Shown here: positions 1 through 64,000 of the stretch, in pieces
How positions within the stretch are numbered: the stretch's first letter is position 1
Layout of the letters: every line of letters begins with the position of its first letter
NCBI GenBank assembly: GCA_963767035.1
Contig: CAVYBW010000001.1
Coordinates: 2,310,547-2,374,546, forward strand
Direction: 5' to 3'
Origin: an uncultured Chloroflexia bacterium
GTDB taxonomy: Bacteria; Chloroflexota; Chloroflexia; Chloroflexales; Herpetosiphonaceae
Length of the DNA stretch: 64,000 bases
The notes under the pieces: model-generated
The model's input: the letters and a program-made list of their open reading frames with translations, nothing else
Database searches by the model: none
Told to the model about the DNA's origin: nothing
Translations under genes and position numbers: made by a program

Positions 1-370
1 ATCCAAACTTCTGATCCCTAGCCTCTGACCCCTAGTCCCTCGCCAAAGATTAATATTGACAACTCTTTCGCCGATATGCTATGCTTGAAACGGTTCAATA
101 AATCGATTGCTTTTGATCAAGGCCTTGGCTATAACCAAGCGATTATGGCAAGTATGGGCAGCAGAACGCCAGCAAAATCGCCAATTAGCGGCTTTTAGGG
201 CTAAATACTGGGGTTATAGTAGGCACAAACCATCAGCAATGAGCCATTTATTGAACATCTGATAGGGGTTATTGAATCGGTTCAAATCCAGCTTCGGTGC
301 AGCATCAGGAATGGTTATGGCAAACACGACTTGATGCCTGTGGCTTGGAAAGCCCACTATCAGAAGGACA

Positions 371-1939
371 ATGCAGTCTATGAAACTACGATCATTGCGC
401 CTGTTGTTTGTGTTCAACTTGCTGATCGCGTTAATTCTGACGGCTTGTGGCGGTGAAGCAACCCCCACAACCAGCCCGACCGAAGCGCCTGCCGCAACCG
501 CAACCACAGCCGCCGAAAGCCTAGCCACCGCTACTCCCGAAGCGGCTGCCGCAGCAACCGCAACCACCACAGATAGCCAACCAACCAGCGCTCCTGTCAA
601 CAACACGACCAGTTTGCCCGCCGTGCTGACACTGCCTGAGCAAATTGCTGGTGGTCGGCCAGTTGAAATTACTGTCGTTGGCATGCCACCTGAATCGCAG
701 CCAACCACCTTGGCTACCTGGAAAGAGCAAGTTGCGCGCTTCCAACAAGCCTATCCTAATGTGACGATCATTGGCAGCGATTATGCCTATGCTCCCGATA
801 CGTTCGCTGCATTGATCGCTGGCAATCAAGTGCCAACCCTGTTTGAAGTTTATTTGACCGATGTTAGCAAAGTGGTCGAGCAAGAAATTGCCAGCGATTT
901 GAGCAGCGTGATCAGCGCCAACAAACTCGATGGCTTGTTTAATCCCAATATTTTGGCCATTGCCTCAAAAGATGGCAAAATCTATGGGATTCCTCGTTTT
1001 GCCTATGCGATGGGCTTGGGCTATAACATCGACATGCTCAAAGCCGCTGGTTTTGACGCGCCCCCAAGCAGCTGGGAAGAATTGGCAACTATGGCCAAAA
1101 CCTTGACCAATCGCGATACCAACGTCGCTGGTTTCTCGTTTATCACCGATGGCGGCAACGCCACTGGCTGGCAAGTAACCACGATTGCCTATACCTTCGG
1201 CGCAAAACAAGCCGATTTGGTCAAAACCAACGGCGATGGTACTTATAGCGCAGGCTTTGCCACAGGCGCGACAGTCGATAGCTTGAACTACATCAAAGAA
1301 TTGCGCTGGACACACGACGTTTTGCCACGCGAAAATCTCGATTGGGCACGTAACGGCGAAGCCTTGGCGACTGAACGCGCGGCAATGGTGGTGATGGCAG
1401 GCGATCAATTTAACTGGATGCGCACCACCTTCCCCGATGTTGATCTCAAGAAGTTTGGCTTTGCGCCATTGCCAGTTGGCCCAAATGCCAAGAGCGTTTC
1501 ATTGGTTGGTGGCAACATTGCGATGGTGAACGCCAGCGCCGATGATGACCAAAAAGAAGCCGCCGCCTACTTCCGCTTGTGGACTCAATTCGACCCTGCC
1601 GAAATTCAAATTGGCTACGATTTGAGTGCCAAAGACCCACAATACGTGATTGGTGCACCAGTCTTGCCATTGTATGTTGGCGATTATCAGACGGCGCTCG
1701 ACACGCTGCAAGCCAAATATGCCAACCTACCAGTTGAAAATTATCAACTATTCCGCGATGCGGTAACCTCGGGCCAAGTTGCCTTGGAGCTTGAGCCAGC
1801 GATTGCCGGCCAAGATTACTATGCCGCGATGGGCACGGTTGTTAGCAGCATCCTCACCGATCAAGCGATTGATCCAGCGGCGAACCTGACTGAAGCCGCC
1901 ACAACCTTCCAACAAAACGTCCTTGACCAATTGAAATAA
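371..1939 (+). CDS. ABC transporter substrate-binding lipoprotein (sugar/solute-binding family 1) with a long Ala/Thr/Pro-rich linker after the lipobox
   Basis: Signal peptide and lipobox (LILTACGG); low-complexity TPTTSPTEAPAATATT linker; family-1 SBP-like body; followed by two permease genes. Confidence 0.8.
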   Translation: MQSMKLRSLRLLFVFNLLIALILTACGGEATPTTSPTEAPAATATTAAESLATATPEAAAAATATTTDSQPTSAPVNNTTSLPAVLTLPEQIAGGRPVEITVVGMPPESQPTTLATWKEQVARFQQAYPNVTIIGSDYAYAPDTFAALIAGNQVPTLFEVYLTDVSKVVEQEIASDLSSVISANKLDGLFNPNILAIASKDGKIYGIPRFAYAMGLGYNIDMLKAAGFDAPPSSWEELATMAKTLTNRDTNVAGFSFITDGGNATGWQVTTIAYTFGAKQADLVKTNGDGTYSAGFATGATVDSLNYIKELRWTHDVLPRENLDWARNGEALATERAAMVVMAGDQFNWMRTTFPDVDLKKFGFAPLPVGPNAKSVSLVGGNIAMVNASADDDQKEAAAYFRLWTQFDPAEIQIGYDLSAKDPQYVIGAPVLPLYVGDYQTALDTLQAKYANLPVENYQLFRDAVTSGQVALELEPAIAGQDYYAAMGTVVSSILTDQAIDPAANLTEAATTFQQNVLDQLK

Positions 1940-1950
1940 GTAGGACACAA

Positions 1951-1982
1951 AGCCTCGCTCTCAGCGTATTGGGAGCGAGGCT
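1951..1982 (+). terminator. Stem-loop (10-bp stem AGCCTCGCTC/GAGCGAGGCT) between the SBP and permease genes; possible attenuator or partial terminator, with no U-tract
   Basis: Perfect inverted repeat read directly, immediately after the SBP stop. Confidence 0.35.
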
Positions 1983-2011
1983 TCGTTGCAACAGCGCGAA
2001 GGAGTTTTTCA

Positions 2012-2944
2012 ATGAAGGTTGCCCAATCGAAGCTGATTGCAGCCAAAAGCCCGGGGCGGCTGCGGCCACGGATTCAGTGGCGAAACCAGTTTTATGCCTA
2101 TCTTTTTCTCTTGCCAGCGCTCATAATTTTTATCTACTTCACTTGGTATCCGATGGTTACGGCAGTGATGTATAGCTTCCAAAAAGTTAAACTCAATGGC
2201 AATTCAACTTGGGTTGGCTTTGATAACTACCAGCGGATGTTTAATAATCCGCTGTTTTACACTGCGTGGCGCAATGTATTTCACTTTACGATCCTGAGCT
2301 TGTTACTGGGCTTTGTGGTGCCAATTATCATCGCCCTGATGATTAACGAATTGCGCCGTTTAGGTGGCTTATATAGCGTCTTGGCCTACCTACCAACCCT
2401 GATTCCGGCCACAGTCGGTTTGTTGGTTTGGCGGCAGCTGTACGCACCTGAGGGTGGCTTTATCAATAATCTGCTGGCAAAAGTTGGCATCGCACCGCAA
2501 CTCTGGCTGCAAAACCCCGATTTAGTTAAGCCGGCCATGATTGTGATTATGACATGGGCTGGGGTTGGTGGCACAATTTTAATCTACCTCGCGGCGCTAC
2601 GTGAAATTCCACAGGAATTGTATGAGGCAGCGCAGCTTGATGGCTTTTCGGTGCTTGATCGGATTATCTACATCGCCTTGCCATTAATTTCCTCGCGCAT
2701 GTTGATGTTGCTGATGCTGCAAGTGATTGCGGTGGTGCAAGTATTCTCCGAGCCATTTCTATTAACCGAGGGCGGCCCAGCCAATAGCACGGTCACGCCC
2801 GTTTTGGAAAGCTACCGGATTGCCTTTGCTCGCAACGATTTTGGCCTAGCCTCGGCGTGGAGTGTTTCGCTGTTGGTCGTGCTTTCGCTCTTTTCGGTAG
2901 GCTATGTTTGGCTCTCGATGCGCCAACCCAAGCATGCCGATTAA
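2012..2944 (+). CDS. ABC transporter permease (MalF/UgpA-like)
   Basis: AAGGAG RBS 7 nt upstream; multi-TM; EAA-like loop (LAALREIPQELYEAAQLDG). Confidence 0.85.
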   Translation: MKVAQSKLIAAKSPGRLRPRIQWRNQFYAYLFLLPALIIFIYFTWYPMVTAVMYSFQKVKLNGNSTWVGFDNYQRMFNNPLFYTAWRNVFHFTILSLLLGFVVPIIIALMINELRRLGGLYSVLAYLPTLIPATVGLLVWRQLYAPEGGFINNLLAKVGIAPQLWLQNPDLVKPAMIVIMTWAGVGGTILIYLAALREIPQELYEAAQLDGFSVLDRIIYIALPLISSRMLMLLMLQVIAVVQVFSEPFLLTEGGPANSTVTPVLESYRIAFARNDFGLASAWSVSLLVVLSLFSVGYVWLSMRQPKHAD

Positions 2945-2971
2945 TCATCTTCAGCCAACAAGGAGCAGCGT

Positions 2972-3847
2972 ATGAGTTCAAGCATGGGCATTATGTCAGA
3001 GGTCGAGTCGCGCTCGCGGCGTGGCACAATTATTCGGGTTGTAGTAGGGATTATGCTGGCCCTATTTAGCTGTGGCTTGCTTTTCCCGTTTATCTTTACC
3101 TTCACGGCTGGCTTGAAAACCAGCAGCGAAATTTACCAGCCAGGCCTGAATTTATGGCCTGAAGTGGCGAATTGGGAGAATTATAGCGAAGCATGGACGC
3201 GCTTCAATATGCCGCGCATGTTTCTCAACACCTTTGCTGTGACCTTGGGCGGCGTGGTTGGCCAACTGATGGTTTGTTCGATGGCGGCCTATAGCCTTTC
3301 GCGGCTCAAGCCAATTGGCCAAAAAGTCATTATGACCATGCTCTTTGTCAGTATGGCGATTCCAGCGATTGCCTATATCATTCCGTTGTACACCACCTTG
3401 GTCAAATTGCCACTGTTCAATATCAGTTTGCTGAACAGTTATTGGGGCTTGTGGCTGCCGTATGCGGCCAATGCCTTTACAATTATTGTGCTTAAAAACT
3501 TCTTCGAGCAAATTCCGCAAGATATTTATGATGCGGCGATGGTCGATGGTGCTTCGCCAATTCGCATTTTTTGGAGCATCACCCTGCCACTGGCGCGGCC
3601 AATTCTGCTGACCTTGGCAGTTTTGACCTTTATTAGTCTTTGGAAAGATTTCTTGTTACCATTGTTGGTATTGCGCGATGCCAAATTGCAACCAGTCACA
3701 GTGCGGCTGTTTGCCTTGGTCAAGGATTTCCCCAAGAATTTGCAAATGGCGGCTTCGTTCACCGCGATGGTACCACCGTTGATCGCGGCGCTGTTGCTAC
3801 AACGCTTTATCAAAGGCGGCTTGACCATCGGCGGGAGTAAAGGCTAG
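2972..3847 (+). CDS. ABC transporter permease (MalG/UgpE-like)
   Basis: AAGGAG RBS; multi-TM; DAAMVDGAS EAA motif. Confidence 0.85.
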   Translation: MSSSMGIMSEVESRSRRGTIIRVVVGIMLALFSCGLLFPFIFTFTAGLKTSSEIYQPGLNLWPEVANWENYSEAWTRFNMPRMFLNTFAVTLGGVVGQLMVCSMAAYSLSRLKPIGQKVIMTMLFVSMAIPAIAYIIPLYTTLVKLPLFNISLLNSYWGLWLPYAANAFTIIVLKNFFEQIPQDIYDAAMVDGASPIRIFWSITLPLARPILLTLAVLTFISLWKDFLLPLLVLRDAKLQPVTVRLFALVKDFPKNLQMAASFTAMVPPLIAALLLQRFIKGGLTIGGSKG

Positions 3848-3862
3848 TCATAGAAAGCGTTT

Positions 3863-5011
3863 ATGTCGAATCTTAAACAACTTGCCGAACTGACCGAACT
3901 ACCAATGTTGACGGTCTATCAGGCGCTTGAAGGCGTGGCCCATGTCACGCCTGCTGTGCGCGACCAAGTGTATGCTGCCGCCGCCAAACTCAAATATAGC
4001 CTCAACATTACGATTCGCGATGTTGCGGCATTGGCGGGCGTTTCAATTGGCACGGTTTCGCATGTGCTCAACGGCAACACTCGCACCAAATCCAGCACTC
4101 GCCAACGGGTATTGCAAGCAATCACCGAACTCAATTATCGCCCCAACAGCATCGCCCGCGGTTTGAAATCCAACCATACCCGTTTGATTGGCTATGGCTG
4201 GCACAAAAGCGAAGATCCCAGCCGCCCCAACGCCCTGCTTGATCGCTTTTTATATGAGCTGGCGCAGGCAGCCGAGGCCTGGGGCTACCATATTTTGACC
4301 TTTGCCCAGCCCAACCCTGCTAGCACCAAGCCCTATGCTGAGTTAATGCAAATTGGGCGGATCGATGGCTTGGTGCTAAGCGATATTAGCTATAACGATC
4401 CCCGGATTAACTATCTGCTCAAAACCGATTTGCCGTTTGTGAGCTTTGGCCGCGCCAACAGCGATTGGAACTTTCCAGCGGTCGATGTTGATAGCAAGCT
4501 AGGCATGAAATTGGCGATTGAGCATTTGATTGCCCGTGGGCATGAGCAAATTGGCTTGTTGTGCTGGCCTGAGGGCATGCGCATCGGCGATGAGCGCTTG
4601 CAAGGCTATTGTGCAGCCTGCGAGGCAGCGGGATTAAGCATCAATCAACGCAACATTCGCCAGATTCCCAACGCCGTTGATGCAGCCTTTGCTGCCACCC
4701 AGGAACTACTCAATCAACAGCCACGAATTACCGCGCTAGCCTGCGCCAACGATGTGATGGCGTTTGGGGCCAAGCGCTACCTTGATTTGGCCGGCTTGCA
4801 AGTCGGGGTTGATTTGGCCTTGACCGGCTATGATGATTCGCCGATTGCCGAATTGTTGGAATTAACCTCGGTGCGCCAGCCAATTGATATGGTGGCGGCC
4901 AAAGTGATTGAGCTATTGATTGGCGAAATTGAAGCCACGCCCATTGCCCGCCAACAGATTGTGCTAGAGCCAACCCTGATTGTGCGCGCCAGCAGCCGCA
5001 AACAGCGTTAA
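3863..5011 (+). CDS. LacI-family transcriptional regulator with an N-terminal extension that looks like a partial duplication of the HTH
   Basis: HTH 'ITIRDVAALAGVSIGTVSHVLNG...RQRVLQAITELNYRPN' plus periplasmic-binding-like sugar domain; extra upstream 'AVRDQVYAAAAKLKYSLN' segment. Confidence 0.8.
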   Translation: MSNLKQLAELTELPMLTVYQALEGVAHVTPAVRDQVYAAAAKLKYSLNITIRDVAALAGVSIGTVSHVLNGNTRTKSSTRQRVLQAITELNYRPNSIARGLKSNHTRLIGYGWHKSEDPSRPNALLDRFLYELAQAAEAWGYHILTFAQPNPASTKPYAELMQIGRIDGLVLSDISYNDPRINYLLKTDLPFVSFGRANSDWNFPAVDVDSKLGMKLAIEHLIARGHEQIGLLCWPEGMRIGDERLQGYCAACEAAGLSINQRNIRQIPNAVDAAFAATQELLNQQPRITALACANDVMAFGAKRYLDLAGLQVGVDLALTGYDDSPIAELLELTSVRQPIDMVAAKVIELLIGEIEATPIARQQIVLEPTLIVRASSRKQR

Positions 5012-5047
5012 ACAACAACCCCGCGCCAAGTAGCACGGGGTTGTTGT
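5012..5047. terminator. Bidirectional terminator-like hairpin between convergent LacI and PP2C genes
   Basis: ACAACAACCCCG...CGGGGTTGTTGT 12-bp stem. Confidence 0.45.
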
Positions 5048-5066
5048 ATTGGAATAAAAGACCAGT

Positions 5067-6308
5067 TTAGGGCGTTGCGGTTGGTTGTTGCAGCGTTGGT
5101 GTTAAACCAGTTGTTGCAGTCGCCAACGTCGCAGTGGTAATGGGTGCTAAAGTTGTGGTTGGCTGGGTTGTTGGCATTAACGAAGGCACGGCCACCACAT
5201 TTTGACTTGGTGTTGCCGTCGTATCGGGAAAGAACATGCTCATTGGGGGCAATTTAAAGAAATATAACACCCCTACTAAAGCCGCCAAAACTACCAGCGA
5301 ACCTAAAATCCCCCATCCTGTTAACCCACTACTTTCAGTCTTGGCAGCAGGCTTGGCCGAGCTAACAGGCCGAGCATGAGCTTCTGCCATGGCTGGAGTT
5401 AAACGACCTGAAGCACTAATTGGCACATGCTGTTGCGTTTCGTCATCGTGCATGCCTGCGACCGGCATTGGTGCAGTTCCAGTTGGCCCAACCGGCAATT
5501 CAAATTCCTCGGTGATCGGGTCGGCGCTGCGCCCTGAGGTCAATGGCTGGTTCAATAAGGTTTCCAATAATGGATCATTATCGGCAAGCTCATCAAGTTC
5601 ATCGACTTCGACCAACAAGGCAGTGATATTATCGTAGCCACCAACCCCATTGGCCAGATCAATCAAGCGTGGCACAATTTGCTCAAATGGCAACGTATTG
5701 ATCGTGCGTAAGATCGTCGATTCATCAACGAAGCCATGCAAGCCATCGGATGAGATCAAAAAGCGATCGCCAGCCTGGACCGGCTCGCGAAACACATCAA
5801 CTTGAACCTCGCGTTGATGCCCAACTGCGCGGGTAATGATGTTTTTGATCTTTGATTGTGATGCTTGTTCGCGGGTCATCAGCCCAGCGCGCACTTGCTC
5901 TTCCACAAATGAGTGATCAACCGTTACTTGGCGCATCGAGTTATTACGAATTAAGTACGCTCGACTATCGCCAACATTGGCTAGAAACGCCACGTTTTTG
6001 AAGATTAGCAAGGCCACCGAAGTGGTTCCCATATTGCCACGGCCACGATCAAACACAGCCTGATTAGCACTCACGATCGCCGTAGTGAGGGCTTTGGGAA
6101 TATCGCTTTGAACAACGGTCGGAAATGTTTCGAGCATAGTTTGCACAGCCGTCTGACTGGCAACTTCGCCAGCTAGATGACCGCCCATGCCATCGCAAAC
6201 AACATAAAGTTGGATTCCGTTTGGTAGCGGGTCGCCCACGCCATAGGCATCTTGGTTAACTTCGCGTGAACGCCCAATGTCGGTTTGTGCGCTGTGGCGT
6301 AGCTTCAT
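5067..6308 (-). CDS. PP2C-family Ser/Thr protein phosphatase with a C-terminal TM segment and a Thr/Pro-rich extracellular tail
   Basis: DIGRSREVNQDAY and DGMGGH motifs; GGAG RBS before the ATG at 6308; TM then TTQPTTTLAPITTATL tail. Confidence 0.8.
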   Translation of the reverse strand: MKLRHSAQTDIGRSREVNQDAYGVGDPLPNGIQLYVVCDGMGGHLAGEVASQTAVQTMLETFPTVVQSDIPKALTTAIVSANQAVFDRGRGNMGTTSVALLIFKNVAFLANVGDSRAYLIRNNSMRQVTVDHSFVEEQVRAGLMTREQASQSKIKNIITRAVGHQREVQVDVFREPVQAGDRFLISSDGLHGFVDESTILRTINTLPFEQIVPRLIDLANGVGGYDNITALLVEVDELDELADNDPLLETLLNQPLTSGRSADPITEEFELPVGPTGTAPMPVAGMHDDETQQHVPISASGRLTPAMAEAHARPVSSAKPAAKTESSGLTGWGILGSLVVLAALVGVLYFFKLPPMSMFFPDTTATPSQNVVAVPSLMPTTQPTTTLAPITTATLATATTGLTPTLQQPTATP

Positions 6309-6523
6309 CGATACTCCTGTCAATCCCGGGACGATTTACATCGTGAGTGTATCGGCGCGAGTATAGCATAGGCCGTACTATGCGGCAACAATTCAATCAC
6401 GAATTAACGAAACTGTGAGCTATTTTTGTTATTGTATTGATCATCTGGGTGAATGTCTATAGGCAGTTAGCCCAAAAAGCCCTGTGCTATAATTGCGCAA
6501 TTAAAAGATCCGCATGAAAGGTA

Positions 6524-7492
6524 TTGGTTTTTTCTATGGCATTTGCAATCGGGATTGATCTCGGTGGCACGCATTTGCGAGCTGCATTAGTAGACCGAGA
6601 TGGTGAAATTCTTGCTCATGAACGGATTCGCACCGAAGCTCACGAAGGTGCTGAAGCAGTTGTTGGTCGGATTACCCAATTAATTAACGCCATGATCGCT
6701 GCGGCGAATGGTGCAACGATTGTCGGCGCTGGCATCGCCGCCCCAGGCCCACTCAACCCCTTTACCGGCACCGTCATCACCATGCCCAACTTGCCAGGCT
6801 GGGAAAACTTCCCCATCCGCGAACGGATCGCGGCCCAAGTACCATTTCCGGTCGTACTTGGCAACGATGCCAACTTGGCAGCCGTCGGTGAATGGTTGTT
6901 CGGCGGCGGGCGTGGCATGCAAAATATGATCTATGTCACAATCAGCACTGGGGTTGGCGGCGGTGTAATCTGCGATGGCCGATTGTTGCTTGGCCACAAT
7001 GGCTTTGCCGCCGAGGTTGGCCACATGGTGCTCGACCCCCACGGGTTTGCGCCGGCTACGGCAACCCCTGCTGGCTCGTGGGAAGCACTGGCATCAGGCA
7101 CATTCTTGGCCTACCACGCCGCCGAAGCGATGCGGGCTGGCACTGAAACGGTGCTGAATCAACTAACCACGCCTGATGCGGTTACGACTCATCATTTGGA
7201 TTTAGCGGCCCAACAAGCTGACGAGTTGGCTATTCGCTTGATTGAAAATGCTGGCTTTTGGTCGGGGATTGCCTTTGTCAACCTCTTGCACATGTTCAGC
7301 CCTGAAGCAATTTTCGTGGGCGGTGGGGTCTCCAACTTAGGTGATCGCTTGCTCAACCCAGCGCGGGCTGAAATTACCAAACGCGCGCTGCCGGGCTATC
7401 GCAATGTGCCAATTCACCAGACCAAGATGGGCGATAACCTTGGGGTGCTTGGCGCAGCCGCCTATGCATTTAGCTCAATCGAACACGCCTAG
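6524..7492 (+). CDS. ROK-family sugar kinase (glucokinase-like). Start ambiguous: TTG at 6524 or ATG at 6536
   Basis: IGIDLGGT N-terminal ATPase motif; ROK-like Cys/His region. Confidence 0.75.
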   Translation: MVFSMAFAIGIDLGGTHLRAALVDRDGEILAHERIRTEAHEGAEAVVGRITQLINAMIAAANGATIVGAGIAAPGPLNPFTGTVITMPNLPGWENFPIRERIAAQVPFPVVLGNDANLAAVGEWLFGGGRGMQNMIYVTISTGVGGGVICDGRLLLGHNGFAAEVGHMVLDPHGFAPATATPAGSWEALASGTFLAYHAAEAMRAGTETVLNQLTTPDAVTTHHLDLAAQQADELAIRLIENAGFWSGIAFVNLLHMFSPEAIFVGGGVSNLGDRLLNPARAEITKRALPGYRNVPIHQTKMGDNLGVLGAAAYAFSSIEHA

Positions 7493-7583
7493 TTCTCTTT
7501 ACAAGCCGCTCGGTTCCAAAGCATCGCTTCAATGCGCTTTTGGGTCTTGGCGGCTTGGCGTTTTTAGCACAAAGGATCGTTGC

Positions 7584-8480
7584 ATGTCGTCAAGGATTCG
7601 CCGCAGTGAAATGACTTGCCCCGCGCATAGCCTGGCCATGATCACCAAAGCCGCCGCCTCTGATGCCGATGAAGTGATTATTGATTTGGAAGATGCCTGC
7701 GCGGTTTCGCAGAAAATTGCTGCCCGCGCCACGGTGATTCAAGCCTTGCAGACGCTTGATTTTGGCCAGAAAATTGTGGCTGTACGGCCAAACGCCGTCC
7801 AAACCCATTATCACTACCGCGATGTGGTCGAAATTGTCGAGGCTGCTGGAGCTAAAATCGATGTTTTGGTGATTCCGAAAATCGAAAGTGCCGATGATGT
7901 GCGGTTTGTCGATCGCTTGCTGAGCCAAATCGAAGCCAACATTGGGCTAAACCTTGGCACAATTAAGCTCGAAGTATTGATCGAAGGCACGCGGGCCTTG
8001 CAAGCAGTTGAGCAAATTGCCAATGCTTCGCCGCGTTTGGAGAGCCTAATTTTTGGTTTGGCCGATTATGCAGGCGATTTGGGCGCACGCTCGACTGATG
8101 ATCAATGGGGCATGTTTGCTTACCCCAAACACAAAATGCTGGTTGCCGCCAAAGCGGCTGGGCTTGAGGCGATCGATAATGTGACCTTTGCTTTTCGTGA
8201 TGCTGAGGCCTGCCAACGTGATGCTGAGCGCGCCGCTGCCATGGGCTTCGATGGCAAATGGGCAATTCATCCGACGCAAGTGCCAATTATCAACCAAGCT
8301 TTTTTACCAAGCGCCGCCGAAATTGCCGAGGCCCAACGCTTGATCAATGCCTATCAAACTGCCGATCAACAGGCAGGCTTGGGCGCAATCGCGATTGATG
8401 ATCAAATGATCGATGCAGCGAGTTTGCGGGTGCATGCCAAAAAATTAGCGCTGGCTCAACGTGCAGGCTTACTGGAATAG
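7584..8480 (+). CDS. HpcH/HpaI aldolase / citrate lyase beta-subunit (CitE)-like CoA-ester lyase
   Basis: ORF track starts at 7341; internal ATG at 7584 has an AAAGGA RBS; motifs IIDLEDA, PKIES, GLADYAGDLG. Confidence 0.7.
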   Translation: MSSRIRRSEMTCPAHSLAMITKAAASDADEVIIDLEDACAVSQKIAARATVIQALQTLDFGQKIVAVRPNAVQTHYHYRDVVEIVEAAGAKIDVLVIPKIESADDVRFVDRLLSQIEANIGLNLGTIKLEVLIEGTRALQAVEQIANASPRLESLIFGLADYAGDLGARSTDDQWGMFAYPKHKMLVAAKAAGLEAIDNVTFAFRDAEACQRDAERAAAMGFDGKWAIHPTQVPIINQAFLPSAAEIAEAQRLINAYQTADQQAGLGAIAIDDQMIDAASLRVHAKKLALAQRAGLLE

Positions 8481-8493
8481 TTTATGTGAGTTT

Positions 8494-8598
8494 GCCCCCC
8501 TGCACCCCCTAAAGCTCAACAGGTGGCATACAGAAATCTTACGCTACCAAAACGCCCCTCGCCCGCGTGCAGTGGGCGAGGGGGCTGGGGGGTGAGGC
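8494..8598. repeat. GC-rich hairpin repeat family member (CCCCTCGCCCGCGTGCAGTGGGCGAGGGG + CTGGGGGGTGAGG)
   Basis: Perfect 10-bp stem hairpin read directly; same family recurs at nine or more sites. Confidence 0.7.
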
Positions 8599-8700
8599 AA
8601 CCAATCGTGTCATCCTATAGCTCAATCAATTTCGTGCCTCATGATATACTGTGAGCAGACTGACATTGCAAGCCCTCACACATAGGACATAAAAAACACA

Positions 8701-10503
8701 ATGGCTGAACAGACGCACATTCGCAACTTTAGCATTATCGCCCACGTCGATCATGGTAAAACTACCCTCTCGGATCGCCTGTTGGAAGTGACCCAAACCC
8801 TTTCATCACGCGAGATGCGTGCCCAAACCCTCGATGCCATGGATTTGGAACGCGAAAAGGGCATCACAATCAAGATGCACCCCGTCCGGCTAGAATATAC
8901 CGCCAAGGATGGCCAGCAATATGCCTTGCATATGATTGACTGCCCTGGTCACGTTGACTTTAGCTATGAAGTTTCACGCTCGTTGCAAGCCTGTGAAGGC
9001 GCATTGTTGATTGTTGATGCTTCACAAGGCATCGAAGCCCAAACTTTAGCTAATGTCTACCTTGCACTCGAAAACAATCTCGAAATTATTCCAATCTTGA
9101 ATAAAATCGACTTGCCTGGCGCTGAGGTTGAGCGCGTTTCCGAAGAAGTCGAACGTGTATTGGGCTTGCCACGCGAAGAGATTATTTTGGCTTCGGGCAA
9201 AGAAGGCACGGGCGTTCCCGAAATTCTTGAAGCGATTGTCGCCCGAATTCCACCACCCAGAGGCAAAAATGAAGCGCCAGCCCGCGCTTTGATTTTTGAT
9301 TCGCAATACAACGCCTACAAAGGGGTTATTGCCTATGTTCGGGTGGTCGATGGCACAATTCGCACTGGCGATAAATTGCGCCTAATGGGTACCGACGTGC
9401 TGACCGAAGCCATGGAAATTGGCTTCTTCCGACCTGGCATGGTTGCTGGGCAATCACTCAGCGCTGGCGAAGTTGGCTACATCGCCACAGGGTTGAAGTC
9501 GGTGCGCGATTGCCAAGTTGGCGATACAATCACCCTAATCGATAACCCTGCGACTGATACGCTAGCGCCTTACGAGCCAGCCAAGCCAATGGTGTTTGCG
9601 GGCTTGTATCCGGTCGATTCAGGCGATTACACCTTGTTGCGCGATGCGCTGGATAAGTTGCGCCTAAATGATGCTGCACTTTCGTTTGAGCCAGAAACTT
9701 CAGCCGCGCTCGGTTTTGGCTTTCGGGCCGGCTTCTTGGGCTTGCTGCATATGGAAATTGTGCAAGAACGGCTCGAACGCGAATACAACATTGATCTGTT
9801 GATCACTGCTCCAAGCGTAGAATATCAAGTTTTGACCAACGATGGCGAAATTCTGATCATCGATAATCCATCAGAATTGCCTGATGTTGGCTTGATTGAT
9901 CAGATTGAAGAGCCAATGATGTCGATCAGCATTATTGTGCCAACCCGCTATATCGGCACGGTGATGGAGCTAGTTACCAACAAACGTGGCGTATTCCAAA
10001 GCATGGATTATTTGGATCAAGAGCGGGTGTTGATGAAATATGAAATTCCGCTCTCAGAAATTGTGATCGATTTCTACGATTCGCTCAAATCACGGACCCA
10101 AGGCTATGCTTCGCTGGATTATCATCTGAGCAGCTATCGCGCCTCGGATTTGGTCAAACTCGACGTGTTGGTCAATGGAACGGCAGTTGATGCACTTTCG
10201 ATGATCACTCACCGCGATAATGCCTATCGCCAAGGCCGCCAATTGGTCGAAAAGCTGCAAAAGCTGATTCCACGCCAAATGTTTGAAGTGCCAATTCAAG
10301 CGGCGGTTGGCTCACGGGTAATCGCCCGCGAAACCATTCGGGCAATGCGCAAAGACGTGTTGTCGAAATGTTACGGTGGCGACATCAGCCGTAAGCGCAA
10401 GCTCTTGGAAAAGCAAAAAGAAGGCAAGAAGCGCATGAAGATGGTTGGTAATGTCGAAATCCCTCAAGATGCGTTTATGGCGGTCTTGAAGCTCGACAGC
10501 TAG
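8701..10503 (+). CDS. lepA: Translation elongation factor 4 (LepA)
   Basis: [18 protein letters not shown]-domain; full-length LepA architecture. Confidence 0.95.
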
Positions 10504-10516
10504 CGCATAAGTTGCT

Positions 10517-10718
10517 CTCACTCCAACCCCTCTCCCGTGCGCGGGCGAGGGGCTTTTTCGTTCTGTGGTTCATTCATAAATCGCGCTCTTTTGTTGGGCT
10601 GCTCCCCCTCGCCCGCAGTCAAGGGGAGCACGGCGTCTCGTGACCACGCATCATGCAAAAACACCAACTTAAGCCCCTCGCCCGCGTGCAGTGGGAGAGA
10701 TGGGTGTGGTAAGGGAAC
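10517..10718. repeat. Cluster of three GC-rich hairpin repeat units (same family)
   Basis: CTCACTCCAACCCCTCTCCCGTGCGCGGGCGAGGGGC; GCTCCCCCTCGCCCGCAGTCAAGGGGAGC; AGCCCCTCGCCCGCGTGCAGTGGGAGAG... Confidence 0.7.
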
Positions 10719-10737
10719 ATTAATAGCAACATGAGGT

Positions 10738-10775
10738 AAAACTCCACACTGATTAAAAAGTGTGGAGTTTTTTTG
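10738..10775 (+). terminator. Rho-independent terminator after lepA
   Basis: AAACTCCACACT-loop-AGTGTGGAGTTT followed by TTTTT. Confidence 0.7.
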
Positions 10776-10854
10776 TGCTTGTGATACTTCGGCATGTGGT
10801 TGGTATTAACTAACGAACGTTCATTGAGCTTCGAACCTAGCGCGAGGTAGCCTC

Positions 10855-11406
10855 ATGACCAATGAGCAGGAGTTAAGTTTTGACGAACTATACACAACTC
10901 ATTTCAAAGCGATCTACAACTATGTTTACTATCGCGTCCATAACACAGCGGTTGCCGATGATCTGACGGCGCAGATTTTTGAGCGGGCTTTGCGCCATTG
11001 TGACCAATATCAACCAGCGAAAGCGCCATTCGTGGTTTGGTTGTTCACGATTGCGCGGCGGGTTGTGCAATCGCACATGCGGCGGCAACGTTTGATCCAA
11101 TGGCTGCCGCTTGATAGCTTGCGCGAATCACACAACCAGCATAATCCAGAAACCGTCGTGTTAGCCCAAATCGAACAGCAATCGGTCTTAGATGCACTGC
11201 GCCAGTTAAGCCAACGTGAACAAGACATCATCACGCTTAAGTTTGTGGCGGGGCTTACCAATCGCCAGATTGCCCAAATTAGTAGCTTGAGCGAATCGAA
11301 TGTTGGCACAATCGTCGCCCGAACCTTGCTCAAATTACGTCGGTCACTCAGCCAGGCTCAAGGAGTAACCAATGTCGAAACCACTAGCCCAACCTGGTCA
11401 CACTGA
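10855..11406 (+). CDS. ECF-subfamily RNA polymerase sigma factor
   Basis: Sigma-70 region 2 and region 4 (NRQIAQISSLSESNVGTIVARTL) motifs. Confidence 0.8.
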   Translation: MTNEQELSFDELYTTHFKAIYNYVYYRVHNTAVADDLTAQIFERALRHCDQYQPAKAPFVVWLFTIARRVVQSHMRRQRLIQWLPLDSLRESHNQHNPETVVLAQIEQQSVLDALRQLSQREQDIITLKFVAGLTNRQIAQISSLSESNVGTIVARTLLKLRRSLSQAQGVTNVETTSPTWSH

Positions 11407-12196
11407 TAGCGGCTTAATTGCCGAAGAAACTGTGCTGAAGCTCTTGACCGAAAACAATCCTTCGGAGCAGAGTGCAATTTACCATTCTTTACGTCAGCGT
11501 TTGCTGCAACAACAGCAGCATAAGGAGATTAAACCCATGCGTTCACCACGTTTTGCTTTGATGATTGGCTGTGCATTGGTGGCGCTGCTTGCGCTTACCC
11601 CGGTTCGTAGCAGTTTGGCGGCGGTGCTGCAACAATTTGGCTTGATTCGGGTTACCGATGAACCAACCTCAGGCCAACAAGTCCAAGGCCAACAAGTGCC
11701 CGCCTACAATCCAGGCTTGCCAGAACCAACCAGCATACCATTCAACACCGTCGCCAGCGTCGAAACCCTATCAAGCCAGATGGGCAGCCATGTCTATGCT
11801 GCCACCAGCGTTCCGGCGGGCTATCAACTTTTGGAGCGCCATCTGAACGTTGGAACAATCGGCTCGACCGTGATTAGCTATTATGCTAACGAACAAGATA
11901 CGACCGATACCGATCAAGCGATGATCAGCCTGAGCCAAACCCATCAGACCCAAGCCAATTCGCAAGCATACGATTTTGCGATTGGTTCAGCTCCCACCAC
12001 ACCCATCCAAGTGCGCGGAGTCAGCGGGCTGTGGATTGAGCAAGCACCATTGTTGTTGGCCGACGATGGCACTGGCCATTTCACAACCCTGGGGGTCAAC
12101 GTTTTGGTTTGGAACGATGGAGCCAACAGCTTCCGCCTCGAAAGCAATCGTTTGGATTTAGCAGCAATGCAAGCCTTCGCTGAATCGCTTCAATAA
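11372..12196 (+). CDS. Putative membrane-anchored anti-sigma factor; overlaps the sigma gene by 35 nt
   Basis: AAGGAG RBS; single TM (FALMIGCALVALLAL); position downstream of the ECF sigma. Confidence 0.55.
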   Translation: MSKPLAQPGHTDSGLIAEETVLKLLTENNPSEQSAIYHSLRQRLLQQQQHKEIKPMRSPRFALMIGCALVALLALTPVRSSLAAVLQQFGLIRVTDEPTSGQQVQGQQVPAYNPGLPEPTSIPFNTVASVETLSSQMGSHVYAATSVPAGYQLLERHLNVGTIGSTVISYYANEQDTTDTDQAMISLSQTHQTQANSQAYDFAIGSAPTTPIQVRGVSGLWIEQAPLLLADDGTGHFTTLGVNVLVWNDGANSFRLESNRLDLAAMQAFAESLQ

Positions 12197-12218
12197 ACCG
12201 AGCGTCAATAAAACTCAA

Positions 12219-12249
12219 GCCCAACCCAAATGTAAATTTTGGGTTGGGC
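12219..12249. terminator. Bidirectional terminator hairpin between convergent genes
   Basis: GCCCAACCCAAA-TGTAAA-TTTGGGTTGGGC perfect 12-bp stem. Confidence 0.55.
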
Positions 12250-12272
12250 CTATTCGGATCTAGAACAACAGT

Positions 12273-13049
12273 TTAGGTTGTAATTGTTGGTAGCTCACTG
12301 ATGATTAAATTGCGAATTTCTAGGGCTTGGGCTTGGTGGGCCAGCACACCGCCGCGCACAATGCCGCGCAGTGAAACTTGGGCATATTGGTTATCAAGCC
12401 AGAGAATCAAGCCTAATCTGGTTGTTGGCAAATTGTGCGTTTTGAGCACCAATTGCTGATCAAGCCAAAACTCCACCCGATCAACATACCAATCGATTTG
12501 ATAGTGTTGCCAACGATTCCAGCGCAGATTAATTGGCTGGCTGCGCACGCCCAAGGCCAGTTGCAGCAAGGGCAAACAACACCGCTCACGCAACCAGCTG
12601 TTTTGGCTCAGCAATAAGCCCAACGGAGCCAGCGGCAACAAGGCCAAACACAAGACCAAGCGCGGCACAAAGCTCATTGCCAGCCAACCATTGCTCGCGC
12701 CATTGGCAGTTAATTCGAGCTTGCTGGCCGCACTAGCATAGAAAAACCACAACGCTTGCGGCAAGGCCAAGCGCCGCAAGCCAGTGCCAGCAGGGTCATT
12801 CCACCAACCAAAGCCTGCCGTGCCCACAAAATGCTGAGGATCGCCACAAAATCGCGCCTCGAGTTGCAGCCGCACTGGCGCATGCCAACGTAAATCGGCA
12901 GCAACATAATCATCCAATTGCGCATCGCTATAAACTATGCGATCATGCTGATTAAGGGCGAGCCGCACGCCATCAACAATTGGCTGAATTTCGGCATGAT
13001 TGGGTGTCCACGCATGCCAACGCCGCCCCCAAAACGAGCGAAAAGTCAT
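12273..13049 (-). CDS. Hypothetical protein
   Basis: Long ORF; internal ATG at 13049 with AGGAG RBS preferred over the TTG at 13070. Confidence 0.5.
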   Translation of the reverse strand: MTFRSFWGRRWHAWTPNHAEIQPIVDGVRLALNQHDRIVYSDAQLDDYVAADLRWHAPVRLQLEARFCGDPQHFVGTAGFGWWNDPAGTGLRRLALPQALWFFYASAASKLELTANGASNGWLAMSFVPRLVLCLALLPLAPLGLLLSQNSWLRERCCLPLLQLALGVRSQPINLRWNRWQHYQIDWYVDRVEFWLDQQLVLKTHNLPTTRLGLILWLDNQYAQVSLRGIVRGGVLAHQAQALEIRNLIISELPTITT

Positions 13050-13061
13050 TAGGAGACTCCT

Positions 13062-13448
13062 ATGTCGCAAGCCTTGTTAATTTTTGATGGAACCTGCGAT
13101 TTTTGCACCCGCGCCGCCCGTTGGGTCAAACAGCTCGATCGTCAGCAACGGATTCGGATTGAGCCGTTTCAAAAGCCTGGCGTGCCCGAATCGGTTGGCT
13201 TAACCTATGCTCAATGCGAGCAAGCAGCGTGGCTGCAAACCAGCGAGGGAAAATTATGGCGCGGAGCTGGGTCGATTAATGCAGCGCTGAGCATTGCTAC
13301 GGGCAATGGTTTGCTTCTGAGTTTATATCAAATGTGGGGTATTCGCCAGCTTCAGGATGGCGTGTACAAACTGATTGTCAAACATCGCCATCGCATTCCA
13401 GGCGATACGCCGCATTGCCAACAATTCCCTGCCGATTGCCCGCGCTAA
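13062..13448 (+). CDS. DCC-family thiol-disulfide oxidoreductase (DUF393)
   Basis: N-terminal FDGTCDFC motif; AGGAG RBS 6 nt upstream. Confidence 0.75.
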   Translation: MSQALLIFDGTCDFCTRAARWVKQLDRQQRIRIEPFQKPGVPESVGLTYAQCEQAAWLQTSEGKLWRGAGSINAALSIATGNGLLLSLYQMWGIRQLQDGVYKLIVKHRHRIPGDTPHCQQFPADCPR

Positions 13449-13939
13449 GCTATGGCCAACTGTTCGAGCAGCCATTCGAAGGCCCGGGTAGCCGAAGCCT
13501 GTTTATTGCCCAAACGATCGTAGGGCCAAATATGCTGCTCGACCAAGCCTTGATTGGGCAAGTACAACCCTAAATAGACTAAGCCGACTGGTTTTTCGGC
13601 GCTGCCGCCACCTGGCCCAGCAATGCCAGTCGTGCTTATGCCAACCGTTGCCCCAAGCGCTTGCGCCGTGCCTTGGGCCATTGCTAAGGCGGTTTCAGCG
13701 CTCACCGCGCCGACGGTCGCTAGGGTTGAATTTGGCACATGCAAAAGCTGTTCTTTGGCGCTATTGGCATAGGCAATGATGCCACCCAAATACACCAGCG
13801 AACTTCCAGCAATATTGGTCAGCCAATCGCCCAACAAGCCGCCAGTACACGATTCGGCAGTGGCAAGCGTCCATTGGCGTTGTGCTAAAGCCGTAATTAC
13901 TGCTTGGGCTAAGGCTTGCGACATCGATTTATCCCTCAA
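13445..13939 (-). CDS. CinA C-terminal domain protein / nicotinamide-nucleotide amidohydrolase (PncC-like)
   Basis: TLATAESCTGGLL motif typical of the CinA C-terminal domain. Confidence 0.8.
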   Translation of the reverse strand: MRDKSMSQALAQAVITALAQRQWTLATAESCTGGLLGDWLTNIAGSSLVYLGGIIAYANSAKEQLLHVPNSTLATVGAVSAETALAMAQGTAQALGATVGISTTGIAGPGGGSAEKPVGLVYLGLYLPNQGLVEQHIWPYDRLGNKQASATRAFEWLLEQLAIA

Positions 13940-14085
13940 CGGCGTTTACTGAGCAAACCAAACGCCGATAAGCCCAAATAAATAACTGTGCCAATAATCA
14001 AGAGTTTAAAGCCTACTTTGAGCACTAGCCCAAGAACCCACAAGGCCACCAAGGCCAATACAATCCAACCAATTAAACGGGTCAT
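13936..14085 (-). CDS. Small membrane protein (about 49 aa, two TM segments)
   Basis: AAGGAG RBS; hydrophobic sequence; stop overlaps the upstream gene start. Confidence 0.4.
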   Translation of the reverse strand: MTRLIGWIVLALVALWVLGLVLKVGFKLLIIGTVIYLGLSAFGLLSKRR

Positions 14086-14167
14086 CATCGGCTCCTTACT
14101 AGCATAAACCAAGGTCTCAAGTGGCGGCGATTTCTGCTTTGGTAAATGAATGGAACGCCAACACCGT

Positions 14168-14446
14168 CTAGGATAAGCCAATATCCCAGGTTGCAGCAAT
14201 TTCTTCTTTGGTAAATGAACGGAAGGCTAAAACCGTCGAGGTGCGCACAATCCCCTTGAGGCTACCAATTTGGTCGGGCACAGTTTTGGCCAGTTGGTCA
14301 TAATCGGCCAAACGCACAATCGCGATAATATCCCATTCGCCAGTGACCGAATAGACCTCAGCCACACCTTCAATCGCAGTTAAGCCAGCCGCTACGCCAT
14401 TGGCGGCGCTTGGCTCAGTTTGAATATGCACAAATGCGGTGATCAT
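14168..14446 (-). CDS. Stand-alone Lrp/AsnC ligand-binding (RAM) domain protein
   Basis: 'VTGEWDIIAIVRLADYDQL...IVRTSTVL' matches the AsnC C-terminal domain; no HTH present. Confidence 0.65.
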   Translation of the reverse strand: MITAFVHIQTEPSAANGVAAGLTAIEGVAEVYSVTGEWDIIAIVRLADYDQLAKTVPDQIGSLKGIVRTSTVLAFRSFTKEEIAATWDIGLS

Positions 14447-14537
14447 CGCTGGTTCCTCGCCATAGCATCCAAAAATTCAGGCTTATTTTAACATATTCGC
14501 CAAGGTGCTGGCTTATGAGGGTTGATCGGTTAATAAT

Positions 14538-14746
14538 CCCTCACCACAACCCTGCTACCATGGTGCGAGCGAGGGGCTTTTTGTTGCGTAGTTTTGCCGT
14601 GATGCGTGAGACCAAGCGACATGTAACTCCCCCTGGCCGAGCAGGCGAGAGAGGGGTCTGGGGGTGAGGGAACGCTCAACCTTTGCCCATCCACCATACC
14701 ATCCTTGTGCGGCCTGCTCGGCGGGAGAGGGGCTGGGGGTCAGCGG
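14538..14746. repeat. Cluster of GC-rich hairpin repeat units (same family)
   Basis: CCTCACC...GCGAGGGGC and GGGGTCTGGGGGTGAGGGAAC units. Confidence 0.65.
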
Positions 14747-14939
14747 ACACTCCAATTTTCCTCATGATTCCTGCTTCGTACTTCATGCTTGATTATTTCG
14801 GGTGCGACTTTCAAAAAACGATAAAATATAGTAGGATTAGCACAACCGCGCAATGCGTCAAAAAGGGCGACTTTTTAAGCTTTTGACAGGCTGCCCACGC
14901 TCCTCTATCATGAGGATATTAATTTTTTAGCCATCGAGC

Positions 14940-15188
14940 ATGTGGTGTGGATGGGATATCATGGATTCGCAGCAACAGTTCGCCGCTGCCTCGCATTTGA
15001 CTGCTGATAATTTGCGTAGTATTGCGCATTCGATCTCAATCAGTCAGGTGTCGCGGTTGTCGTTGCCAGAGATCGATGCCGTTGTTGACCAAATCTCGCG
15101 GGTGGTGCCTGCTGGCAACGTGCCCGGGGTGATTTTAAGCGGTTTAGCCAAGTTTAACGGGCCGTCGGCCAGCAGGCAATGTAATTAA
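14940..15188 (+). CDS. Small hypothetical protein (74-82 aa) immediately upstream of the 721-aa gene
   Basis: ORF ends 8 nt before the next gene; no recognisable domain. Confidence 0.3.
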   Translation: MWCGWDIMDSQQQFAAASHLTADNLRSIAHSISISQVSRLSLPEIDAVVDQISRVVPAGNVPGVILSGLAKFNGPSASRQCN

Positions 15189-15195
15189 ACGTGAT

Positions 15196-17361
15196 GTGAA
15201 TCTCATGTTTCGCGGAGTTGAGCAAGCGCTTGATAAAGCGGTGTTTAGCACCTTCTTTGCTGGGCCAGCCGCAGTTATTTGGGGTTACCAAAAGCTGTTG
15301 GAGTTGGCAGGCAAAGATCCCCAAGATGCGTTTCCTGAAGGCACATGGCAATTTTATGTTGGCTATGCCTTGCGTGAGGATACTGCCCGCCACGCCAACG
15401 AAACTGTCGGCTTCGACGAAACACTGAACGATCATAAAATCAATTTGCCGCCGATCGACCGCATGACTGCTTGGGTCATGGCGGCAATTCATCTTCTCCA
15501 CAGTTACCCCGAATTGCTTGAAAATGAATGGCGCGAGCGGGTTTCGTTGGCCTTGCTGCGCGATCTGACCAAGGTTAATCCAGAAACCCGCCAATTTGCC
15601 GACCTCTACAGTCAATGGGAACGCCAACGCCCCTATGGCCGTGGCCCCGATGTGCAATCGCAGGAAACCTACGCTATCTATCGCAAACGTAAATTCGATG
15701 AATTTATGGCCGAATCAACCCGTGAATTGCCGAAAGAGCTGCGCGAACGCTGGGGCAAGCAGTTTCAACGCGCTCGTGAAATTGCGCTGCCAGCCTATCA
15801 ACGCCAAATGTCGTTGGCAGCATACCTCGATCCAACGCCCTATAACGAAAATATGGTGGCCTTGCCACGCCAAAGTTGGCATATTGGTTTAATCTGGCGC
15901 GGCCATTATTATTTGATTCCGGCCTGCGCCCCCAATAGCACGCGACCCAACGATGTGAGCAATGTGCGGAGCCAAATTGCCGCGTTGTTGGCAAGCCCCG
16001 CCAATCATGCCCCAACCTCGTTAATTCCCTTGGCAACCACCAAACGGGCAAGTTTGCCAAGCATTTTGGGCAAGCTGCGCCCCGAAACCAGCCAACAACT
16101 CGAAGCATTGCGTTGTGCCCCAATTTGGTTTAACGCCGATGGCCGACCACGCCATTTGCCTTTGGCCGAATTGCGCCTAACCGAACGGGCGCTTGGCGAC
16201 CACGGCTTAACCTTGATCGATACTGGCTCAAGTATGGTCTTTGATCAATCGCATATTTTCTTTGATGGTGCGTGGGGTTCAGCCGTCGCCGAAATTATGA
16301 CACTCGAAGCCTTGGCGTGGGCGGTCTATTTGCGTGGGCAACCGGCTCCAGTTGCGGGTACGGTGCGCCCATATGCCCCCAATATTGAGCTAAACGACGA
16401 GGAAAAACAAATCATCGCCGATAGCCCCAAGATTGTGGCCGAAGCCAGCGCCGAATCAATTGGGCTTGATCTGAAGAAGATTTTGGATTTACGCAAGTTG
16501 TTCAAGCAGCGTAACGACCAAATTCGGATCACGGTCAATGATATATTGGTGCTTTATCGCGCGATTCATGCGGTTTCCTACAAGCCCAATCCTGAGTTGC
16601 AAGTTTCGTTGCAAGAAGCCGCAAACGATGCCAATCTCAAAGCGGCGGTTGAAGCAACCATTACAGCCTTTGAAGAATCGCTCAGCAATCCCGCGATTTT
16701 AATTCCAGTTGATGGCAGCATTCCCAATCCCAGCGATCGCCTGCATCCCATGACTTTCGAGGTTCCACTGGAAGAACTTGAGATCAACAAATTGCATGAA
16801 CGGGCGTTGAGTTTACTTGATCAAGCTCGTCAAGAGTGGCGCGCCGAAGTTTGGGATACCTTTGAAGCCACCCAAAAGCATTATTTGGCCACGATTGCTG
16901 GCTTTGGCGAAGTTTCAGCTCGCGCCAAAGATATTGCCCAATCAGGTGAAAGCACTTCGTCTGGAGCTTTGCGCTTGTTGGCGCACGTACCGATGGCCTT
17001 ACAACGCTTGCTCGATGCGATTCCAGGCAAGTTCGACGTGCTCAACGATTTGATCAAAGGCCGCGAGGTGCTTTCAAATGTTGGCGCTGTCGCCGATACC
17101 AGCTCCCTGTCACGCTTTATCACCGCCAAAGACGATAACGAAAAGAAAACTTTGGCTTGGGGTGTGATTACCGATGCCAACGGCGTGATGCACGTTTCGC
17201 TGCGCGACTTCCGACCGCATGTTGGCTTGTTTGTGCAGGCTGGGCGGCGCGATTTGGCGCGGCGGATTGCCAATGATTACCTTGAAAGCTACGTCAATGG
17301 GCTTAATCGCTTTATCAGCGAACTGACCAAAATCACCCAAGGCCGCCATAGTCGCCAATGA
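15196..17361 (+). CDS. Large hypothetical protein (721 aa), no recognisable domain; GTG start at 15196 or ATG at 15205
   Basis: Long uninterrupted ORF with normal codon usage; directly upstream of the tandem kinase. Confidence 0.6.
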   Translation: MNLMFRGVEQALDKAVFSTFFAGPAAVIWGYQKLLELAGKDPQDAFPEGTWQFYVGYALREDTARHANETVGFDETLNDHKINLPPIDRMTAWVMAAIHLLHSYPELLENEWRERVSLALLRDLTKVNPETRQFADLYSQWERQRPYGRGPDVQSQETYAIYRKRKFDEFMAESTRELPKELRERWGKQFQRAREIALPAYQRQMSLAAYLDPTPYNENMVALPRQSWHIGLIWRGHYYLIPACAPNSTRPNDVSNVRSQIAALLASPANHAPTSLIPLATTKRASLPSILGKLRPETSQQLEALRCAPIWFNADGRPRHLPLAELRLTERALGDHGLTLIDTGSSMVFDQSHIFFDGAWGSAVAEIMTLEALAWAVYLRGQPAPVAGTVRPYAPNIELNDEEKQIIADSPKIVAEASAESIGLDLKKILDLRKLFKQRNDQIRITVNDILVLYRAIHAVSYKPNPELQVSLQEAANDANLKAAVEATITAFEESLSNPAILIPVDGSIPNPSDRLHPMTFEVPLEELEINKLHERALSLLDQARQEWRAEVWDTFEATQKHYLATIAGFGEVSARAKDIAQSGESTSSGALRLLAHVPMALQRLLDAIPGKFDVLNDLIKGREVLSNVGAVADTSSLSRFITAKDDNEKKTLAWGVITDANGVMHVSLRDFRPHVGLFVQAGRRDLARRIANDYLESYVNGLNRFISELTKITQGRHSRQ

Positions 17362-17462
17362 TGTGGCTACGAGCTGCGGGCTATTGGCTGAAATAATGAG
17401 CATCATTACAACACAATCAACGCTGGGTGTGACAATCAATGGCATAGTAGTAGGTTACCCTG

Positions 17463-17488
17463 TAGCCTATAGCCTATAGCCTATAGCC
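17463..17488. repeat. 7-bp tandem repeat (TAGCCTA) x about 3.7, ending 11 nt upstream of the kinase start codon
   Basis: Read directly: tagcctatagcctatagcctatagcc. Confidence 0.8.
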
Positions 17489-17499
17489 AAGATACTACT

Positions 17500-19722
17500 A
17501 TGACTGATGATCTGCTAGGAAAACAACTCGCCAATTTTCGCATCGACCGAGTTCTAGGCCGTGGTGGCATGGGCTTGATCTACGTCGGCCACGATATCAA
17601 ACTTGATCGGCCTGTGGCGATCAAGGTGATCGATGGGCGCTATCGTCAAGTGCCAAGCTATGCCGAGCGCTTTGTGCGCGAAGCCCGCGCCATCGCTACT
17701 TGGCGGCACGAGAATATCGTTCAGATCTACTACGCCGACGATACCAATAATCTCTATTATTTTGTAATGGAGTATATCGATGGCGTTGATCTTTCCAAAG
17801 TTTTAGCCCAATACACCAGCACTAGTAGCCTCTTGCCGCATAGCGCCGTGATCCATATTGCCCGTAGTTTGGCTAGTGCGCTCGATTATGCCCACAAAAA
17901 GGGCGTGATTCACCGCGACATCAAGCCATCAAATGTGATGGTGGCCCACGATCAGCGGGTGGTGTTGATGGATTTTGGCTTGGCGCTCGATACCCAGCTT
18001 GGCTCGCAGGGCGAAGTGTTTGGCACGGCCCACTACATCGCGCCTGAACAGGCTCGCCGCTCTGCCGATGCAATTCCGCAATCAGATTTATATGCTTTAG
18101 GCGTGATGTTGTATGAATTATTAACTGGCTCGGTGCCATTTGATGATCCATCGGCAACCAGCGTGGCTTTACAACATATCACCCAGCCACCGCCAGCGCC
18201 CCAAGAGAAAAACCCCAAACTCAATGATGCCACGGCAGCGGTGCTGGTCAAAGCGCTAGCCAAAGCGCCAGCTGATCGTTTTCAAACCGGTGCCGAGCTG
18301 ATGGCGGCTTTAGAACAAGCTTTGGAGGTTACAGGTAGTCATCAAATTGCGGCGAATGCCAATGTTGCGCCTGGTGTACGGCCACCATCACAGCCTGGAG
18401 CATTAGGCTTTGCCACCTTCGACCCCGAAAAACCCTTGGAAGGCCAATATCTCGATGGCTATCGGGTTGAATCGTTGCTCGGTCGCGGCGGGATGGCCAA
18501 CATCTTCCGTGGAGTCGATGTGCGGCTCAATCGCACGGTGGCGATCAAAGTTATCGATACGCCATTCCGCAACGATCAAAGCTATGCCGAACGTTTCAAC
18601 CGCGAAGCCCAAGCGATTGCCCAGCTCGAACATCCCAATATTGTGCGGCTCTATCACTATGGCGATTCCTATGGCCTGTTGTATATGGTGATGGAATATA
18701 TCGAAGGCCAAAATCTGCACAAAGTGATCGAGCAGGTACGCACCAGCGCCCAAGAATGGACACCGCGCACGCTGTGCCGCATGATTCGCGAAATCTGTGC
18801 AGCGTTGGATTATGCACATAGCAAGGGCGTAATCCATCGCGATGTCAAACCATCGAATATTATGATCAACAAAGATGGTCGGGCAATTTTGGCCGATTTT
18901 GGCTTGGCCTTGTTGACCGAGGTTGGCACCCGTGGTGAGATTTTTGGCTCGCCGCATTATGTGGCACCGGAGCAGGCAATCTCATCGGCCAAGGTTGTGC
19001 CTCAAACCGATCTCTACAGTTTGGGCGTGATTTTATATGAGCTTTGGACGGGTCAAGTGCCGTTTGACGATGCTGATCCGTTGGCAATTGCCATGTTGCA
19101 TATGGCCGAGCCACCCAAAGCGCCACGCTCGATCAATCCGGCTATTTCGGCCCAACTTGAGGCTGTGATTCTCAAAATGTTGGCCAAAGATCCTGCCGAA
19201 CGCTTTCCGACTGGGGTTGATTTGGCTGAAGCGTTGGAAGCAGCGCTGGGCATTTCATCGACTGGCACAGGCGAATATGTACGTAGCCAAATCACGCCAG
19301 TGCTTGATCAAGCAGTTAATGCGCCAAGTGCGCCAGCGATTTCAACTCCAACGCCAGTGGTTATCGCAACTGAGCCAACCTCACCTAAAACTGCCAGCCA
19401 GCCAATTTCCAACGTATTGCCAGCAGAGTCGTTACCAACCCCGCCAACACCTGCAAACAAATACGAGAAAGCGCCTTCTGAGCCAACCAAACGGCGGGTG
19501 CAGCCATTGCCGCCAACGCCAGCCGCCGTCGCCAAAGCTCCCGAGCCAACCAGCGCGCCGACGCTGCCCATGCCACCAGCCGATAACACTATTCGCGAAG
19601 CGCCAGCCCCGCGTTTGTATACCAATCGGCAACAACGCAGCAGCCTTTTGATGATGCTGCTTGGTGTGATTGCGCTGATCTTTTTTATCGTGCTGATCTG
19701 GCAACTAGCCAACATGATCTAA
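17500..19722 (+). CDS. Ser/Thr protein kinase with two complete tandem catalytic domains, a Pro-rich linker and a C-terminal TM anchor
   Basis: Both domains carry GRGGM glycine loop, VAIK, HRDxKPSN, DFG, APE. Confidence 0.85.
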   Translation: MTDDLLGKQLANFRIDRVLGRGGMGLIYVGHDIKLDRPVAIKVIDGRYRQVPSYAERFVREARAIATWRHENIVQIYYADDTNNLYYFVMEYIDGVDLSKVLAQYTSTSSLLPHSAVIHIARSLASALDYAHKKGVIHRDIKPSNVMVAHDQRVVLMDFGLALDTQLGSQGEVFGTAHYIAPEQARRSADAIPQSDLYALGVMLYELLTGSVPFDDPSATSVALQHITQPPPAPQEKNPKLNDATAAVLVKALAKAPADRFQTGAELMAALEQALEVTGSHQIAANANVAPGVRPPSQPGALGFATFDPEKPLEGQYLDGYRVESLLGRGGMANIFRGVDVRLNRTVAIKVIDTPFRNDQSYAERFNREAQAIAQLEHPNIVRLYHYGDSYGLLYMVMEYIEGQNLHKVIEQVRTSAQEWTPRTLCRMIREICAALDYAHSKGVIHRDVKPSNIMINKDGRAILADFGLALLTEVGTRGEIFGSPHYVAPEQAISSAKVVPQTDLYSLGVILYELWTGQVPFDDADPLAIAMLHMAEPPKAPRSINPAISAQLEAVILKMLAKDPAERFPTGVDLAEALEAALGISSTGTGEYVRSQITPVLDQAVNAPSAPAISTPTPVVIATEPTSPKTASQPISNVLPAESLPTPPTPANKYEKAPSEPTKRRVQPLPPTPAAVAKAPEPTSAPTLPMPPADNTIREAPAPRLYTNRQQRSSLLMMLLGVIALIFFIVLIWQLANMI

Positions 19723-19729
19723 TGTGTAT

Positions 19730-19937
19730 CCTCAACCTCCAACCCTCTCGCCTCACAAGGGTTGGTTTTTAACAATGGACTGGTGGATGGGCAACGTTTT
19801 TGCGTTCCCTCACCCCCTCACCCCCTCTCCCGCACACGAGGCGAGGGGGAACCGATTGCGACATCCCATGAAGCAACAAAACCACGGCGTTAAGCCCCTC
19901 TCTCGTGGCGCGGAAGAGGGGTTGGGGTGAGGGAACG
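19730..19937. repeat. Cluster of GC-rich hairpin repeat units (same family)
   Basis: CCCTCACCCCCTCACCCCCTCTCCCGCACACGAGGCGAGGGGG; AGCCCCTCTCTCGTGGCGCGGAAGAGGGGTTGGGGTGAGGGAAC. Confidence 0.65.
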
Positions 19938-20093
19938 CAAAACCCTGTTGCTCCCGCCCAAAATTGTGGAACGAATCAGGCTGTTAACTCCTAGCCTACA
20001 ATCCAAGTCCAATCGAGAACTGATGGACAGAATTCATTGCAGCCGTACAATTGCATTGATCGATTTTGATCCATCAATGTGGATGAGGTAGCT

Positions 20094-21011
20094 ATGCTTG
20101 AGCGTTATCGTGGCTGTTTGTTGGGGTTGGCTGTTGGCGATGCAGTTGGAACGACAGTGGAATTTAGCCCACCAGGTTCATTTAAACCACTGACCGATAT
20201 GGTTGGTGGTGGGCCATTTAATTTACCGCTAGGCGCGTGGACAGACGATACCTCGATGGCGTTATGCTTGGCAGCAAGTCTGATCGAGCGTCAAGGCTTC
20301 GATGCAGTTGATCAGATGCAGCGCTATTGTCGTTGGCGTGATTACGGTTATATGAGCAGCACTGGCTCGTGTTTTGATTGTGGCATTACGGTTGGCAAAG
20401 CACTAAGCACATTTCAAAGCACTGGCGATCCTTATAGTGGCTCGACCGATCCATCAACTGCGGGCAATGGCTCGTTGATGCGCTTGGCGCCGGTAGTTTT
20501 GGCCTATGCCAGCCAACCAGAGCAGGCCATGCAGCTGGCGGTTGATAGCTCGCGCACCACTCATGGCGCACTTGCGGCACTTGATGCCTGTCGTTATTTC
20601 GCTGGTTTGTTAATTGGCGCATTGAATGGAGTGGATAAGGCTGAATTGCTGGCTCCGCACTATAGCCCCATTGCTAATTATTGGCAGCAACAACCATTGC
20701 ACGCTGATATTGCTGAGATTGCCGCTGGCTCGTTTTGGCAGCGCCAACCGCCCGAAATTCAAGGTACTGGCTATGTGGTGCGCTCGCTTGAAGCGGCGTT
20801 ATGGGCTTTTGCTCATAGCGATTCATTCCGCGAAGGTTGTTTGCTAGCGGCGAATCTTGGCCACGATGCTGATACCACTGCGGCAATTTATGGCCAAATT
20901 GCCGGAGCCTACTACAGCGAGGCTGGAATTCCCGAAGCATGGCGCAACCCGATTGTTAGCCACGATCTGATTGTTGAATTTGCCGAACGGCTTTATCGCT
21001 TCAGCCATTAA
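20094..21011 (+). CDS. ADP-ribosylglycohydrolase family protein (DraG-like)
   Basis: N-terminal GxLLGxAVGDAxG and WTDDTSMALC motifs; C-terminal GHDADTTAAIYGQIAGAYY. Confidence 0.8.
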   Translation: MLERYRGCLLGLAVGDAVGTTVEFSPPGSFKPLTDMVGGGPFNLPLGAWTDDTSMALCLAASLIERQGFDAVDQMQRYCRWRDYGYMSSTGSCFDCGITVGKALSTFQSTGDPYSGSTDPSTAGNGSLMRLAPVVLAYASQPEQAMQLAVDSSRTTHGALAALDACRYFAGLLIGALNGVDKAELLAPHYSPIANYWQQQPLHADIAEIAAGSFWQRQPPEIQGTGYVVRSLEAALWAFAHSDSFREGCLLAANLGHDADTTAAIYGQIAGAYYSEAGIPEAWRNPIVSHDLIVEFAERLYRFSH

Positions 21012-21034
21012 ATCTGGGAGTAGGATAGTACACC

Positions 21035-21172
21035 GTTCCCTCACCCCAACCCCGCTCTCGTGGCGCGGGCGAGGGGCTTAATCTTGTGGTTGTTCGTTGA
21101 TGCATGGGCACTCAACGGATGCTCCTCCTCGCCCGCGTGCAGTGGGCGAGGAGGTCAGGGGGTGAGGAAATC
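21035..21172. repeat. Two GC-rich hairpin repeat units (same family)
   Basis: GCTCCTCCTCGCCCGCGTGCAGTGGGCGAGGAGGTCAGGGGGTGAGG. Confidence 0.65.
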
Positions 21173-23142
21173 TTAGGGCAGCAAGCGTAGGCGTTGAATT
21201 GTGACAGGCTGTTGCTCAGCGCCCGCCACGACCGGATCAAGCCGCAGCATGCCAATTGGGCCTTGCCAAGTTGGAATTTGGCTCAGATCAAGCGTATAGG
21301 TATGCAGCTTGCCATCGCCAATTACATCCCAAATAACCGAACGATCTTCGGTTGCGCCTTGACCTGGTGCCATCCAATAGAGTTGGCCGTGTTGGTTGGG
21401 CAAGCTTGTGGCCATAGTAATTTCAAGTTTGCGCCATTGGTTGCTCTCCAGCGTGATGCGTGGGCTGAGCAAATGTGGGTCTTGCTCAGGCAGAAATTGC
21501 CAGCCATCAGCCCATGTGCTCTCAGCAATAAAATTTCCGCGCCAGCCCAAACTCCAATGCTGCCAATGCCAATCGGGCAAGCCTTGGGGAATCGGATCAA
21601 GCTTAAAGTAGTTGGCATGAGTCAGGCTGATTGGCTGGGCTTGTTGCAGAAATGGGGCAAAACAGTCAGCCACCGCTTGTTGCTCAAGCCCATAGCGTTC
21701 GAGCAAAATTGGGCTAGGCTTGACTGCCTGCTGATCGAGCCACACTGTGTAGCCAGCGCTGGTGGTATCAACAATTTTGGCGCTAATTTCCATGCAGCCA
21801 TGCTGCCAATCGCCAGGGCTGACGCTGAGTGGCAAACTATTTGGCCGTTCAAACTCATATTCGGCATATAAGGCTTGCAAGCCATTTGGCACCAGATAAA
21901 AATCATTGCTGGTGCCAGCCTGCGCCAATTCAGTTATCTGGGTACGATCTTGATCGTTGGCACGATCGCCATTACGCCTGATTTGCCAGCCATTGCTCAA
22001 AGCCATGCCCAGCAGCACCAAACTAAGGGCGGGCTGCAACCAACGCCAATCTGGCAGATTAATGCTATTCAGCGCCAAGCTAACGAGCAAGGCCCATGGC
22101 GGCAAGCAGGCGATCCAAAACTCAATATTATCTGGCTCCCACCAGCCAAAAAAAAGGCTGTAGCTTACAAGCCATGTTATGGCCAGCAACACCAACGGTC
22201 GTGATTGCTGCCAAATTCGTCGCCAGCGCCATACAATCAGGCCGAGGCTTGCCAGTAATAGCACTCCGCCCAACCAGCAATGAATCGTATGCTGCCAACC
22301 ACTGAGCAGATTGCCAATAGTCGAGGCACTTGGCGTAGCGCCCCACAAACCAGTATTGGCATATTCAAATAGCCATTGTTGAATTTGGCCCAGCTGCGAA
22401 AACCACTCAAGCCAAAGATCACAATGGCATAGCTGCCGCCAACCACTAGCAAACCAACGCTGGCATAATGCAACAATCCGCGCCAGCGTTGGCTCCATGG
22501 CGTGGCCGCCCAATCGGCGCTCAGCCACACCGCCAGTACCGGCACAAGCCACAGCACATTGGTTTGATGAAACAAAATTGCACCACTATGGGCTAAGCCA
22601 AGCCAACGCCAAGTGGCCAAACTCTGCGGCGTTTCGGCTAAGCGCATCAACAGGCCAGTGGCAATAATTAAAAACAAGCCAGCCAAGGTATAGACCTCGA
22701 CCTCAACTGCGTAATACCACCAAGCGTAAGCACCGCCCAGCAACAAACTGCCGATCGTTGCTAGCCAAGCGTGCTTGGTCAAGCGGCGAAGCAAGTTCCA
22801 CCAGATGATCACGCCGCTTGCGCCAGCCAGCACATTAAGCAATTGTAACGGCCCAAACGCCATGCCCTGATAGCCCAAAGCTTGGCTGAATCCATACACA
22901 ATCTCGCCAAGCGGCCCATACAACAAATGATGGGGGTGAAACGATTCGCGCCAAGGTTTGGCTTGCACCGCCGTCGCATACGAGTAGGCATCGAAGGTAT
23001 GAATTTGGGTCAGCGTCAGGCTATAGAGTACAACCAAGCCCAGCCACGCCAAACCAAGCTTTAAACGAAATTGTTGCTGCATTGCGGTTTCCAAAAAGCG
23101 CGCTAAAACAAAGACACAGCCTGTTGTTACAGACTGTGCCAT
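21173..23142 (-). pseudogene. GT-C-like polytopic membrane glycosyltransferase-like protein split into two overlapping frames (22237..23142 and 21173..22552); probable frameshift near 22380
   Basis: Both ORFs encode a continuous many-TM protein plus C-terminal soluble domain; the ORFs overlap by 316 nt in different frames. Confidence 0.4.
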
Positions 23143-23165
23143 AGTACCATTGAATCAGCCTAGGT

Positions 23166-25427
23166 TTATTTGGTTGTCCAAGGCAGATAAACCCGATACT
23201 CAACCGTTGGAGCCGTCACGATAACCGTACCTTGCATGCTGCCATGTAAACTACAGACATAGCTGAAACTGCCAACTTGATCGAAGCTTACCGCGTAATC
23301 TTGGTTTTGGCTAAGATTGCCTGAATCCCAAGTGAACGGGGTTTGGCTGCGAGTTGCGGTATGTGATGCACTATCGAGATTGCGCCACAATACGCTAGTA
23401 CCCAAGGTAACCGTAATTGGGCTTGGGCTGAAGCGGAAGTTTTGAATATTGATGGTTTGGGTTGTGGTGTAGGCGAAATTTTGAGTTACGGTCTGATTGA
23501 GCGCAACGGTGACCGTCGCCACTTGGGTTTCCAAAGCCATCAATTCGCTGGCGATGGTGTAGGTGCCGGGCGCTAAGGCCAAGCTGTAGACACCTTGGGC
23601 GTTGGTTTCGGTAGTAAGGTTACCTGGGTTGGCGGTGATAAGCACACCAGCACGGCCAGTGCCGTTGAGCGTTACTGTACCAGTTGCCGTCCCAGTTGGT
23701 ATTCCACCAAAGGCAAAGTTTTCAGTTGCAACTTGGCCTTTGACAATCGTTACTTGACGGGTAATTGGGGTTTGGTTTGGCACAGTTACGGTGGCAGTAT
23801 AGTTGCCTGATGGCAAGCTAGTGCTATATACGCCAGTCGTTTTGCCAAATTCAACCACGCCGACGCTATTTTCCAAGCGCACGGTTGCTGAGGTTGCGGC
23901 GGTGCCATTAACCGTGATGCTGCCTTGTAAGGTTGGGGCAATCGCGGTCAAGGCATTGACATAGCCATGGCCAAACGTGTTGTTTGGAATGCTGGTGCCA
24001 GGTACGCCACCACAGGTTTGGGTTGAAGGTGCAGCCGTAGCAGTTTCTTGCAAAATTGCCCGAGTCAGATCAATTTGACCTTGCAATTCAGGGCGAGCCG
24101 ACCATAACAAGGCCACGACGCCGACCACGTGTGGGCTAGCCATACTGGTACCGCTATAGGTGCTATCATAGCTCGTATCGCTGGTTCTGGTTGCTGAACG
24201 GACACTGACCCCTGGAGCTGAAATGTCGGGGCCAATCCGGCTAACGCTATTGTTGGTGGCTGGGCCACGGCTACTAAATGAGGCAATTGCACCCGTTGAG
24301 CTATGTGCACCAACCACAAAACTCTCTGGGTAAATTGCAACTGGTGTCGTGATCGTGGCACAACTGCCGCCATCATTACCAGCCGAAGCTACGAACATAA
24401 TCCCAGCGTTGGTCACGTTTTGAACTGAGGTCTGAATGCCATCAGATGATGTATTAGTACAACCTTCTGATGCTGGACAGCCCCACGAGTTGTTGACCAC
24501 ATGCGGTGCTTTGCTTGGATCGCCTTGAGCGCTTGTGCCAGCGGTTGGGAATGGAGCCAACATCCAGTCGATACAACGGATGTAGGTTGCAGGCGTGCCG
24601 TTGCCAGCATCCATGTTGCGGCAGGCGATCCATTTAGCACCGGGAGCAACCCCGATTTGTTCGCCAGAGCCGTTATCACCAACCACCGTACCAACGGTGT
24701 GCGTACCGTGTGAGTTATCGTCACATGGGACGTTCAGTGCCAAACCACAAGGGTTAGTGCCACCTAACGAAGTACGAATGCCGTCATACCAGTTGTAATC
24801 GTGGCTAGCAGTCGTGCCGTCCCAGCCGCGATACTTGCTTTTCAAGGCGGTGTGCGTCCAGCGAACGCCAGTATCTTCGCCAGCAATCACAATGCCTTGG
24901 CCAGTAAAGCCTTTGGCCCACACTTCAGGTGCTTTGACATAGTTAACGCCCCAAGTTGTGGTGTTGACTGCTTGTGGCCCAGGCGTGGTTTCGACAACTG
25001 GTTTTTCGACCTTGACCACAATCGTATCTTCGATCAATTGCTTGACGCTAGCTTGTTCGGCCAACCATTGAGCGCTGGCTAAATCAAGCGTGGCATACAA
25101 GGCATTGACTGAGAGAAAGCCTTCGGATTGAATTCCACGATTGCTGAGTTCGGTCAAAAGCGGAGTTTGATCGCGTTGGGCTTGTTGGCGCAGAGCAGCC
25201 ACAACCGCAGCACCTTTCGCTTCTTTACTTGCCAAACGATCAGCGAAATTGGTGTCGACTTGGGCCTGCAACAAGACCAGGGTTGGTACCTGTTGGCCTG
25301 CATTCAGCTTTGCCAGTAGGTCGGAATCGGCCTTGCGAGCCAAAAGGTCGGGGGTGTTGGCGGAGGCGCTTGGCAGACAAAAGCCTGCTAACACCATCAG
25401 AAGAATGAATGGTTTGATCAGACGCAT
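23166..25427 (-). CDS. Secreted subtilisin-like (S8) serine protease with Ig-like/CarboxypepD_reg-like domains and a C-terminal cupredoxin-like domain
   Basis: Signal peptide; GGGAG RBS; Asp (DTGV), His (HGTHTVGT) and Ser (GTSMASPHV) catalytic motifs; C-terminal H...C-x2-H-x2-M pattern. Confidence 0.8.
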   Translation of the reverse strand: MRLIKPFILLMVLAGFCLPSASANTPDLLARKADSDLLAKLNAGQQVPTLVLLQAQVDTNFADRLASKEAKGAAVVAALRQQAQRDQTPLLTELSNRGIQSEGFLSVNALYATLDLASAQWLAEQASVKQLIEDTIVVKVEKPVVETTPGPQAVNTTTWGVNYVKAPEVWAKGFTGQGIVIAGEDTGVRWTHTALKSKYRGWDGTTASHDYNWYDGIRTSLGGTNPCGLALNVPCDDNSHGTHTVGTVVGDNGSGEQIGVAPGAKWIACRNMDAGNGTPATYIRCIDWMLAPFPTAGTSAQGDPSKAPHVVNNSWGCPASEGCTNTSSDGIQTSVQNVTNAGIMFVASAGNDGGSCATITTPVAIYPESFVVGAHSSTGAIASFSSRGPATNNSVSRIGPDISAPGVSVRSATRTSDTSYDSTYSGTSMASPHVVGVVALLWSARPELQGQIDLTRAILQETATAAPSTQTCGGVPGTSIPNNTFGHGYVNALTAIAPTLQGSITVNGTAATSATVRLENSVGVVEFGKTTGVYSTSLPSGNYTATVTVPNQTPITRQVTIVKGQVATENFAFGGIPTGTATGTVTLNGTGRAGVLITANPGNLTTETNAQGVYSLALAPGTYTIASELMALETQVATVTVALNQTVTQNFAYTTTQTINIQNFRFSPSPITVTLGTSVLWRNLDSASHTATRSQTPFTWDSGNLSQNQDYAVSFDQVGSFSYVCSLHGSMQGTVIVTAPTVEYRVYLPWTTK

Positions 25428-25525
25428 AGGCTCCCCACACAGGTAAAAGATATTAAGCTTAACTGCAAGTATAGCAAACTTTTGAGCATGGTAAAATAGC
25501 ATGATGCTGATAGATTGCGACATGC

Positions 25526-26527
25526 TTGAAATGGACGACCATGGAAGATTTTTTACGCCGCGCAGCGGCTGATTTACATATTGGGGTTGAACAAACTACC
25601 CCGACCACCTGGACATTGACCATCCCCGGCAGTTTGGCGCGGGTTTTTGGCAAAGAAACAGTTTTGGTAACCACCGATAAGCAGGTTGCGGCACTTGATC
25701 CTGACCTTCAATTGCTTTCGCCCAACTCATCGTTGACCTTGCGCTTAGCCGAACAATTGCGCTCACGCGGGCGGCCAACCCATCGCGCCCGCTTGGAATG
25801 GTATCCCGATCAAGCGGCGTTGCTGTCCGATGTGCAGGAAGCTCAATTAATTCAGGGGACAGCGCTGCAAATTAGCGCCTTGCAACAACACATCGTGCTG
25901 CGCATTACTTTCCGCATTCGCTTCGAGCGCGAAGTGATCGAGGAGAAAATGGTAGCCTGCTGTGTTGATTATGAAACTGGCCATGTTTGGCCAACCATCA
26001 CCGATATTACCAATTTGCGCGAACAACTCATGCCCTTGCCCTCAACTGGCCTGACCGAGGAACATGTGAATGTCTCGTTGCATCACGCTCGCCGCTGGCT
26101 CGAACGCTTACTTTACCCCCAAAAAGCGCTGCACGAGGCCCAACTTGCCCAATTGTTAGCCGTTGAAAAAGCACGGATTAATGCCTTCTACGATGCCTTA
26201 GAGGAAGATTCGGGCCTTGCCTTGGGAGCCAAAGAAGGCGAATCGAACAAACAATATGCGCTTGAAGAAGAACGCAAACGCTTGCTCGATGAACAAGAGT
26301 ATCGCTATGCCTTGTCGTTGGCCGCCGAAACCGTCAGTGTTGCGACGCTGCAAGTGCCAGTATTGCACATTGGTAGCAAACAACAACCGCAATTAATCGC
26401 CATTTCGCCATTGTTTGAGCCAATGATTCAGTTGCCACATTGCCAAACCTGTGGTCGCCAAGCAAGTTTGGTTCAACATCAAGCGCAGCTTGTCTGCAAT
26501 GTTTGCCATCAGGTGCTCGCCCAATAA
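25526..26527 (+). CDS. Hypothetical protein with a C-terminal zinc-ribbon-like CxxC...CxxC; TTG start at 25526 or ATG at 25541
   Basis: ORF divergent from the protease gene; CQTCGRQ...CNVCHQ motif. Confidence 0.5.
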   Translation: MKWTTMEDFLRRAAADLHIGVEQTTPTTWTLTIPGSLARVFGKETVLVTTDKQVAALDPDLQLLSPNSSLTLRLAEQLRSRGRPTHRARLEWYPDQAALLSDVQEAQLIQGTALQISALQQHIVLRITFRIRFEREVIEEKMVACCVDYETGHVWPTITDITNLREQLMPLPSTGLTEEHVNVSLHHARRWLERLLYPQKALHEAQLAQLLAVEKARINAFYDALEEDSGLALGAKEGESNKQYALEEERKRLLDEQEYRYALSLAAETVSVATLQVPVLHIGSKQQPQLIAISPLFEPMIQLPHCQTCGRQASLVQHQAQLVCNVCHQVLAQ

Positions 26528-26555
26528 GCTTTTTGCGAGCCAATTTTTGAGTTGA

Positions 26556-26926
26556 TCCCCTCACCCCCCAACCCCCTCTCCCACTGCACGCGGGCGAGGG
26601 GGAGCCACACAACACTACTGAGATTTCGCGGCGAGCGTTCCCTCACCCCAACCCCTTCGCGCCCTGCACGCGGGCGAGTGGGAGTCCATATCCATTGTTG
26701 CCACGCATCATGACAAACCACGCCGTTAACGCCCCTCGCCCGCCGCTGTGGGAGAGGGGTCGAGGTGAGGGTATCTTCATTACCTACTCTTGCAAGCCAG
26801 CCTCTCTGCACGCGGGCGAGGGGGAGCTATGATCCAAAAATACTGATGCTCCGTCCAATCTCGATACACCACCGTGTTAACGCCCCTCGCCCGCCACGTG
26901 GGCGAGGGGTTGGGGGTGAGGGGATC
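26556..26926. repeat. Largest cluster (five or more units) of the GC-rich hairpin repeat family; includes two copies of a roughly 55-bp composite unit
   Basis: Units at about 26556, 26636, 26729, 26800, 26880; composite unit CGTTAACGCCCCTCGCCCGCC... appears twice. Confidence 0.7.
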
Positions 26927-27127
26927 ATTCAACTCCTCAATTCATCTATTAATAAAGGTTAATAAAGGATAGTCTTAAGCAGCTTGCAAGGGCTTGTAAA
27001 CACCCCTATGATACTAACCACGCATAGATCTTTTAGCTACTGACATTCCACCCTTTCTATGCACATCGGTCTTAGCAGCCAATAGGCTTGGCCCAGCCCT
27101 GATCGTTGGAGAATTGAAAGGGGAAGT

Positions 27128-28207
27128 ATGCGTTATACCCAACCATACCTTGAATCGTTGCGCGTAGTTGGCGACCCTGCCGCAGATAACTTGATTGCGC
27201 AGTTGGCAGCCAGCGGCGAGTTAGCTCGGGTTAGCCACGTGTTGCGCCAAGTAACCAAGAACGATCAACCATTACCTACCGATTTACCTCCCGTGCTCTT
27301 TGAATGGCTTGAACAGCATTGCAACCCGAATGCTACAATTGATTGGCAACGCATCAATAATGGTGCAGCTTTTTTTGCCCGCTACGGCATGGCCATCACG
27401 GTGGTGCTCTCAACCGCAGCTTTGGTTGGCTGCTATGCGGCCCAAAAAGGGGTTAAAGTGCTAACCCAAACCCAACGCCTGCAAACCGAACCCTATCGTC
27501 GCGTCACCGAATCGGGCCATTTTGTGATGGCGGTCTTGCAGCCCCAAGCACTTCAAACTCATGGATCAGGATTGCAGGTGATTCAAAAAGTGCGCTTGAT
27601 GCACGCCGCTGTGCGCCATCAAATTGCGCAGGCAGGCCAATGGAATAGCAGCGAACTTGGCGTACCAATTTGCCAAGAAGATATGTTGGGCACGCTAATG
27701 GTATTTTCCTATGGCGTTATTTGGGGCTTGGAGCAACTTGGCTATCGCCTAGCCCAAGAGCAGGCCGAAGATTTTCTGTATACATGGGGGGTTATTGGCG
27801 AATTGATCGGCATTGAGCCAAACAGCGTGCCACGTTCACTGGCCGAAGCCGAAGACCTAGCCCATAGCATTGCCAATCGTCAGCATGGCCCTTCCGCAGA
27901 GGGCCGCGAATTGACCCAAGCCCTGCTGGCAATGCATACAGGTCTATTGCCAGGTCGTTTTTTCGATGGCATGGTTCCCGCACTAATTCACCAGCTTGCT
28001 GGCGAGCAAGTTGCAGAATGGATGGGCGTGCCGCAAACCCGTTGGAAATATGTGCTGCGCTATCTCAAAACGCTCAACCATGCCATGCGCAGCATTACCC
28101 ACCACCTACCAGGCATCGATGCCCAGTTTGATCGCTTGACGTTCTTGTTGCTCCAACGTTGGACTGGCGCGATTCATCGCGGCGAACTTAGCGAAAGCCT
28201 CAATTGA
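27128..28207 (+). CDS. Hypothetical protein, possibly DUF2236/MpaB-like oxygenase family (uncertain)
   Basis: Good RBS (GAAAGGGGAAG); a TetR regulator and its operator lie immediately downstream. Confidence 0.55.
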   Translation: MRYTQPYLESLRVVGDPAADNLIAQLAASGELARVSHVLRQVTKNDQPLPTDLPPVLFEWLEQHCNPNATIDWQRINNGAAFFARYGMAITVVLSTAALVGCYAAQKGVKVLTQTQRLQTEPYRRVTESGHFVMAVLQPQALQTHGSGLQVIQKVRLMHAAVRHQIAQAGQWNSSELGVPICQEDMLGTLMVFSYGVIWGLEQLGYRLAQEQAEDFLYTWGVIGELIGIEPNSVPRSLAEAEDLAHSIANRQHGPSAEGRELTQALLAMHTGLLPGRFFDGMVPALIHQLAGEQVAEWMGVPQTRWKYVLRYLKTLNHAMRSITHHLPGIDAQFDRLTFLLLQRWTGAIHRGELSESLN

Positions 28208-28293
28208 GCACATGGCCTGCGTTTCAACCAAGCTCCAGTCAATGCTACACTGAGACCGATCTGGCAATTGCCACGATTGGTCTTTTTTCATTC

Positions 28294-28345
28294 TTGACAC
28301 GATTCAATTTACAGTGTAAATTGATATTAGATTTACACTGTAAAT
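28294..28345 (+). promoter_or_regulatory. TetR promoter/operator: TTGACA -35 box overlapping two inverted copies of ATTTACAGTGTAAAT
   Basis: TTGACA at about 28294; palindromic 15-mers at about 28307..28321 and 28331..28345 just upstream of the tetR ATG. Confidence 0.55.
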
Positions 28346-28361
28346 CTATTGAGGTTTTGTC

Positions 28362-29059
28362 ATGGCGCGAACGCGTAATCAAACACTTAATGCAGAAACG
28401 ATCGTTCAAATTAAACAAGCCGCTCGCCAACTAATGGCGCAGCATGGTACGGCAGGCTTATCAATCCGGGGAATTGCCAAAGTGCTCTCGGTTAGCCCTC
28501 CGGCGTTGTATCACTACTTTGCCAATTTGGATGATCTGATTACGACTTTAATCGCTGATAGTTTTAATAGTTTGGCCGATACGTTGGATGCTGTTGGCTG
28601 AAAGCACGAACCAAAACCAAGGCCGGGCGCTTGTTGGCGGTGCTTGAGGCCTATCGCGAATGGGCGTTTGAACATCCCATCGACTTTCAACTGATCTATG
28701 GCAATCCGATTCCTGGCTATCACGCGCCCCGTGAAATTACCGTGCCAGCGGTGGTGCGGACTTTTGTTACGCCAGTGCGATTGGCTGATTTAGCAATCAA
28801 AGCTGGCGAATCAAGCCTCAACGAATTTGTCATGCCCGCAGCATGTGCTGAACGAATGGCCGACATGATTGTCCAAAATAACTATCCGGTGTCACTTGAG
28901 TCGATGTACCTTGTGATGACGCTTTGGACGCAGATTCATGGCCTGATTATGTTGGATTTATACGGTCATCTTAGCTCGAATGTTGGCAATGCCGAGCAGT
29001 TCTATCGCCATCGTGTGATGGAAATGCTGCATAGTTTTGGATTTCACGACTTAACTTAA
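28362..29059 (+). pseudogene. TetR-family regulator interrupted by a frameshift near 28570..28630
   Basis: HTH part 28362..28601 and TetR C-terminal domain 28631..29059 lie in different frames. Confidence 0.5.
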
Positions 29060-29138
29060 TCAATTTGGCAATTGCGCTTAAAACGGCCTTGGCACCAAGG
29101 TTGAGCTTGCTGTTGCCAAAATTAGCAAGGAATAAACG

Positions 29139-30065
29139 ATGACAAGCGAATTACACGTTATTTTTGGTACCGGCCCAATTGGCAAAGCGACCGCCCGTAG
29201 TTTGGTAAGCGCTGGCAAACAAGTCCGAATGATCAATCGCTCCGGCAAGGCCAGTCATCTACCTGAGAACGTTGAAGTCCTCGCTGGCGATATTTATGAT
29301 CAGCAGTTCGTGGCTCAGCAAGCGCAAGCCGCAACCAGCGTTTACCAATGCGCCCAACCTGCCTACTACGAATGGATCGCTAAATTTCCGGCCATGCAAG
29401 CAGCAGTGATCGCAGGCGTGGCCCAGAGCAATGCTCGCTTGGTGGTGATGGAAAATTTGTATGGCTATGGCCGGAGCAATGGCCAAGCAATGACCGAAAA
29501 TACGCCATTCGCCGCCCATACTCGTAAAGGCAAATTGCGCGCGCAGCTGAGCCAAGAACTCTTTGCCGCCGATCAAGCTGGCAAAATTCGCGCAACTAGC
29601 CTGCGCGCCTCAAATTTCTATGGCCCAGAATATCAATTAATGGGTGATCAAGTGGTTAAGCCAGCCTTACAAGGCAAAAAAGTTAATTTATTGGGCAAAG
29701 CCGATGTCATTCACAGCTTTAGTTATGTCAATGATATTGGTGTAGCCATGGCATTGCTTGGCAGTGATGATCGTGGTTTAGGCCGCCCATGGCATGCGCC
29801 CAGCCCCGCCGCGCTAACCCAACGCGAGTTTGTGGCTATTTTGGCTAAAGTCTTGGGCAAACCTGTGGGCTATCGCACCGTCAACACGGCTATGGTTTGG
29901 CTACTCGGTCGCTTTGTCAAAGAATTAGCTGAAACCGTCGAGATGATGTACGAGTGGCAAGCGCCGTTTGTGATGGATAGCAGCGCCTTTAGCAAAACCT
30001 TCGGGCTTGAAGCAACGCCGATCGAACAGGGAATCAAATCGATGGTTGATTGGTTTCGCAACTAA
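29139..30065 (+). CDS. NAD(P)-dependent epimerase/dehydratase-family (atypical SDR) protein
   Basis: N-terminal FGTGPIGKA Rossmann motif. Confidence 0.7.
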   Translation: MTSELHVIFGTGPIGKATARSLVSAGKQVRMINRSGKASHLPENVEVLAGDIYDQQFVAQQAQAATSVYQCAQPAYYEWIAKFPAMQAAVIAGVAQSNARLVVMENLYGYGRSNGQAMTENTPFAAHTRKGKLRAQLSQELFAADQAGKIRATSLRASNFYGPEYQLMGDQVVKPALQGKKVNLLGKADVIHSFSYVNDIGVAMALLGSDDRGLGRPWHAPSPAALTQREFVAILAKVLGKPVGYRTVNTAMVWLLGRFVKELAETVEMMYEWQAPFVMDSSAFSKTFGLEATPIEQGIKSMVDWFRN

Positions 30066-30086
30066 AATCGTTCGCAGCGCAGGCCA

Positions 30087-39511: not shown

Positions 39512-39569
39512 GGGGGGGAGTAACCGAGGATGAAATAAAAAGGCAAAAGGCAAAAGGCAAAAGGCAAAA
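39512..39569. repeat. Simple-sequence tract in the GAF-STAS promoter: G7 homopolymer then (GGCAAAA)x4
   Basis: tgggggggag and ggcaaaaggcaaaaggcaaaaggcaaaa read directly. Confidence 0.8.
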
Positions 39570-39575
39570 ATGGGG

Positions 39576-39937
39576 AAAGGATGAAGGATAAAGAATATTC
39601 CCTCACTCACCCCAACCCCGCTCCCGTGGCGCGGGCGAAGGGCTTTACCACGTGAATATCGCAATGGGTGGTGGAAACCCATGCTCCCCCTCGCCCATCG
39701 CTGTGGGAGAGAAGGTCGGGGGGTGCTTACAAGAGTAGATAGTTAAGATCCCCTCACCCCAACCCCTCGCCCACGTGGCGGGCGAGGGGCTTAACTCGGT
39801 GGTTTTGCTGTGCTGTGTATAATCCACGACGGCTCCCCCCTCGCCTCGCGTGCGGGAGCGGGGGTTGGGGGTGAGGGAATACCCAGTACCATTTTAAAAA
39901 CCTACCCTTGTAAAATGGCTCTCATCCTTCATCCTTT
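39576..39937. repeat. Repeat cluster (four GC-rich hairpin units at 39597..39880) bounded by a perfect 14-bp inverted repeat
   Basis: AAAGGATGAAGGAT at 39576 and ATCCTTCATCCTTT at 39924; the right arm encodes the last codons of the GT gene. Confidence 0.55.
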
Positions 39938-41124
39938 TCATCCCTACGCTGCACAAACCGAAATGCACCGCCTTTTTCAACATCCATCACATGGCCGCGC
40001 CAAACGATGCGTTGCGGAGCCAGTAAGGCCTGGATCAATTGCAACGGAATCAGTAATTCTAAAAACGGCACCAACAGCCAATACCGCCGAGGTGTTGATT
40101 GCTCAAGATAGTGCTGATCAATCTGGATAAAGCTCACCAAACCGAGCAGGGTGTAGATTGCGCTAAACCAACGTTGGCGCTGGCTTGGGCGCAACAAGGT
40201 CACCACAGCTAAGATCAACGGAAACATGGTTGGTGCAATCGCCACCCAAAACAACAAACTGCGTTCGCGCAGATTCAAATGGCGCAACAACGATTCACGC
40301 GGAAAAATAAACCAGCGTTGAATCAAGCTACGATAGCGCTGCGCGTTGGTGACGGTGGTACGAATTGCATGACGCATGCTGGTTTGTTGCAAGCGCAAGC
40401 CAGCCTGTTTGACTCGTTGGGCCACCGCAAAATCATCGGCCAAAATATGTTCTAAGCCAGCGAAGCCCTGCAATTGATCCAGCACATCACGGCGCAGCGC
40501 ATAAAACATCCCATTGATCGTAAACGGCTCGCTGACTTGGCTATACGGCACATAGGTCAGCAAACTATTGCTATTGACAAACAACGCCACCAAACTCGAC
40601 CAAGCATTATCAAATGAGCGATAGTAGGGCAAGCCAAAGGCCAAGCCAACTCCCGCTTGATCCAGCCAAGGCAAACATTCTTCCAAACCATAGGCTGGCA
40701 GGCTGGTATCATCATCGAGCACACAAATAATTTGGCCTTGGGATTGTTGCAAGCCAGCAATCAACTTGAAGGTTTTAGGATTGACCCGCTCCGCCGGCGC
40801 AGGCAGGCTGATGATGCGAATTGTTTGGTTAGAATATTCGGCTTGTAGCTCATGGCAAAGCTGTTGGGCGACAGCATCATTAGCATCAATTAACCACAAC
40901 CACTCGCGGGCATAGCTACTTGGCGCATTCAAATTGGCCCGTAAACAGGTTGCCAAATGCAGATCGCCACTCAAAATTGGTTGTAGTAAACTCACCAAGG
41001 TTGTCGCAGGCTCACGTTGTTGATCAGGTGTGGCTTTGCCAAAAAAGCGCCAAACTTGCCACCATTTCCAGCAACGCTGGCCAAGCATCAAACCACACAA
41101 CAACAGCCAACCGCGTTTAATCAT
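39922..41124 (-). CDS. Family 2/21 glycosyltransferase (ceramide-glucosyltransferase/HpnI-like), membrane-anchored
   Basis: DDDTSLP and (Q)RWFIFPRE ((Q/R)xxRW) motifs; C-terminal TM region. Confidence 0.7.
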   Translation of the reverse strand: MIKRGWLLLCGLMLGQRCWKWWQVWRFFGKATPDQQREPATTLVSLLQPILSGDLHLATCLRANLNAPSSYAREWLWLIDANDAVAQQLCHELQAEYSNQTIRIISLPAPAERVNPKTFKLIAGLQQSQGQIICVLDDDTSLPAYGLEECLPWLDQAGVGLAFGLPYYRSFDNAWSSLVALFVNSNSLLTYVPYSQVSEPFTINGMFYALRRDVLDQLQGFAGLEHILADDFAVAQRVKQAGLRLQQTSMRHAIRTTVTNAQRYRSLIQRWFIFPRESLLRHLNLRERSLLFWVAIAPTMFPLILAVVTLLRPSQRQRWFSAIYTLLGLVSFIQIDQHYLEQSTPRRYWLLVPFLELLIPLQLIQALLAPQRIVWRGHVMDVEKGGAFRFVQRRDEKDEG

Positions 41125-42283
41125 GATTCTGCTCCTTGCCAAGCCACTGGGCTGAGGCCAAACGTCGCAGCCGAATTCGCTCGCCACGCCAAACAATTGT
41201 ATCGCCGCCAAGCAAGCCCCACAACATCAATAATGGATCAAGCAAGCTGCCCAGAATACTCAACGGCCAAGCCCACCACGGCGTAGCGTGCTGGCAATAA
41301 CGCCGCATTTGCCAGCCATGCAAGCTCAATTGAGCCGCCAAACATGCCAGCAACCATGGTCGAAGCTTTGCGCGACCCACACTTGCTAGCGCCAAAAGCG
41401 TCGGAATCGGCTGGGCAATGCTGGTCAAGCCGGTTACAGCCTGGTCGCGCTGGTTCAGCTCAGGCAGCATCAACACCCGTGGAATCGTAAACCAGCGTTG
41501 CATCTGTTGAGCATAGGCCGTTAAGTTGGCAAAATAATTATCAACTTGATAAATTAATGGCGTTTGCAAATTGCGCAAACCATGGGCTTGCACCCGCCGC
41601 GCTAACTCATGATCATCGTCAATCCGCCCTTGCATGCCAGCAAAGCCACCAATTTGCTCAAACACGCTCCGTTGCAGCGCAAATTGATGCCCAGTGATCG
41701 TGTATGGCTCAGTTAAGGCCGCCAAACCCACGTAACTTGGCAGGGCATTGGCATTAACAAAATTGCTCATCAATGCCGAGGGCAAATTTTGCCAGTTGGC
41801 ATAGCAGGCCAAGCCAAAAATTGCGCCAACCCGCGGCTGCAAAAGATATGGTATCGCCTCGCTGAGGCCATCAGCCGGCAAACTCACATCATCATCAACA
41901 AACCAAACGACCTCAGCTTGGGCTTGGGCCAAGGCGGCCTGCAATTTAACCAACTTCGAGGCTCGTTGACCCCAATCTGGCGCAACCTGAATGATTGTGA
42001 TCGAATGCTCAGCATTTTGTTTCTGTAAAGCAGAACACACTGCAAATGTTAAAAGATCAGCCTGATCGATCACCCAATAGTGATTTAGCTGACCAGCATA
42101 AGCCAAATTCAAGCGTAATTGCAAAGTTTTGGGCAAATCAAACACGCCGTGGGTCAACGGCTGAATTAAATCGATGCTAGGCCAAACGGCGCTTGCAACA
42201 GGTTTAGGCTTGGCAAAAAAGCGCCGAATTACCAACCAACGCCAGCAACGATCAAGCAAATACCACAGAGCCAACCAACGCAT
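41117..42283 (-). CDS. Paralogous family 2/21 glycosyltransferase, tandem with the previous gene
   Basis: VDDDVSLP and QRWFTIPRV motifs; 8-nt overlap with the downstream paralogue. Confidence 0.7.
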   Translation of the reverse strand: MRWLALWYLLDRCWRWLVIRRFFAKPKPVASAVWPSIDLIQPLTHGVFDLPKTLQLRLNLAYAGQLNHYWVIDQADLLTFAVCSALQKQNAEHSITIIQVAPDWGQRASKLVKLQAALAQAQAEVVWFVDDDVSLPADGLSEAIPYLLQPRVGAIFGLACYANWQNLPSALMSNFVNANALPSYVGLAALTEPYTITGHQFALQRSVFEQIGGFAGMQGRIDDDHELARRVQAHGLRNLQTPLIYQVDNYFANLTAYAQQMQRWFTIPRVLMLPELNQRDQAVTGLTSIAQPIPTLLALASVGRAKLRPWLLACLAAQLSLHGWQMRRYCQHATPWWAWPLSILGSLLDPLLMLWGLLGGDTIVWRGERIRLRRLASAQWLGKEQNHD

Positions 42284-43134
42284 TATGTCGCCTCAATCTG
42301 TGCCAACACATAATCAATATATTCATCAATTTGGGCCAGCGAGGCACAATGTTGGGCTTGTGGCACCCGATAATAGCTCGCCGTGGGGTAATACTGGCGC
42401 AATAATTGTTGATCACGCTGCCCAAACAAGCCATCGTGTTCAGCCACAATCATCGCCAACGGACCATGCCAACGGGCATCAGTCAAATGCCAATCAAGCT
42501 CACGCCACCAGCGCAACAAACTTCGGTAATCAGCACGCTGCAACGATTGAATATTGTGCTGTAAGCGTTCGGCCCAAAATGGCCGCAGAATTTCGGCCAT
42601 CGGCTGCAAAAATTGCTTGGTACCACGCCAAAACAGCCAGCGTACCAAGCCCAACGGCAAGATTGCGACCAACGGATAGAGCAACGTCAACCAAAGCCAG
42701 CGCTCACGTCGTGGCACGCCAGTATCCGAAAGCAGCAAACCACGCGCCAAATGCGGGCGATAGTACAAAATTGCCTGCGCAATCAAGCCGCTATACGAGC
42801 CAGCCACAATCCAAGCCGCCTCAAATTGCAAATATTCAAACAAGGCTTGCAGCTGTGCGGCCAAATCAGCCAAGTTGTGAACGGTATTGGGATAGGTCAG
42901 GCTAATCACGCGATAGCGCTCGTGGCCACGCGCCAGCCAGCGAAACGCCAAATCGGCCCGTGCCAAGCCACCAGGCAAAATCAACAACGCAGGCAAATTG
43001 CCGCCAGTATCGCAAATTTCCCATTGATGGCCGTTAATCTGCAAACGCTGCATCGGATAGCGCCCAAGCATAGACTGATAACAGCGTTGGCAATCGGCGG
43101 CGTTGATCAACGCTTCGTATTCGAGTTGGCTCAT
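42283..43134 (-). CDS. Alpha/beta hydrolase-fold protein, first gene of a three-gene operon with the two GTs
   Basis: GSYSG nucleophile elbow; TAATG stop/start overlap with the GT gene. Confidence 0.6.
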   Translation of the reverse strand: MSQLEYEALINAADCQRCYQSMLGRYPMQRLQINGHQWEICDTGGNLPALLILPGGLARADLAFRWLARGHERYRVISLTYPNTVHNLADLAAQLQALFEYLQFEAAWIVAGSYSGLIAQAILYYRPHLARGLLLSDTGVPRRERWLWLTLLYPLVAILPLGLVRWLFWRGTKQFLQPMAEILRPFWAERLQHNIQSLQRADYRSLLRWWRELDWHLTDARWHGPLAMIVAEHDGLFGQRDQQLLRQYYPTASYYRVPQAQHCASLAQIDEYIDYVLAQIEAT

Positions 43135-43256
43135 TAATTCACGTTGCCTCACGCTAAAGTTGCGCTGTTTATGCTTGTAGATTGCTGCAAAGTTGCTCTA
43201 ACTGCTCGCTTGGGTTTGCTACACTCATTCTAAGCCTTTTATTCAGGAGTTTTGCA

Positions 43257-43838
43257 ATGTATAGCGTTGCAACGTCGGTTCAACCAATTCCACGCTGGCA
43301 AAGCATCTTTTATGGCTGGTATCTGCCAGCATGCTTAGCACTGATTTGGCTCATCGGACCATTCTGGATAGATCACGATCTTTTGTATGCTCCCGATAGC
43401 AATATAACTCAGACTGTTTATATCCACTACAAACTTTTACGCTATGGATTTGTTGCCAGCCTACTCTTCAATGGTGGTATGCTGATAGCCCTGAATCCTA
43501 AAAAGCACATTTGGATCGGGGTGACATGGTTTCTTAGTATTACAATTGCGACAATCCTGTACCCGTTTCTGGATATTTCAGCAGGCCTAGGAAAGATATT
43601 CAAATTGGCAATTGCAAGCGCCGATAACTATTATTATATGATTAGCGCCACCAACATTTTGCTTGGAATGCTACTAAGTTTTAGTCTGATTCTGGTTCAG
43701 CATGTGGTTAATCCTCATGCATATCGATCTGGGCGCAGCATGATTTTGGCATGGATCAGCCTATGGTTTATCTCGATCGCCTACATTAGCCCTAAATTGC
43801 TCTTGGATTTACCAATGGTCAGGGATTATATTGGATAG
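43257..43838 (+). CDS. Hypothetical polytopic membrane protein in a local lower-GC patch
   Basis: Several hydrophobic segments; AT-richer than surrounding sequence. Confidence 0.45.
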   Translation: MYSVATSVQPIPRWQSIFYGWYLPACLALIWLIGPFWIDHDLLYAPDSNITQTVYIHYKLLRYGFVASLLFNGGMLIALNPKKHIWIGVTWFLSITIATILYPFLDISAGLGKIFKLAIASADNYYYMISATNILLGMLLSFSLILVQHVVNPHAYRSGRSMILAWISLWFISIAYISPKLLLDLPMVRDYIG

Positions 43839-43857
43839 TTGGATGGAATGAAGCCTC

Positions 43858-43910
43858 TCACTCGCTAAGCATCCCTCGTCCGCACTCGAGGTGAGGGGCT
43901 TAGCGAGTGA
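43858..43910. terminator. Compound hairpin between convergent genes, related to the GC-rich repeat family
   Basis: CACTCGCTAAGC...GCTTAGCGAGTG outer stem. Confidence 0.45.
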
Positions 43911-43956
43911 AGAAAAGCACAGACATGCCAATCTAATGAACCATTCCCTCTAGAAT

Positions 43957-45351
43957 TTAAATTGGCAGACTTAGTTGAATATGGGCACCTTGCTCGCTGG
44001 GAATCAGCACCGCATCGCCGCCATGCGCCCGCAGAATCGTGCGCACAATCGCCAAACCCAAGCCCGAACCGCCTTCAGCGCCGCGCACACCACGCTCCCA
44101 AATTGCTTCACGCAAGGCCGCCGGAATGCCTTCACCAGTATCTTGGACATCGATTACAACTTGATCGGCGGTTAAGCTGACCCGCATAATAATTTGGCCG
44201 CCTGGTGGTGTGGCCCGCAAGGCATTATCAAACAAATTCAACAAGGCCTGCTTCAATCGATCGTGATCAGCGTCGATCAACAGTGGGCGTGGTGGAACCT
44301 GCGCCAGCAATTCAACCCCGCTGCGTTGCGCTCGACCACTCAAATTCTGCACCAGTTCATGGATCATCTCGCCAAGATCGAGGCTTTGCTTGGGACCGAG
44401 GGTCAGACTTGGTTGGGCATCATTGCGCAAAAGCTCATCAGCCAAACGCGCTAAGCGAGCAATTTCGGCCTGCATCGCCTGAATCGATTGCTGCTGTTCG
44501 TCGCTGTTCTCGGAATCCTCGATATTTTCCAAATAGCCGCCCAAGGCCATCATCGGCGTGCGCAACTCGTGCGAAACATCGCGATAAAAGCGCCGTTGGG
44601 CTTCGGATTGTTGCTCGATACGCGATAAACGCTCGGCCAATTGGTCGGTCATTGTATTAATTGATCGTGCTAATTGAATAAATTCTTCAGGGCCACGTTC
44701 AATCGCCCGTTCAGTTAGGTCGCCATCGGCCACTTGTTCGGCAGTTTCGCGCAATTGGCCAATTAGCCGTGCCAACCAACGTGCTACCAACGACGAGCCT
44801 AAAAAAGCCGCAGCCAATGCCAAGCCAATCGAAATGACCACAAAGCGCCACAACACACGCAACAAGCGATCCTCATCGGCAACACTTTGCGAGACTTCAA
44901 TCACCCCCACAACTTTTTGCTGCCAACGGACTTGCCCCGCCACATAGCGCCGCCCGCGAGTCTCGGCCACAAACACGGTTGGAATGCTGGTAACAAATTG
45001 GCTGGCTGCGGCACGACTGGGAAAGGCCGAATTCGAGCCATTGGCACCAAAAATCTGGCCGGCGCTACCAAAAACCCGAATTGCCCCATCGCCATTGCCA
45101 ATGGGCCGACTAAGCAGAATATTGCTGGCTGATTGTAAATCGCCATCACTGCTAATCAGTTGCTCGGCAAAGGCAACATACAACTCAAGCTGATTATTTA
45201 ATTCTAAACTACGCCGATCGGCTTCGCTGGTGCGAACTCCCAACAGAATAATTAATGCAATTAATGCCAATGGCACAACACTAACCGCCACCATCGTGAT
45301 GGTTAGACGGACTGCCAAGGTTACAATTTTTGGTCGATGCACTTTTTTCAT
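43957..45351 (-). CDS. Sensor histidine kinase (TM sensor, HAMP, HisKA, HATPase_c)
   Basis: H-box VSHELRTPM; N/G1/G2 boxes (DTGEGIP, GSGLGLAIV); two TM flanking a periplasmic domain. Confidence 0.85.
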   Translation of the reverse strand: MKKVHRPKIVTLAVRLTITMVAVSVVPLALIALIILLGVRTSEADRRSLELNNQLELYVAFAEQLISSDGDLQSASNILLSRPIGNGDGAIRVFGSAGQIFGANGSNSAFPSRAAASQFVTSIPTVFVAETRGRRYVAGQVRWQQKVVGVIEVSQSVADEDRLLRVLWRFVVISIGLALAAAFLGSSLVARWLARLIGQLRETAEQVADGDLTERAIERGPEEFIQLARSINTMTDQLAERLSRIEQQSEAQRRFYRDVSHELRTPMMALGGYLENIEDSENSDEQQQSIQAMQAEIARLARLADELLRNDAQPSLTLGPKQSLDLGEMIHELVQNLSGRAQRSGVELLAQVPPRPLLIDADHDRLKQALLNLFDNALRATPPGGQIIMRVSLTADQVVIDVQDTGEGIPAALREAIWERGVRGAEGGSGLGLAIVRTILRAHGGDAVLIPSEQGAHIQLSLPI

Positions 45352-45453
45352 AGTAGCATTATCGCATAGCTAGCCACTTGCATGGCATGATATAATCGCG
45401 TTTGAGAAAAAATCTCCCATTCGATTAAACTTGATGCAGAAAGTGTAGAGGCA

Positions 45454-47193
45454 ATGTCTACGGTAACCTATCCACCCCTGCCCGCGCCTTTTGAAATTAT
45501 TGGCCCTTGCGGCAAGCAATCAACCCATCGCCGTTTTTTTATGGCCAAGAAAGATGGCATTCCCTACCTCGTTTGGTGGGAGAGTCGCATTCCTGATGCG
45601 CTACGCAAACAACAAATGGTGGTCCAGATTGCCGAACAAGCTGGCAGCGAGGTGGCGATTCTCGATGTCCAATCGCTGACCCTCCAACAACTTTTAGATA
45701 CAGCCGGCAGTCTTCCAGCACCAGTCGCTGCGCAATATGCGTTGGGCTTAATCGAAACTGCTGAATTTAATCATCGCCAACGAACTGCGCTTACAGCTAG
45801 TAATTTGTATGGCCCAGGCTTGCTTGATATTGGCTCGCAAGGCACAATTGTGCCAAAAATCGATTCAAGCGTTGCCCGCCAAGCGAATCCAGTGCCAGCT
45901 CAATTATTACCAATCAACGAACAACCAAGCCCTCAAAGCGATAGCTATTACATTGGGGCCTTGATTGCGTGGATGATTAGTGGTCAATTTGCGCCGCAAG
46001 GCAATCCCTTGGCGATGTTGCCAGCAATTGATGGCCGGCTGGCGAGCATCCTGCAACGCGCAACTGCCGCCAACCCCAGCCAACGCCCAAGCGCCCAAGC
46101 CCTTGGTCAACAAATTCAGGATTGGTTATCGGGCAAAGTTGAGACCGCTGCAAAAAAGAAGCCCTCAAAATTGGGCTGGATACTCGGCGCGATCGGTACT
46201 GCAGCAATTATGCTATTGGTTATCTATGTTTTATCAAACCGCAAGCAAACACCTAGCACCGAGTTTGGTACCGCCGAAGCTAGTGGCCCAAGCACTGAGC
46301 TCCAGCCCGACAAACCGGGCACTGGCCTAGCCATGCTCGGTGAAGTCGATGCGGTTGAAATTAATCGCATCGACGATACGCGCTACCCCGAAATTGATAT
46401 GTACCTGAGCGTAATGCGAGCAACTGATGTTGTGACCGATGTGCCACGCCAAAATGTTAACGTCTTTGAGAATACTAATCAAATCGAAAGCTTTTCGTGG
46501 GTCAATCTCTCGCGGGTTAAAGATCCACTGAATATTATGTTGGTGATGGATACCAGCGGTAGTATGGGCCCAAGCAAAGAAGGGTTAACCGATGGTGGCC
46601 TCGATGCAGCCAAAATTGCAGCCCTCGATTTTATCGACCGCCTGCCATCAAACACCAATCTTGGCCTAATTCACTTTGGCACAATGGTCACAGTTGATCA
46701 CTCGTTAACCAGCGATATCGCAGCGGTGCGCCAAAGTATTAGCGAGCTTAAACCCGAAGGCCAAACCGCCATTTACGATGCACTCGCGATTAGCTACACC
46801 CAATTGCGCCGCGCTGAAGGTCGAACGTTCATCGTGCTCATTTCCGATGGTGCCGATACCGCCAGCAAAGGCGATAATTACGATAGCATCGTGACTAAAG
46901 CCAATAAAGCCAAAATCCCAACCTATATTATTGGCTTAACCAGCCCTGAATTTGATGGTAAATTGCTGGAAGATTTGCAACGCGATACCAAAGCTATGAC
47001 CTACCAAACGCCGTCAAAAGAACAACTTAGTAGCTTTTATGGCGAGGTTGCCCAAGAGGTTTCTGGCCAATATCGGGCCAGTTTCAGCCTACCAGATAGC
47101 TATAAAACCGGCGATGAAATTAAGCTCAAGGTCGAGGTCAATGCTGGCGATGGCCGCTTAATTACCAAAGAGCGCAACTATATCCATCCCTAA
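45454..47193 (+). CDS. Membrane protein with N-terminal degenerate kinase-like (pseudokinase) region, one TM, and extracytoplasmic von Willebrand factor A domain
   Basis: vWA MIDAS (MVMDTSGSMG...); kinase C-lobe-like ...NPSQRPSAQALGQQIQDWL without HRD/DFG; TM at about residue 250. Confidence 0.6.
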   Translation: MSTVTYPPLPAPFEIIGPCGKQSTHRRFFMAKKDGIPYLVWWESRIPDALRKQQMVVQIAEQAGSEVAILDVQSLTLQQLLDTAGSLPAPVAAQYALGLIETAEFNHRQRTALTASNLYGPGLLDIGSQGTIVPKIDSSVARQANPVPAQLLPINEQPSPQSDSYYIGALIAWMISGQFAPQGNPLAMLPAIDGRLASILQRATAANPSQRPSAQALGQQIQDWLSGKVETAAKKKPSKLGWILGAIGTAAIMLLVIYVLSNRKQTPSTEFGTAEASGPSTELQPDKPGTGLAMLGEVDAVEINRIDDTRYPEIDMYLSVMRATDVVTDVPRQNVNVFENTNQIESFSWVNLSRVKDPLNIMLVMDTSGSMGPSKEGLTDGGLDAAKIAALDFIDRLPSNTNLGLIHFGTMVTVDHSLTSDIAAVRQSISELKPEGQTAIYDALAISYTQLRRAEGRTFIVLISDGADTASKGDNYDSIVTKANKAKIPTYIIGLTSPEFDGKLLEDLQRDTKAMTYQTPSKEQLSSFYGEVAQEVSGQYRASFSLPDSYKTGDEIKLKVEVNAGDGRLITKERNYIHP

Positions 47194-47216
47194 TTGGCAA
47201 GCGCCTACCAGTGTTC

Positions 47217-47249
47217 AATCGCAGCATCTCACCAATGCTGCGATTTTTG
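47217..47249 (+). terminator. Rho-independent terminator after the vWA gene
   Basis: AATCGCAGCAT-loop-ATGCTGCGATT + TTTTT. Confidence 0.7.
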
Positions 47250-47305
47250 ATCGCTACCAGATTGTGCTACAGTGCACGTCACAATAACAATTGTGAGAAC
47301 ACCTT

Positions 47306-48208
47306 ATGCTGGATTTACAAAAACTGCGGATGTTTGTGGCAGCAGCCCAAAGCCGCAATTTTACCCGTGCCGCCGAGCAGCTTGACCTAACGCAACCAAC
47401 GGTGAGCCAACAAATTCAAACCCTCGAACGCGAATTAGGCGTGAGTTTGTTCGAGCGACTAAGCCGTGGCATTGAGCTAACAGCGGCTGGGCGCGCACTC
47501 TTACCACACGCTGAGCAAATGATTGCGCTCGAACGGATTGCTGAGCAAGCAGTTCGCTCCGCCGCTGGCCAAAGTGAGCGCACCTTGCTGCTGGGCGTTG
47601 GCAATACCTTGGCAACCTATGCCCTGCCCGATTTGTTACAACGCTTCAACTGGGAACACCCCGAATTTGTGGTGCATATCGGCACAGGCAACACCGAGCA
47701 ATTACTTGCCCAAGTCATCTCAGGTGAATTTGAGTTGGCGCTGGTTGGTTCGCCAATTACCCATAATCAGTTGATCGTTATGCCGTTTTTGAGCACCGAA
47801 TTGGTTGTAATCGTTAGCCCTGATGACCCTTGGGCACGCTTAAAGCAGATTAATCTCGAAGCCTTGCATGGGCGGCGTATGCTTTTGCGCGAGGAAGGCT
47901 CGGCCTTGCAAGCAAGCGTCAGCGAATTGCTCAGCAAGCAGCAAATTCGCCCCAAGCAACCGATTGTGCTCGGCAATTTAGAGGCGATCAAACGCTCAGT
48001 TGAAGTTGGCTTGGGCATCGCCTTAGTGCCAGCGATGGCGGTGCGACGCGAAGTAGCGGCGGGGCGTTTGCGCCAATTACATTTGGCCAATATGCCGACG
48101 CGGCGGGTTTATAATGTGGTGCATCATCGCGACCGCCATATCACCAATGCCGCCCAATTATTCCTCGATCTTTTGCGCAAACCGTTGGGGCCTGATACTA
48201 ACGAATAG
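47306..48208 (+). CDS. LysR-family transcriptional regulator
   Basis: N-terminal HTH LRMFVAAAQSRNFTRAAEQLDLTQPTVSQQIQ; LysR substrate domain. Confidence 0.85.
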   Translation: MLDLQKLRMFVAAAQSRNFTRAAEQLDLTQPTVSQQIQTLERELGVSLFERLSRGIELTAAGRALLPHAEQMIALERIAEQAVRSAAGQSERTLLLGVGNTLATYALPDLLQRFNWEHPEFVVHIGTGNTEQLLAQVISGEFELALVGSPITHNQLIVMPFLSTELVVIVSPDDPWARLKQINLEALHGRRMLLREEGSALQASVSELLSKQQIRPKQPIVLGNLEAIKRSVEVGLGIALVPAMAVRREVAAGRLRQLHLANMPTRRVYNVVHHRDRHITNAAQLFLDLLRKPLGPDTNE

Positions 48209-48292
48209 GTGCTTGATATGATATGATACGGGCTATTGCTTCCGACCACCTTTTGGAGCAGAACCCGTTATGGGCTTGGGGGAATGGCCTGC

Positions 48293-48880
48293 ATGACCGA
48301 TGCAGAACGACAATGGGTTAGCGCCGCCAAAGCTGGCGACGTTGAAGCCTTCAATCAATTAGTGCGTATGTACGAGGGCCGCGTGTATGGCTTGGCCTAT
48401 CGCATGCTTGGCGATAGCGATAGCGCTGCGGATGTCGCCCAAGATACGTTTATCTCGGCATTTAAGGCGATCCAACGCTTTCGCGAAGGCTCGTTTGCCG
48501 CGTGGCTGCTCCGCATCGCCACCAATGCGTGCTACGATGTCTTGCGCGCGCAAAAACGCCGCCGCACCACCTCGATGGATCAACTGCTGGCCGGCGACGA
48601 TGATAGCCCCGGCGAGCAGTTTGAAGACCAATCGATGCCACTCGATCAGCATATGATTAATCGTGAGTTGCAAGCAGTGATTCAAGCCGGGCTGGCAACC
48701 TTGCCCGAAGATCAACGGGTTGTATTAATTATGTGTGATATTCAAGGCTTTGCCTACGAGGAAATCGCGGCGGCTACTGATACCCAACTGGGCACAGTCA
48801 AATCGCGGCTCAGCCGAGCACGGGCAAAGTTACGCGATTATCTTAAAAGTCGGGAACTTTTGCCAACTGCCGAACGTTAA
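48293..48880 (+). CDS. ECF-subfamily sigma factor; ORF track starts at 48236
   Basis: Region 2 (YRMLGDSDSAADVAQDTFI) and region 4 motifs; GGGGGA RBS before the ATG at 48293. Confidence 0.8.
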   Translation: MTDAERQWVSAAKAGDVEAFNQLVRMYEGRVYGLAYRMLGDSDSAADVAQDTFISAFKAIQRFREGSFAAWLLRIATNACYDVLRAQKRRRTTSMDQLLAGDDDSPGEQFEDQSMPLDQHMINRELQAVIQAGLATLPEDQRVVLIMCDIQGFAYEEIAAATDTQLGTVKSRLSRARAKLRDYLKSRELLPTAER

Positions 48881-48910
48881 GCGTGATATGACTACACAAG
48901 TGGGTATGCA

Positions 48911-49795
48911 ATGACACCAATATCTGAACAACAACAAGAACTTCTTTCGGCAGCCCTTGATGGTCAGCTTAGCGCCGCCGAGCAAGCTCAATTGGATCAA
49001 CAGCTTGAGCACGACCTTGGTTTAGCTACCGAATTTGCTGAGTTGCGCTCGATGCAGGCGTTGTTGCAAGAACTCCCGCCTGTGCGACCACCACGCAGCT
49101 TTACGCTCGATCCCGTTATCCATGCGCCCAAACGCCGCTTCTGGCTGAGTGGTTGGACGCGTTGGGTTAGCGTGGTAGGCATGTTTGCCCTGGTGCTGAC
49201 CGTGGGCTTGCAGTTTACCAAGCAGGCTGAGCAATCAATGACCATGGCTCCAACATCGCGAATGCTGAGCACGCAATCTGCAGCGAGTGAGCCTCAACAA
49301 GCTGCGAATAGCGAATCGCAGAATCTGGACTCTGCAGCACCACCAATGGGCACTGGTAGCGGCAGTGGCCCAGCCAATCCCAATGAGCCAACACCTGCCG
49401 CTGGCACTGCCGATATGACTCTGATGCAGCAAGCAACTGATGTGGCAAGTGGTGCTATGCCTGCAATGCTCGAGGGTTATCCAACGCCAATGGCTTATAG
49501 CTCATTCCCAATGAGCGATACTGATGACATGGCACGCATTAGCCCTGAACAAGCCACTGCCATGGCAGGCAATACCTTGAATGACCCGATGATCGAGCGC
49601 AATGAGACTTCATCGCCCGATACAATCAACTTAGAGCCACCAGTGCTCAAGGGACAAGTGCTTGAGCAACCTGTCGCTGCACCAGCAGCCGAGTCTGAAT
49701 CATCGTTATTGCTCTGGTTTAGCATCGCCCTCGTGTTGGGGGTTGGCTTAGCTGCGGGCTTGGTCTATTGGTTGAAACTCTACAAACAAGCCTAA
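48911..49795 (+). CDS. Putative anti-sigma factor with one TM and an acidic/Pro-rich periplasmic tail
   Basis: Position after the ECF sigma; N-terminal helical anti-sigma-like region; TM; C-terminal second TM. Confidence 0.55.
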   Translation: MTPISEQQQELLSAALDGQLSAAEQAQLDQQLEHDLGLATEFAELRSMQALLQELPPVRPPRSFTLDPVIHAPKRRFWLSGWTRWVSVVGMFALVLTVGLQFTKQAEQSMTMAPTSRMLSTQSAASEPQQAANSESQNLDSAAPPMGTGSGSGPANPNEPTPAAGTADMTLMQQATDVASGAMPAMLEGYPTPMAYSSFPMSDTDDMARISPEQATAMAGNTLNDPMIERNETSSPDTINLEPPVLKGQVLEQPVAAPAAESESSLLLWFSIALVLGVGLAAGLVYWLKLYKQA

Positions 49796-49802
49796 TCTAA
49801 AT

Positions 49803-50405
49803 CTACCACGGCTGCCCTTGCGATTCGGCATGGGCAGCCGCAATAAACTGGCGCAAAACCTGAATGCGAGCTTGGGCCAATTGCTGCGCCGCCGCAAGGC
49901 TCAATTGGCTGGGCAAATGCTCTAGGTTATGTTCCAAGGTTGCCAAAGCAGCGCCAAAGGTTTGGTAGCGAGTATCACGCCCAACCTTGCTGACAATCCG
50001 TAAGATTCCTACCGCCCCTAGTTGCTCCAAAATATCGGCATCGCGCAATAAACTGGCTTCAATGCTGGTCGGGGTTTGCTGTGGGTTATGTTGGCTAATC
50101 GCCGTCAGCACTAGTCCAATTTTCTCCGCCGGAAACTGCCACTGTTGCAACAGCGCTGGCACGGTTTCTACAGCATAGGCCACATTATCCCAAGCTGCCA
50201 ATTCGGCTGGGTCGGCAGGCCGATGGCCAATAAATACGCCTAAATCGTGCAGCCAAGCGGCAGCATACAGCACAGTATCATCATACACCAGGCCTTCGCC
50301 CAGCGTGGTGGCCAATTGATAGAGCCGTGGCTGATGGCTATATTTATCAAGCGGCAGGGCTTGCTGCCGAATATACTGCTGAATTTGTGCCCGAAAGTCT
50401 GGCAT
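49803..50405 (-). CDS. HD-domain phosphohydrolase
   Basis: AAAWLHDLG HD motif. Confidence 0.7.
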   Translation of the reverse strand: MPDFRAQIQQYIRQQALPLDKYSHQPRLYQLATTLGEGLVYDDTVLYAAAWLHDLGVFIGHRPADPAELAAWDNVAYAVETVPALLQQWQFPAEKIGLVLTAISQHNPQQTPTSIEASLLRDADILEQLGAVGILRIVSKVGRDTRYQTFGAALATLEHNLEHLPSQLSLAAAQQLAQARIQVLRQFIAAAHAESQGQPW

Positions 50406-50630
50406 AGCGCTACCTCTTGCAAACTAAGGTGCCATTGTACCCGCCAAAACCAACCCTTCTGTCACCCGTGTAGATCCTACTTTTGAGAATTGACATAAAC
50501 CTGTTATCACGGGTACACTACAGCGACCACTCAACCGTAAACCAATTTTAGCTGGCAATGCTGCGTTGCCGAGCTTTAGGCGGTATGGTATAGTTTGGTT
50601 GACAGCAGTCTGCAACGTGAGAGCATCACC

Positions 50631-51458
50631 ATGAGCGTAATCGTCATTGAAGACCAAGTTGTGCATTACGAGACCTTTGGGCGTGGTCGTCCAGTGCTAT
50701 TTCTCCACGGCTGGCTCGGTTCGTGGCGATACTGGATGCCGACGATGGAATTCGTCTCCAAAGATTTCCGCACATATTCGTTCGATTTTTGGGGTTTTGG
50801 TGATTCAGATAAAACGAGTACTGCGAAGAGCATTAGCATTACCAATTTCTCTGATCAAGTGATTCGATTTCTGGATGCCATGGGCATCGATAAGGTTCCG
50901 CTGGTCGGCCACTCAATGGGCGGAATGGTCGCACTCAAAACTGCAATCCGCCACCCCAATCGGATTAGCCGAGTTGCGGCTATTGGTGCTCCAATTGTTG
51001 GGACATCGCTTTCAGGCTTGCTCAAACTCACCGATAATCAGTATGTTTCGCGAGCAATGGCGCGAGTGCCAGTCGTTACCAAGTTTTTGTTTCGCTGGTT
51101 CTTGGGCAATGTCAACGATACGGCCTATGGCGAAATTCTTGACGATAGCGTTAAGCCAACCGAAGAAAGTTTGCGCCGCGCCGTTGGCTCGATGATGCGC
51201 ACCGATCTGCGGCCTGAGCTTGAACAATTGACGATTCCAACTTTGATTATTCATGGCGCGCGTGACGATATTGTTAATCCCAATCAGGCCGATATCTTCT
51301 TGCAGCGCGATATGACCAATACTCAAGTATTTGTCATGCCTGAAAGTCGCCACTTTCCCTTCCTTGACGAGCCAGCCCAGTTTAACAAGGTGCTGCACGC
51401 CTTCTTAAACGGCCAGTCAACGAAACCCGTGCTGCTGCAGAAGCAGCTTAGGCAGTAG
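50631..51458 (+). CDS. Alpha/beta hydrolase; ORF track starts at TTG 50595
   Basis: HGWLGS and GHSMGG motifs. Confidence 0.75.
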   Translation: MSVIVIEDQVVHYETFGRGRPVLFLHGWLGSWRYWMPTMEFVSKDFRTYSFDFWGFGDSDKTSTAKSISITNFSDQVIRFLDAMGIDKVPLVGHSMGGMVALKTAIRHPNRISRVAAIGAPIVGTSLSGLLKLTDNQYVSRAMARVPVVTKFLFRWFLGNVNDTAYGEILDDSVKPTEESLRRAVGSMMRTDLRPELEQLTIPTLIIHGARDDIVNPNQADIFLQRDMTNTQVFVMPESRHFPFLDEPAQFNKVLHAFLNGQSTKPVLLQKQLRQ

Positions 51459-51467
51459 GTCAAGTTC

Positions 51468-51755
51468 ATGATTGATGAACAAACTGAAGCATTAGTTCGG
51501 CGCCTCAAAAGTATCGAAGGCCATGTACGTGGCGTTCAACGCATGCTCGAAGAGGATGCCTACTGTATCGATGTGCTGCGCCAAACCTTGGCAATTCGCC
51601 GCGCACTCGAAAAGGTTGATGCTCTCGTACTCGAACGCCATCTCGCAACCTGCGTGACCAATGCCATTCGCTCCCCCAACGAGGGCGAACGCGAACAGGC
51701 AATCACCGAAATTCTCGAAATCTTTGCGGCGACCCGCAGTGTTAGCGAGAAATAA
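51468..51755 (+). CDS. CsoR/RcnR-family metal-sensing transcriptional repressor
   Basis: IEGHVRGVQRMLEED...C...H...C pattern. Confidence 0.75.
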   Translation: MIDEQTEALVRRLKSIEGHVRGVQRMLEEDAYCIDVLRQTLAIRRALEKVDALVLERHLATCVTNAIRSPNEGEREQAITEILEIFAATRSVSEK

Positions 51756-51763
51756 CCAGCCCT

Positions 51764-52768
51764 ATGAATGAGCTGCTACCCTACCCCCTGTTGGGCATTG
51801 TCGGCCAAAGTGAGCTTAAAACCGCGCTCACCTTGGCCTTGGTCAATCCCGCCGTGGGTGGGGTTTTGTTAAGTGGCCCCTATGGCGTCGGTAAAACCAC
51901 CGCCGTGCGCGGCTTGCTCGATATTATGCCCGTGGTCAAACGTTCGCGCTGCGAAAATAATTGCCCGCCTGATGACGAAAGCGACCTCTGCCCAACCTGC
52001 CTTGAATACCTGGCCAATGGCGAATCACGGCTCAAAGATGATCTGATGCGGTTAATCGAGTTGCCACTCAATGCTCGTTTAGAGGATGTGGTTGGCGGAG
52101 TCAACGAGCGCGTCGCGATCGAACAACAGCGGGTGGTGCTGGAAGAAGGGGTTTTAGCCCGCGCCAATCATAACTTGCTGTATGTCGACGAAATTAATTT
52201 GCTTGATCATGCGGTCGTCGATGCAATTCTCGATGCTGCGGCTCAAGGCCAAACTTTCGTGCGCCGTGGCGCAATGGTTAACTTCTATCAAAGTCGGCTG
52301 GTTTTAATTGGCTCGATGAATCCTGAGGAAGGTCGCTTGCGACCACAAATCTTGGATCGCTTGGGCTTGCGGGTTTGGGTTGGCCCACTGCCAAATGCCC
52401 GCGAACGGCTAGAAATCTATCGCCGTGCCATCGCTTTTCGCCACGATCGCACAGCCTTTCGCACAGCTTACGCCCAAACTACCACCCAACTGCGGCTCGA
52501 TGTGATCAAAGCTCGCGAGTTGTTACCCAACGTTCACTTGACCAAAGCTGCTGAACGCTATGCCATGCAGATCATTACTCAATTGGCAATTCCTTCGCAT
52601 CGGGCCGAAATTGTGCTGCTTGAAGCAGCTCGAGCACGAGCTGCGGCTGACGATCGCCTACGCGCCACGCCCAACGATATCAAAGCAGTTGCTCCAATGG
52701 CGCTGCGTTGGCGACAAAGCACCCATTTGAGCGATTTTCTTAGCGGCATGAAATCGAGGAAGGCTTAA
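51764..52768 (+). CDS. ChlI/BchI-like AAA+ ATPase (Mg-chelatase subunit I family)
   Basis: IVGQSELKTALTLALVNPAVGGVLLSGPYGVGKTT; CxxC insert. Confidence 0.7.
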   Translation: MNELLPYPLLGIVGQSELKTALTLALVNPAVGGVLLSGPYGVGKTTAVRGLLDIMPVVKRSRCENNCPPDDESDLCPTCLEYLANGESRLKDDLMRLIELPLNARLEDVVGGVNERVAIEQQRVVLEEGVLARANHNLLYVDEINLLDHAVVDAILDAAAQGQTFVRRGAMVNFYQSRLVLIGSMNPEEGRLRPQILDRLGLRVWVGPLPNARERLEIYRRAIAFRHDRTAFRTAYAQTTTQLRLDVIKARELLPNVHLTKAAERYAMQIITQLAIPSHRAEIVLLEAARARAAADDRLRATPNDIKAVAPMALRWRQSTHLSDFLSGMKSRKA

Positions 52769-52787
52769 TCACCCAAGCCCTACAAGC

Positions 52788-53183
52788 TCAATAGTAGGCT
52801 TCGCGGCCAAAAAAGGCCTGCACATCGCGCGAATTCATATAGGCCAGCACAATCACATTCCACAACATGCCGCCCCAAGCCCAGCGCTCACCCAACAAAC
52901 CATCCAAAATATAGCTGCCAATTGAAAAATAGGCGCTAACAATCACCACCCACCACATCACCCGCCAACCGCGAAACAACGCCAAACCCATCATCACCTG
53001 AAAACATGCCGTCAGCACCAGCAATAAGGGATCTTCATACAAAATAAATTGTTCGAGAAATGCAGGCACCCGCCCAAGCAAGGCAACCCCAATTTCAACC
53101 ATCGCCGTTAATACATAGCCAATCGCAATCACCGTAATCAAAAATGGGCGGCCAAACGCCAATGATTCATTTGGTTTGAGCAT
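52788..53183 (-). CDS. Hypothetical small polytopic membrane protein
   Basis: Four hydrophobic segments. Confidence 0.5.
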   Translation of the reverse strand: MLKPNESLAFGRPFLITVIAIGYVLTAMVEIGVALLGRVPAFLEQFILYEDPLLLVLTACFQVMMGLALFRGWRVMWWVVIVSAYFSIGSYILDGLLGERWAWGGMLWNVIVLAYMNSRDVQAFFGREAYY

Positions 53184-53195
53184 GCTTACACCATT

Positions 53196-54416
53196 CTACA
53201 AAATTGGCCAAAGCGGCGAGAGCACCAACTCGGCTGCTTTGGTATACCACGGACGCTGAATCCATTCGGCCAAGGTTAATTCGCGGGCATTGGTCATATC
53301 GCAATCAAAAATTGCTTGCATCCGTTCAGCAAAGGCCGCATTGTAAATTTCGAGATTAATTTCGTGGTTGCCCGCCAAGCTCAAGCGATCAAGATTGGCT
53401 GTGCCAACCGTTGACCAAATACCATCAATCGTGGCGGTTTTGGCATGAATCATGGCATTTTCGTAGAGAAAGATTTTAATTCCATGGCGCAGGCAAAATT
53501 CAAAATAATGGCGTGCCAGCCAATCAGCCAGCACATGGTTCGATTCAGCCGGAACCAAAATCCGCACATCAACGCCGCGGCGTGCCGTCAGCACCAAAGC
53601 CTCTAAAATCGCCCGATCAGGGATGAAATAGGCGTTGCTAATATAGACAAAATGTTCGGCGCGTTCAATCGCGTCAAGATACATCGAACGAATGGGAAAC
53701 ACCAAGCGCCCAGCATCGTTGCGTTGCACCCGCACCGTCGATTGCCATTCCAAATCGAGGTCGATATTGAGCCGATTCAGCCGCCGCCGATAGCGATTCC
53801 ATTGCGAGGCAAACATCTCGGCCAAATTACTCACAATCGGCCCACGCACCTGCATATGGGTATCGCGCCACTCAGTCCGATACAATTCGCCTAAATTATA
53901 GCCGCCAATAAAGGCCACTTCATTATCAACCACCAACAGCTTGCGATGGTCGCGCGCATACGAGCCAATATCAAAAATCTGCGACAAACGGGGAAAAGCC
54001 GGATAGGTCAAGAGCTGAATTTCAGCTGGAAACTTTTTGAATTTGCGCGGAACGACCAAATTGGCAAAGCCATCGACAATCACATACACTGCCACACCGC
54101 TACGCGCTTTGCGAATTAAGGCATCACGAAATTGTTGGCCAAGGCTATCGCCTTTGAAAATAAAGGTTTCGAGCAAAATCAAGCGCTGCGCCGAATCAAT
54201 TGCTTGTAACATTGCCGGAAATAGCTCTTCGCCCGACATATACAACTGAAATTCGTGGCGCTCGTCGCTGGTTGGTGGCAAGCTGATGCGCGGATAGCGT
54301 TGATAGCTCGTTGGTCGCCATTTGCGCACCCCAATCAGCAAAAAAGCCAAACTCACTTGGAGCACCGCGATTACCACCAGCATCGTTATCAGATCTTGAA
54401 ATGATTCAAATGGCAT
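53196..54416 (-). CDS. cls: Cardiolipin synthase / phospholipase D-family protein
   Basis: Two HKD motifs (HRKLLVVD, HAKTATID) and an N-terminal TM. Confidence 0.85.
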   Translation of the reverse strand: MPFESFQDLITMLVVIAVLQVSLAFLLIGVRKWRPTSYQRYPRISLPPTSDERHEFQLYMSGEELFPAMLQAIDSAQRLILLETFIFKGDSLGQQFRDALIRKARSGVAVYVIVDGFANLVVPRKFKKFPAEIQLLTYPAFPRLSQIFDIGSYARDHRKLLVVDNEVAFIGGYNLGELYRTEWRDTHMQVRGPIVSNLAEMFASQWNRYRRRLNRLNIDLDLEWQSTVRVQRNDAGRLVFPIRSMYLDAIERAEHFVYISNAYFIPDRAILEALVLTARRGVDVRILVPAESNHVLADWLARHYFEFCLRHGIKIFLYENAMIHAKTATIDGIWSTVGTANLDRLSLAGNHEINLEIYNAAFAERMQAIFDCDMTNARELTLAEWIQRPWYTKAAELVLSPLWPIL

Positions 54417-54433
54417 CCGCCGTACTCCATCAA

Positions 54434-55669
54434 CTATTGCAATTCGCCAAACAGCACAACTTCGGCGTATTCACCACGAATGATGCCACGACTGGCCTCA
54501 GGCACAATCAACAAGCCATTGGCCCGCGCCATCGAGCTAACCAAGCCCGAACCTTGGGCACCAGTTGATTCGGCAGTTAAGCCCTCGGCAGTGCTCTTAA
54601 CAATCACCCGCAAATATTGGCGGCGTTCGTTGCTCTCCAAATCGGCATCAAGTAATTTGGCCCAAACGCTAGGCCGCAACAGTTGTTGATAGCCGCCCAT
54701 TTTACGTAAAGCAGGCCGCACAAACAACTCAAAACAGACCATGGCCGAAACCGGATTGCCAGGCAAGCCAAAAATTGGTTTGCCATTGATTGCCCCAAAT
54801 GCCAAGGGCTTGCCTGGACGCATGCGCACGCGCCAAAACTCAAGCTTGCCAACGTCGTTCAATATTTGCTTGACCAAATCATAATCGCCAACCGACACGC
54901 CGCCCGAAGTCAATAGCACATCGGCTTCGGCCACGGCTTGGGCTAAAGTTGCTCGCAAGGCCGCGGCATTATCGGGCACAATCGGCAAGATTATTGGAAT
55001 CGCCCCAGCTTCGCGCACTTGGACAGCATTAGCATAGCCATTGGAGTTGCGAATTTGGCCAGCTTTTGGCTCGACTCCAACATCAACCAACTCGTCGCCA
55101 GTGGCAATAATTGCCACCCGTGGTTGGCGAAAAACTGGCACGTGGGCCGCGCCAATCGTTGCCAAAACTCCAATACTGCCAGCCTGCAAGACCTGCCCAG
55201 CGGATAAAACTAAGGCGCCTGCTTGCAGATCTTCGCCAGCAGGCCGAATATTGTTGCCATGCTGTGTTGACTGAAACATGCGCACAACATCGGTTTGGGC
55301 ATTCGATTGGCCTTCATCGGTTTCTTCAAATGGCACAACCGCCTCAGCATTGGCAGGCACTTGCGCCCCAGTCATAATGCGAATCGCGCTGCCAACCCGC
55401 AGTTGTTGCTGCGGCACGGCTCCCGCCGCCACCCGCTCGATAATCTGCAACGCTACCGGATTAGTCGCGCTCGCCGTGGTCAAATCGTCGGCCAAAACTG
55501 CATAGCCATCCATGGCCGAATTGGCAAATGGCGGAGCATCGCGGTCGGCATACATTGGCTCGGCCAGCACACGCCCAAAGGCGGCAGTTAAGTCGATCTG
55601 TTCGCTGGTAAGCGTGGTCATGCGCTCAAGAATCGCTGCTTGAGCATCAGCAACAGCAAGTAAACTCAT
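54434..55669 (-). CDS. moeA: Molybdopterin molybdenumtransferase MoeA
   Basis: FANSAMDGYAV N-terminal motif; MoeA domain order. Confidence 0.85.
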   Translation of the reverse strand: MSLLAVADAQAAILERMTTLTSEQIDLTAAFGRVLAEPMYADRDAPPFANSAMDGYAVLADDLTTASATNPVALQIIERVAAGAVPQQQLRVGSAIRIMTGAQVPANAEAVVPFEETDEGQSNAQTDVVRMFQSTQHGNNIRPAGEDLQAGALVLSAGQVLQAGSIGVLATIGAAHVPVFRQPRVAIIATGDELVDVGVEPKAGQIRNSNGYANAVQVREAGAIPIILPIVPDNAAALRATLAQAVAEADVLLTSGGVSVGDYDLVKQILNDVGKLEFWRVRMRPGKPLAFGAINGKPIFGLPGNPVSAMVCFELFVRPALRKMGGYQQLLRPSVWAKLLDADLESNERRQYLRVIVKSTAEGLTAESTGAQGSGLVSSMARANGLLIVPEASRGIIRGEYAEVVLFGELQ

Positions 55670-55725
55670 AAAAAAAGGCCATGGATGGGCTAAAAACCCG
55701 ATCCATGGCACACTCCTCACAACAA

Positions 55726-56103
55726 CTAGCGACCACCAACCGGCAATAATGCCTTAACCTCGGTAATCGCGTTTTGTTCGTTAACAAATACCACGGTTGG
55801 CTCCCACTCTTCGGGCTTGGCATCAACTTGGGCATAGGCCATGATGATTACCAAATCGCCAACGTTAACCAAGTGTGCCGCCGCACCATTAAGTTGAATT
55901 GTGCCAGAGCCACGTTCGCCGACAATTGCATAGGTTTCGAGCCGTGCTCCGTTATTGACATCAACCACTTGAACGCGCTCAAAGGGCCAAATTCCCGCTG
56001 CGTCCAACAGATCCTCATCAATGGTTATTGAGCCAACATAATTGAGGTCTGCGCCAGTGACGGTTGCACGGTGAATTTTGGCATGCACGAGGGTACGAAT
56101 CAT
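55726..56103 (-). CDS. panD: Aspartate 1-decarboxylase
   Basis: [16 protein letters not shown]; GSITID self-processing site. Confidence 0.9.
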
Positions 56104-56246
56104 CGTTGATCACTCCTTAGATTGGTCGCCGCTGTTCATCCCAACGATCAACAGTCGCCGCCATAAACCATGATACGGCTGTCATTGGTCTAACGCAAGT
56201 TGTTTTTATTGAGGTTTCTATTTGGTTCGGAAAAGATTTGGATGAA

Positions 56247-56420
56247 TCTCCTCACCCCAACCCCTCTCCCGTCCAACAGGCGAGGGGCTTAATCTCATGC
56301 TATTGAGACGATTTATTGAACCAAAAGATCAGTTCTCCCATCGCCCGAGATCACGAATCAACCACAAATCCCGACTCCCCTCGCCCGCGTTCAGTGGGCG
56401 AGGGGTTGGGGGTGAGGGAA
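56247..56420. repeat. Two GC-rich hairpin repeat units (same family)
   Basis: CTCCCCTCGCCCGCGTTCAGTGGGCGAGGGGTTGGGGGTGAGGGAAT. Confidence 0.65.
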
Positions 56421-56427
56421 TATCGCG

Positions 56428-56649
56428 CTATTTTTGCGGATTAGGATAGCGTTCGAGCTTACCATCAAGGTCGGCGATGCGTTCGCGCAGTTGCTCGATA
56501 CTCAAGATCGTGCCGTCATCATCGGTTGGCAATACAATGCCTTCAGCCTCAAGATCCCAGTTGTGTTCGAGGCCTTCCAAGGCGCGGGCCAATTTACGGC
56601 GTTCCGAGAGCCATTCCTTGCGATACATCCGATTTTTATATTGTGGCAT
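56428..56649 (-). CDS. Small hypothetical protein (73 aa) with a strong GGAGG RBS
   Basis: AAATTGGAGGATTGT-ATG; charged helical protein. Confidence 0.45.
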   Translation of the reverse strand: MPQYKNRMYRKEWLSERRKLARALEGLEHNWDLEAEGIVLPTDDDGTILSIEQLRERIADLDGKLERYPNPQK

Positions 56650-56687
56650 ACAATCCTCCAATTTATGGTATAGCTCTATTGTACCAT

Positions 56688-57365
56688 TCAGCGTTGAGCG
56701 GTTTGAGCCAACCAATCGGGCAACTCACTCAGCTGGTTCAAAATTGCTGCTGGCTGGGCCGCCGTTAATGTTGCCAGATCATGAGTGCCAGTTGTAACTG
56801 CCACGCTGGCAACCTGAGCGTTATGGCCAAGCGTAATATCGTGGGTCGTGTCGCCAATCATCAAAGCTTGGGTCGCGTTCAAGCCAAAATGGGCCAAGGT
56901 TTTGTCGAGCATCTCAGCATGGGGCTTGGGTTGGCTAACCAAATCGTTGCCCATCAACAAATCAAAATAGTCGAATAGGCCAACTTGCTGCAATACGGCA
57001 GCACTCACTGGTGTAATTTTCGAGCTTGCAATCGTCAAACGATAGCCTGCTGATTTCAATTCAGCGATTGTTGCGGCTACTCCTGCAAACAAGCGGCTGC
57101 TCGGAATCGCAATTTCACGGTAAATTGTACGATAGCGCTCGGTCAAAATACGATAATTTTCGGGCTGAAAATCACTCAAACGCTCCCAAAAAACCTGCAA
57201 TGGCAAGCCAATCCACGGGGCAATCTGGCTATATTCAGCGCTCGCAAAGCCATGTTCAGCTAAAACTTGATTCACCGTATCAACAATCCCTTGAGCCGAA
57301 TCGACCAAGGTTCCATCCAAATCGAAAGCCAACAATTGAATAGCTTTGGCAGCAGCAACCATCAC
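56688..57365 (-). CDS. HAD-superfamily hydrolase (phosphoglycolate-phosphatase-like)
   Basis: FDLDGTLVDS motif I and downstream HAD motifs. Confidence 0.8.
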   Translation of the reverse strand: MMVAAAKAIQLLAFDLDGTLVDSAQGIVDTVNQVLAEHGFASAEYSQIAPWIGLPLQVFWERLSDFQPENYRILTERYRTIYREIAIPSSRLFAGVAATIAELKSAGYRLTIASSKITPVSAAVLQQVGLFDYFDLLMGNDLVSQPKPHAEMLDKTLAHFGLNATQALMIGDTTHDITLGHNAQVASVAVTTGTHDLATLTAAQPAAILNQLSELPDWLAQTAQR

Positions 57366-57558
57366 CCGCTCCTCGCTTAAATAACAAATTCAAAGAACTA
57401 CTATGCAACTTTCACGCAGTTTCGCAAATTGCCAACCAACCCATGCCAAAAATCGCTATCGTTTGTATCTAAGTAAAATGAGTGAATAAATTTACCAGCT
57501 ATGTTCTGCATAGCATCCATTCCACAAAGGCTGGTAAACGTCACCCAACCCAGCCTTT

Positions 57559-58453
57559 GTGGAGTTACCCATGCGCTATCTTGGCCTCAGTGGCCGGATT
57601 CTGAAACGCCCTGATTTACAAGCACCCAACCAGCAGCAACTAAGCCAATGGGTCTTGTATTTTTACGATGTGCTGCGCTATCTCGCACAACAGCAAATTC
57701 ATTGTTATCGCTTGCCTGCTTGGCCTTACGATCTACTCAATACATGGCCCGAAGCCGCCGATCAACTGAGGTTAATTGGCAATTTTGCCCAACAAGCCCA
57801 GATTCGCCTAACCTATCATGTGCCAAGCAATGTGCTGACTTAACAGCCATGATCAGCATATTCGGCAGTATGCACTGAACTATCTAACCAGTGCAGCAGC
57901 CTATTTAACCCAGCTTGGCAGTTATGATCCGGTGATTGTGGTGCATATTGGGGCGCAATATGGCGATCGAGCTTGGGCTTTGGCCCAAACCGTTGCAAGT
58001 TTGCAACAACTGGAGCCTGCGGTGTTCAACCTTTTAGCGCTTGAAGCCGATGGCCGAGTCTGGAGTTTGCTCGATGCCTTACACATTCATGCCCAAACCA
58101 GCATTCCAGTGATTTTCGATTGGCTGCATCATCAGCTTTACAACCCAGCCCAATTGAATAACGCCGATGGGCTGAATTATGCGTTGGCTACATGGCCAGC
58201 ACAACGTAAACCCAAAGTCCATTTTAGCTCACCGAGAACCGAAATTCGGCTTGGCCAGCGCCAGCAATTGCTGCTGCCAACATGGCATGAACATAGCGAT
58301 TTGGCGAATCCCTTTGAATTGATCAGCCTGTTACGCTTACCCTATCAACGTGATTATGATCTGATGTTAGAGGTTAAAGCAGGCGATTTAGCGCTTGAAC
58401 GGGCGAGAAATGATCTCCAACGCTTTGCGCCCGAGATTGTTGATTTGGAGTAG
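57559..58453 (+). pseudogene. uvdE: UV-damage endonuclease (UvdE) family, split by a +1 frameshift near 57836..57845
   Basis: Two ORFs in frames 1 and 2 together give a UvdE-length protein; VHIGAQYGD, KVHFSSP and LEVKAGDLAL motifs. Confidence 0.55.
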
Positions 58454-58456
58454 CAT

Positions 58457-58717
58457 ATGCCTGAAGCCCATACCCCTGTTTTAGTCGCAGTCTTAAATAA
58501 CCTAGCCGATTGGCAAAGGATTCAGGAGCAGCATTGGTATCGGGTTCCGTTGGCGCATGCGCCGCGCCGCATGGCCGCTGGCATCCTGGCGTGGTATCAA
58601 ACTAAGGCTTTTGGCGACGAGGGTGGCCAAATTCGCTGGTATGCACAAATTAATCATGTCAGCCAAGCCACGCGCAGCCAACTGATCCCTGAGCAACCCG
58701 ACCATCCACGGGCCTAA
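58457..58717 (+). CDS. Hypothetical protein; in the same frame as 58757..59119, separated by a single TAA
   Basis: ORF; an in-frame stop at 58715..58717 separates it from the next ORF. Confidence 0.35.
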   Translation: MPEAHTPVLVAVLNNLADWQRIQEQHWYRVPLAHAPRRMAAGILAWYQTKAFGDEGGQIRWYAQINHVSQATRSQLIPEQPDHPRA

Positions 58718-58756
58718 GAACGCTACTGGCGGCTAGAAATTGGCCAATTACAGGCG

Positions 58757-59119
58757 TTGCCACAGCCGATTATGGCTCAACGGTTTCGGCGGATTACCTT
58801 TATTAGCACCAATTGGCAGCAGCTCATTCAAGCCAAGCAGATTAACGATTTATGGTTGGGGGATAGTTTGCTTGAGCAATTGATCCAACAACTCAGGAAC
58901 GAGGGCATGAACGTGGCGCGGCGGCGTTTACACGATGGTAATCCGCCGCCACAAGCCACATTTGTACTCATCCCGCTGCTCAATCAGATTGAGCTATGCG
59001 TTGGTGATAGCTGTTTACGCTTCGATCATGAGCGATTTAATTTGGGATTTCGCAGGCTGTATGGCAAAAATTCGGGCCTTGCAACAGCGGAATTAAGTCA
59101 GGCCCAGTTATGTTATTGA
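58757..59119 (+). CDS. Hypothetical protein (possibly the C-terminal part of an interrupted gene)
   Basis: Same frame as the preceding ORF. Confidence 0.35.
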   Translation: MPQPIMAQRFRRITFISTNWQQLIQAKQINDLWLGDSLLEQLIQQLRNEGMNVARRRLHDGNPPPQATFVLIPLLNQIELCVGDSCLRFDHERFNLGFRRLYGKNSGLATAELSQAQLCY

Positions 59120-59658
59120 CCAGCGAGCAACAAACGAGCTAAGCGCTCACCGCCAACTAAATCGGCCAAATGGGCCAATTGGTTATCTTCATAGGCTTGA
59201 TTAAACAGCGCTACATCGAGAGCTAGCACTTTGCGAAACGCGATAATTGCTTTAGCAGGGTCGCTGCTGGTGGCGGCAATTTGCTCGCCACATGGCATAA
59301 TAATATCAAGCATGGCCAAAGGATAACGCACAGGCAAGCCGATGCGCACATGAATTTCACCAATTTTGAGCCGTTGTTGGGCATAAGACTCGTCGTAGTT
59401 ACCACGAAAGAGGTCGCTAAACCACGTACCAAGCATACCAGTTAATCGTTCAACCGAAACACCATCGAGATATTCGGCGGTAGCGGCGTGGCCAAGCAAG
59501 CGCTTGTAAAACGCATCGGTAAAATCCTTGGTTTGCGATTTAGCCTGTTCATGCAAGTTACCAAGTAATTGGGCTTCGCCAGCAGCGACATCCATCATTT
59601 TGACCAACTCGGTCAGAATCGCAGTTCCCTTAACACTCCAACTTTGACGATCTGCCAT
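59113..59658 (-). CDS. Stand-alone globin-sensor / protoglobin-like heme domain protein
   Basis: RLKIGEIHVRIGLPVRYPLAMLD (proximal His) and FYKRLLGH pattern typical of globin-coupled-sensor globin domains. Confidence 0.6.
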   Translation of the reverse strand: MADRQSWSVKGTAILTELVKMMDVAAGEAQLLGNLHEQAKSQTKDFTDAFYKRLLGHAATAEYLDGVSVERLTGMLGTWFSDLFRGNYDESYAQQRLKIGEIHVRIGLPVRYPLAMLDIIMPCGEQIAATSSDPAKAIIAFRKVLALDVALFNQAYEDNQLAHLADLVGGERLARLLLAGQ

Positions 59659-59673
59659 GAGCTACCTCCTTGA

Positions 59674-60051
59674 TTAAGCATTCATCAGTTCGGCGATTGC
59701 CCGACCTGTTTCACGAGCTTCAATCCGAATCATGCCCAGATTGGCGTGTTGGCGCAGAATGATTGCCAAAATCATCTGAGTAGCAACAGGCATAACCAAG
59801 AGATAGCCACTTTCGGCGTTAACAATCGCCTCATTGGCCTTACCAATTTTCAAATCGTTGACCACACGGGTCGTCACACCCATCATAGTGGCGGCAATTG
59901 CCCCCATACGGTCAGCATTAACATCAGTCGACATGCGTGAGCTAATCAAAATCCCATCTGAACTAATTAATGCAGCTCCATTAATATCATTACCATTATT
60001 ACTAACAAGTTGCTCTAAAATACTATTAATTTGTTCCGAACGACTAGCCAT
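59674..60051 (-). CDS. Roadblock/LC7 (MglB/CvnB-like) domain protein
   Basis: GAALISSDGILISS...LVMPV pattern typical of Roadblock/LC7. Confidence 0.7.
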   Translation of the reverse strand: MASRSEQINSILEQLVSNNGNDINGAALISSDGILISSRMSTDVNADRMGAIAATMMGVTTRVVNDLKIGKANEAIVNAESGYLLVMPVATQMILAIILRQHANLGMIRIEARETGRAIAELMNA

Positions 60052-60619
60052 GAGAGTGCTCCTTGTGAGTTACAGGCGAGGAGGATGAATCTTGGGCTAA
60101 AACGTCGATTCGATCAAGCAATGTACTGATCACATCGCTAACCGAAGGATAATCGGTTGCCGTGCAAGCGAGGATCGGAATATCGTTTGGCAGGCCCAAG
60201 CGGCGGCGAATATACGCTGGAGGCAATGCCCCTGGTAAATCTTGTTTGGTGGCGGCAACCACGAATGGCACGGGGGTTAATTCTGCAAAGCGTTCTAATA
60301 CGACAATTGTTTCGTTAAAGTGGGCTGGCCGACAGCTATCGACTAAAACAATATAGCCCAAACAACCTTCAGCTAAAATTCCCCACATAAAATCAAACCG
60401 TTCTTGGCCTGGAGTACCAAATAAGAGCAGACGTTGTTCGGCATCAATCGTCAACGTGCCGAAATCCAAACCAACGGTAGTATGGTGTTTAAGTTCTTTC
60501 TCTTCAGCATGGGTCACGGGAACATCAGTATCAACGACATCAATTTCGCTGACGGTGCGAATAAATTGTGATTTTCCTGCCGCGTATGCTCCCGTGATTA
60601 CGATTTTATAATTGACCAT
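60044..60619 (-). CDS. Small Ras-like GTPase (MglA/CvnD-like)
   Basis: P-loop GAYAAGKS, G3 GTPGQERF, G4 TKQD; 8-nt overlap with the Roadblock gene. Confidence 0.75.
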   Translation of the reverse strand: MVNYKIVITGAYAAGKSQFIRTVSEIDVVDTDVPVTHAEEKELKHHTTVGLDFGTLTIDAEQRLLLFGTPGQERFDFMWGILAEGCLGYIVLVDSCRPAHFNETIVVLERFAELTPVPFVVAATKQDLPGALPPAYIRRRLGLPNDIPILACTATDYPSVSDVISTLLDRIDVLAQDSSSSPVTHKEHSHG

Positions 60620-60627
60620 TGTTACTC

Positions 60628-61326
60628 CTAGGCACTGGCACTTGTGCGACGCAACCGCGCTTTGATAGCTTGAACCAACCCCCGCACTCGATTTTCGACC
60701 ATATGCTCGGAGTTAGGAGCCATCAAGACTGGGCTAAGCGAACGCTGAGAAACAACAATCTCGCTACACACCTCCACCAAGTTCAAGGCGATCAAACGAT
60801 GTAAAACCTTAAGCGTTTGATCGTAATTCCAACCAGTAGCTTCAACCAGTTCGGCTACACTTAATTCGTGGACTAATTGGCTCAAAATGCGCCAATCTTC
60901 GAGGGTTAGGGTGATGTCGCTGGCTTGACGCAACATTGGAACTAAGCGCAAGCGCGAGGTTGGTTGAAGTTTGGTCGTGCCCGCCAAACGCTGTGGTTGA
61001 TCGCGTCGGCGCAGGCCTTCGATAATCAACCAATCGATCGATCGCTGAATTTGCACGCTTACCGTTTCTTGTGGGTTGGGTGGCAAGAAGACAAATTGGG
61101 CATCATCCCAAGCCAGCATATCAAACACTGCTTGTTCACCACACGCAACCCGGTCGTGCGTCAGCTGGGTAACCACCCCTGCATTGATGATCGCACCATC
61201 AAAGAACCACAACATCGCCTTGAACGGAGCATTAGCAATCAGTAGACGACCAGTTTTGCGCCCATGATGAAATACATGCATCAAGTCAATTAATGGCATA
61301 TCAGCAAAATTACCTTCGAGAGCCAT
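60628..61326 (-). CDS. DUF4388 (PATAN-like) domain protein with a C-terminal DUF742-like HTH
   Basis: AAGGAG RBS; N-terminal LEGNFADMPLIDLMHVFHHGRKTGRLLI; C-terminal LSVAELVEATGWNYDQTLKVLHRLIALNLVEV. Confidence 0.65.
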   Translation of the reverse strand: MALEGNFADMPLIDLMHVFHHGRKTGRLLIANAPFKAMLWFFDGAIINAGVVTQLTHDRVACGEQAVFDMLAWDDAQFVFLPPNPQETVSVQIQRSIDWLIIEGLRRRDQPQRLAGTTKLQPTSRLRLVPMLRQASDITLTLEDWRILSQLVHELSVAELVEATGWNYDQTLKVLHRLIALNLVEVCSEIVVSQRSLSPVLMAPNSEHMVENRVRGLVQAIKARLRRTSASA

Positions 61327-61718
61327 AGCCGTCTCCTTCGTATGCAGTACAACCAGTCGATGTTGTCTAGGTTTTGTCCATATTATGTATAAAAATAATA
61401 CGTATCTGGAACAAATATATTTTCTAGTTGGCTTAATTGTTTGCATCGACGTTAGAAAAAATGACAACTCTATTATGGTCGCAACTGGATGTATCCGTCT
61501 ATGATGTGTCAATACTCTTTATGGCTATGCAGGGGTAAGGTAAGGATTGGGCTAGAAGTACTAGAAGACGTTTCCATGGAGTTGAATGAAAGTGGTATGT
61601 GGCGCTGTAATATAACCACGCCTGAGAGGGGTTTGTCAAGATGGGATACAATAGCCATAGGGTTTATCTGTTCTCCGTTCAATTCAGGAGCAGCATGCTT
61701 CGCCACGCTTCAACCCCT

Positions 61719-61768
61719 CCCCTAGAGGGAAACGGCGGGGGTTTTATCCCCTTGCACTCCCCTCTAGG
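61719..61768 (+). promoter_or_regulatory. Nested stem-loops in the upp 5' leader
   Basis: CCCCTAGAGGG ... GGGGGTTTTATCCCCC ... CCCTCTAGG inverted repeats. Confidence 0.25.
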
Positions 61769-61879
61769 ATTATTGGTGGCAGCCAAACGGATTGGCGAGG
61801 CATCAGAAATTGTGGTTTTCGCGAGAGCCAATAAACTTTACAATAGCCACGATCTGCGGTTTTTTAGTATGAGGTTGTT

Positions 61880-62500
61880 ATGGGCTTGCATGTATCGTCA
61901 CATCCATTGGTCTTACATAAATTGGCTTTACTACGCCGTGTAGAAAGCGAACCAAAGAAATTTCGTGAATTGGTGCGCGAAATTTCGCAATTTTTAGTCT
62001 ATGAAGCGACTGCTGATGTGCCGCTAGCGCCGTATACCATCCAAACGCCGTTAGGCACGATGCAAGGCCATGCCATCGGCGCACGCATCGGTTTAATCCC
62101 AATTTTGCGGGCTGGCTTGGGCATGGTCGAGCCAGTAATCGACCTCTTACCAACTGCCCATGTTTGGCATTTGGGGCTGTATCGCGACCATAACACGCTT
62201 GAGCCAGTCACGTATTACAACAAATTGCCAGCACAACCGGATATTGATGTGTGCTTAATTCTCGACCCAATGCTGGCAACAGGTGGCTCGGCAGTGGCTG
62301 CGGTTGATATTTTGAAGGCTTGGGGCGCAGCCAAAATTAAATTCTTGGGGTTAATTGCCGCCCCAGAAGGGGTAGAACGCTTGCAAACGGCTCACCCCGA
62401 TGTGGAGATTCACTTGGCGGCGCTCGATGAGCGACTAAACGAACAAGGTTATATTGTGCCAGGTTTGGGCGACGCTGGCGACCGCCAATTTGGCACGTAG
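61880..62500 (+). CDS. upp: Uracil phosphoribosyltransferase
   Basis: [13 protein letters not shown]-terminus; PRPP-binding [11 protein letters not shown]. Confidence 0.9.
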
Positions 62501-62506
62501 GCTGCA

Positions 62507-63487
62507 ATGCGTATCTTAGTAACTGGGGCAACTGGTTTTTTGGGTTCGCACACCGCTTTGGCGCTGCAAAAAGCTGGCCATACGGTGCTGGGCTTGGGCC
62601 GTCGCTGGCAGCAGGTTCCCAAGCTGCTAGCGGCAGGTATTCAGCCGATCAAGGCCGATTTGCGTGAGCGTGAAGCGGTAATTGCGGCCTGCGCTGGGTG
62701 CGATCTGGTGGTGCATAGCGGGGCGCTTTCGGCTCCTTGGGGCAGTCGTCGCGATTTTCAGACGATCAATGTCGATGGAACCGCCCATGTGCTGGCGGGC
62801 TGTGCTGCGCATACGGTCGAACGCTTGGTGTTTATCTCATCACCAAGCGTTCTTTCCAATGGTCGCGATCAGCTTGATTTGCTGGATACTGCGCCCTATC
62901 CGGCCCAGCCAATCTCGCTGTATTCGGCCAGCAAGCAGCAAGCAGAACAATTGGTGCTCAAGCATGCGACGCCCAGCGTAATTTTGCGACCAAAGGCAAT
63001 TTTTGGCGAGGGTGATCAAGCCTTGTTGCCACGGATTATCGCGGCGGCGCGGGCTGGACGCTTACGTCAATTTGGCCATGGTCACAATCTGGTTGATTTG
63101 ACCTATGTTGAGAATGTGGTGCATGCGATTGAGTTGGCTTTAACGGCACCAGCAGCGCTTGGCAATAGTTACACCATCACCAATGCCGAGCATCCCCAAC
63201 TTTGGGCGGTGATTCGGCGGGTTTTAGCTGAATTGGGCTTAAATAGCCAGTTGCGGCCAATGCCGTTGCCGATTGCCTTGTTGCTGGCCAGAGCGTTGGA
63301 AACAATCAGTCTGCTGACCCGCCGTGAGCCAGTATTGACCCGCTACAGTGTGCTGGCCTTAGCGCGTAGTCAAACCCATTCGATCGTTGCCGCCCAGCAG
63401 GACTTGGGCTATCAACCGCAAATTAGCCTTGAAATTGGCATTCAACGCACAATCGCCGCCCTCAAACAGCCAACAAAGGTGGTTTAA
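62507..63487 (+). CDS. NAD-dependent epimerase/dehydratase (3-beta-HSD-like SDR)
   Basis: MRILVTGATGFLGSH Rossmann motif; YxxxK region. Confidence 0.8.
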   Translation: MRILVTGATGFLGSHTALALQKAGHTVLGLGRRWQQVPKLLAAGIQPIKADLREREAVIAACAGCDLVVHSGALSAPWGSRRDFQTINVDGTAHVLAGCAAHTVERLVFISSPSVLSNGRDQLDLLDTAPYPAQPISLYSASKQQAEQLVLKHATPSVILRPKAIFGEGDQALLPRIIAAARAGRLRQFGHGHNLVDLTYVENVVHAIELALTAPAALGNSYTITNAEHPQLWAVIRRVLAELGLNSQLRPMPLPIALLLARALETISLLTRREPVLTRYSVLALARSQTHSIVAAQQDLGYQPQISLEIGIQRTIAALKQPTKVV

Positions 63488-64000
63488 ATGCAGGTAATCT
63501 TGCTGGATACCGGAATTTGCCGTGTACCTGAATACCATATGCTGCGCGATGGCAGCAGCGAAATACTCGATTGCCATGCGCTCGTGGCCTTGATTGAGCA
63601 TCCGCAACGCGGTTGGGGTTTGTTCGATGTGGGGTATAGCCAAGCAATGCTGGCTGCAACTGAGCATTTGCCGTGGTCGCTCTATCGGCGAGCAACCCCA
63701 CTGCGCTTGTCGCCAGAGTTAGAGGTGATCAACCAATTGCCACGCTATGGCTTGAGCGCCGCTGATATTAAGTGGATTGTGCTTTCGCATGCCCACGCCG
63801 ACCACGTAGCAGCTTTGGTCGATTTTCCGCTGGCCGAATTGTATATTTCGGCAGCGGCATTTGATTTGGTTAGCCAAGTTCAGGGTATTAATGCCTTGCG
63901 GCGTGGCATTATTCCGGCATTGTTTCCCCAACATTGGCATCAACGCTTGCATTTGATTCATGAATTCAACGACCAGCCATTGTTTGCCTTGGGCAATAGC
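63488..64000 (+). CDS. MBL-fold metallo-hydrolase (lactonase-like), 3' end truncated by the window edge
   Basis: ATG overlapping the upstream stop (TAAATG); HAHADH motif. Confidence 0.65.
   Translation, partial: MQVILLDTGICRVPEYHMLRDGSSEILDCHALVALIEHPQRGWGLFDVGYSQAMLAATEHLPWSLYRRATPLRLSPELEVINQLPRYGLSAADIKWIVLSHAHADHVAALVDFPLAELYISAAAFDLVSQVQGINALRRGIIPALFPQHWHQRLHLIHEFNDQPLFALGNS

Follow-up and report, generated by a model that had tools for sequence, protein, structure and literature searches.

The question raised by this locus, which lies in a 64,000-nucleotide stretch of Chloroflexota DNA (the window), is how many genes it contains and what its large protein does. Three co-directional open reading frames are present on the + strand, at positions 14940–15188 (82 residues, or 75 from the ATG at 14961), 15196–17361 (721 residues with a GTG start) and 17500–19722 (740 residues). 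An earlier note on this DNA had taken them for a three-gene unit; the coordinates and the close spacing hold (gaps of 7 and 138 nt, coordinate differences of 8 and 139), but the small frame is not an independent gene and the unit consists of two genes. On sequence comparison, the small frame corresponds to codons 1–64 of the large gene, truncated by one extra T at 15153–15155. The homologues listed are ∼770–845 residues long and each carries the small-frame sequence as its N-terminus. In a DNA alignment with an H. aurantiacus-type orthologue the window has a single additional T (AAGTTTAACG versus AAG-TTGACG) within a TTT run (15153–15155, + strand), which produces a +1 frameshift relative to the orthologues compared. 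Deletion of this T gives an uninterrupted frame of 799 codons, the product of which is 96.6–97.7% identical to 14 Herpetosiphon orthologues, all of them intact and all 799 residues long; the orthologue of Herpetosiphon aurantiacus DSM 785 is ABX02674.1. Homologue lengths, the corrected frame and the fold described below all support replacement of the two upstream frames by one acyltransferase-fold gene with a 1-nt insertion (14961–17361, + strand).

The extra base could be an error of sequencing or assembly, or the frameshift could be genuine, in which case the gene in the source strain would be a fresh pseudogene or would encode a two-piece protein of 75 and 721 residues. The latter is quite possible: the base sits in a run of merely three T residues rather than in a long homopolymer, and the GTG at 15196 would permit a 721-residue product. 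Against it, strong purifying selection is seen on both sides of the frameshift in the corrected frame and is unrelaxed even in codons 65–78, which would go untranslated; comparison of these codons with six orthologues gives 3–10 nucleotide differences and no amino-acid differences, so that the frameshift must be either very recent or a sequencing error. The N-terminal 64 residues furthermore include the invariant family residues Pro36, Pro50, Gly52, Asn53, Pro55, Gly56 and Gly61, and the gene is intact in 14/14 orthologues compared. Programmed frameshifting is ruled out by the absence of the extra base from the orthologues compared.

Within the CAT-like CoA-dependent superfamily, the corrected protein probably belongs to the choline/carnitine acyltransferase branch, as a highly diverged member that is paired with kinases. 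The suggestion that the 721-residue protein represents a novel family stands in so far as no profile matches it directly: Pfam and NCBIfam scans of the 721-residue frame gave no match, the large protein had no significant match in PADLOC or among PDB sequences, and PF00755 is matched neither by this frame nor by a 97%-identical orthologue (P0001) even at E ≤ 10. It gives way to the choline/carnitine acyltransferase superfamily (PF00755) on the evidence of the predicted fold, of an HxxxDG motif and of three full-length homologues. An AlphaFold2 model of a 97%-identical orthologue (pLDDT 84.5, pTM 0.86) displays the two CAT-like lobes characteristic of the PF00755 fold, and the top 28 Foldseek matches to this model in the PDB are all carnitine/choline acyltransferases, with E values down to 2.8e-11. 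The homologue P0145 (E = 4e-125) matches PF00755 with an E value of 8.9e-11 and 41.5 bits, and P0328 (25.2 bits) and P0368 (24.1 bits) also exceed the gathering score of 22.3 bits; for the 799-residue protein itself, membership in PF00755 would hold only by transitive homology. When a profile built from divergent members is compared with PDB sequences, CPT2 ranks first, though without significance (E = 0.39). The orthologue from H. geysericola is named 'Choline/carnitine acyltransferase domain-containing protein' in UniRef. The family comprises more than 1,300 'hypothetical proteins', of which all taxonomically labelled members are from Chloroflexota, and we found no experiment and no paper on it in the literature.

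Compared with the choline/carnitine O-acyltransferases of PF00755 (CPT2, CrAT, CrOT and ChAT), with which it shares HxxxDG at a strand end, the window protein is only ∼10% identical to the solved structures and lacks a direct profile match. The model contains ∼200 extra residues, mostly helical and chiefly in a long N-terminal region, and a conserved loop of low model confidence (residues 664–698). Nothing points to carnitine or choline as its substrate and, in contrast to the known enzymes, its family is tied genetically to Hanks kinases or fused to FHA domains. The other HxxxD acyltransferases of CAT-like fold (NRPS condensation/epimerisation domains, PapA5/AzeD, WS/DGAT, 2-oxoacid dehydrogenase E2 cores and chloramphenicol acetyltransferase) clearly stand further off than the carnitine/choline branch, and the surroundings of the window gene contain no partner domain of carrier-protein, adenylation or lipoyl type.

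The putative catalytic motif HIFFDG (HxxxDG; His431–Gly436 in orthologue numbering), recognized by translation and conservation, is encoded at 16252–16269 on the + strand within FDQSHIFFDGAWG. Among close homologues the stretch FDxSHIFFDG is nearly invariant, with the histidine present in 68/69 sequences and Asp435 and Gly436 in all 69. In the model the motif is located at the end of a strand (residues 425–430) and ahead of a helix (residues 436–458), and it falls within the span of P0145 that matches PF00755. On the basis of the motif, its secondary-structure position and the span of the Pfam match, His431 is the putative equivalent of the catalytic histidine of CPT2 and CrAT. The 22-residue spacing between the conserved Arg409 and His431 would equal the distance from the arginine of 'RWxDK' to the catalytic histidine in CrAT, and a conserved GES(T/A)S at residues 662–666 resembles the STS motif of choline/carnitine O-acyltransferases. 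Divergent homologues retain the histidine in 35 of 40 cases and the aspartate in 39; the remaining five have Ala, Pro or Gln in place of His, so catalysis would not be universal in the family.

The second gene (17500–19722, + strand) encodes a 740-residue tandem Hanks-type Ser/Thr kinase, with a Pkinase match of E = 3.9e-103 over two stretches, and the description of it as a membrane-anchored dual kinase is borne out by its two Pkinase domains, both complete, and its hydrophobic C-terminus. The domains K1 (∼17533–18339, + strand) and K2 (∼18460–19206, + strand; followed by a Pro-rich linker) are both assigned by Pkinase matches, and direct reading finds the GxGxxG, VAIK, HRD, DFG and APE motifs in each. 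K1 and K2 belong to distinct lineages, which are retained beside the acyltransferase-like gene in other Chloroflexota. The C-terminal membrane anchor (∼19645–19701, + strand) is followed by only ∼6 residues, and the Herpetosiphon kinase hence has no extracellular input domain; most of the partner kinases in other Chloroflexota have 200–350 residues beyond the membrane helix, which may be sensors of their own.

Adjacency and shared orientation are conserved for the large gene and the tandem kinase, which make up a two-gene unit. Of 75 Chloroflexota loci (50–100% identity), 66 have a Hanks kinase directly after the gene, with a gap given as 12–170 nt and with spacers of 138–500 nt in Herpetosiphon, as 27 fused K1–K2 tandems, 14 arrangements of two genes and 25 single genes; nine loci have no adjacent kinase. 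Synteny in other genomes, which the earlier note had named as a check on the trio, is thus found for the large gene and the kinase; the third gene does not exist. A kinase also adjoins the gene in both of the two relatives at 38–43% identity that were looked up. Neighbour clustering for a third conserved gene (an FHA protein, a phosphatase or a lipid gene) gave none at a useful frequency. Between Herpetosiphon species synteny is limited to the two-gene block, the flanking genes being different, and divergence of the pair follows taxonomy from Herpetosiphon through Herpetosiphonaceae to Anaerolineae. The earlier note had considered that the large protein might match a well-known family unrelated to its neighbours; the acyltransferase match does not separate it from the kinase. 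In a paralogous clade the protein carries an N-terminal FHA (phosphothreonine-binding) domain, and an adjacent kinase is absent in 5/5 loci.

The retained adjacency of acyltransferase and kinase suggests an uncharacterised phosphorylation-linked acyltransferase module. The first gene product would be a cytosolic CoA-dependent acyltransferase of 799 residues with the putative catalytic histidine between its two lobes, and the second a pair of catalytically complete Hanks kinase domains that the C-terminal anchor would tether to the membrane without an extracellular sensor. The two proteins would act jointly: the enzyme is most likely phosphorylated or recruited by the kinases, and Ser/Thr phosphorylation would be the switch for an acyl-CoA-dependent transfer that takes place at the membrane or close to it. 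The FHA domain would supply the same coupling to the paralogous clade in place of gene adjacency. We put forward tentatively, as a possibility of some weight, that this is a module known to date only from Chloroflexota, with a carnitine-acyltransferase-fold enzyme serving as dedicated effector to a conserved pair of K1/K2 Hanks kinases (or to FHA in the paralogues) and with phosphorylation switching acyl transfer to a membrane-proximal acceptor. We know of no described bacterial example in which this class of acyltransferase is directly switched by Ser/Thr phosphorylation. Kinases paired genetically or physically with an effector are familiar from the bacterial Hanks-kinase/FHA-effector pairs, of which PknB–FhaA, PknH–EmbR and PknG/PknB–GarA are mycobacterial examples. 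The window module resembles these in the pairing itself, and its paralogous clade shares with them the FHA-bearing effector; it differs in that the effector is an acyltransferase-fold protein and in that the link in the window clade is adjacency to the K1–K2 pair, with no FHA domain.

Control might instead run in the opposite direction, the acyltransferase-fold protein being a non-catalytic sensor or scaffold whose former active-site tunnel would bind an acyl-CoA or some other metabolite and which would relay its ligand state to the sensor-less, tail-anchored kinase pair. That the Herpetosiphon kinase ends ∼6 residues after its anchor would fit such an intracellular input, as would the loss of the histidine in 5/40 distant members that keep the rest of the protein, and the ∼200 additional helical residues and the conserved loop 664–698 could serve as interaction surfaces. 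We nevertheless regard this as unlikely, since the kinase-coupled clade preserves an active-site-like pattern at His431, Asp435 and Gly436 and since the partner kinases of most other Chloroflexota carry possible sensors past their membrane helix.

Two further readings assign the pair to known kinase-containing systems. As a mobile anti-phage defence pair, with the kinase as effector and the large protein as its partner, the unit would account for the high scores of the kinase against the PADLOC PD-T4-6 and mad6 models and NCBIfam MAD6 and for the variable flanking genes among Herpetosiphon species. These models are, however, Hanks-kinase models, and ordinary PknB-type models score at least equally, so that these matches say nothing particular about defence; for MAD6 the kinase reaches 374 bits where the cut-off is 460, it matches only models of single-kinase systems and the partner protein has no PADLOC match. 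Strong purifying selection on the acyltransferase-like gene, divergence of the pair along taxonomic lines and the lack of an integrase or transposase gene consistently nearby also argue against defence, which we consider very improbable. Still less credible is the peptide-modification idea of the earlier note. Spelled out, it would make the small frame a RiPP-like precursor peptide that the 721-residue protein modifies and the kinase phosphorylates, on the pattern of class III/IV lanthipeptide synthetases. The Ser/Thr/Cys residues near the end of the small frame as read, and sub-threshold matches of the kinase domains to the LanL and LanKC models, speak for it. The tail in question (FNGPSASRQCN) is, however, an out-of-frame read-through, and all homologues found have the small-frame sequence as the N-terminal part of the large protein. 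The intact 799-residue orthologues refute the trio: there is no precursor peptide, only a frameshift fragment. The unit shares with LanKC and LanL a Ser/Thr-kinase-like domain but has neither a lyase/cyclase domain nor a precursor gene, and its scores lie far under the NCBIfam cut-offs (211 bits versus 650 for LanL and 130 versus 575 for LanKC) and cover the kinase domains alone. Pfam and NCBIfam scans gave no lyase, cyclase, dehydratase, LanB/LanC or YcaO domain, in agreement with the absence of LanB/LanC/YcaO-type motifs remarked on before. The precursor-peptide reading would have led to a hunt for a nonexistent peptide.

With the phosphorylation-linked acyltransferase as the preferred reading, a fold and a testable putative active site at His431 can be given to this family of over 1,300 proteins so far labelled hypothetical. 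What makes the family interesting is its coupling to kinases and FHA domains. Two independent genomic signals, K1/K2 adjacency and the FHA fusions of the paralogues, link it to Ser/Thr-phosphorylation signalling. Beyond a few model phyla, little is known about the effectors of bacterial Hanks kinases, and a kinase-coupled acyltransferase of filamentous Chloroflexota offers a concrete entry to them.

Upstream of the acyltransferase-like gene, a promoter-like site (TTGACA-17 nt-TATCAT; 14883–14911, + strand) agrees with the σ70 consensus at 11 of 12 positions and is invariant in the alignment with an orthologous locus (L001). The 138-nt spacer between the two genes (17362–17499, + strand) contains a (CCTATAG)×4.3 tandem repeat identified by TRF (17459–17488, + strand); no promoter-like or terminator-like site was called within it, and an Rfam search of leader and spacer returned neither a riboswitch nor any other RNA. 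The spacer measures 143 nt in L001 and ∼390–500 nt, with other content, in five other Herpetosiphon genomes, and with this range of 138–500 nt co-transcription is not assured. Just past the kinase stop codon, and outside the module, dispersed GGGGTGAGGG-type units form an imperfect inverted repeat with 43-nt arms (19798–19942), for which Rfam gave no significant family (best score 26.8 bits versus a gathering score of 64). The repeat clusters noticed earlier are indeed present on both flanks of the unit but are not specific to it, and a role as the boundary of a mobile unit is ruled out since they belong to a dispersed intergenic family: GGGGTGAGGG-type repeats have 20 matches in the window, where two are expected, and occupy at least eight intergenic sites.

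The small ORF at 14940–15188 (82 residues, or 75 from an ATG at 14961), the 721-residue ORF with a GTG start at 15196–17361 and the 740-residue kinase ORF at 17500–19722 are all present on the + strand, as the earlier note had it. The gaps between them measure 7 and 138 nt. Rather than a separate gene, the small ORF is the frameshifted N-terminus of a 799-residue gene (gene 1). A homologue search with the 721-residue ORF gave more than 1300 matches; those listed are about 770–845 residues long and contain the small-ORF sequence in their N-termini. The 97%-identical orthologue P0001 begins MDSQQQF...GLAKLTGRRPAGNVIKRDVNLLFRG, and the small ORF begins MDSQQQF...GLAKFNGPSASRQCN and then stops. 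DNA alignment with the orthologous locus revealed an extra T at 15153–15155 (AAGTTTAACG versus AAG-TTGACG), and removal of one T restores 799 open codons. The 90% identity cluster holds 14 full-length members, each of 799 residues, and in this look-up the 721-residue version was absent from the protein collection. The window comes from a Herpetosiphon species: in the corrected frame the large protein is 96.6–97.7% identical to its orthologues (H. aurantiacus, H. llansteffanensis, H. giganteus, H. geysericola, H. gulosus and strain NSE202). At the DNA level, identity to these genomes is only 87–90%. Codons 1–64 differ from six orthologues by 12–19 nucleotides and only 1–3 amino acids; codons 65–78, which a real shift would leave untranslated, differ by 3–10 nucleotides and no amino acids. 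Selection on gene 1 has not relaxed across the shift, and the +1 frameshift is therefore either very recent or an error.

Direct searches of the large protein against Pfam, NCBIfam, PADLOC and PDB sequences gave no match, in agreement with its former description as lacking a recognizable domain; the suggestion of a novel family does not extend to the fold, which is that of carnitine/choline acyltransferases. An AlphaFold2 model of the 97%-identical orthologue, computed from an alignment of 69 sequences, has a mean pLDDT of 84.5 and a pTM of 0.86, and all of the top 28 Foldseek matches in the PDB are carnitine or choline acyltransferases (E 2.8e-11 to about 4e-8), followed by NRPS condensation-type domains and WS/DGAT (E about 1e-4). 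The best PDB sequence match of a profile of 40 divergent members is CPT2, at a non-significant E of 0.39, with RGHYYLIP... opposite RKGHFYVFDV.... The homologue P0145 (E 4e-125 to the window protein) matches PF00755 with an E of 8.9e-11 (41.5 bits; cut-off 22.3), two further homologues (P0328 and P0368) likewise exceed the cut-off, and the H. geysericola orthologue is already named 'Choline/carnitine acyltransferase domain-containing protein' in UniRef. Compared with the eukaryotic enzymes (roughly 600 residues), the family has ~200 extra residues, mostly N-terminal helices. One member of 1127 residues (P0122) carries a C-terminal FGE-sulfatase domain (PF03781; residues 878–1124), a fusion that may be real or a gene-calling artefact.

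The best-conserved block of the family, FDQSHIFFDGAWG (window 16240–16278), includes HxxxDG, the catalytic signature of the acyltransferase superfamily. His431 (orthologue numbering) is kept in 68 of 69 close and 35 of 40 divergent members, and Asp435 in 69 of 69 and 39 of 40. In the model the motif follows a strand (425–430) and precedes a helix (436–458), and it falls inside the P0145 span that matches PF00755. The assignment of His431 as the equivalent of the catalytic histidine is well supported, although putative at the residue level. A second, highly conserved stretch, loop 664–698 (window about 16952–17056), is modelled with low confidence (pLDDT below 50) and starts with GES(T/A)S; Gly662 and Asp696 are invariant in this region, and Ser664, Gly668, His675, Pro677, Asn695 and Lys699 are at least 90% conserved. 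This loop may act as a mobile lid over the active site, represent an STS-like motif or serve for phosphorylation or docking.

The 740-residue protein contains two Pkinase domains by Pfam (K1 and K2). On direct reading, GxGxxG, VAIK, HRD, DFG and APE motifs can be recognized in each, and with this full set both look active. They are followed by a Pro-rich linker, a hydrophobic helix and about six residues. The protein is a cytoplasmic kinase anchored by its tail, and it lacks an external sensor.

The pairing of the ~800-residue gene with a kinase is real. Among 75 Chloroflexota loci with at least 1.5 kb of downstream sequence, a Hanks kinase domain lies 3′ of the ~800-residue gene in 66 (27 fused K1–K2, 14 separate K1-type and K2-type genes and 25 single kinases) and is missing from nine. 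The distance is 12–170 nt, or about 390–500 nt in five Herpetosiphon genomes. Immediately 3′ of the gene, four divergent contexts have either a tandem kinase or a pair of kinase genes, and a kinase also adjoins it in both of two relatives at 38–43% identity. K1 and K2 of other loci form separate conserved lineages, 56–77% identical to the domains in the window, and their identity declines in parallel with partner-gene identity, the pattern expected from joint inheritance. Comparison of the Chloroflexota loci gave no other conserved neighbour, and synteny between Herpetosiphon species is confined to the two-gene block. What is conserved of the proposed three-gene unit is therefore the large gene and the kinase, without the small ORF.

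A near-consensus promoter-like site (TTGACA-17-TATCAT; 14883–14911) upstream of gene 1 is conserved in the orthologous locus. Within the 138 nt spacer neither a promoter-like nor a terminator-like site was called, so co-transcription of the two genes is plausible. An Rfam search of the leader and spacer found no fitting family. The spacer (17362–17499 in the window; 12401–12545 in L001, the orthologous H. aurantiacus-type locus; about 8398–8900 in the homologous loci L007–L010 and L077) is hypervariable between Herpetosiphon species. Its length ranges from 138 to about 500 nt, and it is filled by short tandem motifs: CCTATAG (4.3 copies) in the window and AGAACATAG, GAAGGATGA, GGGGATCAGGGG and CTTCGTG elsewhere.

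We assign gene structure, fold and coupling with high confidence, and predict catalysis and the direction of control with less. On balance, gene 1 probably encodes a divergent CoA-dependent acyltransferase whose function is coupled to that of a membrane-anchored pair of kinases. The main rival, a ligand-sensing pseudoenzyme feeding the kinase, would fit a kinase that has no sensor of its own; with the putative catalytic His431 and Asp435 so widely kept, we regard it as rather unlikely. A peptide-modification system had also been considered from the Ser/Thr/Cys-containing end of the small ORF, but this segment is read out of frame, which leaves a precursor peptide without basis; that candidate was rejected and a RiPP reading is effectively excluded. 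So is a defence system. The matches of the kinase to the PADLOC PD-T4-6 and mad6 models, and those to the LanL and LanKC models, are generic kinase-domain matches. The fold class is already known, and was partly flagged by UniProt automation; no paper on this acyltransferase-like family was found in the literature searched. The novelty lies in a divergent subfamily with hard-wired links to Hanks kinases or FHA domains, seen to date in Chloroflexota alone.

The FHA domain occurs at the N-terminus of a paralogous clade, also from Chloroflexota, in which a kinase adjoins the gene in none of five loci. The neighbouring kinase of one clade and the phosphothreonine-reading domain of the other are independent pointers to Ser/Thr-phosphorylation signalling. 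The two types of copy, kinase-adjacent and FHA-fused, occur together in one MAG (L026 and L092). Several others carry two ~800-residue copies on different contigs (L035/L045, L036/L075, L052/L072 and L055/L062), usually each with its own kinase; the family has diversified by duplication within genomes. A FolC-like Mur-ligase gene lies 3′ of the FHA-fused paralogue in L087 (4999–6333) and L090 (5124–6497), and fabK-like, fabD-like and fabG-like genes lie 1–3 kb downstream in L089 (11886–14896), possibly a weak hint at a metabolic context; L089 also has a separate FGE-sulfatase gene about 1 kb upstream of its FHA-fused paralogue. In one Chloroflexota MAG (L003, 9104–9595; L004, 184–834) a divergently transcribed gene with FHA and Trans_reg_C (OmpR-type DNA-binding) domains lies just upstream of the pair, an arrangement conserved in no other locus examined.

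The flanking genes in the window (DCC1-like, CinA, an AsnC ligand-binding domain protein and ADP-ribosylglycohydrolase) are not common to the other species examined and are unrelated to the module; the ADP-ribosylglycohydrolase gene directly downstream (20079–21011; PF03747, E 1.4e-77) has no synteny in other Herpetosiphon genomes. Repeat clusters do surround the unit, as had been noted, but are not specific to it: they belong to a dispersed intergenic family around GGGGTGAGGG/CCCTCACCCC, with 20 hits in the window versus two expected. Repeats of the GGGGTGAGGG type lie at 14538–14770, 19807–19942, 21038–21168, 26558–26922, 32726–32959, 39604–39877 and 56249–56418. With units of about 75–80 nt, often long imperfect hairpins, this repeat looks like a REP/MITE-like element of the Herpetosiphon genome.

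Follow-up and report, generated by a model that had tools for sequence, protein, structure and literature searches.

A predicted secreted subtilase of Herpetosiphon that carries a cupredoxin module near its C-terminus

The gene listed among the open reading frames at 23166..25427 on the minus strand of the window (the whole 64,000-nucleotide stretch of DNA analysed here) encodes a 753-aa pre-pro-subtilase with a cupredoxin module and ends in a stop codon at 23166-23168. Counted from its first ATG, the open reading frame is longer (23166..25523, 785 aa, minus strand), but an internal Met at 25427 opens the stretch MRLIKPFILLMVLAGFCLPSASA, followed by N, which is a typical Sec signal peptide, and the alignment of every Herpetosiphon orthologue begins at this Met, so that 25427 is favored as the start. 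Reading by eye also suggests a Shine-Dalgarno-like GGGGAG at 25431..25436 (minus strand), 3 nt upstream of the preferred ATG. The database record P0001 (NCBI/ENA) is a 753-aa protein 100% identical to the window subtilase, and the locus is 88-91% identical to that of five named Herpetosiphon species. From N- to C-terminus, the product very probably consists of a Sec signal peptide, an I9-like propeptide, a peptidase S8 domain, two β-sandwich spacers, a cupredoxin, and a C-terminal tag.

An earlier note on this DNA had described a secreted S8 subtilase, and the description is supported by a probable signal peptide and propeptide, together with a complete Asp/His/Ser triad and an oxyanion Asn. 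The signal peptide spans residues 1-23 (25359..25427, minus strand), with A-x-A preceding the cleavage site as judged by eye, and would be removed after Sec export. It is followed by a propeptide (approximately residues 24-138) and a disordered linker (residues 139-155), assigned together to 24948..25358 (minus strand). The full-length AlphaFold2 model folds the propeptide as β-α-β-β-α-β at pLDDT >90, with strands at residues 47-53, 101-103, 109-114, and 128-133 and helices at 68-96 and 116-123, and gives the linker a pLDDT <50. The 753-aa product yielded no match to Pfam I9, and the I9-like assignment therefore rests on topology; from what is known of the subtilase family, this propeptide is presumably autoprocessed. 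The catalytic domain (residues 176-488; 23964..24902, minus strand) matches PF00082 (Peptidase_S8) over profile positions 1-288 of 288, with an E-value of 1.3e-39 and 136.7 bits against a cut-off of 21.8. Its triad, in the order Asp-His-Ser, can be read from the motifs GEDTG (D185; 24873-24875), HGTHT (H240; 24708-24710), and GTSMASP (S428; 24144-24146), all on the minus strand, and the oxyanion N351 lies in SAGN. In an alignment of 36 sequences, all of them S8 proteins (A4), the triad and N351 are invariant, as are eight cysteines of the clade (C227, C235, C269, C285, C317, C323, C356, and C472). A mixed alignment of full-length S8 proteins and standalone cupredoxins (A3) put short sequences on the protease region and was discarded.

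Two spacers separate the protease from the cupredoxin. The first (residues ~496-578; 23694..23942, minus strand) appears CarboxypepD_reg/PEGA-like from a weak PEGA match and from the AlphaFold2 model, where its strands span residues 500-573 at pLDDT 80-92. The second (residues ~579-655; 23463..23693, minus strand) has modeled strands spanning 579-653 and appears CarboxypepD_reg-like, matching CarbopepD_reg_2 at 582-655 with an E-value of 4.9e-5 and 23.7 bits, under the cut-off of 32.2. Among orthologue records, PF13715 is found in P0003, and the PF13620/PF13715 families are recorded for P0003 and P0004. The full-length model is confident for the propeptide, the catalytic core, and both β-sandwiches. 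These domains had been called Ig-like; they are probably CarboxypepD_reg/transthyretin-like β-sandwiches instead and, strictly speaking, are not Ig domains.

The cupredoxin module itself (residues 656-741, ~85 aa; 23205..23462, minus strand) is placed by Pfam, PDB matches, and a structural model, which together uphold the earlier claim of a cupredoxin in the C-terminal region. Cupredoxin_1 (PF13473) matches residues 638-737 with 31.4 bits in the whole protein and 34.3 bits for the domain alone (cut-off 27), and Copper-bind (PF00127) matches residues 657-737 with 25.9 and 30.8 bits, respectively (cut-off 21.2). When the last 106 aa were compared with the PDB using phmmer, the best solved match was the C-terminal cupredoxin of 9CCK (E 2.7e-11 over 72 residues), amicyanin 1ID2 was found at E 5e-7, and the four ligands of the window module align to those of both. 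Modeled alone with AlphaFold2, the last 105 aa adopt a cupredoxin fold, not another type of β-sandwich, at a mean pLDDT of 90.6. Foldseek found 231 PDB matches to this model at E ≤1e-3, the best being amicyanins (E 5e-9, TM 0.72-0.73, rmsd 1.5-1.6 Å); all 50 matches listed of the 231 have the cupredoxin fold, and are mostly amicyanin, plastocyanin, and pseudoazurin, with the cupredoxin domains of NirK and of one multicopper oxidase, CuA domains, and a Bacillus anthracis Cupredoxin_1 protein making up the remainder.

The copper ligands are predicted to be H689 (23361-23363), supplied by SASHTAT, and C725 (23253-23255), H728 (23244-23246), and M731 (23235-23237), supplied by YVCSLHGSMQG, with all four codons on the minus strand. 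The His...Cys-x2-His-x2-Met pattern given in the earlier note thus stands, although the first His and the Cys are separated by 35 residues rather than 37. The short amicyanin-type loop stands as well, the C-x2-H-x2-M spacing being the same as in amicyanin, with a likeness that extends to loop and fold only. The domain had also been placed at the very end of the protein, and it is indeed near the C-terminus, but a further 12-residue segment comes after it, consisting of a short linker (residues 742-746) and the tag YLPWTTK (residues 747-753; 23169..23189, minus strand), which is identical in six Herpetosiphon species. A single instance of the motif H-x(30-45)-C-x2-H-x2-M is present in the six-frame translation of the window, against 0.07 occurrences per shuffled window, and no second copper-ligand motif was found within the 753-aa protein. 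On the combined evidence of sequence and predicted structure, the cupredoxin is very probably a genuine type-1 copper domain.

One piece of modeling could be read differently. In the full-length AlphaFold2 model the cupredoxin region has a pLDDT of 37-70, which, along with the general knowledge that cupredoxin-like folds lacking copper exist, would fit a spacer that is degenerate and copper-free, or else a protease gene and a separate cupredoxin gene fused artefactually during annotation or assembly. The low confidence is explained by the number of alignment rows that cover the region, which is only four, and no inter-domain contact can be inferred from this model; modeled as a domain alone, the same region is confident. 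The copper-free or artefactual reading is largely refuted and keeps a very slight probability: none of the four ligands or the family-invariant residues is missing, and all of them are conserved; the ORF recurs uninterrupted in each of the six Herpetosiphon genomes examined, as well as in two distant lineages that come from independent assemblies (at least three lineages overall); and the usual C-terminal tag of the clade follows the module in frame.

Conservation of the copper site extends well beyond the genus. H689, C725, H728, and M731 show no variation across 52 homologues or in any of the S8 fusions found, down to a domain identity of 37% among the fusions, and all 11 family-invariant positions, the four ligands included, are kept in the window module. 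Among the six Herpetosiphon species the ligands are likewise invariant, whereas non-ligand residues of the loop differ, and the dN/dS of the cupredoxin (0.080) is close to that of the catalytic domain (0.063). A complete and conserved type-1 site would also be expected of a working electron carrier, and these data therefore leave a role in stability or docking unseparated from one in electron transfer.

That a blue-copper domain on an extracellular protease is unusual, as had been remarked from the sequence, agrees with a census of the best 120 S8 matches and the best 150 cupredoxin representatives: a cupredoxin is present in only five of the 120 S8 relatives, an S8 domain in none of the 150 cupredoxins, and a literature search for protease-cupredoxin fusions or Herpetosiphon subtilases found nothing relevant. 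A single-sequence, word-indexed search with the domain had returned only two matches, and only a seven-sequence profile reached the family. The combination of a protease with a blue-copper domain is confirmed to exist; it is rare, and it is retained throughout the genus Herpetosiphon. Public annotation conceals it under names such as "S8 family serine peptidase" or "Bacillopeptidase F" for the orthologues.

The genomic setting suggests how the combination may have arisen. The subtilase gene belongs to a synteny block in which a 333-aa protein is followed by the S8 protein and then by a 635-aa membrane protein, and this block is common to the cupredoxin-less orthologues P0004, P0010, and P0012, in which the tag directly follows the spacer. 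In same-locus orthologues the cupredoxin slot holds a third spacer or is empty, and standalone cupredoxins with the same linker and a YxPxxT[KR] C-terminal tag exist (P0145 and P0226); for these reasons a cassette-type acquisition of the module is proposed. C-terminal regions of the S8 clade are highly variable and include SLH, T9SS tail, dockerin, GH9, CAP, and PKD types, and cupredoxins of the same kind are repeated along surface proteins anchored by SLH or T9SS; in P0015, the cupredoxin module separates the protease from SLH anchors. The fusion therefore looks like module shuffling within a modular secreted enzyme rather than a novel type of system. By identity to the modules of P0005 and P0015, the Herpetosiphon module ranks only 62nd-96th of 111, while those two modules rank 2nd-4th to each other, and these ranks conflict with the similarity of the S8 domains of Herpetosiphon, P0005, and P0015. 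Being identity ranks of an ~85-residue domain and not a phylogeny, they are suggestive of more than one acquisition of the module, or of a swap.

Several known systems share parts of this architecture. Within the same S8 clade, modular secreted subtilases have a pre-pro-catalytic core 45-58% identical to that of the window protein, and the nearest orthologues share its spacers, synteny, and C-terminal tag, the difference being that the accessory module in the window protein is a redox-metal domain. Small standalone cupredoxins (PF00127/PF13473), held by an N-terminal transmembrane or lipoprotein anchor, are 40-54% identical to the module and have the same invariant residues, and tandem copies occur in the multi-cupredoxin surface proteins anchored by SLH or T9SS; in the window protein, a lone copy follows a protease. 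Amicyanin from Paracoccus (1ID2, 1AAC) is the electron acceptor of methylamine dehydrogenase. The window module resembles it in its Greek-key cupredoxin fold, its four ligands, and its minimal C-x2-H-x2-M loop, but is only ~22-24% identical, has 35 residues between the first His and the Cys where amicyanin has 38, and is joined to a protease where amicyanin is a free periplasmic protein. The amicyanin equivalog TIGR02657 scores 27.9 bits on the whole protein and 32.4 bits on the domain, far under its cut-off of 110.2, and no mau or methylamine dehydrogenase genes were found among the 20 annotated ORFs (~8.7-38.4 kb of the window); an identity as amicyanin proper was rejected on these grounds. 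In EfeO, an N-terminal Cup cupredoxin precedes a C-terminal peptidase-M75/imelysin-like domain, which is metal-binding and non-proteolytic and forms part of an iron-uptake system. This protein also joins a PF13473-type cupredoxin to a domain classified as a peptidase, a likeness that rests on the Pfam assignment, but the order of its domains is the opposite, and efeU and efeB are absent from the window case.

Close architectural parallels are the archaeal two-domain multicopper oxidase Nmar_1354 (MCO4; 9CCK) and the NirK of Thermus scotoductus (6HBE), which likewise carry an extra C-terminal type-1 module appended by a linker. In 9CCK the pendant cupredoxin is an experimentally metalated type-1 site with His2Cys and axial Met ligation (PMC11761707). 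The pendant modules of MCO4 and NirK feed copper centers of the same enzyme 13.5 Å away, while the window host is a serine hydrolase without a redox center: its other domains are of the S8 and CarboxypepD_reg-like types only, and copper centers that a pendant domain could serve are absent.

This comparison bears directly on whether the cupredoxin could be a surface one-electron carrier, with its partner (a respiratory complex, a multicopper oxidase, or a nitrite reductase being candidates) encoded elsewhere and unlinked, and with the protease as a co-exported passenger or scaffold. Such a role would account for a complete type-1 site under strong purifying selection, for nearest relatives that are thousands of small N-anchored standalone cupredoxins of the typical electron-carrier kind, for a closest solved relative (9CCK) that is a pendant electron-transfer domain, and for the retention of the fusion in at least three lineages; the fused cassette may also keep the function of the standalone tagged cupredoxins. 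It is the main alternative to the role preferred below, though the less probable of the two. Besides the lack of a redox center in the same protein, no copper or redox genes were found within ~14 kb on either side of the subtilase, where the annotated neighbors are 20 of the larger ORFs (≥164 aa), and no other cupredoxin was found in the window or any flank. Partners of cupredoxins are often encoded elsewhere in the genome, and the lack of redox neighbors is for this reason weak evidence. The module is attached through two spacers to a protease of a freely secreted type, an electron carrier tethered beside an active protease would be an odd design, and syntenic orthologues either lack the module or have an inert spacer in its place. 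The 635-aa polytopic membrane protein encoded downstream, for which no Pfam or PDB relatives were found, was rejected as a cupredoxin-specific partner; it is equally syntenic with cupredoxin-less orthologues.

Overall, the best explanation, to which we assign a probability of roughly 55%, is an exported modular subtilase with an intact cupredoxin as a cassette-acquired accessory module. Its mature form would comprise a disulfide-rich S8 domain, two spacers, one amicyanin-type cupredoxin, and then YLPWTTK. Judging by sequence, the module would almost certainly hold a single copper, with H689, C725, and H728 as ligands and M731 in the axial position, and would take no part in peptide-bond hydrolysis. 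What the copper is for can be proposed only tentatively, as with the electron transfer, anchoring, or substrate targeting suggested in the earlier note, and confidence differs from part to part. The preferred role, held at somewhat less than even odds, is that of a copper-stabilized, non-catalytic accessory module in the stalk between protease and tag, where it would act as a rigid, protease-resistant spacer or as a docking unit. Selection is proposed to maintain copper binding since, next to an active protease, it is the holo-form that is stable.

Ligand conservation is also compatible with copper handling, either as extracellular capture or sensing, as scavenging of copper set free from digested prey proteins, or as copper- or redox-gating of the stability or activity of the protease. 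Type-1 sites are established to bind copper very tightly, and Herpetosiphon is generally known as a predator that secretes many hydrolases, but such sites are not known to deliver copper by exchange, and the absence of copper transport or homeostasis genes nearby also speaks against this role, which is accordingly rated as quite improbable. A more far-reaching reading, in which a real second activity of the exoprotease (as an electron-transfer station or a copper switch or scavenger), a "cupredoxin + YxPxxx[KR]" sorting cassette, and a recurrent capture by S8 proteases (in Herpetosiphon and in P0005/P0015) that is adaptive and not incidental hold jointly, is unlikely, though less so than copper handling. 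If it were true, proteins marked by the tag cassette would be the cargo of a C-terminal-tag sorting pathway in Chloroflexota that is as yet undescribed.

Both building blocks of the protein are textbook families, and the literature searched holds no precedent for a type-1 copper domain on a hydrolase without redox chemistry. Should the module transfer electrons, extracellular redox carriers of the monoderm Chloroflexota can ride on secreted enzymes; should it be only the copper-stabilized spacer of the preferred reading, it would exemplify a metal site kept for stability beside a protease.

The C-terminal tail is a general and apparently undescribed tag, which related bacteria attach to secreted proteins of unrelated families, and a literature search on the motif found nothing relevant. 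For the understanding of protein sorting in Chloroflexota, it may outweigh the cupredoxin. The 635-aa membrane protein was also considered as a tag-processing enzyme, a link left unsupported by its absence beside distant tag-bearing genes. Similar tails end 15 of the 120 S8 relatives and the two standalone cupredoxins, and the tag pattern matched none of 19,500 internal 12-mers. A similar tail is also found on an M14 peptidase and on a giant S8-Kelch protein, both in L018.

The protease lies in a single long minus-strand reading frame of the ORF list (23166..25523), and its gene is taken as 23166-25427 (753 aa), starting at an internal ATG at 25427, because the orthologues of all five named Herpetosiphon species align from exactly that Met. 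The sequence GGGGAG precedes this ATG, and on inspection the N-terminus read from it (MRLIKPFILLMVLAGFCLPSASA, followed by N) is a classical Sec signal peptide. Pfam places a Peptidase_S8 match at residues 176-488 (E 1.3e-39), with catalytic D185, H240 and S428 and oxyanion-hole N351 all in canonical motifs, which bears out the secreted S8 subtilase proposed in an earlier note. These four residues and eight cysteines are invariant in a 36-sequence alignment, the cysteines as would be expected of an extracellular, disulfide-bonded enzyme. A full-length AlphaFold2 model (mean pLDDT 81) contains a propeptide of β-α-β-β-α-β, I9-like topology that has no Pfam I9 match, a disordered linker (residues 139-155), a confidently modelled catalytic core, and two seven-stranded β-sandwiches (~500-573 and ~579-653). 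The sandwiches correspond to the predicted spacers, although "Ig-like" describes them only approximately: they match CarboxypepD_reg-type families, weakly in this protein and on record for its orthologues. The cupredoxin region, represented by only four alignment rows in this run, was poorly predicted and is left out of its interpretation.

The C-terminal cupredoxin itself is recognized by two Pfam families above their gathering scores, Cupredoxin_1 (residues 638-737, 31.4 bits against 27) and Copper-bind (residues 657-737, 25.9 bits against 21.2). Across all six reading frames of the window there is a single instance of H-x(30-45)-C-x2-H-x2-M, compared with 0.07 per shuffle, and both strings quoted earlier are present, giving the ligand set H689, C725, H728 and M731; the His-to-Cys gap is 35 residues rather than the 37 first reported. 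Searched with phmmer against PDB sequences, the last 106 residues best match the C-terminal cupredoxin of 9CCK (E 2.7e-11), followed by amicyanins (E 5e-7 to 5e-4), with the His, Cys, His and Met aligned in every case. According to the paper on 9CCK (PMC11761707), its "dangling" cupredoxin is metalated, and the site is of the standard His2Cys type with Met as a weak axial ligand. A profile search assigns the module to a very large family whose members are short (~120-140 aa) and go by the source names "cupredoxin family copper-binding protein" or plastocyanin; an exhaustive search counted 24,118 cluster representatives at E<=1e-3. Eleven columns, including the four ligands, are invariant in a 52-sequence cupredoxin alignment, and the window sequence keeps all 11. 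Modelled with AlphaFold2 on that alignment (mean pLDDT 90.6), the domain superposes in Foldseek first on amicyanins of the PDB (E 5e-9, TM 0.72-0.73, rmsd 1.5-1.6 Å) and next on cupredoxin-bearing NirK, plastocyanins and pseudoazurins, so that both fold and ligand conservation favour the original finding. An amicyanin sensu stricto was rejected: the module shares the fold and ligands but scores only 28-32 bits against the amicyanin equivalog, far below the cut-off of 110, and no methylamine dehydrogenase genes were seen among the annotated genes of the window.

A full-length orthologue is present in all five Herpetosiphon species of a one-genome-per-species collection (88-91% identity), each retaining the start, the four ligands and the YLPWTTK end, while non-ligand residues of the copper loop vary between species (SLHGSM versus TLHSNM). 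Between the window gene and its H. aurantiacus-type orthologue, dN/dS (Nei-Gojobori) is 0.080 in the cupredoxin, with the catalytic domain at 0.063 and the spacers at 0.10-0.17. The module is intact, of the type-1 copper kind and under selection, and is carried by an intact secretory subtilase; an artefact is all but ruled out, as is a copper-free spacer. The earlier observation is therefore confirmed and its interpretation supported, with minor corrections.

The judgement that the fusion is unusual also holds, since C-x2-H-x2-M is present in only 5 of the 120 best S8 matches (the Herpetosiphon fusions, P0005 and P0015), an S8 domain in none of the 150 best cupredoxin representatives, and full-text literature searches found no description of an S8-cupredoxin fusion. 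The architecture is rare, genus-conserved and undescribed, both component families being well known; databases name the orthologues "S8 family serine peptidase", "Peptidase S8 and S53..." (A9B6W6) or "Bacillopeptidase F". The two fusions detected beyond Herpetosiphon are P0005 (56% identical), in which one spacer leads to the cupredoxin and a tail FMPLLRR, and P0015 (49% identical), in which SLH domains follow the cupredoxin at a locus rich in SLH proteins.

In the cupredoxin-less orthologues P0004, P0010 and P0012, which have three, fewer and no spacers, respectively, the C-terminal tail directly follows the last spacer (...DFVFFDVRNTLYLPLVLR, ...DFAFEGAAPPSKVWLPLTMR), and in Herpetosiphon the cupredoxin is inserted precisely between "...NFAY" and the tail. 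A "cupredoxin + tag" cassette does exist: in P0145 and P0226, which are standalone proteins, a leader precedes the cupredoxin, and a 5-residue linker joins it to a tail of this kind (...VYLPIITK, ...LYIPLVTR). The 3' end of the protease gene could have been exchanged for such a cassette. The P0005 and P0015 modules resemble each other, that of Herpetosiphon is not especially close to either, and these similarities conflict with those of the S8 domains, a hint of repeated acquisition or of a swap in a domain too short for a firm conclusion. C-terminal modules across the S8 clade are diverse (SLH, T9SS tail, dockerin/cohesin, GH9, CAP, PKD). The same cupredoxin type recurs as a repeat unit of large SLH- or T9SS-anchored proteins, where on a crude count the C-x2-H-x2-M loop is retained in at least 442 of the 703 copies. 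Many proteins among P0241-P0390 are large and carry 3-12 tandem copies of the amicyanin-loop type (P0241, 10 copies in 1154 aa; P0242, 12 in 3670 aa), some with SLH anchors, T9SS tails, or PKD or BNR domains; on a cell surface, type-1 copper sites arrayed in this way could conduct electrons outside the cell.

The module is tentatively read, with a probability of about 40-45%, as a copper-stabilised accessory, stalk or docking unit. The protein would be exported and its propeptide autoprocessed, the C-terminal stalk, perhaps with the tag, would set the final location of the enzyme, and the cupredoxin would bind one copper and take no part in hydrolysis, the metal site being retained because the holo-form would be the stable, protease-resistant one. 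This reading is preferred because the slot otherwise holds an inert β-sandwich or nothing, because the host enzyme lacks a redox centre, and because no copper or redox genes lie within ~14 kb of the protease gene and no second cupredoxin was found nearby. Strict conservation of the full site fits equally well with the main rival, in which the module still works as an electron carrier, its partner being unlinked, and hitch-hikes on a co-exported enzyme; this rival is somewhat unlikely. A role in copper scavenging or copper gating is improbable and unsupported.

The tag YLPWTTK is encoded at 23169-23189 (minus strand) and conforms to a rough consensus [YFWH]-[LMFI]-P-[LIWFM]-x-x-[KR]-COOH at the extreme C-terminus, with no transmembrane helix behind it. 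Of the 120 closest S8 relatives, 15 terminate in this tag, irrespective of the preceding domain, as do 2 of 270 unrelated standalone cupredoxins, and its pattern matches none of 19,500 internal 12-mers. At locus L018, three consecutive secreted peptidases, an S8-Kelch giant, an S8 and an M14, end in the tag (gene ends at 5872, 8871 and 12152); further sites are L017:8250, L019:7749, L020:7929 and L010:5764. No literature on the motif was found, and it appears to be a hitherto undescribed tag for sorting or secretion, borne by secreted proteins of the Chloroflexota type.

The protease gene is flanked by a divergent gene (25526-26527, plus strand) for a 333-aa cytoplasmic protein with a C-terminal CxxC...CxxC and no Pfam family, and directly downstream by one (21173-23142, minus strand) for a 635-aa polytopic membrane protein, which has a large C-terminal domain and no Pfam or PDB relatives. 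This three-gene block is found in all Herpetosiphon genomes, surrounds the cupredoxin-less P0004, P0010 and P0012, and also occurs, at 49-64% identity, in MAGs of more distant Herpetosiphonaceae/Chloroflexia, whether or not the cupredoxin module is present. The membrane-protein gene of the window consists of two overlapping ORFs (22237..23142 and 21173..22552) with a frame change near 22376-22388, and is frameshifted, by either pseudogenization or sequencing error, because all five named Herpetosiphon species have one uninterrupted ~635-aa frame (one tblastn segment each). At the H. aurantiacus-type locus (L002), an AsnC regulator, a small ORF and CinA come after this gene. By comparison, the window seems to have additional genes, with three at ~14000-21100 between the membrane-protein gene and CinA (13445-13939): those for a 721-aa protein without a Pfam match (15196-17361), one of 740 aa that has two Ser/Thr kinase domains (17500-19722), and an ADP-ribosylglycohydrolase (20079-21011). 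Elsewhere, a 475-aa protein (31269-32696, plus strand) combines Band_7/SPFH and Major Vault Protein shoulder matches with weak vault-repeat matches, a predicted MVP-like architecture in a bacterium.

Follow-up and report, generated by a model that had tools for sequence, protein, structure and literature searches.

GC-rich palindromic repeats that go by the names BoxC, PIT (potential intrastrand triplex) and TMECO occur in E. coli, other Proteobacteria and many more bacteria; their history in E. coli spans about 30 years, to our knowledge without an accepted origin, spreading mechanism or function. We took the TMECO pattern and the E. coli copies from Holder et al. 2015 (PMC4666352), through whose citations we also refer to the earlier descriptions of BoxC and PIT elements; the main text of that paper does not mention Chloroflexota, and it gives the repeats as absent from Salmonella. 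The same E. coli sequences reappear as G-quadruplex motifs, GGGAGAGGG-TTA/CCG-GGGTGAGGG, in the work of Kaplan et al. 2016 (PMC5100583) on the HPG1/HPG2 G-quadruplex-hairpin-duplex switch.

Here we describe repeats in a stretch of 64,000 nucleotides from an uncultured bacterium of the Herpetosiphonaceae (hereafter, the window). With a probability that we put at roughly 0.6, they form a Herpetosiphon subfamily, amplified in this lineage, of the GC-rich three-arm palindromic DNA repeats called BoxC / PIT / TMECO and act at the DNA level. New here are the amplification of this core to very high density in a Chloroflexota genus, its organization into a larger conserved A+B doublet, its quick turnover between congeners, and the observation that direct copies of its composite bracket the indel of a 6.4-kb gene block.

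A BoxC-type core in Herpetosiphon and other phyla

The likeness to the E. coli repeats begins with three 10-mers in the same order (CCCCTCACCC-TAA-CCCTCTCCCC-AAA-GGGGCGAGGGG in E. coli, CCCCTCACCCC-AA-CCCCTCTCCC-loop-GGGCGAGGGG in the window) and extends to the same conserved mismatch, of the "A mm" type. Both sets are strictly intergenic and free of strand bias, both are tied to local rearrangement without a linked transposase, and both comprise two subtypes, each of which forms inverted doublets only with the other, the E. coli copies obeying this A-with-B rule according to Holder et al. (PMC4666352). The differences concern loop 1 (7-9 nt in the window versus 3-6), loop 2 (1-5 nt versus 3), a conserved tail of ∼30 nt added to subtype A in the window, and the orientation of the doublets, which face outward, with their CCCTCACC ends outside, in Herpetosiphon (16:0) and other Chloroflexota (5:0) but inward in E. 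coli and Planctomycetota. Density differs as well, at ∼1 unit per 3 kb in the window compared with 23 per 4.6 Mb in MG1655.

The covariance model that the preliminary description had called for, R1, was built from window units only. It found 21 full units in the window and also genuine E. coli copies, matching MG1655 at 3046052-3046091 in the ygfF-gcvP spacer (E = 1.8e-6) and the partner copy there (3.5e-5). A single unit used as blastn query matched nothing in E. coli genomes, probably owing to its shortness and low complexity. Under a three-arm rule with relaxed loops (CCCTCNCCC ... GGGNGAGGG ... GGGNGAGGG, that is, C-arm, G-arm 1 and G-arm 2), we obtained 5 exact matches where 0 were expected, and an alignment of all 21 units displays the three blocks; the strict TMECO pattern (loop 1 of 3-6 nt, loop 2 of 3 nt) has 0 matches in the window. 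The likeness to HPG1/HPG2 is one of sequence, and the strict G3+ four-tract pattern is present in only 9 of the 21 window units. An exact 24-base pattern occurs at more than 113 loci in at least nine phyla. E. coli shares the core with Chloroflexota, Planctomycetota, Cyanobacteria and no fewer than five other phyla.

Units, remnants and A+B doublets in the window

Within the window, CCCCTCGCCC occurs 43 times with at most one mismatch, against 3.6 ± 2.2 in shuffled sequence, and 0 of 100 shuffles reach 43. With core matches and three-arm matches both far above shuffles, a chance origin was rejected; a CRISPR-like array was rejected on account of the irregular spacing and alternating orientation, and the window holds no tRNA or tmRNA. 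The 21 full units, 10 on the plus and 11 on the minus strand, and ∼7 remnants are spread over nine intergenic sites. These are the sites at which the preliminary description had listed a hairpin family (8494, 10517, 14538, 19730, 21035, 26556, 32722, 39597 and 56247); the family is real and all nine stand. Every one of the 21 units is intergenic, none lying inside a gene, and together they occupy 9 of the ∼28 window intergenic regions of at least 60 nt.

A unit measures ∼43 nt and is made of three related 10-mers, CCCTCACCCC / CCCCTC(T/G)CCC / loop / GGGCGAGGGG. The flank CCTCACCCC(A)ACC / GGTTGGGGGTGAGG, which had been described as surrounding the hairpin, is indeed present and belongs to the unit itself. 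Subtype A has its ∼30-nt tail and subtype B a GAGC tail, the tails overall reading mostly CTTAAC or GAGC, and the GTGGCGC-type loops noted earlier as variants proved typical of subtype A. Identity to the family reference copy is typically 60-80%, and there are no identical or near-identical full copies in the window, hence no sign of recent transposition.

The first site, between an HpcH-type aldolase gene and lepA, carries a solitary subtype A unit with tail CGT at 8552..8598 (−; covariance model, 53.5 bits), with a degenerate remnant upstream of it at ∼8494-8520 that was recognized by sequence. A second A unit, at 10514..10555 (+; 42.4 bits), starts 11 nt past the lepA stop, its hairpin being followed by CTTTTT; beyond it lie a truncated B-like remnant (GCTCCCCCTCGCCCGCAGTCAAGGGGAGC) at 10604..10632 (−; sequence and nhmmer) and another A unit at 10671..10715 (−; 43.2 bits), whose tail runs to ∼10645 (nhmmer match 10645-10717). 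The composite at 14537..14669 (+), consisting of A (14537-14579, +) and B (14627-14669, −) with a remnant beside it at 14711-14741 (−), forms the left boundary of the 6.4-kb block. The right boundary is the composite at 21037..21166 (+), consisting of A (21037-21079, +) and B (21122-21166, −), which gives DNA fold z scores of −4.3 and −4.8 and has a compensatory CTCC/GGAG variant in its B stem. Between the two lies a B (19809-19851, +) plus A (19892-19934, −) composite at 19809..19934 (+; covariance model), near which a degenerate remnant was seen at 19730-19775.

At the focal site, a solitary B unit at 26560..26604 (+; 56.5 bits) is followed by a composite of B (26640-26684, +) and A (26729-26772, −) at 26640..26772 (+; covariance model and DNA fold) and by a truncated B (26797-26827, +) with A (26880-26922, −) at 26797..26922 (+). 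The last of these is the second copy of a longer composite whose duplication had been claimed, rightly, as 26707-26775 and 26858-26926, two stretches of 69 nt lying 151 nt apart, are 72% identical. A cluster at 32728..32955 (+) combines B (32728-32772, +), a B remnant (32793-32814, +), A (32853-32895, −) and another B remnant (32919-32955, +). Farther on come two composites, at 39603..39725 (+; A 39603-39645, +; B 39684-39725, −; covariance model) and at 39750..39876 (+; A 39750-39792, +; B 39834-39876, −); the latter contains the top-scoring unit of the window (60.5 bits, covariance model) and folds into a single long hairpin whichever strand is taken (DNA fold z = −6.0 and −5.2). A degenerate solitary hairpin akin to the unit core (CCCTCGTCCGCACTCGAGGTGAGGGGCTTA) at 43873..43902 (+), below the covariance-model threshold, marks a tenth location. 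The final composite, between a HAD-hydrolase gene and panD, has a longer spacer and spans 56248..56418 (+; A 56248-56290, +; B 56374-56418, −).

Units occur almost always in A+B inverted pairs of 123-171 nt, mostly ∼125-135 nt. Across Herpetosiphon sequences, 23 of the 24 outward pairs scored were A/B hetero-pairs, and in the lone pair typed AA the left unit is B-like by eye. When 22 composites (109-171 nt, again mostly ∼125-135 nt) were aligned across six Herpetosiphon genomes, the consensus was conserved, spacer included, and composites fold into long hairpins on one strand as readily as on the other (z = −2.6 to −6.0).

Pairing, transcription and DNA structure

The preliminary description had read CTCTCCC opposite GGGCGAG as a G-U wobble. 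This was mistaken: at the odd position T faces C on one strand, and on the other G faces A, so that neither strand has a wobble there. The mismatch is present in 14 of the 21 window units, and the same position is unpaired in 99 of 124 distinct cross-phylum copies. The companion claim, that structure is conserved despite sequence drift, fails for the 10-bp basal stem, which is kept as sequence and is invariant across phyla; two-sided changes occur in 2 cells only, and shuffles do as well (141/500). The constraint on the basal stem is one of sequence, not of pairing. Compensatory substitutions are thus not significant in the basal stem, whereas covariation across phyla is seen in the apical part of the hairpin, showing that a hairpin matters without telling DNA from RNA.

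The extreme sequence conservation of the three 10-mers in at least nine phyla, mismatch included, fits sequence-specific recognition better than generic pairing, and one might conclude that the repeats are protein-binding sites that structure the chromosome, with the invariant 10-mers as putative recognition sites and the copies kept for nucleoid organization. REP/BIME elements bind gyrase, IHF or Pol I, and the regularity of the doublets, in which the A/B rule holds, would also suit such a role. However, we know of no candidate binding protein for these repeats, nor did one emerge from our analysis. The copies also decay freely, down to the identities given above, and their patchiness among relatives (0 units in sampled H. 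geysericola and in two Herpetosiphonaceae MAG loci, and absence from Salmonella per PMC4666352) argues against an essential structural role, so that we hold this reading to be quite improbable.

An RNA-level function, as terminator or mRNA stabilizer, had been suggested; the hairpins or the long doublet hairpin, transcribed in 3′ UTRs, would terminate transcription, block 3′ exonucleases or make RNase III sites and in this way tune the upstream gene. A gene 3′ end does adjoin eight of the nine sites, as the claimed position between gene ends implies, but with a base rate of ∼71% among intergenic regions of at least 60 nt the preference is not significant. The repeats at 10514 and 32728 lie between a stop codon and the real terminator and are therefore probably transcribed, CTTTTT follows two A units (10514 and 14537), and the covarying pairs of the apical stem would fit a transcript as well. 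In addition, A+B composites tend to be ordered B-then-A relative to local transcription, in ∼11 of 14 co-directional contexts (∼11:3, p ∼0.06, hand tally). Given this trend, transcription may matter for composites, if only as a filter in selection; the trend is not what one would predict for a neutral element acting purely in DNA.

Several observations nevertheless speak against action in RNA. The basal stem lacks significant compensatory change, its conserved state carries a mismatch on either strand, and the check for strand bias found units equally frequent on both strands. A terminator scan of 8400-21300 returned only one unit (21055-21075) as borderline terminator-like, and we rejected an identity as intrinsic terminators since the consensus scan does not call the units and most of their tails read CTTAAC or GAGC. 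Real terminators lie beyond the repeats: the intrinsic terminator of lepA at 10738..10771 (+), with a 13-bp stem and T-run (terminator scan), is outside the repeat family and downstream of it, and a hairpin with T-run follows the 32728..32955 cluster at ∼32978-33013. The lepA terminator hairpin is conserved in H. giganteus and H. geysericola, where no repeats are found downstream of lepA and the hairpin comes directly after the stop; sister species with empty or differently filled sites have LepA proteins that are 96-98% identical. Rfam yielded 0 matches in the whole window at gathering thresholds, and permissive E-values in 26500-26960 brought up sub-threshold look-alikes only (sX8, and Antizyme_FSE at 25.7 bits against a threshold of 40), which we rejected as resemblances of a GC hairpin. 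The E. coli relatives show neither promoter nor terminator activity, according to Maher laboratory work as reported by Holder et al. 2015 (PMC4666352). In view of the conserved mismatch, strand parity, empty sister sites and separate terminators, the proposed RNA-level function finds no support as the main explanation and seems unlikely to us.

Yet another reading is that non-B DNA is adaptively maintained, with triplex or G-quadruplex formation providing useful local variation, as Holder et al. (PMC4666352) speculate, or switching nearby promoters, as in the switch of Kaplan et al. (PMC5100583). With loop 1 allowed up to 9 nt, the triplex rule is satisfied with at most 2 mismatched triads by 15 of the 21 units, compared with 0-2 in shuffles, and every canonical G-quadruplex motif of the window lies inside a unit (9/9, versus 1.4 expected). 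Indels are associated with the repeats here and in E. coli (PMC4666352), and both triplex (PMC4666352) and G-quadruplex (PMC5100583) form in vitro on oligonucleotides. The geometry is less accommodating, in that a loop 1 of 7-9 nt falls outside the 1-6 nt of the motif definition, as the missing strict TMECO matches reflect, and in roughly half of the copies in the window Watson-Crick pairing is restored (GGGCGAGGGG) with the loss of a canonical triad. The triplex went undetected in double-stranded DNA or in vivo in the work of Holder et al. (PMC4666352), a result that also weighs against the DNA-level explanation. Instability is more plausibly a side effect of repeated palindromes than something selected for, and we regard adaptive maintenance of such structures as very improbable.

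Turnover between species and possible means of spread

Three orthologous intergenic regions compared among five Herpetosiphon species present empty, single, double or rearranged states that fit no single tree. The region orthologous to that of the 8552..8598 unit is empty in H. geysericola and H. gulosus, and the entire focal cluster (26560-26922) is missing from the orthologous H. llansteffanensis intergenic region. Over 21.8 kb of H. geysericola no unit was found, while the same region in three other Herpetosiphon species has 3-6.

An example of rearrangement is given by the block at 14603..21036, which is bracketed by direct composite copies, as seen from blastn, junction alignment and empty sites, and is absent from four other Herpetosiphon species (blastn). 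It contains a 721-aa ORF, a Ser/Thr kinase gene and an ADP-ribosylglycohydrolase gene (Pfam). At the H. giganteus junction there is a single composite, with an A half like the left copy and a B half like the right copy.

The repeats behave like unstable REP-like repeated DNA that promotes indels and not like conserved regulatory RNA. As a statement about behavior, the "REP-like element" of the preliminary description is supported: these are short imperfect palindromes, highly repeated, strictly intergenic and grouped into inverted doublets and arrays, and close species differ by their gain, loss or rearrangement. Much of the presence/absence pattern could stem from differential deletion of old copies; we infer that mobility contributed and that loss did not act alone.

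The explanation we prefer, action at the DNA level, would run as follows. Repeat DNA that is single-stranded or supercoiled would extrude hairpins, or one long hairpin or cruciform, and the G-rich strand would have triplex and G-quadruplex potential. The A + B tail-to-tail inverted doublet would be the amplifying unit, like a REPIN or MITE, and would have spread to ∼1 in 3 intergenic regions by a putative dedicated trans-acting mechanism that leaves no target duplication. Copies would then decay or multiply locally to form arrays, and deletion as well as homologous or illegitimate recombination would act on them, giving rise to presence/absence differences and repeat-bracketed gene-block indels. 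Effects on transcripts would be secondary, copies in 3′ untranslated regions being tolerated or orientation-filtered.

The check for a transposase association of the REPtron kind covered the window, ∼190 kb from further Herpetosiphon(aceae) loci and the ORF clusters of 113 cross-phylum loci, none of which yielded a Y1 (RAYT) transposase. All-against-all clustering of ORFs of at least 120 aa from the 113 loci brought up large paralogous families only, namely ABC ATPases, acyl-CoA dehydrogenases, kinases and RND pumps, and no insertion sequence that shares the ends and could be a parent. At two loci, the genes bracketed by composites are housekeeping genes (SpoU methylase, TauE, GAF histidine kinase, aconitase). 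We saw no target-site duplication at any boundary or in filled-versus-empty comparisons, where the age of the copies limits the power and the flanks are not alignable to the base. The lack of a transposase, recombinase or recurrent neighbor at the 113 loci, like that of a target-site duplication, a definable precise empty/filled junction or any sign of recent transposition in the window, counts against the DNA-level explanation. Carriage by mobile vectors was considered and set aside: 50,697 phage records gave no match, and Azospirillum and Cupriavidus megaplasmids or chromids gave matches of core length only; 20 pattern matches were located in IMG/VR contigs.

Comparison with known mobile repeats reveals parallels. 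Like REPs, BIMEs and REPINs, the units are short imperfect GC-rich palindromes, highly repeated and strictly intergenic; they form inverted doublets and arrays of two alternating subtypes, as do the Y and Z REPs in BIMEs, and they are without target duplication, patchy among relatives and present in decaying copies. The repeated unit of a REPIN is an inverted doublet with spacer, and so is that of the window family (22 composites). HUH enzymes (IS200/IS605, REP-RAYT) read imperfect single-stranded-DNA hairpins, and the imperfection of the window stem recalls them. REPs differ in being lineage-specific in sequence, whereas the window core is near-identical across phyla, and in their tag, a GTAG or CGTC tetranucleotide at the end of the palindrome (PMC3733652); no such tag is seen in the window unit, whose ends are (G)ATCC|CCTCACCCC, reading (G)ATCC|CCTCACC, and GGGGTGAGGG|GATC. 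With MITEs (ERIC, Correia/NEMIS and cyanobacterial elements) the composites share a length of ∼130 bp, long terminal inverted repeats, folding into one long hairpin and an intergenic, non-coding nature. They differ from MITEs in having no target-site duplication or parent insertion sequence, and in that the "terminal repeats" are themselves internally palindromic three-arm units.

A tentative conjecture, rather unlikely as it stands, is that the three-arm core, the mismatch and A-with-B pairing together make up the cis-recognition module of a putative widespread trans-acting enzyme that copies doublets. The conjecture is prompted by the sharing of the core between E. coli and the other phyla named above. 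As candidates one may think of a domesticated single-strand-DNA nuclease or a recombinase, which would be to these repeats what RAYTs are to REPs but unrelated to the GTAG-tagged system. If this were true, Herpetosiphon would be the best place to find it by phyletic co-occurrence, because the repeats reach ∼1 copy per 3 kb and a congener, H. geysericola, may lack the family. Presence/absence among species, the consensus sequences of the doublets and the possible orientation bias provide handles for finding the propagating agent.

In these genomes the repeats further account for spurious ORFs, for G-quadruplex predictions and for likely trouble with assembly or annotation. That they would generate spurious ORFs had been anticipated, and it is well illustrated by a 100-aa ORF at 26509..26811 (−) that runs through the units of the focal site.

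Copies and anatomy of the repeat

The hairpin repeat family seen earlier in this DNA proved to be real: allowing for up to one mismatch, the core decamer CCCCTCGCCC occurs 43 times in the window versus 3.6 ± 2.2 times in dinucleotide-preserving shuffles, and the nine sites, recovered by reading, with a repeat finder and with an nhmmer profile, carry one and the same element. The repeat finder also marked a degenerate tenth hairpin at 43873-43902. From an alignment of 21 full copies (A1), we derived a covariance model (R1), which, with all filters off, returned exactly these 21 full units in the window, 10 on the plus and 11 on the minus strand; its extra matches were partial copies and the opposite-strand palindromic echo of each hairpin. 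The units are without exception intergenic, occupying 9 of the ~28 intergenic regions of at least 60 nt. The window itself has a G+C content of ~51% and contains no tRNA and no match to Rfam.

Read on the C-rich strand, the 21 aligned units follow the scheme (G)ATC-CCCTCACCCC(C)-AA-CCCCTC(T/G)CCC-loop of 7-9 nt-GGGCGAGGGG and therefore consist of three related 10-mers, the last two of which form a 10-bp hairpin. Subtype A combines an AA spacer with a GTGGCGC- or ACGTGGC-like loop and carries a conserved ~30-nt tail (CTTTAAC..GTGGTTCT..CGCAATGCGT..); subtype B is marked by extra C residues and an AA, AG or GA spacer, its loop being ACTG(A/C)ACGC and its tail GAGC. The two combine, tail to tail, into inverted doublets whose length ranges from 123 to 171 nt (mostly ~125-135 nt) and whose CCCTCACC ends lie outermost. 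Among the outward pairs scored in the window and at other Herpetosiphon loci, 23 of 24 were A+B hetero-pairs, and the left unit of the lone pair typed as AA is B-like by eye. The doublet is conserved genus-wide as a whole, spacer included, such that window doublets share 75-83% identity with doublets at unrelated loci in other species. It folds either into a single long hairpin or into two local ones that the outer arms close, equally well on either strand (z = -2.6 to -6.0).

In the focal stretch at 26556-26926, the order is B, then B+A, then truncated-B+A, and the repeat finder identified the longer composite reported within it as an A unit plus its tail. Comparing the flanks upstream of A units in H. 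sp. NSE202 and H. llansteffanensis (loci L018, L052, L098, L013 and L060), we found sequence outside the A-unit end to be conserved as well (CATCAGGTTAACCA..GG...GATCC, then CCTCACC), so some subfamilies may reach ~25 nt past the core.

Relation to E. coli BoxC and occurrence across phyla

Searching the full-text literature for the decamers led to two papers (PMC4666352 and PMC5100583). The first describes the TMECO (BoxC / PIT) "intrastrand triplex motif" of E. coli, 5'-CCCTCNCCC-N3-6-GGGNGAGGG-N3-GGGNGAGGG, of which MG1655 has 23 copies, for example CCCTCGCCCC-TTT-GGGGAGAGGG-TTA-GGGTGAGGGG (Holder et al. 2015, PMC4666352); the second treats these E. coli sequences as G-quadruplex motifs, named HPG1 and HPG2 (Kaplan et al. 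2016, PMC5100583). Reverse-complementing the TMECO motif and lengthening its loops gives the window unit. While the strict TMECO pattern has 0 matches in the window, the three-arm pattern with relaxed loops has five exact matches versus none expected. Under an ITxF-like triad rule with a loop 1 of at most 9 nt, seven units show at most one mismatched triad and 15 at most two, versus 0-2 in shuffles, and all nine canonical four-G-tract motifs of the window lie within units (1.4 expected). In addition, R1, built solely from window copies, finds both copies in the ygfF-gcvP spacer of MG1655 (E = 1.8e-6 and 3.5e-5).

TMECO copies are always intergenic, lack strand bias and transposase linkage, form inverted doublets in which type A occurs only with type B, and are missing from close relatives such as Salmonella; their loci show more between-strain rearrangement than controls, and the triplex went undetected in duplex DNA or in vivo (Holder et al., PMC4666352). 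Earlier work cited by the same authors found no promoter or terminator activity (PMC4666352). Every testable TMECO property recurs in the Herpetosiphon repeats, which represent a known but unexplained kind, the BoxC class; what is new is an architectural variant in a new phylum. Our literature search found no publication on Herpetosiphon repeats, and neither Chloroflexota nor Planctomycetota are mentioned in the main text of PMC4666352 or PMC5100583.

For a view of the wider distribution, we scanned GTDB contigs, one genome per species, with a pattern of 24 exact bases, CCTCACCCC-N0-2-AACCCC-N10-22-GGCGAGGGG. The matches listed comprise more than 113 loci, with a chance expectation estimated at well below ten. 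Among them are several Herpetosiphon species; other Chloroflexota (Thermomicrobiales, Dehalococcoidia, Anaerolineae, Ktedonobacterales, Chloroflexus and Roseiflexaceae); Planctomycetota, with at least ~27 loci; Cyanobacteria; Alpha-, Beta- and Gammaproteobacteria; and Bacteroidota, Ignavibacteria, Acidobacteriota, Actinomycetota and one Patescibacteria MAG. Since isolates and complete genomes are included, the signal is not a binning artefact. Proteobacterial megaplasmids gave core-length matches only, and cultured phage genomes gave no match to the repeat. R1 detected 139 units in 99 non-Herpetosiphon loci, with doublets being frequent. Doublets point outward in Herpetosiphon (16:0) and other Chloroflexota (5:0), mostly inward in Planctomycetota (8:2, with spacers of ~25 nt), and inward at the one E. 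coli locus examined; doublet architecture is lineage-specific.

Several individual matches stand out. In a Planctomycetota MAG (L030), a minus-strand unit at 2932-2972 lies in frame inside an ABC-transporter ATPase ORF (L030_-_4671_6023) and reads ...LTPNPSPLRGEGS... there, which is reminiscent of the in-frame Rickettsia palindromic elements, with an ORF-calling or assembly artefact being possible. Rumen Bacteroidaceae/Prevotellaceae MAGs (L012, L055, L097 and L107), unexpected hosts for a GC-rich element, carry their own variant, CCTCACCCCCTAACCCCCTCTCC-AAA-GGGCGAGGGGGAAGCCTACGGCGG.GAGGGGAG, and L055 has GAAGCCTACGGCGGCGAGGGG in tandem repeats. Lastly, 20 putative viral or prophage contigs from IMG/VR (L119-L138) match the 24-base pattern exactly, in either phage DNA or host flank.

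The unit's hairpin is imperfect in a conserved manner. Of all stem cells in the window units, 84.8% are paired, and at one odd position T faces C on one strand, with G facing A on the complementary one, in 14/21 window units and most full units from other Herpetosiphon loci. The G-U wobble proposed for CTCTCCC and GGGCGAG is in fact this mismatch, whichever strand is read. The proposal that structure is conserved despite sequence drift was not confirmed, as both-sided stem changes are confined to two cells and shuffled partners do as well in 141/500 shuffles; other than in these wobble and covariation claims, the preliminary description is correct. In 126 distinct copies from other phyla, the other nine basal pairs are near-invariant and thus uninformative for or against pairing, and the odd position is unpaired in 99, U-A in 17 and G-C in 8. 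The 5' arm in the pattern-selected set (n=106) is TCTCCC or CTCTCC in 89 cases and TCGCCC in 6. Covariation across phyla is seen in the apical stem extension, a region left free by the search pattern (for example, CCC-AT/AG/GT/TT-TGCG-AT/CT/AC/AA-GGG and CCCCGG-AGTA-CCGGGG). We conclude that a hairpin matters and that what is preserved in the basal arms is their sequence, one imperfection included; a plain RNA stem would leave a different signature.

Turnover and a repeat-bracketed indel in Herpetosiphon

The window derives from a Herpetosiphon species, its LepA being 96-98% identical to that of H. giganteus, H. sp. NSE202, H. geysericola, H. llansteffanensis and H. gulosus. Comparing the lepA regions of H. 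giganteus, H. geysericola, H. llansteffanensis and H. gulosus (L114-L117) with the window, we found the same gene order but differing repeats. The aldolase-lepA spacer contains one unit and a remnant in the window, two doublets in H. giganteus, one doublet in H. llansteffanensis, and no repeats in H. geysericola (86 nt) and H. gulosus (80 nt). On the 3' side of lepA, repeats lie between stop codon and terminator in the window and H. llansteffanensis; in H. giganteus and H. geysericola, the stop leads directly into the conserved terminator; and H. gulosus has two doublets after the stop codon, followed by another downstream gene and terminator. The focal spacer, from a 333-aa gene to mpaB, holds ~370 nt of repeats in the window, none in H. 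llansteffanensis (251 nt), and a different arrangement in both H. giganteus and H. gulosus; the H. geysericola locus does not extend to it. The patterns at these three intergenic regions fit no single tree and so require repeated gain, loss and rearrangement. With filters off, 0 units were found in 21.8 kb of H. geysericola, compared with 3-6 in the orthologous region of its three congeners, and 0 in 21.8 kb of each of two loci from more distant Herpetosiphonaceae MAGs (L139 and L140). The family is patchy within genus and family, as is BoxC between E. coli and Salmonella.

The genes following lepA also differ (window 10855-12196), with the variable segment beginning at the second repeat site: a sigma-70 family factor and a 274-aa ORF in the window and H. 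llansteffanensis, a VanZ-like gene on the opposite strand in H. giganteus and H. geysericola, and a 593-aa gene in H. gulosus. In H. geysericola alone, an IS605-type OrfB/TnpB gene, called in two pieces (L115 15955-17122; HTH_OrfB_IS605, OrfB_IS605 and Cas12f1-like_TNB domains), sits between CinA and AsnC-like genes and adjoins no repeat.

One segment of the window, 14603-21036, is missing from all four species; its 6.4 kb contain a 721-aa ORF with no match in Pfam and genes for a Ser/Thr kinase and an ADP-ribosylglycohydrolase. The block is bracketed on both sides by a copy of the doublet in the same orientation (14537-14669 and 21037-21166). Precisely at the empty junction, H. giganteus keeps one doublet (L114 14824-14967), and this doublet is a hybrid: its left flank is that of the window with an A half like the left copy, and its right flank is that of the window with a B half resembling the right copy. 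Neither the block nor a doublet at the junction occurs in the remaining three species. This pattern is expected of recombination at or between repeats, whether a block integrated at a resident copy or was deleted between two, and matches the instability of E. coli TMECO loci (PMC4666352).

Near the left copy, two small minus-strand ORFs meet within a 69-nt tandem direct repeat (14099-14236, 80% identity); one of these ORFs encodes a 92-aa Lrp/AsnC ligand-binding-domain protein (14168-14446). Beyond the right copy, overlapping minus-strand ORFs of 459 aa and 301 aa without a Pfam hit (21173-23142) correspond to one ~636-aa gene in the other species, which may reflect a frameshift, a pseudogene or a sequencing error in the window genome.

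Gene context, orientation and the nature of the element

Eight of the nine sites indeed lie between co-directional (six) or convergent (two) genes, as initially described, with one between divergent genes; this placement does not depart from the base rate. A role as terminator, one of the functions initially suggested, is not borne out, the units not being terminator-like and real terminators lying beyond the repeats. Nor was a REPtron-like association seen: ORFs near repeat loci included no transposase or other recurrent neighbor. Comparisons of filled and empty sites showed no target duplications, and the GTAG/CGTC tag that defines RAYT-linked REPs is missing from the window repeats.

Of the suggested readings, the REP-like one fared best, given intergenic palindromes, inverted doublets and turnover between species; the best-supported view is that the repeats are REP/REPIN-like non-autonomous repeated DNA of the BoxC class. 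Such a family would have been amplified in part of the Herpetosiphon genus, presumably through active mobility with the doublet as the replicating unit and a dedicated factor acting in trans. At the DNA level, the element would act as a palindrome prone to structure, potentially forming a hairpin, cruciform, triplex or G-quadruplex, and copies would decay in place while promoting indels and recombination. By analogy alone, the near-invariant cross-phylum core, the conserved mismatch and the pairing of A with B might point to a folded single strand that is recognized sequence-specifically, as in HUH-type systems. The family would be of high interest only if it led to the factor that propagates the element.

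One result does point toward transcription: read in the direction of the surrounding co-directional genes, the asymmetric doublet has B before A in 10/12 automatically scored cases, and a hand-curated tally over the window, L008, L009, L018, L052, L093, L114 and L116 gave ~11 independent sites versus 3 (p ~0.06). This bias might be a filter against doublets oriented so that the sense strand carries the A hairpin plus CTTT(T), or it could be a sign of an RNA-level role, the data being too few to choose between them. Within the window, the order of the doublet on the plus strand flips with local gene direction, so the bias follows neither DNA strand nor, if uniform, replication direction; a mostly falling cumulative GC skew suggests that replication direction is indeed uniform here.

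Follow-up and report, generated by a model that had tools for sequence, protein, structure and literature searches.

What does a stand-alone globin do in an operon with a Ras-like GTPase and a Roadblock protein? The question is raised by a locus in the 64,000-nucleotide stretch of DNA analysed here (the window), which comes from a Herpetosiphon genome (Herpetosiphonaceae), in which a tightly packed minus-strand operon of four genes (59113-61326) encodes, in the order PATAN -> GTPase -> Roadblock -> globin, the components of a putative signalling switch. To our knowledge, no partners or outputs have been assigned to the stand-alone sensor globins (SSDgbs), a recognised class, and no input or function is known for the widespread Group-5 MglA-type GTPases that have Roadblock and PATAN partners. 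The conserved operon and the domain fusions described below join these orphan globins with Group-5 MglA GTPases, and both questions become experimentally approachable. We consider it fairly probable that the operon constitutes a "split" globin-coupled signalling module, in which the globin would serve as the gas or redox input to the Roadblock/GTPase switch.

Organization of the operon

The locus comprises the following features, all on the minus strand.

60628..61326, minus strand: PATAN plus winged-helix protein, 232 residues counted from the ATG
60044..60619, minus strand: small Ras-like GTPase of the MglA family, Group-5 type, 191 residues
59674..60051, minus strand: Roadblock/LC7 (MglB/CvnB-like) protein, 125 residues, overlapping the GTPase stop by 8 nt
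59113..59658, minus strand: sensor-family single-domain globin (SSDgb), 181 residues
61327..61656, minus strand: conserved non-coding region 5' of the operon, from a six-genome Herpetosiphon comparison
59066..59105, minus strand: possible terminator, a GGGCC...GGCCC hairpin followed by a T-run, read from the sequence

The four packed minus-strand genes that a sequence-only reading of this DNA had described were all found as ORFs at the positions it gave. Its spacing was right for the overlap of 8 nt between the GTPase and Roadblock genes but off by one for each of the two gaps, which measure 8 nt (PATAN-GTPase) and 15 nt (Roadblock-globin) instead of 9 and 16. All four genes have a GGAG-type ribosome-binding site in front of them. 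In a comparison of six Herpetosiphon genomes, the first and second codon positions of the operon genes are 90-97% invariant, as compared with 40-56% for the third, and all four are real coding genes under purifying selection. The longer ORF of the PATAN gene, which opens with a TTG and extends to 61512, is an artefact, since the orthologs all start with MALEG.

The GTPase and its Roadblock partner

Pfam analysis of the GTPase reports hits with ATP_bind_1 (1.9e-12), Arf (1.9e-8), and Ras (2.5e-5), and the structure of T. thermophilus MglA (3t12) matches it at 3.3e-6. The G1 to G4 motifs are all present, in keeping with the earlier description of a small GTPase: G1 is GAYAAGKS (residues 10-17), which fits GxxxxGK[ST], G2 is TT (T47-T48), G3 is GTPGQ (residues 68-72), and G4 is TKQD (residues 124-127), which fits the canonical [NT]KxD. 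In the MglA classification, the Group 5 signature consists of a threonine where Group 1 has its arginine finger (TT), a GTPGQ G3, and an [NT]KxD G4; this last motif sets Groups 1, 4, and 5 apart from Groups 2 and 3 (PMC4316618). The operon GTPase agrees with the signatures given there for Groups 2-5 and for Group 5. Group 5 genes also lie within four genes of a Roadblock homolog, and here the two genes overlap by 8 nt. The ortholog of the operon in H. aurantiacus, Haur_0378, is listed as "PATAN>MglA>MglB", Group 5 (PMC4316618, Table S2). Its motifs and this catalogue entry for its ortholog place the GTPase in Group 5 of the MglA family.

The Roadblock/LC7 identity proposed for the third protein is confirmed by Pfam (Robl_LC7, 2.1e-12). 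Its nearest solved relatives are 7f8m, 9jue, and the conservon protein CvnB5 (3leq, 5e-8), while the M. xanthus MglB structures match at E~0.5 only, and the protein reaches 19.3 bits with the NCBIfam MglB model NF052242, whose cutoff is 200. The protein possesses an Asp32-Gly33 pair, typical of the MglB partners in Groups 2-5.

The PATAN and winged-helix protein

The first protein of the operon contains a DUF4388/PatA_N domain (2.1e-18, 66.9 bits against a cutoff of 25, residues 4-110) followed by a C-terminal winged helix, and, unlike proteins of the PatA type, it is devoid of a REC domain. No DNA-binding family reaches threshold for the winged helix: in the window protein a MarR_2 match stays sub-threshold (E=0.0017) and DUF742 returns none, and among 11 orthologs DUF742 matches three, weakly (best E=1.4e-4), beside MarR_2 and HTH_IclR matches. 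Hence, of the DUF4388/PATAN protein with a DUF742-like HTH that had been proposed, the first half is secure and the second finds faint echoes in these matches. When the whole chain was compared with the PDB, Foldseek gave no match below E=1e-3 and the sequence profile nothing significant. A first iterated PATAN profile drifted onto Roadblock via PATAN-Roadblock fusions, and separate PATAN and winged-helix profiles with Pfam spot checks were used instead.

The globin

Pfam analysis assigns the last protein to Protoglobin (PF11563, 3.3e-27, 95.8 bits against a cutoff of 25), and the closest solved structures by sequence are GsGCS (2w31, 5e-14) and AfGcHK (5ohe, 4e-13). His103 (F8) is invariant and aligns with the proximal-histidine segment of GsGCS, AfGcHK, and HemAT, and the IGxxHVxIG motif around it lines up with the segment that ligates heme in four heme-bound structures. 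Tyr51 (B10) aligns with the B10 tyrosine of the same three proteins and is conserved at 90% or more in both globin clades (see below). These residues and the Pfam hit uphold the protoglobin-like heme domain noted in the sequence-only reading, and the structure prediction suggested there as a check yields a sensor-globin fold: the AF2 model (pLDDT 83.9) returns HemAT, AfGcHK, GsGCS, and 8h17 as best Foldseek matches (TM 0.67-0.70, E 2e-6 to 3e-5). A true protoglobin of the M. acetivorans type was rejected because globin-coupled-sensor domains are much closer (about 1e-6) than the MaPgb structures (E of at least 2e-3), and no protoglobin occurs among the sequence matches of the globin to solved structures. 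The nearest multidomain relatives are globin-PAS-GAF hybrid histidine kinases, and a stressosome-type chain, 7o0i, matches the globin family at 1e-12. The chain consists of the domain (residues 15-159) and a tail of ~20 residues, and bears no transmitter domain; the tail is conserved (about residues 160-180, HLxxLVGGERLARLLL). The operon globin is thus a sensor-family single-domain globin with intact heme-ligating residues, and heme binding is predicted.

Linkage, fusions, and phyletic spread

Partners were counted in the same-strand cluster of the globin at 78 species-level loci that encode it. Roadblock is present at 64/78 loci, the GTPase at 60/78, and PATAN at 45/78 at least. Overall, the association of the globin with the module is kept in 66 of the 78 loci and across phyla, so that the neighbourhood survey proposed as a check found the arrangement conserved. 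There are 24 distinct arrangements with at least one partner gene, and the reciprocal search from the PATAN protein also reaches globin-containing clusters. The four-part set occurs in at least seven bacterial phyla, the module being found, by record title, in Chloroflexota, Deinococcota, Rhodothermales, Pseudomonadota, Verrucomicrobiota, Acidobacteriota, and cyanobacterial MAGs. A divergent cyanobacterial clade of globins (Tlr1989/8h17), ~23% identical, is accompanied by these partners too, in Thermosynechococcus, Calothrix, and Coleofasciculus. Domain fusions join REC, PATAN, and globin (L056), PATAN and GTPase (L015), and PATAN and Roadblock (L065). On this comparative evidence, the four-gene arrangement recurs far beyond chance, and globin adjacency in 66/78 loci despite the shuffling of gene order, together with the fusions, rules out a chance neighbour. 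The shuffled gene orders, the linkage in the divergent clade, and the fusions make a functional coupling of the globin with the GTPase, Roadblock, and PATAN proteins very likely.

Judged by sequence divergence, the genes of the module are passed on together, with correlated pairwise identities for Roadblock and GTPase (r=0.93), globin and Roadblock (0.70), and globin and GTPase (0.67), and the Pseudomonas copies have one common nearest neighbour (L082) for globin, Roadblock, and GTPase. The mean cross-phylum identity is highest for the globin (58%), the other members reaching 44-47%. REC-PATAN proteins adjoin the Deinococcota modules (L044, L056, L057). Genes for CheW and MCP lie near the module at a single locus (L089), receiver-domain genes being commoner. 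The globin is found without the core at 12 of the 78 loci; at seven or more of these it is an additional copy, the assembly containing the module as well. There are also paralogous globins, single or in tandem, that lack the module, and for these "orphans" no conserved partner was found, their neighbours being mostly housekeeping genes, one kinase, and one V4R gene. The PATAN-MglA(-MglB) core, for its part, is widespread with no recorded globin (PMC4316618).

Comparison with known systems

The PATAN-MglA-MglB cassettes of Group 5 share with the operon the three core genes and the GTPase signature (TT, GTPGQ, [NT]KxD). The word "globin" does not occur in the text or the supplements of the 2014 work that catalogued PATAN>MglA>MglB (PMC4316618). 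The core is thus already catalogued for H. aurantiacus, as Haur_0378 (PMC4316618), and only the globin link is new.

The actinobacterial conservons CvnABCD follow a common logic, with a sensor, a Roadblock protein (CvnB), a small HTH-type protein (CvnC), and a GTPase (CvnD) in one operon, and the Roadblock protein studied here is nearer to conservon CvnB5 than to MglB. However, the conservon sensor is the membrane histidine-kinase-like CvnA, whereas the operon has a soluble globin, a putative heme sensor, and no kinase among its four genes; CvnC is a DUF742 protein in place of PATAN plus winged helix; CvnD carries NxFD G4 and DAR G5 motifs, as compared with TKQD at G4 here; and the globin-linked module occurs in other taxa. 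An actinobacterial conservon was rejected on the missing CvnA kinase, TKQD instead of NxFD, and the lack of a DUF742 match for the window protein. The MglA/MglB(/RomRX) polarity switch of Myxococcus and Thermus (Group 1) also places a Ras-like GTPase under the control of a Roadblock dimer, and in Chloroflexi PATAN genes are often close by. Its MglA has the arginine finger and TVPGQ where the operon GTPase has TT and GTPGQ, its partner is an MglB equivalog, which the operon Roadblock is not (NF052242, 19.3 bits vs 200), and the polarity input in Myxococcus is the Frz chemosensory system, not a globin. A Group-1 MglAB module was rejected on TT, GTPGQ, and the MglB model score (19 bits against the cutoff of 200).

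On the side of the globins, the globin-coupled sensors (HemAT, AfGcHK, GsGCS, DosC/BpeGReg) are the nearest relatives, with the same sensor-globin fold, His F8, and Tyr B10. Their transmitter (MCP, kinase, or diguanylate cyclase) is on the same chain, whereas the operon globin is a separate protein whose presumed transmitter is the GTPase module. A counterpart in layout is Tlr1989 from Thermosynechococcus elongatus (PDB 8h17). This sensor globin of ~184 residues also stands alone and has a C-terminal tail, and Roadblock, GTPase, and PATAN genes come after its own in a cluster of the same kind; its identity to the window globin is ~23%, and its tail motif differs. Mathur et al. 2023 reportedly treat Tlr1989 as a hemoglobin domain, under a title concerning stability and structure. 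Makarova et al. 2006 is said to be a source on PATAN-MglA-MglB cassettes, alongside Wuichet & Sogaard-Andersen 2014.

In HGbRL of Methylacidiphilum infernorum, a globin is fused to Roadblock/LC7 and is proposed to relay ligand binding to it (PMC4476040). HGbRL is a single polypeptide with a globin of the flavohemoglobin-like family, as opposed to separate proteins with a globin of the sensor family in the operon; it is restricted to one genus, with mglA/mglB-like genes elsewhere in that genome (PMC4476040). It is the only case found in the literature in which a globin or protoglobin is combined with Roadblock, MglA, MglB, PATAN, or DUF4388, and no description was found there of a GTPase module as the output of a globin sensor, the globin link being the new part. 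The view that a conservon-like module with a globin input had not been described therefore holds for the globin link, though not for the catalogued core, and HGbRL and Tlr1989 are partial precedents.

Proposed mechanism and alternatives

As a split globin-coupled module, the operon would work as follows. The globin would bind heme b via His103, in a pocket that has, as in AfGcHK, a tyrosine at B10 (Tyr51) and a leucine at E11 (Leu76). The bound ligand (O2, NO, or CO) or the redox state of the iron (Fe(II)/Fe(III)) would alter the globin dimer and the C-terminal helix. Protein-protein contact would carry this change to the Roadblock dimer, the PATAN protein, or both, and an altered GAP/GEF-type control would then set the GTP/GDP state of the GTPase. 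The PATAN and winged-helix protein may act as a scaffold or effector, either by binding DNA, possibly the conserved region 5' of its own operon, or by docking onto the motility machinery, as do cyanobacterial PATAN domains, which are output domains that bind PilB1/PilC (bioRxiv 10.1101/2021.06.11.447907). The logic would parallel that of a conservon, with a cytoplasmic heme sensor replacing the membrane kinase. The fusions point to PATAN as much as to Roadblock for the direct partner of the globin.

An input role of the globin in the GTPase cycle is the best-supported explanation of gene linkage, fusions, and family knowledge, and the proposal of a gas or redox GTPase switch with a globin in the sensor slot stands on that footing. 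A sensor role is further suggested by the hybrid-kinase relatives, by a core that is common without the globin, and by a globin that is rare without the core. More broadly, it is conceivable, at somewhat less than an even chance, that two divergent clades of sensor single-domain globins are dedicated gas or redox inputs of cross-phylum switches made of Group-5 MglA, Roadblock, and PATAN/winged-helix proteins, which would steer surface motility (aerotaxis-like, in gliding filaments) or transcription. This would amount to a G-protein pathway in prokaryotes with a heme sensor of diatomic gases as its gate. If the input role is confirmed, a small GTPase joins the outputs of heme gas sensors (kinase, MCP, diguanylate cyclase, anti-sigma partner), and a soluble gas or redox sensor joins the inputs of bacterial Ras-like switches. 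Suitable organisms with the module are Pseudomonas nitroreducens, P. citronellolis, and Thermosynechococcus, whose globin structure is solved (8h17).

Gene linkage would look the same whether the globin is the input or the output. The globin might instead be the client of the switch, which, driven by another signal, would control the location or activity of a chemically active globin, with O2 buffering, NO dioxygenation, and peroxidase-like or nitrite-reductase activity as candidate chemistries. Linkage and fusions carry no direction and suit this reading too; the REC-PATAN proteins beside the Deinococcota modules raise the possibility that the real input there is phosphorylation, and the higher conservation of the globin would suit an end function that is enzyme-like or tightly constrained. 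For the related protoglobin, enzymatic activities are reported (PMC4020757). However, the protein falls in the sensor branch, its relatives being HemAT, AfGcHK, GsGCS, and hybrid kinases, not protoglobin or flavohemoglobin, and in the REC-PATAN-globin fusion the globin lies C-terminal to the signalling domains, although this does not settle direction. We regard a client globin as unlikely.

Still less probable is a heme-free globin fold serving as scaffold or adaptor for a signal other than gas or redox, like the N-terminal domain of B. subtilis RsbR. Such non-heme sensor-globin domains exist (RsbR, as cited in PMC4476040), the match to stressosome-type 7o0i is in line with one, and the invariant C-terminal tail suggests that a protein-binding role is important, but the invariant His103, the Tyr51 kept in both clades, and the alignment of IGxxHVxIG with heme-ligating segments argue for heme, and Tlr1989 is deposited as a hemoglobin domain (8h17). 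Finally, a canonical MglA/MglB polarity module or conservon with an unrelated globin gene next door would account for the Roadblock and GTPase core common to both systems and for the resemblance to CvnB5, but it is hardly credible and, as stated, refuted by the absence of Group-1 and conservon hallmarks (TT, GTPGQ, TKQD, no CvnA kinase) and by a globin adjacency that persists through order shuffling and fusions.

Flanking DNA

The operon is flanked by upp and an unannotated ORF. Other neighbours within the window encode an epimerase, UvdE, and a HAD hydrolase; these genes give no hint of the process regulated, and no second copy of the module was found in the 64,000 nt. The region 5' of the operon (61327..61656) has 76% invariant columns in the six Herpetosiphon genomes, against 58% downstream of the operon and 40-56% at third codon positions, and it contains an imperfect inverted repeat, TTGTTCCA-N26-TGGACAA, with conserved arms and a variable spacer. 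This region probably comprises the promoter and operator. A structured RNA or riboswitch in these 330 nt was rejected, with no Rfam match at gathering score and a fold z of 0.03; the Rfam search of the region returned chance-level matches only, and these lie inside an inserted element. A consensus scan for promoters and terminators gave counts no higher than in shuffled sequence and is thus uninformative. It missed the hairpin at 59066..59105 because the loop is ~22 nt long. Located just 3' of the globin stop, this hairpin is tentatively proposed as the terminator of the operon, and it lies inside the convergent, unannotated ORF 58757-59119.

Operon layout and coding status

The operon at 59113-61326 comprises four minus-strand genes, each called from its ORF and Pfam match:

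60628-61326, minus strand: PATAN and winged-helix protein, 232 aa
60044-60619, minus strand: small GTPase, 191 aa
59674-60051, minus strand: Roadblock/LC7 protein, 125 aa
59113-59658, minus strand: globin, 181 aa

The sequence-only reading correctly described these genes as tightly packed with one 8-nt overlap, but the gaps it gave as 9 and 16 nt are 8 and 15 nt, the junctions in the DNA being an 8-nt gap, the 8-nt overlap and a 15-nt gap. A GGAG-type ribosome-binding site precedes every one of the four start codons. The longer, TTG-initiated PATAN ORF reaching 61512 is not the true gene, since every ortholog begins at the MALEG methionine. Across six Herpetosiphon genomes, 90-97% of codon positions 1 and 2 are invariant as compared with 40-56% of position 3, indicating that the four ORFs are genuine coding genes under purifying selection. 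For the globin, identity reaches 96% with the H. llansteffanensis protein and 91% with the H. aurantiacus one, and the window is assigned, by sequence identity, to a Herpetosiphon genome. Upp and an epimerase gene lie on one side; on the other are unannotated ORFs, part of a UvdE gene and a HAD hydrolase gene. All are unrelated to the operon, which stands alone among its window neighbours. A convergent 120-aa ORF devoid of Pfam match (58757-59119, plus strand) runs 7 nt into the globin gene across its stop codon and encloses a hairpin that might be the operon terminator. The UvdE gene looks split: the ORF at 57932-58453 (plus strand) aligns with the C-terminal half of the profile alone (positions 147-255 of 275), and the ORF just before it (57559-57843, plus strand) lies in a different frame and has no Pfam match. 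The region 57559-58453 could represent a gene that is degraded or frameshifted.

The 330 nt 5' of the operon (61327-61656, minus strand) display 76% invariant columns in the six genomes, exceeding the third codon positions (40-56%) and the downstream flank (58%). No RNA-structure or Rfam signal was returned for these 330 nt. They harbour an inverted repeat, TTGTTCCA-N26-TGGACAA, the arms of which are conserved and the spacer variable, and which may therefore be an operator. Between upp and this conserved region lies a ~181-nt insertion (61658-61838, region 61647-61849) specific to the window and absent from the five other Herpetosiphon genomes. Bordered on both sides by the 11-bp direct repeat TACAATAGCCA, it resembles a small element inserted with duplication of its target site; a GC-rich hairpin within it explains a weak chance Rfam match (E=0.065).

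The globin

Pfam analysis of the window globin reports a strong hit with Protoglobin (3.3e-27). Its closest solved relatives are the sensor domains of the globin-coupled sensors GsGCS (2w31), AfGcHK (5ohe) and HemAT (1or4), and the family profile also matches the stand-alone globin Tlr1989 (8h17; 1e-20), which typifies a second, divergent clade. The GEIH103VRIGL segment aligns to the proximal-histidine segment of the solved sensor globins and DAFY51 to their B10 tyrosine: in both clades H103 never varies and Y51 hardly does. The E11 position, from the GsGCS alignment, is Leu76; AfGcHK likewise carries a leucine at E11. The AlphaFold model (pLDDT 83.9) yields TM scores of 0.67-0.70 to HemAT, AfGcHK, GsGCS and 8h17, and a far weaker match to the M. 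acetivorans protoglobin. The earlier description as a protoglobin-like heme domain thus stands as regards the globin family, but a protoglobin in the strict sense is ruled out, the sensor domains being nearer; alignments and model together identify the protein as a sensor single-domain globin (SSDgb). Beyond the globin fold, a ~20-residue tail (HLxxLVGGERLARLLL) is almost invariant across phyla and makes a candidate site for partner binding. Only 8 clusters (50% identity) make up this compact clade at E<=1e-30; next in relatedness come hybrid histidine kinases with tandem globin, PAS and GAF domains.

The GTPase, Roadblock and PATAN proteins

The GTPase matches ATP_bind_1, Arf and Ras in Pfam, and T. 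thermophilus MglA at 3.3e-6. Motifs G1 to G4 are all present, as GAYAAGKS, T47-T48, GTPGQ and TKQD. A Thr replacing the arginine finger, together with GTPGQ, is the signature of MglA-family Groups 2-5 (PMC4316618), into which the GTPase therefore fits, and its canonical [NT]KxD G4 excludes Groups 2 and 3. Table S2 of that catalogue contains the entry 'MglA Group 5, Herpetosiphon aurantiacus, Haur_0378, PATAN>MglA>MglB, 191', which is the ortholog of the window operon.

The Roadblock protein (Robl_LC7, 2.1e-12) is nearer to the conservon protein CvnB5 (5e-8) than to M. xanthus MglB (E~0.5), and scores far under the NCBIfam MglB equivalog cutoff. It retains the Asp-Gly pair noted for the Roadblock partners of MglA Groups 2-5 (PMC4316618). 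Residues 4-110 of the PATAN protein match DUF4388/PatA_N (2.1e-18), and the predicted structure shows its C-terminal domain folded as a winged helix. The DUF4388 assignment of the sequence-only reading is thereby upheld and its HTH agrees with the winged helix of the model, whereas the likeness to DUF742, as to MarR_2 and HTH_IclR, stays below threshold.

Linkage of the four genes across bacteria

A census of one genome per GTDB species returned 78 loci carrying a window-type globin. Partners were detected with profiles built from the window proteins, PATAN and winged helix being profiled separately after a first profile drifted. The same-strand cluster of the globin includes a Roadblock gene at 64 of the 78 loci, a GTPase gene at 60 and a PATAN gene at at least 45; one or more partners are found at 66 and all three at 43, and further loci, e.g. 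in Pseudomonas and Trueperaceae, have weaker PATAN domains by Pfam. The arrangement is thus conserved in related genomes and across several phyla. Among the 12 globin loci devoid of partners, which share no conserved neighbours, at least 7 represent a second globin copy in an assembly where the module is present too. The reverse search from PATAN orthologs returns to clusters with globin. Gene order varies by lineage, and the Tlr1989-type globins, only ~23% identical to the window clade, have the same kinds of neighbours.

Gene order of the module by lineage

Herpetosiphon: PATAN>GTPase>Roadblock>globin
Most Chloroflexales loci (Chloroflexaceae, Oscillochloris, Roseiflexus): Roadblock>globin>PATAN>GTPase
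Kouleothrix and others: globin>Roadblock>PATAN>GTPase(>PATAN)
Deinococcota, Pseudomonas, one Acidobacteriota MAG: GTPase>Roadblock>globin
Rhodothermales: Roadblock>GTPase>globin
Caldilineae, Anaerolineales: variants bearing PATAN-Roadblock fusions
Thermosynechococcus (Tlr1989 clade): globin>Roadblock>GTPase>PATAN>hemerythrin
Calothrix (Tlr1989 clade): PATAN>GTPase>Roadblock>globin
Coleofasciculus (Tlr1989 clade): upstream Roadblock gene, then globin>Roadblock>GTPase and more Roadblock genes

Three domain fusions, located at loci of other genomes (L numbers), provide Rosetta-stone support for the association:

L056:6455-7945, Deinococcota MAG: REC-PATAN-globin, 496 aa
L015:1-1179, minus strand: PATAN-GTPase, 393 aa, the ORF extending past the locus start
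L065:6615-7355, Caldilinea, and also Anaerolineales loci: PATAN-Roadblock, 246 aa

At 58 loci, the pairwise identities of the Roadblock proteins track those of the GTPases (r=0.93), and each set correlates with that of the globin at ~0.7; in the Pseudomonas copies, globin, Roadblock and GTPase have a single common nearest neighbour, indicating that the genes are passed on together. Conservation is highest in the globin (mean identity 58%, minimum 46%, as compared with a minimum of 16% for Roadblock and GTPase).

Comparison with known systems and proposed working

The closest kind of system is the PATAN-MglA-MglB Group-5 cassette, of which the operon core is a catalogued example; the catalogue (PMC4316618) records no globin, and neither input nor function is known for the group. 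The GTPase/Roadblock/PATAN cassette is therefore known, and what is new is its strongly conserved, previously unrecorded heme-globin partner. The operon shares with conservons the logic of a sensor, a Roadblock protein, a small HTH protein and a GTPase, but it lacks CvnA and its G4 is TKQD instead of NxFD, which rejects membership; its DUF742 likeness is sub-threshold and equivocal. A Group-1 MglAB polarity module is rejected by T47-T48/GTPGQ and the missed MglB equivalog cutoff. Globin-coupled sensors differ in that the operon has its transmitter on separate polypeptides, and of another kind. Leaving aside the 2023 paper of Mathur et al. on Tlr1989, a literature search linking globin with Roadblock, MglA, MglB, PATAN or DUF4388 found only HGbRL, an independent globin-Roadblock fusion of Methylacidiphilum in which ligand binding is proposed to reach the Roadblock domain (PMC4476040). 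This agrees with the sequence-only reading, which was aware of no described conservon-like module with globin input; HGbRL is a partial precedent.

What is directly observed is the operon structure, the domain assignments, the preserved heme-ligating and nucleotide-binding residues, and a linkage that spans phyla and includes fusions; the four genes are very probably coupled functionally. The globin would bind heme, sense O2, NO, CO or redox state, and contact the Roadblock dimer, the PATAN protein or both to pass the signal on, which would shift the GTP/GDP state of the GTPase; the PATAN and winged-helix protein would serve as scaffold or effector. This specific model, with the globin as gas or redox input to the GTPase cycle, is somewhat favoured. 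An input rather than an output role is suggested by membership of the sensor branch, in which every characterised member is an input domain, by the PATAN-MglA(-MglB) core being common without recorded globin but the globin rare without the core, and by the relay proposed for HGbRL. The earlier observation is confirmed and its reading of a globin in the sensor slot of a GTPase switch supported in substance, with corrections.

In cyanobacterial regulators, PATAN domains bind PilB1 and PilC, proteins of the pilus motor, and suffice to reverse phototaxis (bioRxiv 10.1101/2021.06.11.447907); by analogy, and with a cheW-cheY-mcp cluster directly following the module in one genome, a motility-type output can be envisaged. 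DNA binding, possibly autoregulation, would accord with the winged helix and with the unusual conservation of the 330 nt upstream. With this finding, two little-understood classes of protein, SSDgbs and Group-5 MglA GTPases, acquire a role that is concrete and testable, and for study of the module there are tractable hosts and an already solved globin structure.

Variants and accessory genes at other loci

At L089:6456-8702 (GCA_034437415.1), the module has the window gene order, and cheW, a cheY-like receiver gene and an MCP gene come next on that strand; the other 88 loci examined have no CheW or MCP genes near the module. A receiver-domain ORF lies directly downstream of the globin at L044:6639-7580 (uncultured-bacterium MAG) and L057:6574-7755 (Chloroflexales MAG), hinting at a two-component input beside the globin; the L044 ORF also matched the drift-prone first PATAN profile and may be a REC-PATAN protein. 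Some modules are accompanied, internally or next to them, by accessory small-molecule-binding genes (L001:6177-6638; L061:4089-4754; L086:7512-7922): the Kouleothrix module encloses a V4R-domain gene, another such gene adjoins a stand-alone globin in Viridilinea, and a hemerythrin gene follows the Thermosynechococcus module. In Coleofasciculus (L088, 3939-10555), at least five Roadblock genes, surrounding the globin and one recognisable GTPase, alternate with ORFs of ~156-177 aa that have no recorded Pfam match and may be divergent GTPases. Lastly, tandem pairs of window-type globin without the GTPase module occur at L006, L007, L035 and L047; at L006 and L007 they adjoin divergently oriented CBS-domain and HATPase_c genes (Pfam), to which ORFs at L035 and L047 correspond in size and position.
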